Shown: in pieces, positions 1-32,000 of the stretch
Layout: the number at the start of each line of letters is the position of its first letter
How positions within the stretch are numbered: the first letter of the stretch is position 1
NCBI GenBank assembly: GCA_047651235.1
Contig: CP178758.1
Coordinates: forward strand, 300,001 to 332,000
Length of the DNA stretch: 32,000 nucleotides
Source: Candidatus Electrothrix yaqonensis
GTDB taxonomy: Bacteria > Desulfobacterota > Desulfobulbia > Desulfobulbales > Desulfobulbaceae
Direction: 5' to 3'
The notes under the pieces: model-generated
What the model saw: only the letters and a program-made list of their open reading frames with translations
Told to the model about the DNA's origin: nothing
Database searches by the model: none
Made by a program: the position numbers and the translations under genes

Positions 1-823
1 TTGTTAATATTAATTCGCCACCGGGCTTTAAATGCTCCCCAAGTTCTTTTAAAAGATCAATTCTTTCATCAAGAGGGAAGTAATAGATAAGATTATAAAA
101 TGTAACCAGATCAAAATCTGACTTGCTTTCATATTTTCGAATATCTGTATTTTCAATATCGACGCGATCTTCAAAGTCCCAGGTTTTAATATTTTCTCTT
201 GCGAAATCCGCAACGCTTTGCTGAACTTCCAAGCCAACCGCAGTTAATAAGGGATTCAGTTCACAGGCACGTTTAATATAAATTCCTGAGCCACAACCGA
301 CCTCCAACAATCGATAGGGTTTGCTTTTGGGTATAATTTTATCAACAACATCAAGCAAAACAGGCTCAAGTGTTCGTGAGGATCTGGCAACTAGTTCCCC
401 ATGAGCTTCGCTGTATTTAAACTGCATATTTTTTTTGAGCATTGAAGGTGTATTAACAATAAAATTATAAAAAACCTCAGATCGTACTTGTAAAAACGCA
501 TGCCATGTATCATTGGATGGCTTTACAAGTTCTTTAGAGAGTTTGCCTTTAATGGAATACCCCCTGGCGCTTTTTTTAAGTTCACCAAGACTGACACCTA
601 AATCGAGCCACGCCCTGAGGCCTTCAGAATTGAAATCCGATTGAAATAATTTTTGTATTTCCTCAAATGTAGCAGGCTTAGATTGCATGATATCATACAT
701 GCCTTCAGAAATTGCCGTTAAGACAAAACCTGTACGACAGGTCTCTTTAGTTAATTTGCCGATACGGAGCATCAGCATTACAGGTGTGTTCGAAAAGAAT
801 TTAATTAATGATTTTATCGCCAT
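1..823 (-). CDS. class I SAM-dependent methyltransferase (O-methyltransferase-like); C-terminus runs off the window
   Basis: The minus-strand frame is open from ATG 823-821 to the window edge, so it is absent from the ORF track (no stop in window). AAGGAG lies at 834-829, 5 nt upstream of the start. The hand translation begins MAIKSLIKFFSNTPVMLMLRIGKLTKETCRTGFV. Further in, in frame, it reads ..LLEVGCGSGIYIKRACELNP.., a GxGxG SAM-binding motif with its first Gly codon at 298-296. Confidence 0.75.
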   Translation of the reverse strand, partial: MAIKSLIKFFSNTPVMLMLRIGKLTKETCRTGFVLTAISEGMYDIMQSKPATFEEIQKLFQSDFNSEGLRAWLDLGVSLGELKKSARGYSIKGKLSKELVKPSNDTWHAFLQVRSEVFYNFIVNTPSMLKKNMQFKYSEAHGELVARSSRTLEPVLLDVVDKIIPKSKPYRLLEVGCGSGIYIKRACELNPLLTAVGLEVQQSVADFARENIKTWDFEDRVDIENTDIRKYESKSDFDLVTFYNLIYYFPLDERIDLLKELGEHLKPGGELILT

Positions 824-886
824 ATGAACTCCTTGATAAGAAAATTTGCCTTGTGGGTTATGATTAAAAACACATAACGTTTAGCT

Positions 887-913
887 GTGCCGCCCTGCTT
901 TTTGGGTCGGCAC
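887..913. other. imperfect GC-rich hairpin between the ICMT-like gene and the methyltransferase start
   Basis: GTGCCGCCC (887-895) pairs with GGGTCGGCAC (904-913) with one bulge, around the loop TGCTTTTT. There is no clean U-tract on either strand, so a terminator role is uncertain. Confidence 0.25.
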
Positions 914-950
914 AAGTGGTTGTCTGGGCAGCATGATAACTGCTTACAAA

Positions 951-1682
951 TTAATATATTCCAGGAATCAACCTATATCGTACCCGTCGTACATATACTT
1001 TATATCCTCTCAATTCTTCATGAAGCGTTCTGTCTTCTATTTTCGTTCTTATCACGGCGATTATTATGGCTATGACTACTGGAATCAATGTCCACACTGA
1101 ACCTAAAGCAAGAACAATACCTGGAAGTGCCAACATATTTCCGGCATAGCCCGGATGTCGCACAATCCGATAGGGACCACTGTCACACACTACATGCCCT
1201 CGGTCCACCTGAATACGCACCACGCTGGAGAAAAAGCGATTCTCTATCAATGCCCACTCAGCGAAAGCGTATCCGATCGAGATCAAAAGGAAACCGAGCA
1301 TGATGAGCCACAACGGGAATACGGGTGACCAGCCAAAACGATGATCTAACCCGGCCACAATGACAAGTGGGAAACTCACACTCAGTGCCATCAATGGTGC
1401 AAGTACTTTGTCCCAAGCTTTCGCGCCTTGGACTTTCTCCATATTTTGTCGTTCAGCTGTTAATCCTGGATTTCGCTGTTCCGCCCACCTGCGGCCACCA
1501 ATACCTGCGGCCAAGATCAGGAGGGAATATAGCCACGCCTCCCACCAGCCAAGATCCCCGCCACATATAAATAAAGCCAGCGGAATAAGTAGATAAACCA
1601 CAGTTAACCTAATCCACTGGCGTGGGGATACTGTTTGAACTGCCTCTTCATTAACCGCCTTTGCTGACATGTCATCCTCCAA
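951..1682 (-). CDS. integral-membrane methyltransferase, isoprenylcysteine carboxyl methyltransferase (ICMT)/phospholipid methyltransferase family
   Basis: 243-aa ORF with several hydrophobic helices. It carries the family-typical C-terminal motif GPYRIVRHPGYAGNML followed by a ..EDRTLHEEL.. segment. Confidence 0.8.
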   Translation of the reverse strand: MEDDMSAKAVNEEAVQTVSPRQWIRLTVVYLLIPLALFICGGDLGWWEAWLYSLLILAAGIGGRRWAEQRNPGLTAERQNMEKVQGAKAWDKVLAPLMALSVSFPLVIVAGLDHRFGWSPVFPLWLIMLGFLLISIGYAFAEWALIENRFFSSVVRIQVDRGHVVCDSGPYRIVRHPGYAGNMLALPGIVLALGSVWTLIPVVIAIIIAVIRTKIEDRTLHEELRGYKVYVRRVRYRLIPGIY

Positions 1683-1742
1683 AATAAGATGGATTTGAGT
1701 GTGTGCAGGATGTTTTCGTTGGGTGATTTTCCTGAAAATCCC

Positions 1743-2197
1743 CTAATCGTTTTCTGCCTCTGAGGGGTATATTGAGACCCATTGCCTGACTGAACCACGA
1801 CCATAGAGGTCTCCCACAAAAAATTCCGGCATGGTCCCGGGTGGCTCGATCAGAGATGCTCCGTAATGGTTTCTGACCCACGAGCCTTTGTAACCGGCGA
1901 GTCTAATGATCGTTGGGAATATCTGAAAATGGCTCGTCTTGTTGTAATTGGTCTCGTGGGCTGCCTTAAATTTTTTCAGAACAACTTCGTTATTGGAGAA
2001 AATCATCATTGGCACAATACCCTCGAAACGATTTGCTCTCGGCCGACAGTGAGTGGCAAGCGTACCGTCGTCGACTATGTTCTGCCCATGATCACTGGTA
2101 TAAATAATGACGTAAGACCTGAACTCTCCACTTTCGGCCAGCAAATCTTTAAACCAGTCATCAACGCCCCAGCGCAAGCCATTCATAAAGGAATTTA
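1743..2197 (-). pseudogene. C-terminal fragment of an EptA-like phosphoethanolamine transferase / sulfatase-family gene, separated from its 5' part by an IS
   Basis: The translation (SLNSF)MNGLRWGVDDWFKDLL..YVIIYTSDHGQNIVDDG matches the YDNxxxYTD and SDHG(E/Q) blocks of alkaline-phosphatase-superfamily sulfatase domains. The frame stays open up to the IS junction at 2197. Confidence 0.8.
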
Positions 2198-2202
2198 GAG
2201 AT

Positions 2203-2218
2203 TAGACCTCCTGCAGAA
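2203..2218. repeat. left terminal inverted repeat core of the IS
   Basis: TAGACCTCCTGCAGAA is the reverse complement of 3222-3237 with one mismatch. Confidence 0.85.
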
Positions 2219-2271
2219 CTGCCTGTTCTTCTCAGGCGGTGAGGTTTTTCCCTTTTTCAAAATTTTCCGCT

Positions 2272-2916
2272 TCAGGCAGCTTTCTTCATTTTCCGTGCCG
2301 CAACCTTCATATTCACTATGCCGGATATGATATTTTTCTTTATATTATGGCCTTTAAGCCTGTTCCGGTATGTTTCCGACATGATTTTAAATACCTTCAC
2401 CTCTCTTATGACATGCTCAACTTTGATACGTTTTTTCGATAAATCAAGATTATATGCCTTCTGTTCGGCGGTCAGTTCACCGTTCCGGGGCTTTTTAAAG
2501 GGAATTTCGGCGCGCCGGTCATATGCCGCGATTCCCTGATATCCGCTGTCGGCCTTCTTCGGAATACCGTGAAAACGCTCCCGCCCCTTCTGTTCCTTAT
2601 ATATCCTGAAATCATGAACACTTCCGGGATACGACGCCGAAACCGAAAAAATCCGTCCGTCGGGACCGGCGGTAAACTGCGTTCCGAGCGTGTGTTTTCC
2701 CTTCTTTCCGCTGTAATACTTCTTCTGTCCTTTCTTCAGGCGCTGAACCGGCTGTTCCGTCGCATCGATTATCAGGTATTCCGCATCTTCCCGTGTGATT
2801 TCACGCTTTTTTTCAATATGAATCACCCGTACCGCGATTTTTTCCATCCGTTTCACTGCGCGCATCACCGTCGTCTCATCGGAATCGAAGAAAAAACTGA
2901 GGAACTCATATGTCAC
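2272..2916 (-). CDS. IS transposase, DDE catalytic part (orfB, -1 frame relative to orfA)
   Basis: The IIDATEQPV.., YYSGKKGKHTLGTQ, SYPGSVHDFRIYK and ADSGYQGI blocks are typical of DDE_Tnp_4-type IS5-family transposases. The frame is open upstream to 2973 and overlaps orfA. Confidence 0.8.
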   Translation of the reverse strand: MTYEFLSFFFDSDETTVMRAVKRMEKIAVRVIHIEKKREITREDAEYLIIDATEQPVQRLKKGQKKYYSGKKGKHTLGTQFTAGPDGRIFSVSASYPGSVHDFRIYKEQKGRERFHGIPKKADSGYQGIAAYDRRAEIPFKKPRNGELTAEQKAYNLDLSKKRIKVEHVIREVKVFKIMSETYRNRLKGHNIKKNIISGIVNMKVAARKMKKAA

Positions 2917-3140
2917 GTAACAACGGTAATAGATAAGCGAAGACTTCGCAGGAGCATGGCGAGAAGGTGGTTTTCAGCTCCTTCCAAGTTGTGCTTTCTC
3001 CCGCCCTTTTCAAAATTATCTCTCCGCTCTTCCCATAAAGGGCGGATCTTTTCCGTCATTCCGTTGAAAAGATCAATATCGACACCGGTCAGACGGCGGA
3101 ATGTTTCAGGGCGGCGGGAGAGTTTTTCGAATGTGAGCAT
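2913..3140 (-). CDS. IS transposase, N-terminal HTH part (orfA)
   Basis: The start is taken at MLTFEKLSRRPETFRRLTGVDIDLF (ATG 3140-3138, with GGAGG about 11 nt upstream). The longer track ORF start at 3251 lies outside the IS inverted repeat and is rejected. The ORF ends ..EGAENHLLAMLLRSLRLSITVVT*. Confidence 0.7.
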   Translation of the reverse strand: MLTFEKLSRRPETFRRLTGVDIDLFNGMTEKIRPLWEERRDNFEKGGRKHNLEGAENHLLAMLLRSLRLSITVVT

Positions 3141-3221
3141 GATTTTCAGACCTCCGGGGTTGATAATCGAAAAAGTGACCGAAAAAATATCAGCATCCGC
3201 CGTTTCTGTCAAATCACCAAG

Positions 3222-3237
3222 TTTTGCAGGAGGTCTA
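3222..3237. repeat. right terminal inverted repeat core of the IS
   Basis: TTTTGCAGGAGGTCTA is the partner of 2203-2218. Confidence 0.85.
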
Positions 3238-4434
3238 TTTTTCTCTATCATTCATTGGTTCGCCTCGCTCAAGTGCCGGGGTGAAAATATTGTATTCTTT
3301 TGGATAGCTCCGAAAATACGGAAAATGAAGTCCGTATTTGTTAAGGATGATAAAGGTCTTACCAGGCTGTTTGAGAAGAGCTATTAACTTTTCGCGTGAT
3401 ACCCCATCGCTTTCGTAGGCAACTTTCTGGCGATCTCTGGTTATCTGGTCTACGAATGAAGCCTCGTGTTCATTCATGAAGTTTTGATAGTTATCCCACT
3501 CCTCCGCGCTCTGGGCATCCAAGTATACATTGTGATACCCGGCCTTCCTGGTAAATTGCCAGATCGAAGGATTCTTCAAGCTCATTTGCTTGTCGTCTGG
3601 GATTTCCTCTTTTTTCACCCCTGTCCTGAGAACGAGGTTAGAATAATCACTGCAGTTTGACGACGATGAGGCTAACCCAAAATTCACGAGCCCACTTTCC
3701 AGAGAGCGAAGATAGGGTGTGGTGTCTTTTTCGAATTTATTGATTCCCAAAATGTCCGCCCGGATACTTTCATCCACAATCAGAACGATTTTTTCAACCT
3801 GAGCCTCAAAAGAACCTGAGTAAGGAATTGTAGATCGTTTACCGTCGTAGAGAAGACTCTGGCTGGCAAATATAAGCATGGCTGGTACCCTGAAAAAGGA
3901 GGGGTATCGGTCAATCAGGCCATTACTGTATTGCAAATTAATAACGACAAGTATCGCTGCACTTATCGGTACGAGATAGGCCTTTCGAGGGATGTTTAAT
4001 TTTAAAAGTTTGGGCACCCGTTCGACGAAAATGATAACCGGGATAAGAATGATTAAAAACGGCAGTGCCGCTAAACCATAATTTTCAATCATTTCCCAAA
4101 ACCACCATTGAAAATATCCCACGATCATATCTGCCTGTTGGAAATCCAAAGGCGAGTTTGCGATGTTGAACGAACCAATATTAAAAAGAAAGAAAAACAG
4201 GAATAACGGTAAGGTTATTTTTCGAAAAATACTGCGGCCGCTAAAGAACAATAGAAATGTGCCCAGCATACTCCAGAAGAACAAAAGCAACGACAGGAAG
4301 ATCTCAATCAGCCTACCTTGATTCCATAGAAATCGAACCGGGAAAAAAAAGTCGTGGAAAAAATTGAACTCTATGAGCAGAAGAATAGCAACCGACCCAA
4401 GAGCGATAGACATTCTCAATTTTGAATCTGCCAT
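3235..4434 (-). pseudogene. N-terminal part (membrane domain plus start of sulfatase domain) of the IS-disrupted EptA-like phosphoethanolamine transferase
   Basis: Multiple TM helices are followed by IVLIVDESIRADILG..DTTPYL and FIILNKYGLHFPYFRSYPKEYNIFTP, which are EptA/LptA-like blocks. The frame terminates at the TAG formed by the IS inverted repeat (3237-3235). The start is taken at MADSKLRMS (4434), because the longer ORF (to 4596) overlaps the upstream lipoprotein ORF. Confidence 0.75.
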
Positions 4435-4447
4435 GGAATTTCTCGTT

Positions 4448-4690
4448 TCAATTGCTGCTTCTTCTGGTGGCATCAACTTTTTTTCTTTCTTTTTGATATT
4501 GATCATATGTCGGGAGTTCTTCGTAAGCAGGATCGCCCAAGTTTTCAAGATGTTGCTCTCTTGCATTTTTTTCATAAGTATCCCTGGAAATATCATCCAA
4601 AACCCCTTCTATTTGCTTTTTAGAGCAAGCGGAGCCAACAAACAGAATAACAACCATACAGCAAAACAATATTTGCCTGATTCCAGTCAT
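4448..4690 (-). CDS. small putative lipoprotein
   Basis: 80-aa ORF. The N-terminal signal-like segment ILFCCMVVILFVGSAC ends in a lipobox-like G-S-A-C. The remainder is hydrophilic. SD spacing is poor. Confidence 0.4.
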   Translation of the reverse strand: MTGIRQILFCCMVVILFVGSACSKKQIEGVLDDISRDTYEKNAREQHLENLGDPAYEELPTYDQYQKERKKVDATRRSSN

Positions 4691-4796
4691 ACCTTAATTG
4701 TTATAATTAATGTTTGAGTTCAACAGTCGATCTTGGGCTTCCCGCACCTTCATAATTTTACTTGCCTTTCTTCCAGCTGAGGTGGAGTCGGCCAAC

Positions 4797-5327
4797 TCAC
4801 TTGCGGCCGGTTGCCTTACGTGAAATGCTGTTTGTTTTTGCATTTAGAAATATTTCCAAACCTTTATCTCTTACCACTCCCATGCCAAATGAAAATGAAC
4901 CCCCTTTTATCCCAAATAGTTGGGATACAGCTTTGAGGTCAGTGTATGGAGCCCATTTTTTTGTATCTAAACTGAGATAGATGATGAAATTTTGAAAAAA
5001 ATTCTGCCTATCTTTCTCACTCATTTCATTTATATCCTTCTCATTTATACCTTCTGGTATTTTTATTCTGAAATATACTTTTTGTTTGAGTTTCAGGTGA
5101 ATATCTTCGTGAACAATATCAAGTAATTTACTGTCCAGTGTTATTTTTAATGAGATAGTATCTCCTTCATTTAAATAAACAACATAGTTAGATAATTCCT
5201 CGAAATTTTTCACTTGGCTGAAATGGATTATCTGGTCGGAATTATAATCCTGAAAGATAAAATTTGGTTTTGTACAACCAGCAATGGTTATTAACAGTAT
5301 TAACATGATAGACAATCTGCAATTCAT
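4797..5327 (-). CDS. putative lipoprotein, unknown function
   Basis: 176-aa ORF. It has the signal peptide MNCRLSIMLILLITIAGC with the lipobox I-A-G-C. GGAG lies in aaacgaggagatttgttATG upstream. Confidence 0.6.
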   Translation of the reverse strand: MNCRLSIMLILLITIAGCTKPNFIFQDYNSDQIIHFSQVKNFEELSNYVVYLNEGDTISLKITLDSKLLDIVHEDIHLKLKQKVYFRIKIPEGINEKDINEMSEKDRQNFFQNFIIYLSLDTKKWAPYTDLKAVSQLFGIKGGSFSFGMGVVRDKGLEIFLNAKTNSISRKATGRK

Positions 5328-5393
5328 AACAAATCTCCTCGTTTCACCCTGTAGTTTTCGAATTATGTGTTTGCATTTAATAAACTCTGGTTC

Positions 5394-5645
5394 CTAAGCT
5401 CCAGCTTGGGCACCAGCAAACTGCCCTGGCAGCATCCAGTCAAAGGCTTGATACACAGCGATCATTCTGGGAGAGCGGGCCCAGCGGACAGTTGTTTCCC
5501 CGGCAGCACCTGATGCAACAAGCAACCTTGCGGTGGCATCAACAATCCCGTGCGGAAGAACCTTGTCCATTCCGGGTTGTGATCCAAGAGTTACGATGTT
5601 CATGGCGACCTTTCGGGCCGTCATGCTCGGTTTGTTTTTATCCAT
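5394..5645 (-). pseudogene. N-terminal fragment of a COG3315-type SAM-dependent methyltransferase (gene remnant)
   Basis: The 83-aa ORF reads ..PSMTARKVAMN..RSPRMIAVYQAFDWMLPGQF. From memory, this resembles the N-terminus of polyketide-type O-methyltransferases. It stops before any SAM-binding domain. It is a GC-rich patch inside AT-rich DNA. Its first codons (MDKNK) are supplied by the 3' end of the upstream gene. Confidence 0.45.
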
Positions 5646-6474
5646 TGTTATTCTTGTTGAATCTTATTTTGACAAGTTTCACCATGTTTCTGAATTTCGG
5701 AGAAAGACGAACAAGCAGTCTGACGAATATTTTTTGCCTGTTTTTATGATAGTCAAACATATTCCATTCATCTTCTACGATGATATCAGAATGTAATAAT
5801 TTCAAATCGTCTGTATCGGAAATACCCCAGGTGAAGCTGATATCTTTGTTTTTCGCTTTGTTCTTAACATTATAGTTCACCAGTTTGGTATGGAATACTT
5901 CACAAATCATTATAGATGAAGGAAAATTATTGTTTATTTCCCGCAGCAAATTTTTTATTTCATCTTCATGAAGATACATCAAGAGTCCTTCAGCAATAAA
6001 CAGATAATTATACGAAGCATCTTTTTCGATATCATCAATCCATGAATAATCAAGAACTGACTTTCCTATAGATGTATGTTTCTCCGTATCGCTATAGAAT
6101 TTCCTTCTGAATTCAATAGCCTCATGCAAATCAATATCGTACCAGAATTTAATTTTATCCGAATTCATTCGACTAAAACGGGTATCCAAACCTGCACCGA
6201 GATTTACTATCACAGGGTTTTCCGTCTTATTTATAAATTCAACAATCTGACTGTCCAATATTTTTGTCCTGACCGAGACTAAAAATTGTCCACTCGTATT
6301 CTTGTTGAAATAAGAAAAGTCATGATCAAGCAAGTCTATCATTTCAACCGCTTTTGTATCGGTGATGATTGCGTCTGAACGCAAGGTCTCGGAGGCTTTA
6401 AAATAAAGCGGAGCAAACATGGATTCAAATATCGGATTTTTATCAATCAAATCTTGAGGATTAATTTTATTCAT
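5638..6474 (-). CDS. class I SAM-dependent methyltransferase, leucine carboxyl methyltransferase (LCM/TcmP-like, COG3315) family
   Basis: 278-aa ORF. The hallmark block VIVNLGAGLDTRFSR is followed by FIAEGLLMYL. The gene is very AT-rich. Confidence 0.8.
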   Translation of the reverse strand: MNKINPQDLIDKNPIFESMFAPLYFKASETLRSDAIITDTKAVEMIDLLDHDFSYFNKNTSGQFLVSVRTKILDSQIVEFINKTENPVIVNLGAGLDTRFSRMNSDKIKFWYDIDLHEAIEFRRKFYSDTEKHTSIGKSVLDYSWIDDIEKDASYNYLFIAEGLLMYLHEDEIKNLLREINNNFPSSIMICEVFHTKLVNYNVKNKAKNKDISFTWGISDTDDLKLLHSDIIVEDEWNMFDYHKNRQKIFVRLLVRLSPKFRNMVKLVKIRFNKNNNG

Positions 6475-6538
6475 AGGACGCTCTTTTTGAGGTGTATACG
6501 TGATACTGTGTCAGTCTGAAAAAGAATACGGAACCAGG

Positions 6539-7108
6539 TTATCTGATAATTTGTATTATCTCCGCTTCCTTTCTCTTGGGCACAGGAGGGATATTTTCCG
6601 GGTAGCCCAGAATGATCGGAGCCACAATGGTGCAGTTGTCCGGTATCGCCAGCTCCCTGAGCATCTCCGGGTCATGTATCTCAGTACCGAGGTTCACCCA
6701 GCATGTCCCCAGACCCCTGGAGCTTGCCGCCATCATGAAATAACCGGCTGCCAGGGCACAATCGACAGAGAGATTCTTCAGATGAGAAAGTCCGAGAATC
6801 ATCACCAGGCACGGCGCGTTGTAAAAGACATTGAAGGATTCATTCTCCAATATCCCCTGGTATTTCTTTGCATAATCATCGGGATTCGCGGCAATGCGGG
6901 CCAGGATGTTTTTCTTGCTCTCGTCCGAGATTTTCTTTAGCATTTCTTTGTTATTGACGATGATAAATTTCCACGACTGCTCATTCCCTGCATTGGGGGC
7001 AAGCGTGCTTTCCTTGATCATCTCCCGGATAAGCTCAATTGCAACGGGTTTGTCCTGGTACTTTCTTACGGATCGTCGGCTTTTCAATAATTCATCAAAG
7101 GTCATCAC
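6539..7108 (-). CDS. nitroreductase-family flavoprotein
   Basis: 189-aa ORF. It carries the N-terminal motif LLKSRRSVRKYQDKPV and the ..APNAGNEQSWKFIIV.. block typical of the NAD(P)H nitroreductase fold. Confidence 0.85.
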   Translation of the reverse strand: MMTFDELLKSRRSVRKYQDKPVAIELIREMIKESTLAPNAGNEQSWKFIIVNNKEMLKKISDESKKNILARIAANPDDYAKKYQGILENESFNVFYNAPCLVMILGLSHLKNLSVDCALAAGYFMMAASSRGLGTCWVNLGTEIHDPEMLRELAIPDNCTIVAPIILGYPENIPPVPKRKEAEIIQIIR

Positions 7109-7147
7109 ATTTTCCTTTTCGATATTTCTATTTCAATTGTCCAGTCA

Positions 7148-7717
7148 TCAAAAGATCTCGTTCGGCACAAATTTTTCCTCTTCCTCCACTTCAACATCGT
7201 GTAATCGAAACCATCCCTTCAACCATGCCTGAGATTCTTCGGTCAGCGGACCGTCGCCGTATCCGATACGGAATCCGATAATGCGCATGGTGGAGAATCC
7301 GCGCCAGCGAATGGCGTGACCGTGCTGCATGGCTGTGAGGGCAACGCGCTTCTCGCCTTTGTACCAATCAATACCTGGGCCGCCGCAACACATGCAGGTT
7401 TCCGAAAGCGAGTTGGTGGTGGTTCTCGGTACAAAACGGATATGCCTTGCCACATCCGCAATCTCCTCCGGTTCGGTTACGATAAAGAGAACAGCGGTTT
7501 CGTCTACAGGGCCACAGCAGTCGAAACCGTCGCCCCGGACAACGATTCGGTCCGCCTCGGCAATGACCGATTCGAAGGACCGATCATATTGAACAGGCTT
7601 GTGATAGATCAACAACCGAAGGCCGTCCTGCCACTTAAACGCCGCAAGCAGAGCGATACCGGCAAGAAGGCCAGCGATAACTACCCTGCGAATCCATTTC
7701 CGTTGCCGGTCCATCAT
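7148..7717 (-). CDS. hypothetical membrane-anchored protein with paired-Cys motifs
   Basis: 189-aa ORF with a single N-terminal TM helix (VVIAGLLAGIALLAAF). The motifs GFDCCGP and CMCCGGPG are present. I recognise no family. Confidence 0.55.
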   Translation of the reverse strand: MMDRQRKWIRRVVIAGLLAGIALLAAFKWQDGLRLLIYHKPVQYDRSFESVIAEADRIVVRGDGFDCCGPVDETAVLFIVTEPEEIADVARHIRFVPRTTTNSLSETCMCCGGPGIDWYKGEKRVALTAMQHGHAIRWRGFSTMRIIGFRIGYGDGPLTEESQAWLKGWFRLHDVEVEEEEKFVPNEIF

Positions 7718-7814
7718 CTCTTGGTCAAGGTAATTTACAGGGTGGAATCCTTCCAGCCTGTTACAGAAAAAGACGCAACTTCTTCAGACAGCATGTTTTT
7801 TTTACCTGCACCCC

Positions 7815-7961
7815 CTACACATGCCGCATAGCCTCAACAGGCCGATACCGATTAATCTTGAGGATCGGATACAGCGTGGACAGCACGGAGAGGATAAACA
7901 TCACCAGCACCAGTGGGTTAGTCAACTGCTGGGTTATTTTCTCAAACCAAGAGAGATTCAT
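7815..7961 (-). pseudogene. remnant of the C-terminus of an FtsX/MacB/LolC-type ABC permease
   Basis: Hand-translated 48-aa ORF, below the track cutoff: MNLSWFEKITQQLTNPLVLVMFILSVLSTLYPILKINRYRPVEAMRHV*. The last TM helix plus the YP..K..R..PVEA(L/M)R tail is characteristic of FtsX-domain permeases. An in-frame stop lies 11 codons upstream of the ATG. Confidence 0.35.
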
Positions 7962-8063
7962 TATTCTGCTCGGTTGCTCCTTTGTAGGGATTAACTACTC
8001 CGGATGACTGCGGAAAAAGGGAAGAATTTACCGTAAATTGGTGGCAGGGCTTTGTCAGGCAAA

Positions 8064-9671
8064 TCAGTCAACCATATCAGCCGCATCTGACAGGTCATCC
8101 CCTAACGTATCCAGGAAGTCCTTATCTCTGGTTTCCCGGTCTTTCTGTTTCTTTCCGCTGCTGTACTTATCGTTGAGCCAGTAGCCTTTTTTGACGCTGC
8201 CGTTGGCAAAGACCAGAACGCCTTTGCCGTTCTTCCGGTCATTTTCCCATTTGCCGGTATATTTGTCCTTGTCCAGGTCCGTGTAGCTCCCGGTGCCGTG
8301 CCGTTTTCCGTTCTCCCATTCACCCTTGTACACAGCCCCGTCCGCATAGGTGCAGATGCCCCGGCCATGTCGGGTGTCGTTCAGCCATTCACCTTTATAT
8401 GTGCCGCCGTCAGGATAGGTGCAGGTTCCATTCCCGTGTTTTTTATCTCGTTGCCATTCTCCTGTATAGACTGTTCCATCGGGAAAAGAAAGGGTTCCTT
8501 TGCCCTGCATAAAGCCGTTTTTCCACTCGCCTTCGTATTTCGTGCCGTCAGGCATAGTTAACGTGCCTGTGCCTTCCATATCCCCTTTCACCCACTGACC
8601 GGAATAGCAGTTGCCGGAAAGAAAGATGAATTCCCCGGTACCATGCCGTTTATTTTCCTGAAAGCCCCCCTCATACCGTTCTCCCTCAGCAGAAGAGTAG
8701 ATCCCCTCCCCATGCATCTGATCGTCCTGCCAGTCACCGGTGTATTTGCTGCCTTTCGCCGTAGTATAGGTGCCGGTGCCGTATTTTTTATCATCGCCCC
8801 ATTCACCGATATACTGATCTCCTTCTGAGTACATGAAGGTACCGTAGCCGTCTTTTGCATCCTCGTGCCATTCTCCGCTGTAGCTGCTGCCGTCGGGATA
8901 GGTATAGGTGCCTTTGCCATGGCGCATATCCTTCTGCCACTCGCCTTCGTATTTGGCACCGTCCGCATAAACAAGGGTTCCCGGTCCGTGCTTTTTGCCG
9001 TTTTTCCATCCGCCGGTGTAGGAAGCGCCGGAGGGATACGTGTAGGTGCCCTGGCCGCAGCGTCTGTCCTGCTCCCACTGCCCGATATATTTGGTTCCGT
9101 CAGGATGGGTGTATACGCCGTGACCGTGCCGCTGCCCGTGTTCAAAGGCGCCGAAGTATTTGCCGCCGTCCGGGAAAAGCACAGTCCCCTGACCATGCTG
9201 GCGGTCGTTCTGCCAGCTGCCGATATACTTTCTGCCGTTGCTCAGGGTCAGAGTGCCTTGTCCGTGCCGCTGGTTATCCTGCCATGATCCTTCATGAATT
9301 GACCCGTTCGGCCAGGTCAGAGTTCCATCTCCCTCCCGTCTGTTCTCCCGCCACTGCCCCTGGTAGACGGTGCCGTCCGGCATGGTTAAGGTGCCTTGGC
9401 CGTGCCGCTGATCATTTTTCCAGTCACCGTAATATTCCCCGGCCCCCTTGATGCATCCCAGCCCTTGCCGTTTGCCGTTGTTCCATTCGCCTGCAAAACT
9501 GCCGCCGTTGGCATCAAAATAGGTACCCTGGCCGTGTCGTTGGTCATTCACCCATTCACCTTCATACTGGCACCCATCAGGATAGATGCACAGCCCGCGA
9601 CCGTGCCGCTTTCCGTCCGACAACTCACCGATATACTCTTCGCTGCTCGGATGAATACTTTTCTCAGCCAT
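8064..9671 (-). CDS. MORN-repeat protein (21 consecutive 23-aa repeats plus a partial one)
   Basis: 535-aa ORF. The unit Y-x-G-x-W-x-x-x-x-x-H-G-x-G-x-x-x-x-x-x-G-x-x is iterated from about aa 13 to about aa 505. The tail is charged (KKQKDRETRDKDF..). AAAGGA SD lies upstream of ATG 9671. Confidence 0.9.
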   Translation of the reverse strand: MAEKSIHPSSEEYIGELSDGKRHGRGLCIYPDGCQYEGEWVNDQRHGQGTYFDANGGSFAGEWNNGKRQGLGCIKGAGEYYGDWKNDQRHGQGTLTMPDGTVYQGQWRENRREGDGTLTWPNGSIHEGSWQDNQRHGQGTLTLSNGRKYIGSWQNDRQHGQGTVLFPDGGKYFGAFEHGQRHGHGVYTHPDGTKYIGQWEQDRRCGQGTYTYPSGASYTGGWKNGKKHGPGTLVYADGAKYEGEWQKDMRHGKGTYTYPDGSSYSGEWHEDAKDGYGTFMYSEGDQYIGEWGDDKKYGTGTYTTAKGSKYTGDWQDDQMHGEGIYSSAEGERYEGGFQENKRHGTGEFIFLSGNCYSGQWVKGDMEGTGTLTMPDGTKYEGEWKNGFMQGKGTLSFPDGTVYTGEWQRDKKHGNGTCTYPDGGTYKGEWLNDTRHGRGICTYADGAVYKGEWENGKRHGTGSYTDLDKDKYTGKWENDRKNGKGVLVFANGSVKKGYWLNDKYSSGKKQKDRETRDKDFLDTLGDDLSDAADMVD

Positions 9672-9676
9672 ATCAT

Positions 9677-9710
9677 GCGTCCTTTCGTTGGTGGCGTCCT
9701 TTCGTTGGTG
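9677..9710. repeat. perfect 17-bp tandem duplication in the MORN gene 5' leader
   Basis: GCGTCCTTTCGTTGGTG occurs at 9677-9693 and again at 9694-9710. On the coding (minus) strand each copy reads CACCAACGAAAGGACGC, so the SD-like GAAAGGA is present twice. Confidence 0.9.
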
Positions 9711-9773
9711 ATCAGATGAGGAGGATACAAAGGGATGTATACGTTTCGTCAGTCATTTTTCATGTTTTTCAGT

Positions 9774-11636
9774 TTATTCAGAAACGGATTCCGGATGCAG
9801 CTGGGCATACAGGGACTCAGCTGTTTTCCTGCCGATCCCCGGCACAGCCGTCAGCTCATCAACTGTAGCGGCCGCAATCCGCCGATAACTTCCCAGTGTT
9901 TTCAGCAGCACCTTCTTCCTTTTTTTTCCCACGCCGTGCAGCCTGTCAAGTCCTGAATGCAGGGCAGCTCTGCTGCGCAGCCTACGGTGCAGGGTTATGC
10001 CGAAGCGGTGTGCCTCATCGCGGACCCGCATCAGATAGAGCAGGGCAGGGGAGTGACCCGGCAGCAGCACCGGATCTTTCCGGCCCGGCCGGAAGAGCTT
10101 TTCTCCTTCCTCCTGTTTTTCCTTGGCAATGGCCACCAGATCAATCTGATCGAGCAGGCCGGAGCGGGCCAGGACATTGACGGCAATGTTCAGCTGCCCC
10201 TTGCCGCCATCCAGCAGGAGCATATCCGGCAGGTTCTCCTTTTCCTGGCCGATTTTCATACGGCGGCCCAGTACCTCCTCCATCATGGCATAGTCGTCCG
10301 GCTCATCCTTCCGGCGAATGCGATAATGGCGGAACCGGGACGGCTCTTTGTCGCCGCAGACAAAGCAGACCAGCGACCCGACGGCCTGTTTGCCTGCCAG
10401 GTTGGAGATATCCAGACATTCAATGGTCTCCGGCCGGTTGCGGAGCTTGAGAATCCTCTGCAGAGAACCGGCCAAGGTGTCCCAGGATTGCTGCTTTTTC
10501 TGCTGTTCGGAAAAGATCTGCGCAGCATTGTCTGCTGCCATCTGCATGAGCTGCATCCGTCTGCCCCGCTGCGGCACATGGACACGCACCGGGCCCTGGC
10601 GGAGTTCGGCAAGCCGTTCCTGCATCAGGTACTGATCTTCCGGCGCAAGCGGCAGGAGCAGTTCGCGGGGCGGCTGACGTTGCTCAGAGTAATACTGCAG
10701 AATGGTCTCCCGCAGGATACGGTTATCTTCTCCGAGAGGATCAGTAAGAAAAAAGGTCTGGGCACCGTTGATCATACCTGCCCGGACAAAAAGGACGGCA
10801 ATACCCACCGAAGCATCTTCTCTGGCCATCCCGAAGATATCCTGATCCAGCTGATGCTCGGCAACGACGGTCTGCCGTTCCAGGGTTTTGCTCAGCCCGT
10901 TGATCTGATCCCGGTACACAGCTGCCTGTTCAAAGGCCAGTTCTACGGCAGCAGCCTGCATTTTTTCCTGCAGCCGCTCAAGCACCTGCCTGCTTTTTCC
11001 CTTCAGAAGCAGCAGAACCTCCTCGACCATCCGCTGGTATTCCGCCTGATCCACCAGACCGCAACAGGGACCGAGGCAGCGTTTCATCTGAAAGTTGAGG
11101 CAGGGACGCCCGTGTCTGTGAAGTTTCGGCATGGTCCGGCAGCGGCGCAGGGGAAACAGGGAAAAAAGCAGGTGCAGTGTAGCACGCATGGCCGAGGTGG
11201 AGGTATAGGGGCCGAAGTAGCGGTTGCCGTCCCTGATCCGCCTGCGGGTCACGTACACGCGGGGCCAGTCGTCCTTGACCGTCACCTTGATGAGCGGATA
11301 ATTCTTATCATCCCGCAGGATCACATTATAACGGGGCCGGTACTTTTTAATCAGCGATGCCTCAAGAATCAGGGCCTCTTTTTCCGTGGTGGTCAGGATG
11401 GTTTCCACCCGCCGCACATGGGAGAGCATGACTGCAGTCCTGAAATGGGGCGGACCGGAATAATGGGCATACTGGGCCAGCCGTTTACGCAGGTCTGCGG
11501 CCTTGCCCACATAGAGCACCCCTTTGCTGCCCATCATCTGATAGACACCGGGACTGTGACTGACGGTCTTCAGGTATCCTTCTGACAGAGGAGAAGGAAA
11601 ATTATTTATGCCGGTTGCTGTACTGTCCCTGTCCAT
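9774..11636 (-). CDS. uvrC: excinuclease ABC subunit C
   Basis: 620-aa ORF. It has an N-terminal GIY-YIG block (GVYQMMGSKGVLYVGKAADLRKRLAQY..), a UvrBC-interaction region and a C-terminal (HhH)2-like tail (..LHGVGKKRKKVLLKTLGS..VPGIGRKTAESLY). Confidence 0.95.
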   Translation of the reverse strand: MDRDSTATGINNFPSPLSEGYLKTVSHSPGVYQMMGSKGVLYVGKAADLRKRLAQYAHYSGPPHFRTAVMLSHVRRVETILTTTEKEALILEASLIKKYRPRYNVILRDDKNYPLIKVTVKDDWPRVYVTRRRIRDGNRYFGPYTSTSAMRATLHLLFSLFPLRRCRTMPKLHRHGRPCLNFQMKRCLGPCCGLVDQAEYQRMVEEVLLLLKGKSRQVLERLQEKMQAAAVELAFEQAAVYRDQINGLSKTLERQTVVAEHQLDQDIFGMAREDASVGIAVLFVRAGMINGAQTFFLTDPLGEDNRILRETILQYYSEQRQPPRELLLPLAPEDQYLMQERLAELRQGPVRVHVPQRGRRMQLMQMAADNAAQIFSEQQKKQQSWDTLAGSLQRILKLRNRPETIECLDISNLAGKQAVGSLVCFVCGDKEPSRFRHYRIRRKDEPDDYAMMEEVLGRRMKIGQEKENLPDMLLLDGGKGQLNIAVNVLARSGLLDQIDLVAIAKEKQEEGEKLFRPGRKDPVLLPGHSPALLYLMRVRDEAHRFGITLHRRLRSRAALHSGLDRLHGVGKKRKKVLLKTLGSYRRIAAATVDELTAVPGIGRKTAESLYAQLHPESVSE

Positions 11637-11847
11637 ATGCTGACTGACCGCTGGCTCATATTCTGCTCAGTGAAATTTTGCTTCATTATATATTAAACAT
11701 AGGGGTTACGCAGTTAATATAAACATGGTAACATAGGAGGATGAAGAAAGACAGGGCAGACTGCCCGTCCGAATGATTGCGCAGATTTGCGCACAGCTTC
11801 CTGAAAATACACTCTGCGCTGAGATTCCCTGGAGACAGAAGAATTCC

Positions 11848-12129
11848 ATGAACGAAAAAGCACCACAGCAGCTTCTCAAAAAAGCTGGTCCGGACATTCA
11901 ATATCCCTGTGTCTGGCTCTATAAAATCATCGGTACGGATCGGACAGCCATGCGGGCTATTCCTGCCGAGCAACTCAGCGATGCGCCCTGCTCGCTGTCT
12001 GATTCCCGCTCTTCCAGCAACGGTAAGTATATCAGCATGAACCTGCAGATGAATGTGCACAGTGATGCGCAGCGGGTGGACCTGTACACCCGGCTTGCAG
12101 AACATCCTGCTGTCACAATGGTTTTATGA
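11848..12129 (+). CDS. DUF493 / YbeD-like small protein
   Basis: The pattern matches E. coli YbeD: YPCVWLYKIIG .. SSNGKYISMNL .. LYTRL..VTMVL. The start is taken at MNEKAPQQ (11848), which has GGAGA upstream. The track ORF start at 11773 is a likely over-extension. Confidence 0.8.
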   Translation: MNEKAPQQLLKKAGPDIQYPCVWLYKIIGTDRTAMRAIPAEQLSDAPCSLSDSRSSSNGKYISMNLQMNVHSDAQRVDLYTRLAEHPAVTMVL

Positions 12130-12683
12130 ACAAACCGAAGAATGAACCGAATGAATCGATCAGGGAGACCATGACGGATGCTGTACCCGAATTTGACAGC
12201 AAACTTATTCCGGTTATGCGGCAGGCTGTCACGCTGGTGCAGATGCTCCTCTTCCGGCGTCTGAAAGAAGATCTGCAGCAGCGGCACCAAGACTGGCCGG
12301 AACAGAAGAATATCCGGCTGGCCGGAGCTGTGGTCAACAACCTGTACGGCACAGAGGCAGCTGATCAGCAGGTCAATCTCTTTGCCCGTGAGCACCGCCC
12401 GCTCATTGAGGAGGAACTGCGGCGCCTCCGCAACTGTGCGGAAAAACTTATCCCCCATATTACGGACAGCCTGCGTATGCAGACGATCTGTGACAACCAC
12501 GAAGGAATCCATTCCATTCCAAATCTGCTGCTGGCCAGAGAGGTCGGGCTGCTGGATGAAGAACGGCCTCTGCCGATGCCCTCAACCTTTATGCTGTCCG
12601 TACGGAAACTCGGAGCAGACGCTGGCTTGGTCCGGGTAATGGAAGCTGCCGGAGTGCCCTTCGAGGACGAAAAAAAGGAGTAG
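12126..12683 (+). CDS. hypothetical protein
   Basis: 185-aa ORF. Its ATG overlaps the DUF493 stop (ATGA at 12126-12129), and its stop lies 4 nt before the ispH start. This is operon-style packing. No family recognised. Confidence 0.6.
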   Translation: MNKPKNEPNESIRETMTDAVPEFDSKLIPVMRQAVTLVQMLLFRRLKEDLQQRHQDWPEQKNIRLAGAVVNNLYGTEAADQQVNLFAREHRPLIEEELRRLRNCAEKLIPHITDSLRMQTICDNHEGIHSIPNLLLAREVGLLDEERPLPMPSTFMLSVRKLGADAGLVRVMEAAGVPFEDEKKE

Positions 12684-12687
12684 GCAG

Positions 12688-13605
12688 ATGGAGGTGATTC
12701 TTGCCCGACCGCGCGGTTTCTGCGCCGGGGTGCATCGGGCGATCAATGTGGTCAATAAGGCTCTGGACCTGTACGGCCCGCCAGTGTATGTTCTGCACGA
12801 AATCGTGCATAATACCCATGTGATCAATGGATTGGCAAAAAAAGGGGCTGTATTTGTCGAGGAATTGGAGGAGATCCCGACCGGTTCAGTGACCATTTTC
12901 AGTGCCCACGGGGTTTCCCTGGCAGTCACGGAGCAGGCTCTGCGTCTGGGCCTCCGCACCATTGATGCCACCTGTCCTCTAGTCTCCAAAGTGCACCGAC
13001 GGGTCAGTCATCTGGATGACATCAATTATGATATCATCGTGATCGGCCATAAAGGACACCCGGAGGTGGAAGGAACCTGCGGCCATGCTTCCGGGCCGGT
13101 GCATGTGGTCTCTTCACCGGAAGAAGTGCAGAATATTCAGGTGGACGACCCGAAGAAAGTAGGGTATGTGACCCAGACAACGCTGAGCATCGACGATACA
13201 GCGGAAATGCTGGCAGTTCTGCAGAAGCAGTTTCCTGAGATTAGCGAACCCTCCCGAACAGATATCTGTTTTGCCACCACCAACCGCCAGGCCGCTGTCC
13301 GGGAGCTGAGCTGTTTGGTGGAGCTGCTGCTGGTGGTCGGCTCCAAAAACAGCTCCAACTCAAACCGGCTGCGCGAGGTTGCCCGAAAAAACGGGATTCC
13401 GGCCTATCTGATTGACCACGCGGAAGAGATCGATCCGGCTTGGCTGCAGGGGATCAACCGGCTCGGGGTAACAGCCGGGGCCTCTGCCCCTGAATATCTT
13501 GTCACCGACCTGATACGCTGGCTGCAGAACAGGTATCAGACAGTCACTGTCCGGGAAATGGAAGGCGTAGAGGAGTCTGTCTGTTTTCAGCTGCCTGACA
13601 TGTAG
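12688..13605 (+). CDS. ispH: 4-hydroxy-3-methylbut-2-enyl diphosphate reductase
   Basis: 305-aa ORF. It has the canonical N-terminus ..ILARPRGFCAGVHRAI, with further conserved Cys residues at TCPLV and ..DICFATTNRQ. AAGGAG SD precedes the ATG. Confidence 0.95.
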   Translation: MEVILARPRGFCAGVHRAINVVNKALDLYGPPVYVLHEIVHNTHVINGLAKKGAVFVEELEEIPTGSVTIFSAHGVSLAVTEQALRLGLRTIDATCPLVSKVHRRVSHLDDINYDIIVIGHKGHPEVEGTCGHASGPVHVVSSPEEVQNIQVDDPKKVGYVTQTTLSIDDTAEMLAVLQKQFPEISEPSRTDICFATTNRQAAVRELSCLVELLLVVGSKNSSNSNRLREVARKNGIPAYLIDHAEEIDPAWLQGINRLGVTAGASAPEYLVTDLIRWLQNRYQTVTVREMEGVEESVCFQLPDM

Positions 13606-13669
13606 GATGTATAGGGCAACAATATAGGTAGCCTTCTGCTGCCGATGCCTGTCGGAGAGGGGAAAAATA

Positions 13670-13723
13670 ATCGGACGACGACGTTTTTTATGAAGCAAAC
13701 AGGGAGGGCTGTCGCCGTCCGAT
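13670..13723. terminator. long inverted repeat between convergent ispH and the OMP gene (possible bidirectional terminator)
   Basis: ATCGGACGACGAC (13670-13682) pairs with GTCGCCGTCCGAT (13711-13723) at 12/13 positions. A T6 run (13684-13689) lies immediately after the left arm. The loop is about 28 nt, so this is not a textbook terminator. Confidence 0.3.
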
Positions 13724-13752
13724 ACCAATATGACCTGTAGAGAAGGAGCAGC

Positions 13753-14727
13753 TCAGAAAGAATATCCCATTGAAATATATGCCGAGGTCTGCTCACTTTC
13801 CAGCTCCTGATCAATCTTGCCCAAGGGTGTTCCGCGAAGCACCTGATTCTGATCTCCGTCAACAGAAATACTGGTATACTGAGCTCCCAGCTCCACGAAC
13901 CACCACGGCGCAAGATGAAAATTACCCGCCACCTCGAACGTATAGGCCGAACCTTCCATGTCGCCTGTGGATACCTTGGAATAGTAGAGATGCCGCAGTT
14001 CATCTTCAACCGATGCCACCGGTGCAACAGCAAACTTTCCTGCCAGATTGAACACAGGAGTCAGCTGCACGTCGGCACCGAGCAGAAAATACAGCATGGA
14101 AAAGGTAGTATCATAATTGATACTTGTCGTGCCGTTGCCGATGTAGTTAAACTCAGACATACCGGTAGGAGAATACTGCATTTTCAGTTTTCCGTCGTAC
14201 TCAAATTCCTGATGCATATACCCGGCCCCGGTATAAAGATTCCACGGCCCGTTATTCAGGTAGACCCATTCAAAGTCAACATCCGCTATAAAGGCGTCGA
14301 ACTCGCTGATGCTGCTTTCTGAATAGACATCAACCCCTCCTGTGGGAGAGAGCCAGTCTCTGTCGATCAGCGGATCATCCGGTTCATTCAGGCCCTTTTT
14401 CAGAGTTCCGTTTAGACGAAAATACGGTGACAAGGTAAACGCGGTATCAAAGCGGACAAGCAGAACGTCCATCGGCCATTCAAGCTGGCTGAGGGGGAAG
14501 TGGACATACTCTGTCGGGCCTTCATTATAGTTTATCTCGCCGCCTATGGAGGAGGTGATATCACCGGACATCTGCTCCAGACCGAGAGATATATCGATCC
14601 TGTCAAGCAGGTAGGGATTTCCTCCCAGGGCCGCCTGCGCTTCATGATGAGTGAACAGCAGACCGGAGCCGACCAATCCGAGGGCCAATCCGCAGGTTAC
14701 CGCTTTTCCGCTTCCCGATTTTCTCAT
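13753..14727 (-). CDS. omptin-like outer-membrane beta-barrel protein
   Basis: The start is taken at MRKSGSGKAV.. (ATG 14727, with AAGGAG 8 nt upstream). A signal peptide ends ..HEAQAA, and the C-terminus is ..MGYSF. From memory, it aligns block by block with E. coli OmpT: IDRDWL vs VDQDWM, YTGAGYMHQEFEY vs LMAGYQESRYSF, and VEDELRH vs DNDEH. Confidence 0.65.
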   Translation of the reverse strand: MRKSGSGKAVTCGLALGLVGSGLLFTHHEAQAALGGNPYLLDRIDISLGLEQMSGDITSSIGGEINYNEGPTEYVHFPLSQLEWPMDVLLVRFDTAFTLSPYFRLNGTLKKGLNEPDDPLIDRDWLSPTGGVDVYSESSISEFDAFIADVDFEWVYLNNGPWNLYTGAGYMHQEFEYDGKLKMQYSPTGMSEFNYIGNGTTSINYDTTFSMLYFLLGADVQLTPVFNLAGKFAVAPVASVEDELRHLYYSKVSTGDMEGSAYTFEVAGNFHLAPWWFVELGAQYTSISVDGDQNQVLRGTPLGKIDQELESEQTSAYISMGYSF

Positions 14728-14801
14728 AGTGTTTTCTCCTTGTTGATTAAGCAGACAGAAATCCCTCCGGGACATATGTATTTTTTTTTACTTCTCTTAT
14801 C

Positions 14802-14830
14802 CATATACTCCTCTTTCGCACTGTGGTCAA
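14802..14830 (-). promoter_or_regulatory. candidate sigma-70 promoter for the omptin-like gene
   Basis: On the minus strand, TTGACC (14830-14825) is followed by a 17-nt spacer and TATATG (14807-14802). This lies about 75 nt upstream of the ATG. Confidence 0.35.
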
Positions 14831-14904
14831 GTATCTGGCGAAAAAATGAGTCGTCAGTATTCAGGCTTCAGCTTCTGCAGGCTGCAGGTCAGGTACGATA
14901 TATT

Positions 14905-15609
14905 CTACAATGAACGCCTGCGGACCAGCGTCAGCACTCTGGGATGACCGGAAAAAGGCAGGGAAAATTCCTTTTTCCCGATACGCTCCCATTTTTCTGC
15001 AATGCCGATTTCTTTCTGCTCTTTCTGCCGCTTCTCCGGGGAGCTGTTCTCTCCGTCATTTCCACTCATCAGAATCACTATGGTATCCTGCGCGGCAATA
15101 TTTTCCACCATAGGGAGAAAAATATCTGCAGAAGCAACAGCCCTGCCGGTGATAAAATGAAACGTAAACTTCTCCTGATCTTCCCGGTGCTGTCCCGGTT
15201 CGATCCGTTTGTCCGTAACCTCAACATTACCGAGCTGCAGGGTTCTGATAATATGCCGTAAAAAAGAAACCCGTTTTTGTCTCGGTTCGGCCAGCGTGAC
15301 ATGCAGCTTTGGCATTGCCGCAGCCAGCACCAGCCCCGGAAACCCGGCACCGGACCCCACATCCAGCAGGGTGGTTCCGGTGCTGCTGGTCTCTTTGCTG
15401 TATTGCGCGATAAGCGGCATCAAAGCCAGAGAATCCAGAAAATGCTTTTCCACGATATCAGCTGCCGTGGTGTCGCGGGCGATCAGGTTGATCCGCCTGC
15501 TCCATTTTTCCAGTTCCCGGCAGTAGCGCAGGAGCTTGTCGGTCCGGTCTTCTGAGAGTCTGAGCGCAAGCCTGTCCAGACCTTTGCGGAAATATCTGCG
15601 GTCACACAT
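14905..15609 (-). CDS. rsmG: 16S rRNA (guanine527-N7)-methyltransferase
   Basis: 234-aa ORF with GidB-family blocks: ..KWSRRINLIA..IVEKHFLDSL.. and LLDVGSGAGFPGLVLA. It has a short Lys/Glu-rich insertion near the C-terminus. Confidence 0.9.
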   Translation of the reverse strand: MCDRRYFRKGLDRLALRLSEDRTDKLLRYCRELEKWSRRINLIARDTTAADIVEKHFLDSLALMPLIAQYSKETSSTGTTLLDVGSGAGFPGLVLAAAMPKLHVTLAEPRQKRVSFLRHIIRTLQLGNVEVTDKRIEPGQHREDQEKFTFHFITGRAVASADIFLPMVENIAAQDTIVILMSGNDGENSSPEKRQKEQKEIGIAEKWERIGKKEFSLPFSGHPRVLTLVRRRSL

Positions 15610-15636
15610 GATAACATTGTATTTTTTGCTTCGAGC

Positions 15637-18600
15637 TTATACAGAGGGGGAGCTGTCCATAATCGCCATAAAATGCTGCAGAAAGCTCTTCGGCATTTTC
15701 ACGGGTCGGATTCTCCCTGTACGGTGCGGCCAGAGCAGTGCCCAGGCTGCAGTATGGCGGCCGTGCGCCAGTTTCCTCCTTTCCCCTCCTTCACTGATGC
15801 TGTAGTATTCAAAGTACAGGGTGAACCCTTCCTGAAACAGCTCGTGCAGGTACATTGAGACCTCAACGGTTTCAAAGGGCATTGCTTCCTGCAGGTGGGT
15901 CACCTCGGCATGTAGACAGACGAATTCGCCTTCCGCGTCCCGGTGGATCATCTGCTCGGGCATCCGGGCAAACAGATAATGATCACGGACTCTGGCCTGC
16001 CAGCTGTAATAATGAGAAAAATAAATATTCCCGACCAGGTTTGAATCTTCTCTGGAGGTCGGAAACTGCTGCCGATGCAGAAGGTATTTTCTGGTTGCAG
16101 GACCTGCTGCCGTGATGCTTTTCTTCACGGAACGAAGCGGCAGTTCCTCTTTTTCCCGCATCTCATCAGCGTTTTGTGCCAGGGATAACGTTTCCAGATA
16201 TTCAAGATATTCCTGAAGGTACTCAGGCAGAGGAGCCTGCCGGACTGTTCCGTGCTCCTGAATTTCGACCCAGGTCGTTGTCAGCCTGCCGGAGGCTATT
16301 CTGCTCAGCTGACCGTCCTGCTGTTTCTTTTCCCAGCTGAATCCGAGGGATATGAAGGAAGCTGTCAGGTCCGTATCATCCAGCAGGCGCACTTTCCCGA
16401 TCATGGTATCATAACTGTCCGGATACTGATCAGCTGTAAAGGATGAATGATTGGTCACCATCCCCCATCTGCCGCTTTTCATATCCCTGACCAGCAGTCC
16501 GGCTACGGGCTTCAGGGCCAGTTCTCTCAGCTCTCCCATCCAGACCGGGATATTGGTGAAATACACCCTGCCTCCGGGGCCTCTTCCCTCCATAAACGTT
16601 GTTGTGAATTCATGGCGGAAACTGCCGATATTTTCCGGCCATGCAGCGGGATTTTCCGGTATGGGGATCTGCTGCGACAGGGGGGCATCATGGAAATCCC
16701 TTTGGCCGGTGACAGCCAGCATTCTTTCTCCCTGCAGCGTCAGACGGACCGGAAAGGTAAGAATATGACAGGAGCAGCCTGAATTTTCATCACTGCATCT
16801 GAACAGCACCGTATCGTCAATCCGTTTGGCAATGTGCATGGATTCAGGATCAGGGCGCCGGGCCCGTGCCTTGAAAAAGGTTTCCGAGGCTGCCCAGACT
16901 CTGGTGCCTGCTCTGCGCAGAGAATCTCCCTGGGCGGTCAGCCTGGCAAGCAGGGGACTACCTGTTGCTCCGAGCAGGGCTGTCCATTCTTCCTGACTGC
17001 GGGCCGCCACGGTTTCAAGATCGCATCCTTGCGGATCATGACCGACCGTGCAGATGACCGTCCCCTGATTATGGGTCAGAGAAAGATCAATGCCGCTGTC
17101 GGACGGGCTGGAAAGATGTGGTTTCCCGTCTTCCGACCAGGCAAATTCAGTCGGTGTGTCAGGAAAGTCCGGCAGAGTTTCCACGGTTTTCCTGAGCAGC
17201 AGCAGTTCCTGCTCCCGTCGTTCCTGTCTGTTCAGCCGTTCAAAGCCGGGAATAAAATCCGAATTAATTTCCGGAAGAATGCAGTGCGCAGGCAGATGCG
17301 GTTCCCGGCGCGTCAGTTCCTTCAGCAGGATCTGACGGTCACGGCGGCCGGGATGGGCCAGGTCTTCTGCTGCCGGATTGTCTTTTTTATATTCAAGAAT
17401 ATGCGCCAGATAGCCGGTTATCCGTTCAACAAGATATCCCTGACGGTTGAACACATTCAGTTTCCCGTAAATTTCTTTTGCAGTACGCCGTTCGAGAACA
17501 ACTTTTCCCCACAGCAGTTCATCTTTTTTGACAGTGCCGGGATAACGCTCTATGCGTTCGATCTTCCTGGGCAGACAGAGATCACGGGGAATCGAGACCT
17601 GCCCTGACTGGAGCAGTGCATCCCGGAAAAAAGGATCGCCGATATTCCAGGGCCAGTTCTCCTCGTTTTCCGACTCCGGATACGGTGCTGCCGTGAAGAG
17701 ACAGCGTTCTGAAGTCAACTGAAAAATCTGCCTGATTCTCTGAAACGGCGGGCCCTGAAAAAGCAGTTCTTTCGTATACAGGTCAGTTTCCGGATTGATA
17801 TCAAGAGGGGGGCCGGGTTCGGTAAATTTCAGCCGGACAGGGGGACGGTTCTTCAGCAGAATAAATGTTGCGGAAAAGTGATCTGTCCTGAAATCCGTCT
17901 GCGCCGTTCTGATCTGTACCTGCACTGTCGGGTCTGCTCCCTGCTCCTCCTGTTCCAGAACCTGAGCATGGATTTCAATCTCCGTCTTACCGGCTTCGTT
18001 CAGGGTGATCGGATGGGACAGCTGAATATCCTCAATCGATACAGAGGAGAAATCGCTGCAGCCGGTAACCGCCCGGACTGCCTGCGCCATGGCCTCAAGA
18101 CCGAAAACTGCAGGAAAGAGATAGGTGCCGCGCCGGCAGTGATGTCTGATATACGTATCCCTTTCCAGGCTCAGGTGCGCTCTGGAGAGAATTTCTATGC
18201 CGGGATAGTAGGCTGTTATTTTTTCGAGAAACTGCAGGTTGTCCGGTATGGGAGCAGGAGGAAAGGCAAAGGTGTCCAGGTCGGAGGTCCGGGCCGTGAC
18301 AACAACCTGTCCTGATCCGGGATTATGACTGATAAGACGGAGAAAACGGGCTGTTCCCTGGCGGACGGAAATCGCCTGGACACCCATCTGGGCGAGGCGG
18401 GCCGTACTGCCCATTCTGACGCCCATGCCCACTTCATCCCAGATGCTGAAGGCAATGCTGAGCACCGCAGTTTTCGGCGAGGTCTCCCGGTACCGCCGGA
18501 CAAGAAGATGGAGGGCCTCGTTGGAAAAGGCATACCAGCCGTTCTGCATCATGCCGGATATCCCTGTAATGGACGAAAACGCGACAAACAGTTTGATCGG

Positions 18601-21600
18601 ACAGTTCCGGACAGCAGTACAGAGATTGAGCGCACCGGAGAGTTTGGGCGCAATTTCCTCCAGCGCTTCATTCGCAGAGACGCTGCCCAGATCTCCGGGC
18701 CTATTCAGGGCACTGCCGTGAATGATCCCTGTAATCTCGCCCTGGCGGTTCCGCACCTGCCGGACAAGTCTGTTGACCGCATCAGCATCTGTGACGTCAC
18801 ACTGATAGTATTCCGCAGCAAGCCCTGCGTTTCTGAATCTGCTGAGCGTCCGGAGGATTTCGTTATGCTGTTCCTTGTGCTGCGGCAGGGGGGAACTGCC
18901 CACCAGAGCCATCTGCACCGTGGTGGTCCGGGCAAATTCCAGAGCACATTCCGCAGTGATTCCTTTTGCGCCTCCGGTAACCAGGACAACATCTCCGGGC
19001 GACCAGGTGATTGATCTTGCTGTATACTCGGCACGGTTTTTCAGAACAGGCCGGGGAACCCGACGGATCTCATCGGTGCTGTATCCGACTGCAGAGTAGG
19101 GTTCAGCTGTGGCCAGTTCGGCCATGATGTGTCTGCAAAGCTTTTCCGGGGGGAGCTGCGGAGAAAAGTCGAGAACTCGCACCTTGAGGTGGGGACGTTC
19201 AAGGTGCATGCTGGCTGCCAGGGCTTTTGCCGAACAGCGTTCAATCTCAGCCGTAACTGGCCCGCTGCCGAAAAAACCGTCGCCGAACTGAATAACTGCA
19301 AAGATATTGTCCTGCAGCCCGATGGTATGGAAGGGATGGGAAAAGATGGTGTGCAGCCGGATCACATGCCGGACAAGGCGTTTCCTGTCTGCTGTTTTAT
19401 GCGCTGCCTGCCGGGGCAGCAGAGCAATGATCGTGGTGAATCTGTGCAGAAAAGAAGAAGAGGAGGCGCGGACATCGGCAAAGAGCGCACACTCGGCCTT
19501 TGCCGAAGAACGGATAAAATATTGTTCGAGATGTCCGGCCAGTTCCTGTTCTTCAGGTTCAGAAAGGATAAGTACCTGTTCGTTCTTGCGGACAGTGTTT
19601 TTCCCGGATGCCGTTTCAGCTGGCAGAGGTTCCGGTGAATACCGGATAGTGAAGTCGCGGACCCATGCCGGATATTGTGCCTCCTCTTTCGTCTCCGTGC
19701 TGTCCTGAGTGGCTGCTTTGCCAAGAAGATCCGTCAGTTCCTGCAGGGTTGCATTGGCGTGTTCCGGAACATTCAGTTTTGCCGCTGCAATACCTGCTTT
19801 GCCTGCTGCTTCGGCAATCAGTTCGGATGCCTTGATGGAATCAAGATTCAGATCATCCAGCAGGCGCAGGTCCGGTGACAGGCTTTCCTGCGGGAAACCT
19901 GTCCGCCGTTCAATCAGAGTAAAGAGGAGTTCCGGGATGGAGAGCTGTTCTGCAAAATTATCCGATGCCGGTCCGAGCGATGCCGAAGGGAGCCGTCTGT
20001 TGCCAAGCTCTGGAGTTCCGTTCTGCTGCGGGAAGTTACCGGACATACTGTCCAGGTCTGCCCTGACGACTCTACCGAGAAAGCGGCCCCGCTGTGCCAG
20101 ATACGCTGCCAGCTTTTCCCGGGGGATACCGGCAGCTCCAGCCAGCAGAGACTCAGTCGGACTATTCTGTTCAGGCCTGGGCAGGATGTCGGCTGCCCGG
20201 GAAAAGCCGGTTTCCGGCCGGGAGGGAAAGGGATCTTCACAGGGATTGGTCAGAAAGACACGTTCTCCGGCCGGGGTAAACGGTCGGACAAGGCGATCTT
20301 CATACAGGGCCTGCTGACTGACAGTACCTCCGTGGACAAAATAGACAGCCAGAAAGAAAAGCAGATCTCTGGATAGGCCCGGTTCGGATTCAACAGGAAA
20401 ACAGCAGGACGGTTCATCGGTATTCCCCGCATTAGCTGTAGTACCCGCGTTACCCGTATTGCCCGGATAATCTGAACTGCGTATTGCATGCACAAGACCG
20501 GTCAGTATCTGCCCCGGACCGACTTCCACCAGCAGATCACACCGGCTCTGCATCTGCTGCACCAGGCGGATAAAATCAACCGGTTCCACAACCTGATCGG
20601 CAAAGTGCCGGATAAGATCGGTCTCCTCCGTAATTTTTCGCTCCTGTATCCCGGTAACCACCGCAGCAGTCAGTTGTTCCGGCAGTTCGGGAATAATTTT
20701 GCTTTCGGCAAGCTGCTGTGCGGCAGAGGCAACGAATTGTGAGTGAAAGGCATTGGCAACCGGCAGGATCCGGGCTGTGATGTTCTGCTTTTCAGCCAGT
20801 CGGCAGACTTGGTTTACGCAGTTGATGTCACCGGAAATCACGGTCTGGGACGGGCTGTTTCTGTTTGCCGTAACAGCATAGCCGTCGGTCCGGTCGATCA
20901 GGCTCCGGGCTGTTGCGGCCGAACAGGCAAGACTGGCCATTGTCCCGGCAGCATCGGGCTGCGGCGCCATTGCCTGCCCCCGGAAGGCGGCAAACTTGAG
21001 CAGATCCTCCCGTGTATAGGCTCCGGCTGCATGAAACGCAGTCAGTTCGCCCAGACTGTGTCCGGCTGCAGCCTCCGGTCGGATACCGAGCCGGGCAAGT
21101 TTCTCCAGCCAGAGCACAGAGGCCAGACAGATGGCCGGCTGCGCGATTTCCGTCTGTTTGAGCTGTTCCTGCCACAGGGTTATCCGGGCGGCATCCGGTG
21201 CTCTTTCCGTCGGTCGGAACATAAAGTCGGTCAGCTGTTCTCCTTCGGGCCAGTCCAGCGCCTGTTCAGCAGCACGGACGATATCCTGTGCCCAGTCATG
21301 CCGAAGAACAAGGCTGCGCGCCATGTTGAGCTGCTGTGATCCCTGGCCGGGAAACAGAAAACCGACCCTGCAGCGCTGTACGTTGTTGCCGATGCAGATG
21401 CCTGACCGGCTGTCAATATGCGCTGTTCCATTTTCCGGCGGAGCACTCCGGAGTATCTCTTCAAGCCGGGCCAGACTTTTAGCAAGTGAATCCGGCGAAC
21501 CTGCCGTCACAGCGGCCCGGACACTCCCGATCCCGGTCCCGCTACCGGTTCCGTCCTGTCCGTACCGCTCTCCAACATGGGCAGCAAAGTCGGCGAGTTC

Positions 21601-23178
21601 GCCCTCACAGATTCCCTGGGCAAGATCCCGGATCGTCTGTATTCTGTCCGGCAGCTCGGAAATTGTCGGGGCGCTGACCAAAAAAAGTTCGGTATCCTGA
21701 TGTCCGGCCAGCAGCTTCTGCTCCGGCAGGGCAGGCAGCAGTTTCGGTGAGGGAGCATCACCTGATTCAATCGTAAGATGGCAGTTGATGCCGCCGAACC
21801 CCATCCCTGATATACCGGCACGCAGGGTTTTCCGGCTGTCCCGGATTTCTCCGTTCAGGATAGGATACAGATCTGTGGCTTTATCGGCAAAGACTGGATG
21901 CGGCTCAGTACAGTTGGCCGTAGGCGGCAGCACCCGTCGGTTGACCGCGATAACCGCTTTGATCAGGGCGCCGATGCCGGATGCCGCTTTGGTATGGCCG
22001 ATGATGGACTTCAGCGAGGTGATACCGCAGCGGCGGAGCTGTCCTGTCCGGTCGGATTGCTCGGATTTGCTGTTCAACCCGTCGTTCATTGCCCGGACAA
22101 TGGCCTCCAATTCCGTCTTATCACCCACCGTCGTGCCGGTTCCATGTCCTTCAATGAAATCCAGATCGTGGATATTCCAGCCTGCCTTTTTGTATGCGCG
22201 CAGCAGCGCTCTGGCCTGGCCCGGCGCATTCGGGGCAGTCAGGCCGCCTTTGCCGTCAGAAGAGATGCCCCAGCCTTTCAGGACGGCATAAACAGGGATC
22301 CCGGCGGCAACTGCGTCCTCCAGCCGCTGCATGACCACAAAACCGCATCCTTCTCCGGGCATGAAACCGTCTGCCCGACGGTCATAGACCCGCATATCCG
22401 TGCTGGTCAGGGCAGCGGTTTTGGCAAAACCGACCAGTTCAAGGGTATCCAGGCTGACATCCACCCCGCCTGCCAGAGCCAGATCCAGTTCTCCGTTGCT
22501 GAGATGTGCTGCCGCTGTTGCTGCGGCAAGGAGCGAAGACGCACAGGCGCCGTCCACTGTATAGCCGCCGCCGTGCAGGTCGAGATAATTGCAGATGCGC
22601 CCGGCGATGGTGTTGGACAGGGCCCCGGCCAGAGTATCTTCGGTGACAGGTGCAAAAATCGACTTGTAATATGCTTCGGCTGTATCGATCAGGTCGGCTG
22701 CACAGGAAAATGAGAAACCTTTTTCCTGTGCAGCAGCCTGCAGGACACGACGGACAAAGGGCCAGCGGAGACGCAGACCCTGGGCACGGGAATATTCGCC
22801 GGTCAGGCTGTTGCCAAGAATCACACCGGAGCGTTCTTTCGGGACAGCATTTTTTTTGAATCCCGCATCTTCCAGAGATGCAAGGGCGACCTGCAGAGCC
22901 AGCCAGTGCACGATATCCGTGGACTCGAAGGCTGAACGGGGGACACGGTACCTGACCGGGTCAAAAGAAAAACCGTCCAGCAGAGCGGCCCTGCAGCAGT
23001 AGGTCTTATCCGGTGCACCCGGGTCCGGATCGTAATAATCCGCCGCAGACAGGCGGGAAGCCGGGATAGGGCGGAACTGCCGTCTTTGTGTCAGAATATT
23101 TTCCCAGAACGAGCGCAGGTTTTTTGCTCCGGGATAATGACAGGCCATGCCGATGATGGCGATCGGCGTTGAATTCAT
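15637..23178 (-). CDS. iterative type I polyketide synthase, KS-AT-ACP-KR-DH-PPTase (enediyne PKSE-like order) with fused C-terminal tandem hot-dog thioesterase domains
   Basis: The start is taken at MNSTPIAIIGMACHYPG (ATG 23178); the track start at 23322 overlaps the upstream gene.
- KS: TVDGACASS (Cys codon 22545-22543), EGHGTGT, GHTKAASG.
- AT: FPGQGSQ, GHSLGE (Ser codon 21057-21055).
- ACP: LNLDSIKA (Ser codon 19839-19837).
- KR: VLVTGGAKGIT (18981-18955) and the catalytic-Tyr region GWYAFSNEA.
- DH: exact HxxxGxxxxP match, HCRRGTYLFP (His codon 18141-18139).
- PPTase: GKPHL..IDLSLTHNQG..GCDLE (17028-17014)..RVWAASETFFKA.
- Two 4HBT-like hot-dog units, at about 16629-16258 and about 16080-15703; the latter includes EDSNLVGNIYFSHYYSWQ. 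Confidence 0.93.
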   Translation of the reverse strand: MNSTPIAIIGMACHYPGAKNLRSFWENILTQRRQFRPIPASRLSAADYYDPDPGAPDKTYCCRAALLDGFSFDPVRYRVPRSAFESTDIVHWLALQVALASLEDAGFKKNAVPKERSGVILGNSLTGEYSRAQGLRLRWPFVRRVLQAAAQEKGFSFSCAADLIDTAEAYYKSIFAPVTEDTLAGALSNTIAGRICNYLDLHGGGYTVDGACASSLLAAATAAAHLSNGELDLALAGGVDVSLDTLELVGFAKTAALTSTDMRVYDRRADGFMPGEGCGFVVMQRLEDAVAAGIPVYAVLKGWGISSDGKGGLTAPNAPGQARALLRAYKKAGWNIHDLDFIEGHGTGTTVGDKTELEAIVRAMNDGLNSKSEQSDRTGQLRRCGITSLKSIIGHTKAASGIGALIKAVIAVNRRVLPPTANCTEPHPVFADKATDLYPILNGEIRDSRKTLRAGISGMGFGGINCHLTIESGDAPSPKLLPALPEQKLLAGHQDTELFLVSAPTISELPDRIQTIRDLAQGICEGELADFAAHVGERYGQDGTGSGTGIGSVRAAVTAGSPDSLAKSLARLEEILRSAPPENGTAHIDSRSGICIGNNVQRCRVGFLFPGQGSQQLNMARSLVLRHDWAQDIVRAAEQALDWPEGEQLTDFMFRPTERAPDAARITLWQEQLKQTEIAQPAICLASVLWLEKLARLGIRPEAAAGHSLGELTAFHAAGAYTREDLLKFAAFRGQAMAPQPDAAGTMASLACSAATARSLIDRTDGYAVTANRNSPSQTVISGDINCVNQVCRLAEKQNITARILPVANAFHSQFVASAAQQLAESKIIPELPEQLTAAVVTGIQERKITEETDLIRHFADQVVEPVDFIRLVQQMQSRCDLLVEVGPGQILTGLVHAIRSSDYPGNTGNAGTTANAGNTDEPSCCFPVESEPGLSRDLLFFLAVYFVHGGTVSQQALYEDRLVRPFTPAGERVFLTNPCEDPFPSRPETGFSRAADILPRPEQNSPTESLLAGAAGIPREKLAAYLAQRGRFLGRVVRADLDSMSGNFPQQNGTPELGNRRLPSASLGPASDNFAEQLSIPELLFTLIERRTGFPQESLSPDLRLLDDLNLDSIKASELIAEAAGKAGIAAAKLNVPEHANATLQELTDLLGKAATQDSTETKEEAQYPAWVRDFTIRYSPEPLPAETASGKNTVRKNEQVLILSEPEEQELAGHLEQYFIRSSAKAECALFADVRASSSSFLHRFTTIIALLPRQAAHKTADRKRLVRHVIRLHTIFSHPFHTIGLQDNIFAVIQFGDGFFGSGPVTAEIERCSAKALAASMHLERPHLKVRVLDFSPQLPPEKLCRHIMAELATAEPYSAVGYSTDEIRRVPRPVLKNRAEYTARSITWSPGDVVLVTGGAKGITAECALEFARTTTVQMALVGSSPLPQHKEQHNEILRTLSRFRNAGLAAEYYQCDVTDADAVNRLVRQVRNRQGEITGIIHGSALNRPGDLGSVSANEALEEIAPKLSGALNLCTAVRNCPIKLFVAFSSITGISGMMQNGWYAFSNEALHLLVRRYRETSPKTAVLSIAFSIWDEVGMGVRMGSTARLAQMGVQAISVRQGTARFLRLISHNPGSGQVVVTARTSDLDTFAFPPAPIPDNLQFLEKITAYYPGIEILSRAHLSLERDTYIRHHCRRGTYLFPAVFGLEAMAQAVRAVTGCSDFSSVSIEDIQLSHPITLNEAGKTEIEIHAQVLEQEEQGADPTVQVQIRTAQTDFRTDHFSATFILLKNRPPVRLKFTEPGPPLDINPETDLYTKELLFQGPPFQRIRQIFQLTSERCLFTAAPYPESENEENWPWNIGDPFFRDALLQSGQVSIPRDLCLPRKIERIERYPGTVKKDELLWGKVVLERRTAKEIYGKLNVFNRQGYLVERITGYLAHILEYKKDNPAAEDLAHPGRRDRQILLKELTRREPHLPAHCILPEINSDFIPGFERLNRQERREQELLLLRKTVETLPDFPDTPTEFAWSEDGKPHLSSPSDSGIDLSLTHNQGTVICTVGHDPQGCDLETVAARSQEEWTALLGATGSPLLARLTAQGDSLRRAGTRVWAASETFFKARARRPDPESMHIAKRIDDTVLFRCSDENSGCSCHILTFPVRLTLQGERMLAVTGQRDFHDAPLSQQIPIPENPAAWPENIGSFRHEFTTTFMEGRGPGGRVYFTNIPVWMGELRELALKPVAGLLVRDMKSGRWGMVTNHSSFTADQYPDSYDTMIGKVRLLDDTDLTASFISLGFSWEKKQQDGQLSRIASGRLTTTWVEIQEHGTVRQAPLPEYLQEYLEYLETLSLAQNADEMREKEELPLRSVKKSITAAGPATRKYLLHRQQFPTSREDSNLVGNIYFSHYYSWQARVRDHYLFARMPEQMIHRDAEGEFVCLHAEVTHLQEAMPFETVEVSMYLHELFQEGFTLYFEYYSISEGGERRKLAHGRHTAAWALLWPHRTGRIRPVKMPKSFLQHFMAIMDSSPSV

Positions 23179-23203
23179 TTCTGTTGCCTTGATCAGAAAT
23201 AAT

Positions 23204-24433
23204 TCAGAAGAAATACTGCAGCTCAAAGATAAGATGCGGGTCATCCGCAAAGGCGGAGGCAGGATCTGTCCCGTCGGCATCCAGAACAGACATTGCCTCA
23301 ATATGCAGCAGCATCTGTTCACCTATCCGGCGTTTTCCTTCAACGGAAAAGATATATGTCGATAGCTCAACATCTTTCATAATACCAGTCAGTATTTCGG
23401 TCCCGGCCGTATCGTTCAGGGCCAAGCGGAGGCCACCCATCATGTCATTATTAAAAGGGGAAAGAATATTGTCTGCACGGTCATCAAAAATGTATTCGCC
23501 GATAAGGCCGAGATCCATTGCGCTGTCATTGATACCGAAAAAGGTGTATTCAACTCCGCAGACAGCAGCGGCAAACGGACGGCCCTGACCGGAACGGTAC
23601 AGGGCTTCACCTTTCAGCAGCCACCTGCCTACCGCCATCTGCAGATCCAGCCCGGTCTGGCTGATCTGCGGGTAAAAGGGCAGCAGGACAGGATAATCAG
23701 GCGTATCAGACGTTCCGCCCGGCAGCAGATCAGGTTCACGGGACGTGCCGACAAAATGATACAGACCGACATCAGCATCGCCAAAAGTAGTGCTGTAGCG
23801 GAGCGCAAAATCAACATGGTGCTGTTCAGCCGCGCTTTCATATATGGCCTGCTCAGTATCAACGACCACCGGCGTACGCAGCCGGTCTTTTTCTCCGCCA
23901 AAGGTACGCTCCCGAAACCAGGGCAGGACAAAGGCGTCCACAGTGCCCCGATCCATGAACAGGGAAAAACGCAGCATGGGCTGACCTAGTTTTTCTTCGC
24001 CGTCAAACCCTTCCACCCCGTCTGTCTGATTGATAATATCCACAAGGTGAACAAATTCTGCAGCCCCCCAGAATACCTTGCTGAGACCGATCTGCACATC
24101 CAGGTTGTCACCGGCATAGAGAAAATTCGCCTCCCGGATATCCGAGTGACTCCGTTGATCCGTACTGCTGTCCAGACGGGCAAATGGTTTGAGGACAAGC
24201 TGTGACCCGCTGCTGAACCTGTGATAGAATTCCGGCTCGATCGCCACCGAAGCATTATGCTGCTCCTGGGAAGCGTAAGCGGGTTCTTCCGGGAAACAAC
24301 GTCCTTCCAGGGCGATGTTCCCGCTCAGCTCGGCAGCGGATATTGACAGGGGAATGTACAGGAAGAGTGCTCCCGGGAGCAGATGCCGGAACCGGGTGAA
24401 AACAGTCTGTCTCATTCTTATAGAGCAGTTCAT
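23204..24433 (-). CDS. putative outer-membrane beta-barrel protein (unknown family)
   Basis: 409-aa ORF. It has an N-terminal signal-like segment (LLPGALFLYIPLSISAAE), alternating beta-strand-like composition and a C-terminal ..ELQYFF. Its ATG overlaps the upstream stop (TAATG at 24435-24431). Confidence 0.6.
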   Translation of the reverse strand: MNCSIRMRQTVFTRFRHLLPGALFLYIPLSISAAELSGNIALEGRCFPEEPAYASQEQHNASVAIEPEFYHRFSSGSQLVLKPFARLDSSTDQRSHSDIREANFLYAGDNLDVQIGLSKVFWGAAEFVHLVDIINQTDGVEGFDGEEKLGQPMLRFSLFMDRGTVDAFVLPWFRERTFGGEKDRLRTPVVVDTEQAIYESAAEQHHVDFALRYSTTFGDADVGLYHFVGTSREPDLLPGGTSDTPDYPVLLPFYPQISQTGLDLQMAVGRWLLKGEALYRSGQGRPFAAAVCGVEYTFFGINDSAMDLGLIGEYIFDDRADNILSPFNNDMMGGLRLALNDTAGTEILTGIMKDVELSTYIFSVEGKRRIGEQMLLHIEAMSVLDADGTDPASAFADDPHLIFELQYFF

Positions 24434-25254
24434 TACCTTGCCCGCCGCAGGCTGTTCCGATGGAAATCCTTTTCCTGCAGACCAGTCTGAAACCGGTAAT
24501 TGTTGTAGAGCAGGACGGTTGATTTCCCGTTCTGATGATTCACCATGTGCAGTTTTCCGGCCCGCCAGTATTTGCCGAGATACTGCTCATAGTCAGTAAG
24601 GGTGAGGGTTTTCAGATGACTGTTTCTGCGGTCATAAAATTCCGCCTTCCTGATGCGGTATTCGTCCTTGTCCAGCCAGACGGTCTGGCGGCTGTAGCCG
24701 GAATTTTTCCGGTCAATAGGATAGTAGTCCACCACAGTGCAGTCATGGCCATCCAGAGTTTCATCACGCAGATATTTATAGGTGTATTTTTCAGTTTCCT
24801 GACCGGAAATGTCCTCATAGGAGAATTCACTTCCCATAAACGAGCCGGATTTGTTGCGTGAGCTGATACGCTTTACCCGTTTCAGAGCAGGAAGATACAG
24901 CCACTGGTCGTCATCTCCTGTTTTGTGCGAAAAGGAGAGAAGGGCGGTTCCCTTGACATCAGGGGGGGTATGAAAGATCAGCAGGGTCTTATCACCATCT
25001 CCCTTTACCTCCAAAACTTTGTATGTCAACTCCCGTCGGCTTTTCTGGCCGCTTCTATTGCGCAGAATCATCACCAGTTCAGCGGTCAGGTCACCAAACC
25101 CCTGATCACGGCGTTCAGCTTCCACGGCAATGGCACGGCCCTTTTCCTCAGGGCTTTCGGCCCGGCCCGGAGTGCAGCAGGATAATACATAAAAAATGCA
25201 GACAAAAATAACTGGTATGACGGTTGCTCGGAATGCGGGAAACTTCATAGTCAT
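24433..25254 (-). CDS. LolA-like 'outer membrane lipoprotein-sorting' family periplasmic protein
   Basis: 273-aa ORF with a signal peptide. The characteristic block is DQWLYLPALKRVKRISSRNKSGSFMGSEFSYEDI. GGAGG lies 5 nt upstream of the ATG. Confidence 0.8.
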   Translation of the reverse strand: MTMKFPAFRATVIPVIFVCIFYVLSCCTPGRAESPEEKGRAIAVEAERRDQGFGDLTAELVMILRNRSGQKSRRELTYKVLEVKGDGDKTLLIFHTPPDVKGTALLSFSHKTGDDDQWLYLPALKRVKRISSRNKSGSFMGSEFSYEDISGQETEKYTYKYLRDETLDGHDCTVVDYYPIDRKNSGYSRQTVWLDKDEYRIRKAEFYDRRNSHLKTLTLTDYEQYLGKYWRAGKLHMVNHQNGKSTVLLYNNYRFQTGLQEKDFHRNSLRRAR

Positions 25255-25289
25255 AGTTTCCTCCTTTTGTCAGGATATGTCAATATGCT

Positions 25290-27644
25290 TCAGTCTTGGA
25301 TGTTCTTTGATTTTTTCCGCTGGCAGCAGAACAGAAACTCTGCGTCAGTTGCGGAGCGGTCGAATTGGATCAGCAGGACAGGGAGAAAGAAGAGATCGAA
25401 CAGCAGAGCAAAGCTGATGGTGATCACGGTCATGCCTCCCAGATGGGCGTTGATCTGAAAACCGGAAGCGCTCAATACCAGGAAACCGCCGATCAGAGTC
25501 ACTGTGGAGATCCACATAGGAAAACCGACTGTTCTGAAGGCAGAGCGGACAGCGTCCTCCGAAGACATTTTTTTTCTGAGCCGTCCGTGCTGGTATTTGG
25601 CCAGAAAATGGACAGTGTCATCTACCACAATGCCCAGCGTCACGGCAAGCATCACCGAGACCGCAAGCCCGACCCGGCCGACAAAATATCCCCACACACC
25701 GAATCCTATAAAGGCGGGAGCAAGATTGGGCAGCAGACTGAGTATTCCCAAGCTGCAGTTGCGCAGAACTGCCGTCATAATAAGCGAAATCAGGATCAGG
25801 GCAAGCAGGGAGGCAAAGAGCATGGCTTTGACATTCCGCTCCGAGAGGTGAGCAAACATCATAGTCATACCGGAACCGTGGGTATACATGGAGGGAGGGG
25901 CGTGCTCCTTCAGCCAGTTCCTGGCAGCGAGTTCTAGTTTCCGCAGATCCCTGCTGCCGGCTTCGGTAAGGGAGACGGTCATCCTGGTCGCGGATTTGTT
26001 CACATTGATCCGGTCATTCAGATCCAGTCCGAAGGGGAGATTCATTTCGTAAAGCAGCAGATACTGGGCTGCCAGCCTGCGGTCTGCCGGGAGCCTGTAA
26101 TACGCCGGGTCGTTGTTGTGCATGTCACGGTTGATCCGCTGCATAATATCGGTAAATGTATAGACGTGACAGACATGCTTCTGACGGCGGAACCACTCGG
26201 CAAACGCTTCAAGAGTACGTTGGTAGTCCGGGTCGTTTATTCCGCCTTCCCGGCCGGAATCAAGGTCCCAGTCAATCATGTACATACCGGTCAGGTTGTT
26301 GTTCGTAAAATCCGTGGCCCGGCGAAAGTCGAAGCGGGGGCTGAAATATTTGATAAAATCCTCGTCCAGCTGAAGCCGTGGTATCCCGGCAGCTGCAAGG
26401 AGAATCACCAGCAGAGTACCGGGCAAGATCGCCGTACGTCTGGCTATGACAAATTCAGCAAGTTGTTCAAAAAGAAGCACTGAACGGGCGTCTGAATGCT
26501 TCGGGGCTTTGACAGGCAGAACAGCTGCTAGGGCCGGCAGGAAGAAAATCGAGTAGAACAGTGCGGCAATAACTCCCATGGCCACGATATTGCCGAGATC
26601 ATGAAAGGGCGGAGCATCGGAGAAATTCATGCTGAGGAAGCCGACAGCCGTGGTCAGGCTGGTCACCAGAACAGGCTGCAGGTTGATCCGTATGGCCTGT
26701 TGAATCGCCTGCTGACGGTCATCTCCGAGCCGCATCCGATGAAACATGGTTCCCAGGATGTGAACCGAGTCCGCAACCGCAAGGGTAAGGATAATTGTCG
26801 GTGCATTTGCCGAAGCAGGGTTTATGGAAATGCCCAACCAGCCGGCCAGCCCCATGCCGGTCAGAGCGGAAAGAAAAATAACAAAAAAGGTTGCAGACAT
26901 GCCGAGAACAGAACGCAGGCAGAGGGCCAGAATCAGAAGCAGAACGCAGCACATGACAGGCACCAGCAGCTCTATGTCCTCCTCGGCCGCCTTTCTGAAT
27001 GTGTGGTCGAACATCACAATGCCGGTGGCATAGATACCCAGCTGCGGATATTTTTGTATCATTTTATCCCGCAGAACATACGCGGCAGCAGCGATTTCTT
27101 CCGATTCTCCACCTGTTTTTTCTGGTTTCACAACATTGACATTAACACCGGTCACATGCCCTGAGCGGGAAATCAGCCGTCCTTTCAGCAGCGGTTCGTT
27201 CAGGACAACGGTCCGTACCTTGTCCAGCTGTGCTGCACTCAGCCGCTCAGCCTCTTCATCAACCAGATTTTCGACAGTCAGCTCGTCTCCTTCCACCCTG
27301 GTATATTGAAAATTGGTGATGGAATCCACTCTGCTGGAATAGGGGAGCTGCCATGCCTGCCCGGTTAAATCCTGCACAGCACTGAGGACATCCCGTGTAA
27401 AGACATTTCCGGATTTCGGGGCAACTGTAAAGAAAACATTTTCCGATTTGGTGTAGGTCTGTTCCAGATGAGTGAACGCCAGGAGCTGCGGATTGTCCTC
27501 TGAAAAAAATATCCTGCTGTTGCTGGAAAAGGTGAGCGAACGGATACCGATCCCGCTTGCGCCTGCAACCAGCAGAGCGAACAGAATCACCAGCCATCTG
27601 TATCTGACCGTAAACCGTCCGATCCAGCCCCCGACTTTTTCCAT
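25290..27644 (-). CDS. RND-superfamily exporter, MMPL/HpnN-like (COG1033-type)
   Basis: 784-aa ORF. It has two repeated halves, each with a large loop followed by a bundle of TM helices. The N-terminus (RFTVRYRWLVILFALLVAGASGIGIRSL) and the ..FFSEDNPQL.. block are typical of this exporter class. Confidence 0.85.
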   Translation of the reverse strand: MEKVGGWIGRFTVRYRWLVILFALLVAGASGIGIRSLTFSSNSRIFFSEDNPQLLAFTHLEQTYTKSENVFFTVAPKSGNVFTRDVLSAVQDLTGQAWQLPYSSRVDSITNFQYTRVEGDELTVENLVDEEAERLSAAQLDKVRTVVLNEPLLKGRLISRSGHVTGVNVNVVKPEKTGGESEEIAAAAYVLRDKMIQKYPQLGIYATGIVMFDHTFRKAAEEDIELLVPVMCCVLLLILALCLRSVLGMSATFFVIFLSALTGMGLAGWLGISINPASANAPTIILTLAVADSVHILGTMFHRMRLGDDRQQAIQQAIRINLQPVLVTSLTTAVGFLSMNFSDAPPFHDLGNIVAMGVIAALFYSIFFLPALAAVLPVKAPKHSDARSVLLFEQLAEFVIARRTAILPGTLLVILLAAAGIPRLQLDEDFIKYFSPRFDFRRATDFTNNNLTGMYMIDWDLDSGREGGINDPDYQRTLEAFAEWFRRQKHVCHVYTFTDIMQRINRDMHNNDPAYYRLPADRRLAAQYLLLYEMNLPFGLDLNDRINVNKSATRMTVSLTEAGSRDLRKLELAARNWLKEHAPPSMYTHGSGMTMMFAHLSERNVKAMLFASLLALILISLIMTAVLRNCSLGILSLLPNLAPAFIGFGVWGYFVGRVGLAVSVMLAVTLGIVVDDTVHFLAKYQHGRLRKKMSSEDAVRSAFRTVGFPMWISTVTLIGGFLVLSASGFQINAHLGGMTVITISFALLFDLFFLPVLLIQFDRSATDAEFLFCCQRKKSKNIQD

Positions 27645-27909
27645 TCTGTTCTCTTCCTGTTCGTGTTATCGTGTTATTTATGGGGTTATCGTACTGCCTG
27701 TATTCAGCAGTCGGTATCCGGACCGACTTGACCGGACCCGCTGACAACAGAATGACTATAACTTCCATAACGCTGCATTACAATGATTTCATTTCAATGG
27801 AATCGGGAATCAGATGAGGCTGCGCCGGTATTAAAAGATAAATGATAATAATGTAACGAGAATTAGGGGTTAAAATTTATGACGAAAAATCAAGAGGATA
27901 AAGCTGCCA

Positions 27910-27923
27910 GATTCTGCAGAATC
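27910..27923. promoter_or_regulatory. perfect 14-bp palindrome in the divergent intergenic region (candidate operator)
   Basis: GATTCTGCAGAATC is its own reverse complement. A third half-site-like copy, GATTTTCTG, follows at 27930-27938. Confidence 0.3.
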
Positions 27924-28066
27924 GGAACGGATTTTCTGTAACTATCTGTTTTTGCTGAGACCGGATAATCCAACTCCTAATTCGCATAAGTAATAAATTT
28001 TCTGGAAGGTTACATAGGTATTTATGATATTCACTTTTTTAGATGCATTATTTACAATAAAACGTG

Positions 28067-28095
28067 TGGAACCAAACCATGTTTAAGTGTATAAT
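28067..28095 (+). promoter_or_regulatory. candidate sigma-70 promoter with extended -10 for the NACHT gene
   Basis: TGGAAC (28067-28072) is followed by a 17-nt spacer ending in TG and then TATAAT (28090-28095). This lies about 90 nt upstream of the GTG start at 28185. Confidence 0.4.
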
Positions 28096-28184
28096 CCGAT
28101 ACATAACCTGCTCCGGACAGCGGCTGGCATCGTGTCTTTTCGGAGTCTTAATCTGTAACCGGGGAAAAACACAAGGAGAACATT

Positions 28185-30275
28185 GTGGGACTTGGGCTGA
28201 AGCGTCTATCCTTTGTCAGCGTCGGATCGGTCAGGCAGCTGCGGAAGCAGCTGAAAAACCTTTCCGGCGATCAGGCCCAGGCACTGAATCTGTTACGGGA
28301 TGATTTCGCTGATCCATCTGATCTGGCGAGATACTATGTGGAACCCCATCTTCAGGAGAGCTGTCCTGTCCCGCAGCATGGAGGACATTATTTTCCTGCT
28401 CCCCGGCAGGCGGCTTTTTCTTTGCTTAATACCTTTCTTGCCGCCAGTATGTCTTTGAGCAAAGACGGCAGCCGCGAGCTGATTCTGCTCGGAGAATCGG
28501 GATCAGGAAAAACTTCGCTTCTGCTCATGATCGAGCTGATGTATCTTGCCGGGTTCTGGCCTAAGGGGTATCATTGTCTGCTGTTCAGGCTTGACGAGCA
28601 TACTCTGGAACACATGGAGGCAATTGAAAATAAAGCGGAGACCGTTCTGCTGCTCGACGGACTGAATGAGGACCGGCTGGCCAGGAACCGCCCTCTTGAG
28701 CGGCTGCTGACAATACTACATGCCGGAGAGGATTTCAGGCGGGTAATTCTTACCTGCCGCAGTCATTTTTTTCCGCCGCTGGAAGCGGACAGCTCAGGGC
28801 GCCTCAGGATAGGGGGACTGTCCGGCTATAATTACCCCATCCTCTATCTGGCACCGTTTAATGCCAGCCAGATTCAGGAGGTAACGCATAACCGTCTCTC
28901 CCGGAATACGAATTACTTTCAGAGTTTTGGGGTGTGGCGACAGAGGACACGGGCCGCTCAGCTACTTGCCGGAGCAGAGAAACTGAGGATGCGACCGGTT
29001 CTCCTGCAGCATGTCGAGATTCTACTGGATTTTGATGTGCAGAAAGGACGCGACGTTTATGCTGTGTATGAATATCTGATCCGACATTGGCTTAACCGGC
29101 AGATCCGCAGGTTGGAGGAGGTCGAATGCGAATCCGTCCCGGTACAGGATGAATTGTTCAGCGCCTTTGTCCGGCTTGCCTGCTGGATGGAGGAGCAGGA
29201 CAGAACAGAGGTAGCGGAAAAAAAACTTCGGGAGCTATTCTGCAAGGATGCCGACAGCTGCTGGCTGGAAGAATTTCAGCCCGACAACAGCAGTCTGCTG
29301 CACAGAACTTCGAAACAGGCCTTCCGGTTCACCCATTCTACTTACAGGGAATTCCTGCTTGCCTATGCCCTGATTCATGACAGAACATCGTCCGGGACAC
29401 AGCCGTCTGTCCCGGTGCGTGCCACGGAACAGATCGTGCGTTTTCTTGATCTTGCTGGCGGGGCGGCAAACTATGTTGACCGGCTGGATCTTGCTGTGTT
29501 CAACCCGTTCCGTTATGTGGATTCATACAGAACCTTGTTTTTTTGGCAGGATCGGCTGACCCGGATGGGGAAGCGCTATCTGAAAGGGCCGGAAATGGTT
29601 ATGCTGCCCGGCGGACGTTTCAGGATGGGTGACAGCCAGGGGAGCGGCTCGGACGATGTCCGCCCGGTGCATGAGGTGGAGCTGGACACGTTTGCCATTG
29701 GTCGGTATCCAGTTACTTTTGAGGAATATGATTTTTACTGCATGGCTACAGGCCGGGCAAAACCGCCAGACAACGGCTGGGGCAGGAAGCGGCGGCCGGT
29801 GTTCAATGTCAGCTGGCAGGACGCCAATGATTACTGCGACTGGCTGCGGAGAATGACCGGACGGCCGTACCGGCTGCCCACTGAGGCGGAATGGGAATAT
29901 GCCTGTCGGGCGGGCAGGGATTCGGCGTATTGTTTCGGAGACGATGCGGAACAGCTCCCGGAGTATGCCTGGTATGCTGAAAACGCCGACAATCAGACCC
30001 ATCCGGTGGGGATGAAAAGGGCTAACGTCTGGGGGCTGCATGATATGTACGGCAATGTCTGGGAGTGGTGTTCGGACAGGTATGATAAGGACTATTATAC
30101 CGAGCTTCCGGTAAGGAACCCGTCAGGCACTGACCAGGGAGCAGGCCGAGTTCTACGGGGAGGTTCCTGGGACAGCAGTGAGCGGTTCATCCGCTCGTGC
30201 TTTCGCTTCTGCCTTTCACCCGGACTGCGTATTATCCGGGTGGGATTCCGGGTGGCACAGGGAGAGGATGAGTAG
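28185..30275 (+). CDS. NACHT-type STAND NTPase with C-terminal FGE-sulfatase (SUMF1-like) domain
   Basis: 696-aa ORF with a GTG start and AAGGAG 8 nt upstream.
- Walker A: LLGESGSGKTSLL (about 28491-28517).
- Walker B, NACHT-style: VLLLDGLNED (28644-28673).
- Further NACHT blocks: VILTCRSHFF, YLAPFNASQIQEV, and the winged-helix-like FTHSTYREFLLAYAL.
- C-terminal domain, aa ~468-693 (29586-30263): PGGRFRMG, NVSWQDANDYCDWL, YRLPTEAEWEYACRAG, HDMYGNVWEWCSD, RVLRGGSW, VGFRVA. Confidence 0.9.
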   Translation: MGLGLKRLSFVSVGSVRQLRKQLKNLSGDQAQALNLLRDDFADPSDLARYYVEPHLQESCPVPQHGGHYFPAPRQAAFSLLNTFLAASMSLSKDGSRELILLGESGSGKTSLLLMIELMYLAGFWPKGYHCLLFRLDEHTLEHMEAIENKAETVLLLDGLNEDRLARNRPLERLLTILHAGEDFRRVILTCRSHFFPPLEADSSGRLRIGGLSGYNYPILYLAPFNASQIQEVTHNRLSRNTNYFQSFGVWRQRTRAAQLLAGAEKLRMRPVLLQHVEILLDFDVQKGRDVYAVYEYLIRHWLNRQIRRLEEVECESVPVQDELFSAFVRLACWMEEQDRTEVAEKKLRELFCKDADSCWLEEFQPDNSSLLHRTSKQAFRFTHSTYREFLLAYALIHDRTSSGTQPSVPVRATEQIVRFLDLAGGAANYVDRLDLAVFNPFRYVDSYRTLFFWQDRLTRMGKRYLKGPEMVMLPGGRFRMGDSQGSGSDDVRPVHEVELDTFAIGRYPVTFEEYDFYCMATGRAKPPDNGWGRKRRPVFNVSWQDANDYCDWLRRMTGRPYRLPTEAEWEYACRAGRDSAYCFGDDAEQLPEYAWYAENADNQTHPVGMKRANVWGLHDMYGNVWEWCSDRYDKDYYTELPVRNPSGTDQGAGRVLRGGSWDSSERFIRSCFRFCLSPGLRIIRVGFRVAQGEDE

Positions 30276-30370
30276 GAAAATTCAGGATATTCGGAATGTT
30301 CATCAATCAGTTTACTGCACTACCCGGTAGAGACTGAGCAGACAGAATTATACATCAGCGAGCAACCCGG

Positions 30371-31063
30371 ATGCCGGTTTTTCGACTTCCCAACGAGATA
30401 GTTTTTCCCGATCCCCTCTTTGCTGAGCCTGACGGCCTGCTGGCAGTTGGCGGTGATCTTTCGGCACCCCGTCTCCTTGCGGCTTATCAGCAGGGAATTT
30501 TCCCGTGGTATTCCGAAGGGGAGCCTATTCTCTGGTGGTCTCCTGCGCCGCGCCTGGTCCTTCTGCCTGAAAAATTTCATCTTCCGCGGCGGCTTGCCCG
30601 GACAATCCGAAAAAAAATCTTTGACGTCCGTGCTGATACGGCCTTTGCCGAAGTGATCGCCTCCTGTGCCGCTCTCCGCCGGGAATCAGGCAAAGGTACT
30701 TGGATTACAGACGATATGCAGAAGGCATATATCCGACTGCATGAACTGGGTTTTGCCCACTCTGTGGAATGCTGGTCTGAAGACCGGCTTGTCGGCGGTC
30801 TGTACGGAGTCTGCCTGGACCGGATGTTTTTCGGGGAATCCATGTTCAGCCGCAGGAGTGATGCTTCCAAGGTTGCTCTGGCCGCACTGGTTCAATATGC
30901 TAGGCAGGCAGGAATTCGCGCCATTGACTGCCAGATGACGACGGCCCACCTGCTCCGTTTCGGTAGTCGGGAAATGAGCAGGCATGAATTTGATGAGCTG
31001 CTGGAACAGTTTATTCAGGTGATTGAACCGCAGGCGCGGTGGCGGCTTTCTGAAAATACCTGA
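30371..31063 (+). CDS. aat: leucyl/phenylalanyl-tRNA--protein transferase
   Basis: 230-aa ORF with the family blocks FPDPLFAEPDGLLAVGGDLSAPRLLAAYQQGIFPWY.., WWSPAPR and GESMFS. Confidence 0.9.
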   Translation: MPVFRLPNEIVFPDPLFAEPDGLLAVGGDLSAPRLLAAYQQGIFPWYSEGEPILWWSPAPRLVLLPEKFHLPRRLARTIRKKIFDVRADTAFAEVIASCAALRRESGKGTWITDDMQKAYIRLHELGFAHSVECWSEDRLVGGLYGVCLDRMFFGESMFSRRSDASKVALAALVQYARQAGIRAIDCQMTTAHLLRFGSREMSRHEFDELLEQFIQVIEPQARWRLSENT

Positions 31064-31214
31064 AAGATCAGAACAGAGTAGTGCAGGCTGCAGGATCTGC
31101 GAAGATGGCAGGATATTGGACTTTTGATAAATTTTTAGTTTACTTTCTGCTTTCTAAGTGATTAAGATAAAGGAAATCTGTGCAGTTCCTCATGATACTG
31201 CGGTGTTTTCCGTT

Positions 31215-31262
31215 GTTGATCAGGGCGTATCAGCAACGCCCGACGGAATACGCCTGATCAAC
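31215..31262. other. 15-16 bp inverted repeat / hairpin in the aat-downstream spacer
   Basis: GTTGATCAGGGCGTAT (31215-31230) pairs with ATACGCCTGATCAAC (31248-31262) with one bulged G, around a 17-nt loop. No adjacent U-tract. Confidence 0.3.
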
Positions 31263-31464
31263 GTGGAGGAGGAGGAATCTGATTGTGTTTTTTCAGCTTT
31301 CAGGAAACACGAAACATGTCACAGGAGAGGTGTCTCTGCTGCGTCAGCAATATATTTTCCGACATGTTCTTCGCGGTAATAGCTGGTAATGGACGGAGGG
31401 ACGGTAGGTGCAGGATACCAGGAGTACACCGCACCGCCCATGATCGGAGTAAATGATTCGCTCC

Positions 31465-31794
31465 CTATACATGGGCGCGTGAGGTATCCCAGGACTCGGC
31501 AGTCTCTGCTGCAACAGCATACAGCATTTTCGCCAGAACAACGGGGAATGCACAGATTGCGGCAAATGGTGCCAGCGCATAAAAAAGCGGAGAACTTTTT
31601 TTCTCTTGTACTACTGCATACGGCTGTGCATTGTTTTCATCAAGGTATTCGAGTTTGATCCAGAGCGAATTTGCTTTAAAATACTCACGGTCACCGACTT
31701 TTTCAAAGGTGCCTCGGAGAACCTGCCCCTCGCGGAACATCTTTTTCTCAAATGAAAATTCTTTTTTTACCGGGATGCTGTACATAGTCTTCAT
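31465..31794 (-). CDS. small hypothetical protein with C-terminal hydrophobic helix
   Basis: The start is taken at MKTMYSIPVKK (ATG 31794) because AGGAGG lies 6 nt upstream. The longer track ORF (to 31959) would run through the promoter element. The C-terminal segment LFYALAPFAAICAFPVVLAKMLYAV is TM-like. Confidence 0.55.
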   Translation of the reverse strand: MKTMYSIPVKKEFSFEKKMFREGQVLRGTFEKVGDREYFKANSLWIKLEYLDENNAQPYAVVQEKKSSPLFYALAPFAAICAFPVVLAKMLYAVAAETAESWDTSRAHV

Positions 31795-31833
31795 GATTTT
31801 CCTCCTGTTATGATCAAAGGTATTACCTTTTAT

Positions 31834-31850
31834 ATGCAACAGCCGTGCCA
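31834..31850 (-). promoter_or_regulatory. sigma-54 (-24/-12) promoter
   Basis: The minus strand reads TGGCACGGCTGTTGCAT, which matches the consensus TGGCACG-N4-TTGCW at every specified position with correct GG/GC spacing. The -12 element lies about 40 nt upstream of the ATG at 31794. Confidence 0.6.
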
Positions 31851-32000
31851 TACCTGTCGAATTCCGTTTGTTATCTATGCGAATATCGTATGTCTTATTT
31901 TTGCCTTGTTTTCTGATGGGTTGAGTTGGCAATTCTTCCCGAAAAATATTTATTATCAATATGTTGACCTGTAAAAAGGTTCAGGAAAGTGAACTTTTCG

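Follow-up and report, generated by a model that had tools for sequence, protein, structure and literature searches.

The DNA stretch of 32,000 nucleotides analyzed here (the window), which belongs to the cable bacterium Candidatus Electrothrix sp. YB6, carries four tightly packed minus-strand genes, encoding an RND pump, a LolA-like periplasmic protein (LolA_like), an outer-membrane protein (OMP) and a polyketide synthase (PKS). We consider that the locus as a whole is best explained, with a probability of roughly 0.55, as a self-sufficient iterative polyene synthase of the PKSE superfamily together with an Ame-like export route.

The junctions were read directly, and the gene packing and coordinates described in an earlier note on this DNA hold. 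A gap of 35 nt with a strong AAGGAGG ribosome-binding site before the LolA_like ATG separates the RND and LolA_like genes, LolA_like and OMP overlap at TAATG, and 25 nt lie between OMP and PKS. Since the rsmG gene (16S rRNA methyltransferase G; 14905..15609, minus strand; PF02527, 130 bits), which is a neighbor only, follows just 27 nt past the PKS stop, tight packing is not specific to the four genes, and rsmG may be co-transcribed with PKS. Upstream of the RND gene, an AT-rich intergenic region of 540 nt (27645..28184, minus strand) separates it from a divergent plus-strand gene at 28185. This is likely the promoter region of the block. Two sigma-70-like minus-strand matches, at 27873-27845 and 27783-27755, are consensus matches only, and no Rfam family was matched in the region. 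The four genes are presumably co-transcribed.

Domain content of the polyketide synthase

The PKS gene (15637..23178) encodes a type I enzyme of 2,513 aa with the domain order KS-AT-ACP-KR-DH-PPTase-hotdog-hotdog. We assign this identity and architecture with high confidence. The start at ATG 23178 agrees with the NCBI protein P0001 (100% identity and coverage) and with the N-termini of the homologues; the alternative start is GTG 23322. All domains given below are encoded on the minus strand.

The KS, AT, ACP, KR and DH domains were detected by Pfam. The KS domain (21763..23169; residues 4-472; PF00109 and PF02801) possesses Cys212, His345 and His395, with the motifs DGACASS, EGHGTGT and GHTKAA, and the AT domain (20479..21360; residues 607-900; PF00698, 121 bits) possesses GHSLGE with Ser708. 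The single ACP (19726..19926; residues 1085-1151) gave a weak match to PF00550 (E = 0.0027); its motif LDDLNLDSIK, with Ser1114, was invariant in 20 of 20 homologues. GGAKGIT and Tyr1549 were found in the KR catalytic subdomain (18436..18987; residues 1398-1581; PF08659, 99.5 bits), and H1680-x3-G-x4-P and Asp1853 in the DH domain (17395..18192; residues 1663-1928; PF21089 and PF14765). Thus, all catalytic motifs are intact. The enzyme contains neither an ER nor a methyltransferase domain.

No Pfam match was obtained for the Sfp-type phosphopantetheinyl transferase (PPTase) domain (16699..17259; approximately residues 1974-2160). A profile of this region matched Sfp (1QR0) with E = 2.4e-6, followed by AcpS entries, and the GKP, SHS, G-x-D-x-E and W-x-x-x-E-x-x-K motifs line up between the two. 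SL(S/T)H, QGCDxE and WxxxExxxK are conserved in the region.

The order from KS to PPTase had been given correctly in the earlier note, but about 320 residues C-terminal to the PPTase, which form two tandem hotdog thioesterase domains, had gone unreported. Hotdog domain 1 (16174..16611; approximately residues 2190-2335), recognized by tblastn and alignment with E10 proteins (match at 16632-16201, E down to 4e-7), is a diverged copy in which the Asn of the E10 'TNLVGN' motif is missing. Hotdog domain 2 (15664..16095; approximately residues 2362-2505) is an E10-type thioesterase resembling CalE7, DynE7 and SgcE10. It keeps the E10 motif, EDSNLVGNIYFSHYYSWQARVRD, and its match to PF13279 is weak. 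CalE7 gave the best match to this C-terminal hotdog (E = 2.8e-15); DynE7 came second, ahead of 4i4j, which is deposited as 'ACP-polyene thioesterase' and which we take to be SgcE10. The separate E10 proteins of 18 cassette loci match both hotdogs, and the C-terminal region, as modelled by AF2 (pLDDT 83.4), is similar to double-hotdog acyl-ACP thioesterases, with a target-normalised TM of about 0.7. The fusion of an E10-type thioesterase in cis strengthens the previous description of the PKS as self-contained.

Position among enediyne and secondary-lipid synthases

The domain order had also been read as the hallmark of enediyne PKSE enzymes. It is indeed of the PKSE type, but the enzyme lies outside the SgcE/CalE8/DynE8 clade: in a tree constructed without PUFA or heterocyst-glycolipid (hgl) KS reference sequences, it fell in the sister clade (clade II) in 50 of 50 NJ bootstraps. 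Clade II is composed of long, thioesterase-fused enzymes. Residues 4-2104/2111 of the window PKS align colinearly with L034 and L027, two cassette-linked PKSEs (33.5-34% identity); colinearity with true PKSEs extends into the PPTase region. Many of the homologues are annotated by JGI as 'enediyne polyketide synthase', and the class was noted earlier as uncharacterised 'enediyne-like' type I PKSs of marine sediment, Deltaproteobacteria and cyanobacteria (PMC10308959, PMC4247773).

An ordinary enediyne pathway, with the E3/E4/E5 partners located outside the window, would share this domain order and the E10-type thioesterase. Moreover, full cassettes are also found in Gram-negative phyla (loci examined here; PMC8788690), and our E3/E4/E5 search covered the 32-kb window of a 3.7-Mb genome. 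Within the window, tblastn with 37-43 examples per family gave chance-level matches only, which confirms the absence of these partners noted earlier. Of the 21 clade I loci from non-actinomycetes, 16 had at least two of E3/E4/E5 within 10 kb, whereas in clade II this held for 0 of 41 loci, and E5 was absent throughout. Together with the position in the sister clade, these results make such a pathway extremely unlikely. Since the PKS belongs to a separate sister clade whose loci (0/41) do not carry two or more of the partners, we conclude from sequence comparison that it is PKSE-like and that the locus is not an enediyne cluster.

We also considered whether the enzyme is a 'secondary lipid' synthase of the PUFA or heterocyst-glycolipid type, whose product would be a long acyl chain destined for a membrane lipid and not a PKSE-type polyene. 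The KS-AT region scored 546 bits on the PfaA model TIGR02813, slightly above true PKSEs (492-506 bits), with coverage running through the AT; however, this is far under the cut-off of that model, 1010. In published trees, the KS clades of enediyne and PUFA synthases are neighbors (PMC4247773), and two to three ACPs are present in some relatives (L005, L030 and L046), whereas the window enzyme has one ACP and no ER. In addition, PfaB/C/D-like genes are absent from the window, the C-terminal PPTase and the E10-type thioesterase are PKSE hallmarks, and the enzyme is colinear with PKSEs up to the PPTase. A synthase of the secondary-lipid type is thus very unlikely.

Exporter genes and their linkage to the polyketide synthase

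The RND, LolA-like and beta-barrel identities proposed for the three upstream minus-strand genes proved correct. The RND gene (25290..27644) encodes an inner-membrane transporter of the MMPL/HAE3 type (784 aa). PF03176 (MMPL) was matched with 115 bits in two stretches, in addition to sterol-sensing/Patched matches; TIGR00921 (HAE3) was matched with 174 bits, under its cut-off of 351.9, and matches to the HpnN and actII models were weak. The protein is 67-72% identical to those of other Electrothrix genomes and 41% identical to that of a Methylotuvimicrobium locus (L071). LolA_like (24433..25254; 273 aa) is a TP_0789-like/DUF1329-related periplasmic carrier protein with an N-terminal signal sequence (PF17131, 231 bits; DUF1329, E = 1e-9). 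The OMP (23204..24433; 409 aa) itself has no Pfam or NCBIfam match. It possesses a signal peptide and the C-terminus ...YFF, and its AF2 model is a beta-barrel of about 20 strands (pLDDT 78.5, pTM 0.72), for which Foldseek returned porins and AlgE (E about 1e-9, TM about 0.5). More than 3,000 homologues exist, and DUF1302 (PF06980) was matched by 6 of 33. The protein is an outer-membrane beta-barrel distantly related to DUF1302. The NCBI start lies six codons later, which gives 403 aa; the overlap with LolA_like would then vanish.

As a set, the triad resembles AmeABD, a hydrocarbon efflux system. Castellaniella AmeABCD, in which an HAE3 RND is combined with an outer-membrane and a LolA-like protein of the DUF1302 and DUF1329 families, respectively, confers tolerance of apolar monoterpene hydrocarbons (PMC6394551).

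The four-gene neighborhood was checked across genomes, as suggested in the earlier note. Among seven genomes or contigs of the Electrothrix lineage, six showed the order, namely YB6, E. scaldis, E. communis, E. aarhusensis and two contigs from metagenomes. In the seventh, Electrothrix AX1, CbiG is directly upstream of the PKS and the triad is lacking. E. communis shows one break in the PKS frame and E. aarhusensis at least four, with the triad intact in both. These disruptions would fit a PKS that is a decaying or silent relic without a current role in cable bacteria. However, they could be assembly errors, and YB6, E. scaldis, AX1 and the two metagenome contigs have an open frame of 2,500 aa. 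Furthermore, all catalytic motifs are intact across 58-62% sequence divergence, indicating purifying selection. We therefore regard a relic as highly improbable.

The four genes might instead be neighbors and not partners. The triad would then be an independent module for general hydrophobe efflux or outer-membrane lipid, with its own substrate, and the PKS product would stay in the cell or leave otherwise. Several results agree with this. In metagenomes, LolA_like was directly upstream of OMP in 53 of 62 copies and the RND occupied the upstream position in 39 of 43, but a PKS was adjacent in none of the 42 cases in which 2 kb or more of sequence followed the triad. TetR regulators often accompany the triads (12 loci). 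RND-LolA_like-OMP triads without a PKS alongside occur in a Phycisphaerales and a Desulfobulbaceae genome, with LolA_like and OMP 52-62% identical to those of the window (LolA_like, 55-62% in L089 and L090). Thus, the triad is a generic stand-alone module that is not PKS-specific. The triad-less PKS of AX1 and the intact triads beside broken PKS frames point in the same direction. In addition, since Electrothrix synteny reaches CbiG and RecQ, the conserved order may reflect shared ancestry. In other Electrothrix genomes, OMP and PKS are as little as 14 nt and as much as roughly 170 nt or more apart, and the housekeeping genes rsmG and RecQ are packed equally tightly downstream of the PKS.

Against mere adjacency, the block was held together in YB6 despite the change of both flanks (rsmG and a STAND-FGE gene, versus CbiG and RecQ elsewhere in Electrothrix); rearrangements therefore respected it. 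Independent, non-orthologous exporters also adjoin PKS relatives in many lineages. An AcrB-type RND is directly upstream of the PKS in the sister lineage L006, with an MFP gene, and in Methylococcus (L030). In L041, L012, L035 and L076, the PKS region is bordered by LolA_like genes, and HlyD/FtsX/ABC exporters are near cyanobacterial relatives. The proportion of loci with such exporters was 16 of 41 in clade II, 12 of 21 among the diderms of clade I and 0 of 25 in actinomycetes. Finally, Ame-type systems act on apolar molecules of the type predicted here as the product (PMC6394551). Unlinked neighbors are a serious possibility, though less likely than not. The previously proposed PKS-exporter system stands in its conserved order and in the exporters beside PKS relatives, but not in any specificity of the triad for the PKS. 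Functional coupling is plausible, with about even chances.

Predicted product and its proposed export

By analogy with PKSE/thioesterase pairs, the product is somewhat more probably than otherwise of the polyene type. All such pairs tested make 1,3,5,7,9,11,13-pentadecaheptaene in a thioesterase-dependent manner (PMC9992847). In the polyene synthase that we propose, the Sfp-type PPTase would prime the single ACP in cis, and KS, AT, KR and DH would work repeatedly on malonyl units. Because ER and methyltransferase domains are lacking, the chain on the ACP would be a fully conjugated polyene. It would be released by the fused C-terminal double-hotdog thioesterase, whose second half keeps the CalE7/DynE7/SgcE10 motif, as a linear, very hydrophobic polyene; candidates are pentadecaheptaene and related hydrocarbons or ketones. 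Since no E3/E4/E5 proteins are present for enediyne conversion, biosynthesis probably ends with this polyene or soon after it. Many clade II relatives possess an additional FAD amine-oxidase/CrtI-like domain or gene, which is lacking in Electrothrix; thus, the product of the family may differ from the clade I heptaene.

The HAE3/MMPL RND pump, the LolA_like periplasmic carrier and the DUF1302-like outer-membrane barrel would constitute an Ame-like export route for hydrophobes. In the Electrothrix lineage, this generic export module lies directly before the PKS, and we infer that it carries the PKS product. The exporter would most likely lift the polyene from the inner membrane and convey it through the periplasm as far as the outer membrane or the cell surface.

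Organization of the gene block

The earlier note described four co-directional ORFs, and all four were confirmed on the minus strand. They encode an RND pump (25290-27644), a LolA_like periplasmic protein (24433-25254), a 409-aa outer-membrane beta-barrel protein (OMP; 23204-24433) and a 2,513-aa type I polyketide synthase (PKS; 15637-23178). The first three are hereafter called the triad. The junctions were read directly from the sequence. The RND and LolA_like genes are separated by a 35-nt gap containing an AAGGAGG ribosome-binding site, the LolA_like and OMP genes overlap in TAATG, and the OMP/PKS gap is 25 nt. The four genes may be transcribed together. The housekeeping gene rsmG starts 27 nt after the PKS stop codon and is packed as tightly as the four block genes are. 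Upstream of the RND gene lies an AT-rich region of 540 nt, in which promoter and terminator scans gave two sigma-70-like matches of weak consensus only. No Rfam element was found across the window. The PKS start at ATG 23178 fits the NCBI gene model and the N-termini of the homologues; the frame is open upstream as far as GTG 23322, an alternative start that overlaps the end of the OMP gene.

The other genes of the window bear no relation to polyketide tailoring. An omptin-like outer-membrane protein of 340 aa (13753-14775; PF01278, E = 9e-10) is encoded on the strand of the block, just downstream of rsmG. Divergent from the RND gene is a 696-aa fusion of a STAND/NACHT-like NTPase and an FGE-sulfatase (formylglycine-generating enzyme-like) domain (28185-30275, plus strand), and E. 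communis also has an FGE-sulfatase gene a few kb upstream of its block. A 535-aa protein with 18 MORN repeats (Pfam, 439 bits), which is unusual for bacteria, is encoded at 8064-9671 on the minus strand. Two sulfatase-domain ORFs (1743-2186 and 3235-4596, minus strand) look like the halves of a single gene, with a DDE transposase ORF (2272-2916) and a small ORF (2913-3251) in between. The GC content of positions 1-7000 is 37-45%, compared with about 55% elsewhere, and this suggests an insertion or an island.

Domains of the PKS and its place among enediyne-type synthases

Pfam detected KS, AT, ACP (weakly), KR and DH domains in the PKS. Together with the catalytic motifs and a PPTase profile, this bears out the domain order KS-AT-ACP-KR-DH-PPTase that the earlier note had read. 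All of these domains are on one polypeptide, which has neither an ER nor a methyltransferase domain. In an alignment with 19 homologues, all catalytic motifs were intact: Cys212, His345 and His395 in the KS, GHSLGE in the AT, LDDLNLDSIK in the ACP, GGAKGIT and Tyr1549 in the KR, and H1680-x3-G-x4-P and Asp1853 in the DH. The PPTase was not detected by Pfam, NCBIfam or single-sequence PDB searches. A region-specific profile of residues 1955-2170 matched Sfp (E = 2.4e-6) in an alignment that includes the classical motifs; several AcpS entries ranked next. The DynE8 KS-AT structure was absent among the PDB sequence matches.

After the PPTase, we found two hotdog domains in tandem, which the earlier note did not mention. 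The best match of the last hotdog was CalE7 (E = 2.8e-15), ahead of DynE7 and of 4i4j ("ACP-polyene thioesterase"), and both copies were matched by the stand-alone E10 (hotdog thioesterase) proteins of enediyne cassette loci. Hotdog 2 retains the E10 motif (EDSNLVGNIYFSHYYSWQARVRD), and hotdog 1 has diverged. In CalE7, we take Asn19, Tyr29 and Arg37 to be the catalytic residues. The C-terminal 608 residues of the PKS were modeled with AlphaFold (pLDDT 83.4), and the model matched double-hotdog acyl-ACP thioesterases with a target-normalised TM of about 0.7. The fold search with this model listed hotdog thioesterases alone and gave no structural support for the PPTase. The family formed by the double-hotdog module is modest: at E <= 1e-30, a set of 1.84 billion proteins yielded 220 representatives, and the module is mostly C-terminal in proteins of 2,100-2,800 aa.

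The relation to PUFA and heterocyst-glycolipid (hgl) synthases was also considered. The PfaA model TIGR02813, whose cut-off is 1010, covered only KS-AT and gave the PKS 546 bits. In this the PKS resembles true PKSE (enediyne PKS) controls, which scored 492-506 bits; all of these values are far under the cut-off. The PKS has one ACP, whereas PUFA/hgl synthases have tandem ACPs and partner KS-CLF, DH and ER genes close by; no other KS, ER or FabA-type gene was found in the window. Judged by score and architecture, the predicted enzyme is not a PfaA-type synthase.

To place the enzyme among the PKSEs, we used a profile-guided scan of species-representative genomes and took the best 80 loci, which included genuine actinomycete enediyne loci. 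No Electrothrix genome was among the best 80 loci of this alignment-based scan, and a single-protein scan with the PKS gave nothing; the Electrothrix contexts were obtained by exact-protein look-ups. Clustering of the ORFs of all loci recovered DUF1702 (E3), FG-GAP/UnbV_ASPIC (E4), a polytopic membrane protein (E5) and the E10 thioesterase. A midpoint-rooted neighbor-joining tree was built from the KS to the PPTase of 72 enzymes (1,829 columns, no PUFA outgroup), and for split or truncated PKS loci the clade was assigned by best-hit scores.

The tree separated two clades with 50/50 bootstrap support. Clade I enzymes have about 1,900-2,000 aa; besides actinomycetes, their sources are Acidobacteriota, Planctomycetota, Kapaibacteriota, Chlorobiota, Verrucomicrobia, methanotrophs and one Clostridia MAG. 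Clade II enzymes are longer (2,200-3,200 aa) and carry the fused hotdogs; among their sources are Electrothrix, other Desulfobacterota, Nitrospirota, cyanobacteria, Methylococcus and Pandoraea. The earlier note had likened the PKS, by its domain order, to the SgcE/CalE8/DynE8 class; with the 50/50 split, it falls outside this cassette-linked clade and in its sister, clade II, where it pairs with the MAG locus L006 (support 49/50). In the KS-AT region it shares about 40% identity with clade I enzymes and 47-57% with other members of clade II. The PKS is colinear with the cassette-linked PKSEs of Verrucosispora (L034) and an acidobacterium (L027) over residues 4-2104/2111, at 33.5-34% identity.

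The five-gene enediyne cassette includes E3 (DUF1702/UnbL), E4 (UnbV/FG-GAP) and E5 (UnbU-like) (PMC5181780). As the earlier note had stated, none of the three was found in the window, where nothing within the 32 kb rose above chance, and they were also absent from loci L002-L007. An E3-like tblastn match at 12630-12842 (E = 7.5e-4, 31.6 bits), antisense to ispH, was judged to be a chance match. FAD oxidase, halogenase and GGDEF-EAL partners were considered as parts of the system, and no homologue of them was found in the window. At least two of E3/E4/E5 were present in 0/41 clade II loci (E5 in 0/41) and, within 10 kb, in 16/21 non-actinomycete loci of clade I; these neighborhood counts are lower bounds because the clustering demanded 60% coverage. 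As read from its sequence, the enzyme would work like a PKSE/thioesterase pair, but it departs from enediyne PKSEs in two respects, its clade position and the lack of the cassette.

Several further features of the compared loci were recorded. Canonical E3/E4/E5/E/E10-type cassettes were seen in ten loci (L026, L027, L043, L053, L057, L060, L065, L066, L071 and L080) from Acidobacteriota, Planctomycetota, Kapaibacteriota, Chlorobiota, Verrucomicrobia and Methylotuvimicrobium; an MMPL-type RND gene accompanies each of the ten, and 0/25 actinomycete loci. The cyanobacterial clade II loci (L016-L019, L021, L023, L039 and L055) have FAD halogenase-like genes, one to three per locus. Several of them have one to three DUF1702 (E3-like) copies together with HlyD/FtsX/ABC exporter genes resembling DevBCA, and in several the PKS is split over two ORFs. 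A flavin amine-oxidase/CrtI-like unit is C-terminally fused to, or adjoins, many clade II PKSs, for example in L005 (PKS residues ~2715-3217), L006 (14143-15606), L020 and L055; neither the Electrothrix enzymes nor the window has it. A PilZ domain is fused in some clade II PKSs (P0012, P0079, P0089 and P0116), and GGDEF-EAL genes adjoin the PKS in four Nitrospirota loci (L008, L010, L020 and L037) and in Methylococcus (L030). These fusions and neighbors hint that clade II enzymes may be under c-di-GMP control.

The exporter triad and its adjacency to the PKS

The RND protein has MMPL and sterol-sensing-type domains, and its MMPL Pfam domain is clear. Its best RND model was HAE3 (TIGR00921; 174 bits, under the cut-off of 351.9), and the mycobacterial MmpL (HAE2) model TIGR00833 gave 108 bits against a cut-off of 874.7. 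The LolA_like protein encoded beside the pump matched PF17131 with 231 bits and DUF1329 with E = 1e-9. The OMP has a signal peptide and ends in ...YFF, and its AlphaFold model (pLDDT 78.5) is a beta-barrel that resembles porins and AlgE. The OMP itself had no Pfam match; PF06980 (DUF1302) was matched by 6/33 of its close homologues, and more than 3,000 homologues were found in all.

In Castellaniella defragrans, the HAE3 system AmeABCD, whose substrates are apolar hydrocarbons, confers tolerance to apolar monoterpenes (PMC6394551). It consists of AmeD (HAE3 RND), AmeA (DUF1302 outer-membrane protein), AmeB (DUF1329, LolA superfamily) and AmeC (PMC6394551). Judged from family assignments, AmeABD is the characterized system that the triad most closely resembles. 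In both, an RND protein of about 785 aa, putatively of HAE3 type in the window, goes with a periplasmic LolA-superfamily protein and a barrel, which in the window is putatively DUF1302-like. However, no AmeC-like (BNR/COG4447-like periplasmic) fourth gene is present between or beside the triad genes. The LolA_like protein is of the short PF17131 type (273 aa, versus 451 aa in AmeB), and the barrel has 409 aa, versus 605 aa in AmeA, with a relationship to DUF1302 that would be distant at most.

The earlier note proposed that the PKS and the exporter form one system, for which conservation of the four-gene neighborhood was taken as a test. The neighborhood is kept across several Electrothrix genomes and contigs: the order CbiG-RND-LolA_like-OMP-PKS-RecQ was found in E. 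scaldis, E. communis, E. aarhusensis and two metagenome contigs. YB6, the source genome of the window, keeps the four genes with different flanks. However, in Electrothrix AX1 CbiG lies immediately upstream of the PKS and the triad is missing, and a PKS was found downstream of 0/42 metagenomic triads. Among the 80 metagenomic loci examined, LolA_like was directly upstream of the OMP gene in 53/62 and an RND gene was present in 39/43; a TetR gene was the sole other recurrent neighbor. PKS-less triads also occur in one Phycisphaerales and one Desulfobulbaceae genome, with LolA_like and OMP proteins 52-62% identical to those of YB6. This stand-alone occurrence argues that the Electrothrix-type triad is independent of the PKS. 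Taken together, the PKS-centered and exporter-centered neighborhood surveys mark the triad as a generic module, whose link with the PKS arose in the lineage of Electrothrix.

Outside Electrothrix, the clade II PKSs of L006 and Methylococcus have an AcrB-type RND gene directly upstream, joined in L006 by an MFP gene. LolA_like genes abut the clade II PKS in two Bdellovibrionota-type MAGs and lie near it in two further loci, and cyanobacterial clade II PKSs are accompanied by HlyD/FtsX/ABC sets. Exporter neighbors were counted, again as lower bounds, at 16/41 clade II loci, 12/21 diderm clade I loci and 0/25 actinomycete loci. This recurrence of non-orthologous exporters argues that PKSE-type products would be exported in diderm bacteria.

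In E. communis (CP130629) the PKS frame has one break, and in E. aarhusensis (MTKO01000085) it has at least four, at differing positions; the triad is intact in both. The breaks are either real decay or assembly errors. The break in E. communis is near residue 390, just ahead of the GHTKAA histidine (PKS at L088 11567-19112), and the broken PKS of E. aarhusensis is at L171 11397-18931. A perfect 30-nt palindrome (TGTAGGGACACGGCATGCCGTGTCCCTACA) was seen in a variable loop of the KS coding region of both (L088 ~12679-12708 and L171 12501-12530); it is absent from the window.

Proposed product and its meaning

All tested PKSE/thioesterase pairs release 1,3,5,7,9,11,13-pentadecaheptaene, and the thioesterase is required for this; the heptaene of SgcE/SgcE10 was followed at 370 nm (PMC9992847). 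By analogy, our best guess for the product of the PKS is a similar apolar polyene. The PPTase domain would prime the ACP, and the KS, AT, KR and DH would iterate on malonyl units without enoyl reduction. Since there is no ER, an ACP-bound conjugated polyene would be expected, and the fused double-hotdog thioesterase would free it. Given the absence of E3-E5 from the window, the polyene would stay unconverted to an enediyne. The RND pump would then draw it out of the inner membrane, after which the LolA_like protein would keep it shielded in the periplasm and the barrel would hand it to the outer membrane or surface. The chemistry of clade II may differ from that of clade I because many relatives carry the FAD amine-oxidase/CrtI-like unit, which Electrothrix lacks.

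Compared with the known pairs SgcE/SgcE10, CalE8/CalE7 and DynE8/DynE7, the PKS is colinear and shares the domain order and the E10-type motif. In contrast, its thioesterase is fused in cis and duplicated to a double hotdog, and its host is an anaerobic or microaerophilic cable bacterium of the Desulfobulbaceae. Uncharacterized non-actinobacterial "enediyne-like" KSs have been described from marine sediments and Deltaproteobacteria (PMC10308959) and from cyanobacteria (PMC4247773), and full enediyne cassettes have been noted in methanotrophs (PMC8788690). The two surveys (PMC10308959, PMC4247773) deal with KS tags or cluster families, whereas the fused double hotdog, the lack of the cassette and the exporter neighborhoods are not part of them. 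Judging by shared taxa, the "enediyne-like" PKSs of these surveys very likely represent the clade II class. Our literature search found no paper linking cable bacteria with a polyketide synthase and no characterized clade II member, PKSE-like and enediyne-like enzymes included. What is new here is a cassette-less, thioesterase-fused sister clade of the PKSEs, joined in YB6 to an Ame-like exporter.

The proposed concept, in which a polyene or lipid synthase is encoded beside an MMPL/RND pump and LolA-like parts that would localize the product in the envelope, is shared with aryl-polyene and flexirubin clusters and with the MmpL-PKS pairs of mycobacteria. Synthesis in aryl-polyene clusters is by discrete type II FAS-like enzymes, whereas the window encodes a single megasynthase. 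A conjugated exported molecule in cable bacteria draws interest because these bacteria have periplasmic conductive fibers. In the most far-reaching reading, to which we give only a slim chance, the polyene, once exported to the periplasm or outer membrane, would have a function in the envelope of the cable bacterium. It might be a redox-active or electron-delocalizing lipid at the conductive fibers or an antioxidant shield at the oxic filament end, and clade II PKSs with their exporters would mark out envelope polyene lipids as a widespread class in diderms that has gone unrecognized. In two Electrothrix genomes the PKS would appear to be dispensable or broken, which argues against an essential role at the fibers.

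Marine sediments are enriched in enediyne-type KS tags, and no enediyne has been reported from the phyla to which these tags map (PMC10308959). The locus gives this signal a concrete form: a PKSE sister clade without enediyne-forming partners, and with its own activating and releasing domains. Because these domains are fused in, a single gene should suffice for the product in E. coli, and the products of non-actinobacterial enediyne-like PKSs are directly testable. If the link to the exporter is true, diderm bacteria would put PKS-made polyene hydrocarbons in their envelope, a single-megasynthase parallel to aryl polyenes and hopanoids.

What the first reader, a model, noticed from the sequence alone, without database searches (positions are those of the whole stretch)
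28185..30275. Effector-less NACHT NTPase fused to an FGE-sulfatase-type domain, inserted as a solitary gene
The NACHT module is complete: Walker A GESGSGKTS, Walker B LLLDGLNED, a TCRSHFF block and a winged-helix FTHSTYREFLLAY.

Only about 45 residues precede the NTPase core (aa 1-~45). That leaves no room for a nuclease, protease or TIR-type effector of the kind seen in characterised bacterial NLR-like (Avs/bNACHT) antiphage proteins.

The C-terminal sensor position is filled by a SUMF1/FGE-fold domain rather than TPR/WD40/LRR repeats. That domain lacks the C-x4-C catalytic pair of true formylglycine-generating enzymes. It reads RGGSWDSSERFIRSCFRFCLSPG, the common non-catalytic RSxxR version. 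It therefore looks more like a ligand-binding module than an enzyme.

The gene sits alone between an export operon and aat, behind a long AT-rich control region. It is a candidate conflict or immunity sensor whose output is unknown. The short N-terminus could be an adaptor for an effector encoded elsewhere.
Basis: partly seen in the sequence, partly recalled or inferred. Interest (0 to 1): 0.65.

Follow-up and report, generated by a model that had tools for sequence, protein, structure and literature searches.

The report
Fixed-specificity NLR-like sensor, cable bacteria
This gene from a cable bacterium encodes an NLR-like switch protein (a NACHT NTPase joined to a non-enzymatic lectin-fold binding domain), an already described kind of bacterial receptor; its ligand-binding tip is frozen, whereas sister copies in related genomes are hypervariable.

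Summary
The ORF (28185-30275, +, 696 aa) is real. It cannot be extended upstream, because an in-frame TAA lies 11 codons before the GTG. It encodes a cytoplasmic NACHT-clade STAND NTPase with an intact Walker A, sensor-1 Arg and winged-helix His; its best structural matches are NOD2, NLRC4 and NLRP3. This is fused to a non-catalytic FGE-sulfatase/C-type-lectin ('FGS') domain closest to PvdO and to the DGR variable protein TvpA. There is no effector domain.

The architecture is not new. NACHT-FGS 'antigen-receptor-type' bacterial NLRs have been described (Kaur 2021, Kibby 2022, Dore 2024), mainly in multicellular bacteria, and the window comes from a cable bacterium. The short N-terminus belongs to a module shared by more than 1,600 protein clusters that mostly begin the same way, so 'effector-less' is the family norm.

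Orthologues occur across Electrothrix and Electronema in lineage-stable, non-defence contexts; E. scaldis carries three paralogues. Paralogue clade B has a hypervariable, NNC-coded, DGR-like C-terminal tail. The window's clade A has the same surface frozen under purifying selection, plus a degenerate Walker B acidic pair.

Best reading: a fixed-specificity NLR-like sensor derived from a diversifying receptor family, with unknown output. New member of a known kind; moderate interest.

The parts
28185..30275 (+). Complete gene for a 696-aa NACHT-FGS protein (clade A of the cable-bacterium family), stop codon included
   Evidence: ORF listing and RBS. In-frame stop 11 codons upstream. Full-length orthologues of 693-697 aa.
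28062..28095 (+). Conserved promoter-like element (AAC-G-TGTGGAA ... GTG-TATAAT), about 90 nt upstream of the start codon
   Evidence: Aligned and conserved upstream of the window gene and four Electrothrix-type orthologues despite different upstream neighbours. Function is inferred, not tested. The generic scan picked a different, non-conserved site at 28030-28058.
28148..28178 (+). 5' leader block TTAATCTGTAAC (28148-28159), conserved in several orthologues, followed by the RBS AAGGAG (28173-28178)
28185..28334 (+). N-terminal helical segment (aa 1-50; helices 14-24, 29-40, 44-50); no known domain
   Evidence: AF2 model with deep alignment, pLDDT 92-96. No Pfam/NCBIfam/PADLOC hit at E<=1. 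Conserved family-wide, e.g. L19, F41, L47.
28332..28469 (+). Conserved pre-P-loop segment (aa 50-95), including YYVEPHLQ..P (Y51, P54, Q57, P61 invariant or near-invariant across the wide family)
   Evidence: Alignments A1, A2, A3 and A5.
28470..29384 (+). NACHT-clade NTPase module: nucleotide-binding domain, helical domain and winged helix (aa 96-400)
   Evidence: Sub-threshold Pfam nSTAND3/NACHT hits. Collinear profile match to Pfam-NACHT proteins. Foldseek top hits are NOD2, NLRC4 and NLRP3 at E 1e-10 to 1e-6.
28491..28514 (+). Walker A / P-loop GESGSGKT (aa 103-110; G106, G108, K109 invariant)
28647..28673 (+). Walker B LLLDGLNED (aa 155-163). D158 is invariant. The NACHT 'DE' acidic pair reads N161-E162 here, and N161 occurs in all 16 clade A proteins examined.
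   Evidence: Clade B and the wider family read DALDED.
28752..28775 (+). Sensor-1 block TCRSHFFP (aa 190-197; R192 invariant in A1 and nearly invariant in the wider family)
29322..29366 (+). Winged-helix signature FRFTHSTYREFLLAY (aa 380-394; F382 and H384 invariant in 138 relatives)
29586..30257 (+). FGE-sulfatase / C-type-lectin-fold ('FGS') domain, non-catalytic (aa 468-691)
   Evidence: Pfam E=2.3e-57. PDB hits TvpA 1.1e-30, FGE 3.9e-28, PvdO 5.7e-27, with the catalytic Cys pair absent. Foldseek hits PvdO, ToxD, TvpA and FGE.
30147..30260 (+). VR-equivalent C-terminal tail (aa 655-692, RVLRGGSWDSSERFIRSCFRFCLSPGLRIIRVGFRVAQ). This is the surface that DGRs diversify in related proteins; here it is frozen.
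   Evidence: It is the most conserved segment in clade A (83% pairwise identity against 60% overall). Tail substitutions fall almost only at codon position 3. Tails are identical or differ at 1 of 24 residues between proteins 7-11% divergent elsewhere. No template repeat in the window.

Best explanation
The gene encodes a soluble cytoplasmic NLR-like receptor-switch. It has a NACHT-clade STAND NTPase with a family-specific N-terminal helical/pre-P-loop extension. Its sensor position holds a single non-catalytic C-type-lectin-fold FGS (FGE-sulfatase-like) domain. [quoted passage not shown]

Within cable bacteria it is the derived, invariant paralogue (clade A) of a receptor family whose other paralogues (clade B) carry a hypervariable, DGR-like binding tip.

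Proposed mechanism:
1. The FGS domain binds one constant ligand through the frozen C-terminal surface (aa ~655-692).
2. Binding releases autoinhibition of the NACHT module and allows nucleotide exchange.
3. The protein oligomerises.
4. Because there is no enzymatic effector in cis, the signal leaves through the clustered N-terminal helical segments or through hetero-oligomers with a paralogue, acting on a partner encoded elsewhere. Alternatively, the assembly simply sequesters the ligand.

Shown here: domain identities, motif integrity, absence of an effector and of FGE catalytic residues, family distribution, and the selection pattern on the binding tip. Inferred: ligand binding by the tail, oligomerisation, and the biological role. 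I favour conflict or cell-fate control in the multicellular filament, directed at a conserved rather than a rapidly evolving target.
For: - **Gene model.** ORF and start are fixed. There is no TM or signal segment: maximum 19-aa hydropathy is 1.04.
- **NACHT clade.** Invariant G106/G108/K109, D158, R192 and H384. Collinear profile hits to Pfam-NACHT proteins. The top 37 Foldseek hits are all animal NACHT NLRs.
- **FGS domain.** Pfam 2.3e-57. The closest solved relatives include the DGR variable protein TvpA. The catalytic Cys pair is absent.
- **Published class.**
- **Effector-less is the family norm.** 1,619 clusters share the N-terminal + NTPase module, and 138 of the best 149 begin with it. 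C-termini are swappable binding modules: pentapeptide repeats in 45 of 64, FGE in 14 of 64, plus a few WD40. Rare N-terminal TIR or DUF4062 fusions tie the family to conflict systems.
- **Vertical inheritance.** Orthologues are 47-64% identical across Electrothrix and Electronema, in lineage-stable housekeeping contexts. Divergence is proportional to that of the neighbouring Aat protein, which is 74-78% identical. The promoter-like element is conserved.
- **Frozen binding tip in clade A.** 83% against 60% identity; synonymous to nonsynonymous codon differences 230:109; position-3-only changes; 0-1 of 24 tail differences against 7-11% elsewhere.
- **Hypervariable tip in clade B.** 46% against 75% identity. 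54-79% NNC codons against 18-31% in the rest of the gene. 46 nonsynonymous to 6 synonymous differences. 7 of 23 tail differences against 1 of 678 elsewhere between two genomes. Substitutions fall mostly at codon positions 1-2.
- **Clade A is derived.** It scores 272-350 bits against the non-cable family profile, whereas clade B scores 425-454.
Against: - There is no experimental evidence for any step.
- No effector was identified in cis or in any conserved neighbouring gene.
- PADLOC and NCBIfam defence models do not recognise the protein, and it is not in a defence island.
- The Walker B acidic pair is degenerate throughout clade A (N161; position 162 is E, D, H or Q). The NTPase cycle may therefore be altered or hydrolysis-deficient.
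- The FGS domain is only moderately to poorly modelled, so the geometry of the binding surface is inferred from homology to TvpA-type CLec domains.
- The DGR machinery (RT, TR) that would explain clade B variability was not found in any sequence available here.
- Strong conservation and a housekeeping context fit a non-immune role equally well.
Confidence: 0.55

Rival explanations
1. It is the invariant partner ('helper' or co-receptor) of the hypervariable clade B paralogue. Clade B would sense diverse ligands through its diversified tip. It would then hetero-oligomerise through the shared NACHT/N-terminal module with clade A, which provides a constant function. This resembles sensor/helper NLR pairs in plants or NAIP-NLRC4 in animals.
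For: - In three Electrothrix genomes the two clades lie in tandem, clade B upstream and clade A about 0.6-0.9 kb downstream on the same strand.
- DGR-linked STAND-CLec targets commonly occur as duplicated pairs.
- Clade A has a degenerate Walker B acidic pair while clade B keeps the family consensus. This fits division of labour.
- Both clades predate the Electrothrix/Electronema split.
Against: - In the window, in Electronema (L007, L093) and at L092 the clade A gene has no clade B neighbour in the sequence seen.
- In E. aestuarii the tandem clade B copy is truncated while clade A stays intact. Clade A therefore persists without that partner.
- Neither paralogue has an effector, so the pair still lacks an output.
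- No interaction data exist.
Confidence: 0.15
2. It is a non-immune, lineage-specific signalling switch of cable bacteria. It would sense an endogenous molecule, for example a glycan, a cell-envelope or periplasmic-fibre precursor, or a damage signal, and control a housekeeping or developmental process in the filament.
For: - It is conserved across cable-bacterium genera in stable positions among housekeeping genes.
- The binding tip is under strong purifying selection.
- The promoter-like element is conserved.
- There is no defence-island context and no PADLOC hit.
- STAND NTPases also include transcriptional and other regulators (general knowledge of the family, e.g. MalT).
Against: - There is no DNA-binding or other output domain.
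- The closest relatives form a family with swappable repeat or lectin sensors and occasional TIR or DUF4062 N-termini. That is a pattern typical of conflict systems.
- The sister paralogues are hypervariable, which is hard to reconcile with endogenous signalling.
Confidence: 0.2
3. It is an NTPase-regulated enzyme. Under this reading the C-terminal domain is an active SUMF1/EgtB/PvdO-type oxidase, as the database names imply ('formylglycine-generating enzyme family protein', 'nonheme iron enzyme').
For: - Source annotations use these names.
- NCBIfam partial matches to PvdO, EgtB and SenA cover the FGE-fold part.
- The window also holds a sulfatase-family protein at 3235-4596.
Against: - All NCBIfam scores are far below their cutoffs (114 against 500; 90 against 360).
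- Both FGE catalytic cysteines are absent.
- The EgtB, SenA and OvoA matches cover only the FGE-fold part of those enzymes. From general knowledge of those families, their iron site lies in a separate DinB-like domain; no such domain was detected here.
- The best solved sequence relative of the window's own domain is the binding protein TvpA.
- The protein is cytoplasmic and fused to a STAND switch, an architecture described for receptors.
Confidence: 0.04
4. It is a decaying relic of a former DGR target that no longer has a function.
For: - Clade A is the faster-diverged branch relative to the family profile.
- It has lost family motifs (NPAD, and the D of the Walker B pair).
- There is weak residual NNC enrichment in some clade A tails.
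Against: - Full-length intact ORFs are found in every orthologue examined.
- Purifying selection is strongest exactly on the binding tip.
- Walker A, D158, R192 and H384 are invariant.
- The promoter-like element is conserved.
Confidence: 0.03

Closest known systems
Bacterial NACHT proteins of the 'antigen-receptor type' with a C-terminal FGS domain, also called STAND NTPase-FGS conflict systems (Kaur et al. 2021 eLife, PMC8195603; Kibby et al. 2022 bioRxiv, 10.1101/2022.07.19.500537)
   Same: A central NACHT-clade STAND NTPase is followed by a single FGE-sulfatase/C-type-lectin domain. The host is a multicellular bacterium. Related genomes carry more than one paralogue.
   Different: The published description has an effector or effector-associated domain (EAD) at the N-terminus and frequent DGR linkage. 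This gene has neither. Its binding tip is invariant, and it is vertically conserved in housekeeping contexts.
DGR-diversified STAND-CLec putative antigen sensors of multicellular bacteria (Dore et al. 2024 PNAS, PMC10907252)
   Same: Same architecture (NACHT or nSTAND + C-terminal CLec/FGE). They are often duplicated targets, and many have N-terminal extensions without known domains. The clade B paralogues in cable bacteria show the same VR-type hypervariability.
   Different: No RT or template repeat was found near any copy. The window gene's VR-equivalent segment is under purifying selection rather than hypermutation.
bNACHT01-like clade (clade 14 of Kibby et al.), an experimentally antiphage NACHT protein with no recognisable effector domain
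   Same: A NACHT protein encoded as a single gene, with only a short helical N-terminus and no enzymatic effector.
   Different: Per Kibby et al., bNACHT01 has an NNH1 N-terminal helical domain and a short C-terminal extension instead of an FGS domain, and it was found next to CBASS in a defence context. The window protein shows no Pfam match to any N-terminal family at E<=1.
TvpA (Treponema denticola variable protein 1, PDB 2y3c), a DGR variable protein with an FGE-type C-type-lectin fold
   Same: It is the best solved sequence relative of the window's C-terminal domain (E=1.1e-30). It shares the RGGSW...RxxxR...P..R....GFR scaffold that frames the variable region.
   Different: TvpA has no NTPase; it is generally described as a lipoprotein diversified by a DGR (not checked here). 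The window protein is cytoplasmic, fused to NACHT, and not diversified.
Formylglycine-generating enzyme (SUMF1/FGE), and PvdO, EgtB
   Same: The FGE-sulfatase fold (Pfam PF03781, E=2.3e-57). PvdO is the best profile hit in the PDB (3.6e-43).
   Different: The Cu-binding catalytic Cys pair is absent. There is no DinB-like domain. All NCBIfam enzyme models score far below their cutoffs.
Avs/AVAST antiviral STAND proteins (e.g. Avs5, whose NTPase carries the Pfam nSTAND3 annotation; 10.1101/2025.07.08.663546)
   Same: A STAND NTPase with a C-terminal sensor. The best Pfam NTPase match is nSTAND3, though sub-threshold.
   Different: Avs proteins are tripartite, with N-terminal nuclease, Sir2 or protease effectors and mostly TPR-like sensors, and they lie in defence islands. 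None of these features is present here, and there is no PADLOC hit.

Membership tests
NACHT clade of STAND NTPases | Walker A GxxxxGK[ST] | tested here: met
   GESGSGKT at aa 103-110. G106, G108 and K109 are invariant in 22 orthologues and 138 relatives.
NACHT clade of STAND NTPases | Walker B hhhhD followed by a small residue (D-[GAS]) | tested here: met
   LLLD158-G159. D158 is invariant.
NACHT clade of STAND NTPases | Acidic pair (D-E) two residues after the Walker B Asp | tested here: inconclusive
   The window has N161-E162-D163. All 16 clade A proteins have N at 161, and position 162 varies (E, D, H, Q). Clade B and the wider family have D-E-D.
NACHT clade of STAND NTPases | Sensor-1 Arg and a winged-helix domain with a conserved His | tested here: met
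   R192 (invariant in A1, nearly invariant in the wider family) and FxH384xxxxEFL are conserved.
NACHT clade of STAND NTPases | Pfam NACHT (PF05729) score above the gathering threshold | tested here: not met
   18.5 bits against 26.7; nSTAND3 24.9 against 27.2. Only 2 of 22 orthologues hit NACHT and 9 of 22 hit nSTAND3 at E<=0.01.
NACHT clade of STAND NTPases | Fold closest to solved NACHT NLR structures | tested here: met
   The model has pLDDT >90 over aa 10-440. The top 37 Foldseek hits are NOD2, NLRC4, NLRP3/7/9/14, NAIP and NLRP1, at E 1e-10 to 6e-6.
STAND NTPase-FGS / antigen-receptor-type bNACHT systems | A STAND NTPase followed by a single C-terminal FGS (FGE-sulfatase, C-type-lectin fold) domain | tested here: met
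STAND NTPase-FGS / antigen-receptor-type bNACHT systems | N-terminal effector or effector-associated (EAD, Death-like) domain | tested here: not met
   No Pfam, NCBIfam or PADLOC hit in aa 1-95 at E<=1. The ORF cannot extend upstream. The segment is part of the NTPase module family-wide.
STAND NTPase-FGS / antigen-receptor-type bNACHT systems | Host is a multicellular bacterium, with multiple paralogous copies per genome | tested here: inconclusive
   The relatives are cable bacteria. E. scaldis has at least 3 copies. The window genome outside the 32 kb could not be examined.
STAND NTPase-FGS / antigen-receptor-type bNACHT systems | Protection against phage or other invaders | not testable with these tools
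   This needs experiments. Context gives no support: no defence island and no PADLOC hit.
DGR target (variable) protein | C-type-lectin/FGE fold with a C-terminal variable region on the RGGSW...GFR scaffold | tested here: met
   The scaffold is present at aa 658-689.
DGR target (variable) protein | A cognate template repeat and a reverse transcriptase | tested here: not met
   No repeat of the tail and no YxDD ORF in the window. The {base or A} template search was negative in the window and in all cable-bacterium loci held. The rest of the genome was not available.
DGR target (variable) protein | Hypervariability confined to the VR | tested here: not met
   For clade A the VR-equivalent is the most conserved segment. 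For the clade B paralogues the feature is met (same calls).
Formylglycine-generating enzyme (SUMF1/FGE) | Catalytic, Cu-binding Cys pair (C-x4-C) after RGGS | tested here: not met
   In the alignment to S. coelicolor FGE, the first Cys aligns to Ser and the second lies in an insertion absent from the query. No Cys is conserved in that stretch across orthologues.
Avs/AVAST and other catalogued defence STANDs | Recognition by PADLOC or NCBIfam defence models, and defence-island context | tested here: not met
   PADLOC best E=0.02, P-loop only. NCBIfam EruA scores 23.6 bits against a cutoff of 1000. Neighbours are housekeeping genes.

The most novel reading that the evidence does not exclude
Cable bacteria maintain a two-tier NLR-like receptor set derived from one ancestral gene. 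The first tier is a hypermutating NACHT-CLec sensor (clade B, DGR-like NNC-coded tip). The second is a 'germline-fixed' descendant (clade A, this gene). Its tip has been frozen onto one conserved ligand and its Walker B acidic pair has degenerated. It has become a vertically inherited core gene of the multicellular filament.

It would act either as a helper or co-receptor for the variable sensor, or as a domesticated receptor for a self or danger signal that controls cell fate along the filament. That would be a bacterial counterpart of sensor/helper NLR pairs, or of the transition from a diversifying to a fixed innate receptor.
Probability: 0.2. Interest if true: 0.7.

Novelty: new member of a known kind. 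Interest (0 to 1): 0.4.

Why it matters
NACHT-FGS receptors are proposed bacterial analogues of NLRs and even of antigen receptors, but none has a known ligand or output. Here one lineage of multicellular bacteria offers a natural comparison. One paralogue has a hypervariable binding tip. Another has the same tip frozen for the whole radiation of cable bacteria, and neither carries an effector domain.

That makes three things concrete. It gives a defined 38-residue surface to use as bait for a conserved ligand. It gives a testable prediction about an altered NTPase cycle (N161). It also gives a test case for how effector-less NLR-like proteins signal. For cable-bacterium biology it flags a conserved, lineage-restricted gene family that may bear on infection control or cell fate in centimetre-long filaments.

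If it is simply one more NACHT-FGS protein of unknown function, the value is limited to correcting the misleading 'formylglycine-generating enzyme' and 'nonheme iron enzyme' annotations.

Tried and rejected
1. **Genome-contig scan with the family alignment.** Its only use was to show that L010 and L014 align from about aa 40 to 691.
2. **Search for a DGR template repeat or RT.** All attempts were negative:
   - low-stringency blastn of the tail against the window and against paralogue loci;
   - a YxDD ORF scan;
   - a {base or A} degenerate template search over all cable-bacterium loci;
   - nine more clade B loci from a metagenome scan.
   
   Whole genomes could not be searched.
3. **Test of 'insertion' through the aat neighbour in E. 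scaldis.** Both flanks differ completely, so the test was uninformative.
4. **Adaptor test with an N-terminal 92-aa profile.** Only 249 candidates were scored and 5 short fragments returned. Known full-length members were not recovered, so the test is too weak to count as negative evidence.
5. **PADLOC, NCBIfam and Rfam.** Nothing useful beyond the FGE fold and the P-loop.
6. **First AF2 model from 22 orthologues.** It was mediocre (pLDDT 66). The second model, from 138 relatives, is good for aa 10-440 but poor for the FGS domain. No single model is reliable end to end, so no inter-domain geometry is claimed.
7. **Enzyme reading (FGE, EgtB, PvdO).** Rejected on catalytic residues and scores.
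8. **Control comparisons.** Those for the tandem clade B copies and for pairs involving L092 were misaligned by indels and were ignored.

Full report
**1. What is in the sequence**

The ORF lies at 28185-30275 on the + strand (696 aa). It starts at a GTG, 6 nt downstream of AAGGAG (28173-28178). An in-frame TAA at 28149-28151 lies only 11 codons upstream, so no upstream start can add a domain. Orthologues are 693-697 aa and begin at the same place.

There is no hydrophobic segment: maximum 19-residue hydropathy is 1.04. The protein is therefore predicted to be soluble and cytoplasmic.

The gene's GC content (0.55) is close to the window average (0.51). The 540-bp upstream intergenic region has GC 0.39.

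**2. Domains**

*C-terminal domain.* Pfam finds FGE-sulfatase over aa 468-691 (E=2.3e-57). Against solved structures, the family profile hits PvdO (3.6e-43), the DGR variable protein TvpA (8.9e-40) and true FGEs. With the window's own domain as query, TvpA is the best hit (1.1e-30).

In the residue-level alignment to S. coelicolor FGE, the first catalytic Cys aligns to Ser. The second lies in a three-residue insertion that the query lacks. No Cys is conserved in that stretch among orthologues. NCBIfam enzyme models (PvdO, EgtB, SenA) score far below their cutoffs. The domain is a non-catalytic C-type-lectin-fold module, which the literature calls 'FGS'.

*NTPase.* It is only weakly recognised by Pfam: nSTAND3 24.9 bits and NACHT 18.5 bits, both under threshold. 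Three lines of evidence still place it in the NACHT clade:
- G106, G108, K109, D158, F382 and H384 are invariant in both alignments; R192 is invariant in A1 and nearly invariant across the 138 relatives.
- The family profile aligns collinearly with the NACHT region of Pfam-positive NACHT-FGE proteins.
- A model built on 138 relatives has pLDDT >90 over aa 10-440. Its 37 best PDB matches are all animal NACHT NLRs: NOD2, NLRC4, NLRP3/7/9/14, NAIP and NLRP1.

PADLOC finds nothing beyond the P-loop.

**3. The N-terminus**

About 95 residues precede the P-loop strand. They comprise three short helices (14-24, 29-40, 44-50) and a conserved YYVEPxLQ..P segment. All of it is modelled confidently as part of the NTPase module. 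No library matches this region at E<=1.

A search of 1.84 billion representative proteins with aa 1-465 found 1,619 clusters at E<=1e-3 and 260 at E<=1e-30. In the best 149, the match runs from query residue ~8-30 to ~400-430. In 138 of them it starts within the first ~60 residues of the subject. So the short N-terminus is not a lineage-specific adaptor, and 'effector-less' is the norm for a large family.

In a census of 64 relatives, the C-terminus is pentapeptide repeats in 45, FGE-sulfatase in 14 and WD40 propellers in a few. That is a swappable sensor position. The rare N-terminal extensions include:
- TIR (P0158) and DUF4062 (P0221);
- a second STAND ATPase (P0148);
- one protein that a source names CHAT-domain.

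These link the family to conflict-type systems. A profile search with the N-terminal 92 aa alone returned only gene fragments, but it scored just 249 candidates, so it is a weak test.

**4. Where it occurs**

All full-length relatives above 47% identity that carry a name are from Candidatus Electrothrix, Candidatus Electronema or 'Desulfobulbus sp. US4'. The neighbouring Aat protein is 74-78% identical to both genera. The window therefore comes from a cable-bacterium lineage roughly equidistant from the two. The receptor is 62% identical to E. scaldis and 57-58% to Electronema. It evolves faster than Aat, but in proportion.

Two old paralogue clades exist: clade A, which includes the window gene, and clade B. 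Their contexts are as follows.

| Copy | Genomes | Context |
|---|---|---|
| Clade A + tandem clade B | Electrothrix scaldis, sp. GW3-4, communis; L092 shows clade A only (contig ends ~650 nt upstream) | radical-SAM/methyltransferase - APH - (PIN toxin-antitoxin) - clade B - 0.6-0.9 kb gap - clade A - TrkA - rpmH-rnpA-yidD-yidC |
| Clade A | Two Electronema-type genomes | Downstream of Gly-zipper OMP/YjbQ genes |
| Third copy (clade B type) | Three genomes | Between ApbA and cytochrome c/Ppx |
| Clade B | Electronema | Follows gatB |
| Clade A | Window | Divergent from an MMPL/LolA-like/PKS operon, followed by aat |

None of these is a defence island, and no partner gene is shared across lineages. 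The aat neighbourhood of E. scaldis differs on both sides, so 'insertion' can be neither shown nor excluded.

A promoter-like block (window 28062-28095) and a leader block (28148-28159) are conserved upstream of the window gene and the Electrothrix-type orthologues, despite different neighbours. The gene thus carries its own control region. No Rfam family matches the window.

**5. The binding tip: frozen here, hypervariable in the sister clade**

In DGR targets of this fold, the variable region lies between RGGSW and GFR at the extreme C-terminus. The two clades behave in opposite ways there.

| Measure | Clade A (window gene) | Clade B |
|---|---|---|
| Pairwise identity, tail vs whole protein | 83% vs 60% (most conserved segment) | 46% vs 75% (least conserved) |
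| Codon differences in tail, synonymous : nonsynonymous | 230 : 109 | 6 : 46 (three syntenic tandem copies) |
| Codon positions substituted in tail [1,2,3] | [0,2,11], [1,0,10], [1,2,14] | [14,9,9], [11,14,5], [9,8,3], [12,13,8] |
| NNC codons, tail vs rest of gene | 33-75% vs 21-43%; enrichment weak or absent | 54-79% vs 18-31% |
| Tail vs rest, near-identical proteins | 0-1 of 24 differ vs 7-11% elsewhere | 7 of 23 plus an indel vs 1 of 678 (P0033/P0377) |

The clade B tails sit on a fixed CGT-TCC-GCC / CCN-GGC / GGC-TTC-CGC scaffold. Additional metagenomic clade B loci show the same pattern of a shared scaffold with changing 'spot' residues. This is the signature of targeted, DGR-like diversification.

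However, no reverse transcriptase or template repeat was found in the window, in any paralogue locus or in the metagenome contigs. No paper in the library links cable bacteria to DGRs. The mechanism therefore remains inferred.

Against a profile built only from non-cable relatives, clade B scores 425-454 bits and clade A 272-350 bits. Clade A is the derived branch. It also carries clade-wide changes:
- DALDED has become D[GA]LN[E/D/H/Q]D in the Walker B acidic pair.
- RTQFFP has become R[ST]HFFP.
- The family's NPAD motif is lost.

In E. aestuarii the tandem clade B copy is truncated after ~245 residues, while the adjacent clade A gene is intact.

**6. Interpretation**

The protein is a member of the published class of bacterial NACHT-FGS receptors. 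Kibby et al. list FGS as one of two 'antigen-receptor-type' C-termini of bacterial NACHT proteins. They also note that, apart from the bNACHT01-like clade, such proteins usually carry N-terminal effectors. Kaur et al. 2021 describe the STAND NTPase-FGS combination as widespread, often DGR-linked and often present in two or more copies, and they report FGS systems to be preponderant in multicellular bacteria. Dore et al. 2024 show such proteins as DGR targets in multicellular bacteria, often duplicated and often with uncharacterised N-termini. The 2026 STAND survey shows FGE-sulfatase sensors.

What is particular here is evolutionary rather than architectural. This is the invariant, vertically inherited, motif-altered paralogue of a diversifying receptor family, in a lineage of multicellular filamentous bacteria.

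I take the most likely mechanism to be a ligand-gated STAND switch. The frozen FGS tip binds one conserved ligand, and the NACHT module then exchanges nucleotide and oligomerises. Output goes through the N-terminal helices or through a paralogue to a factor encoded elsewhere, or the assembly sequesters the ligand. Only the anatomy and the selection pattern are shown; binding, assembly and role are inferred.

The main rivals are a helper/co-receptor role for clade B and a non-immune, lineage-specific signalling role. An enzymatic role and a relic status are disfavoured.

**7. Verdict**

Novelty: new member of a known kind. Interest is moderate (0.4). The more novel reading is a fixed 'germline' descendant, or helper, of a hypermutating bacterial NLR. 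It is not excluded, and I give it about 0.2 probability.

Noticed in passing
L001 4994-7099, L003 5024-7117, L005 5431-7428 (tandem copies); L089 8001-10097, L094 10001-12061, L095 9881-11986 (third copy); L090 8001-10076; metagenome loci L097, L098, L101: Clade B paralogues of the window gene in other cable bacteria have a hypervariable C-terminal tail with a DGR-like signature. The tail is rich in NNC codons, substitutions fall at codon positions 1-2, and two genomes differ at 7 of 23 tail residues but 1 of 678 elsewhere. No reverse transcriptase or template repeat was found nearby, and no paper links cable bacteria to DGRs.
   Followed up: partly
window 28062-28095 and 28148-28159: A promoter-like block (TGTGGAA ... 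TATAAT) and a leader block (TTAATCTGTAAC) are conserved upstream of the window gene and Electrothrix-type orthologues, even though the upstream neighbours differ. This may be a conserved regulatory site.
   Followed up: partly
proteins P0101-P0249: The N-terminal + NTPase module defines a large family (1,619 representative clusters) that Pfam NACHT/nSTAND3 models recognise poorly. Most members carry C-terminal pentapeptide repeats and no effector domain. Named members come from Verrucomicrobiales, Candidatus Contendobacter and Candidatus Venteria.
   Followed up: partly
P0374 (E. aestuarii), compared with P0372 (E. scaldis): The tandem clade B copy is truncated in E. aestuarii. The sequence diverges after ~245 residues and ends at 301 aa, while the adjacent clade A gene (P0394) is intact.
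   Followed up: partly
L089 1-5110, L094 1174-6739, L095 952-6546: The third-copy locus is syntenic in three genomes. It has a caspase-family (Peptidase_C14) gene flanked by two TGase_elicitor-domain genes, 3-9 kb upstream of the NACHT-FGS gene. A functional link is not established.
   Followed up: no
window 15637-27644 (- strand): A same-strand run of genes: a 2,561-aa polyketide-synthase-like protein (KS-AT-KR-DH plus a thioesterase-like end), a 409-aa protein without Pfam hits, a LolA-like protein and an MMPL/RND-type transporter. This suggests a lipid or polyketide synthesis-and-export unit.
   Followed up: no
window 1-6500: Low-GC stretches (35-39% at 1-1000 and 4000-6500) surround a DDE_Tnp_4 transposase (2272-2916, -). 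Nearby are a sulfatase-family protein (3235-4596, -) and methyltransferase-family genes. This looks like a possibly acquired or rearranged segment.
   Followed up: no
window 8064-9671 (- strand): A 535-aa protein made almost entirely of MORN repeats (18 matched stretches, E=3e-137), next to uvrC.
   Followed up: no
L096 18725-20699: In E. scaldis another, unrelated NACHT-domain protein (1,054 aa) lies 8 kb from aat, which suggests that cable bacteria carry several NACHT proteins.
   Followed up: no
window 30276-30370: Only 95 bp, with no predicted terminator, separate the gene from aat on the same strand, so read-through co-transcription is possible in this genome. The adjacency is not seen in the other genomes examined.
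   Followed up: no
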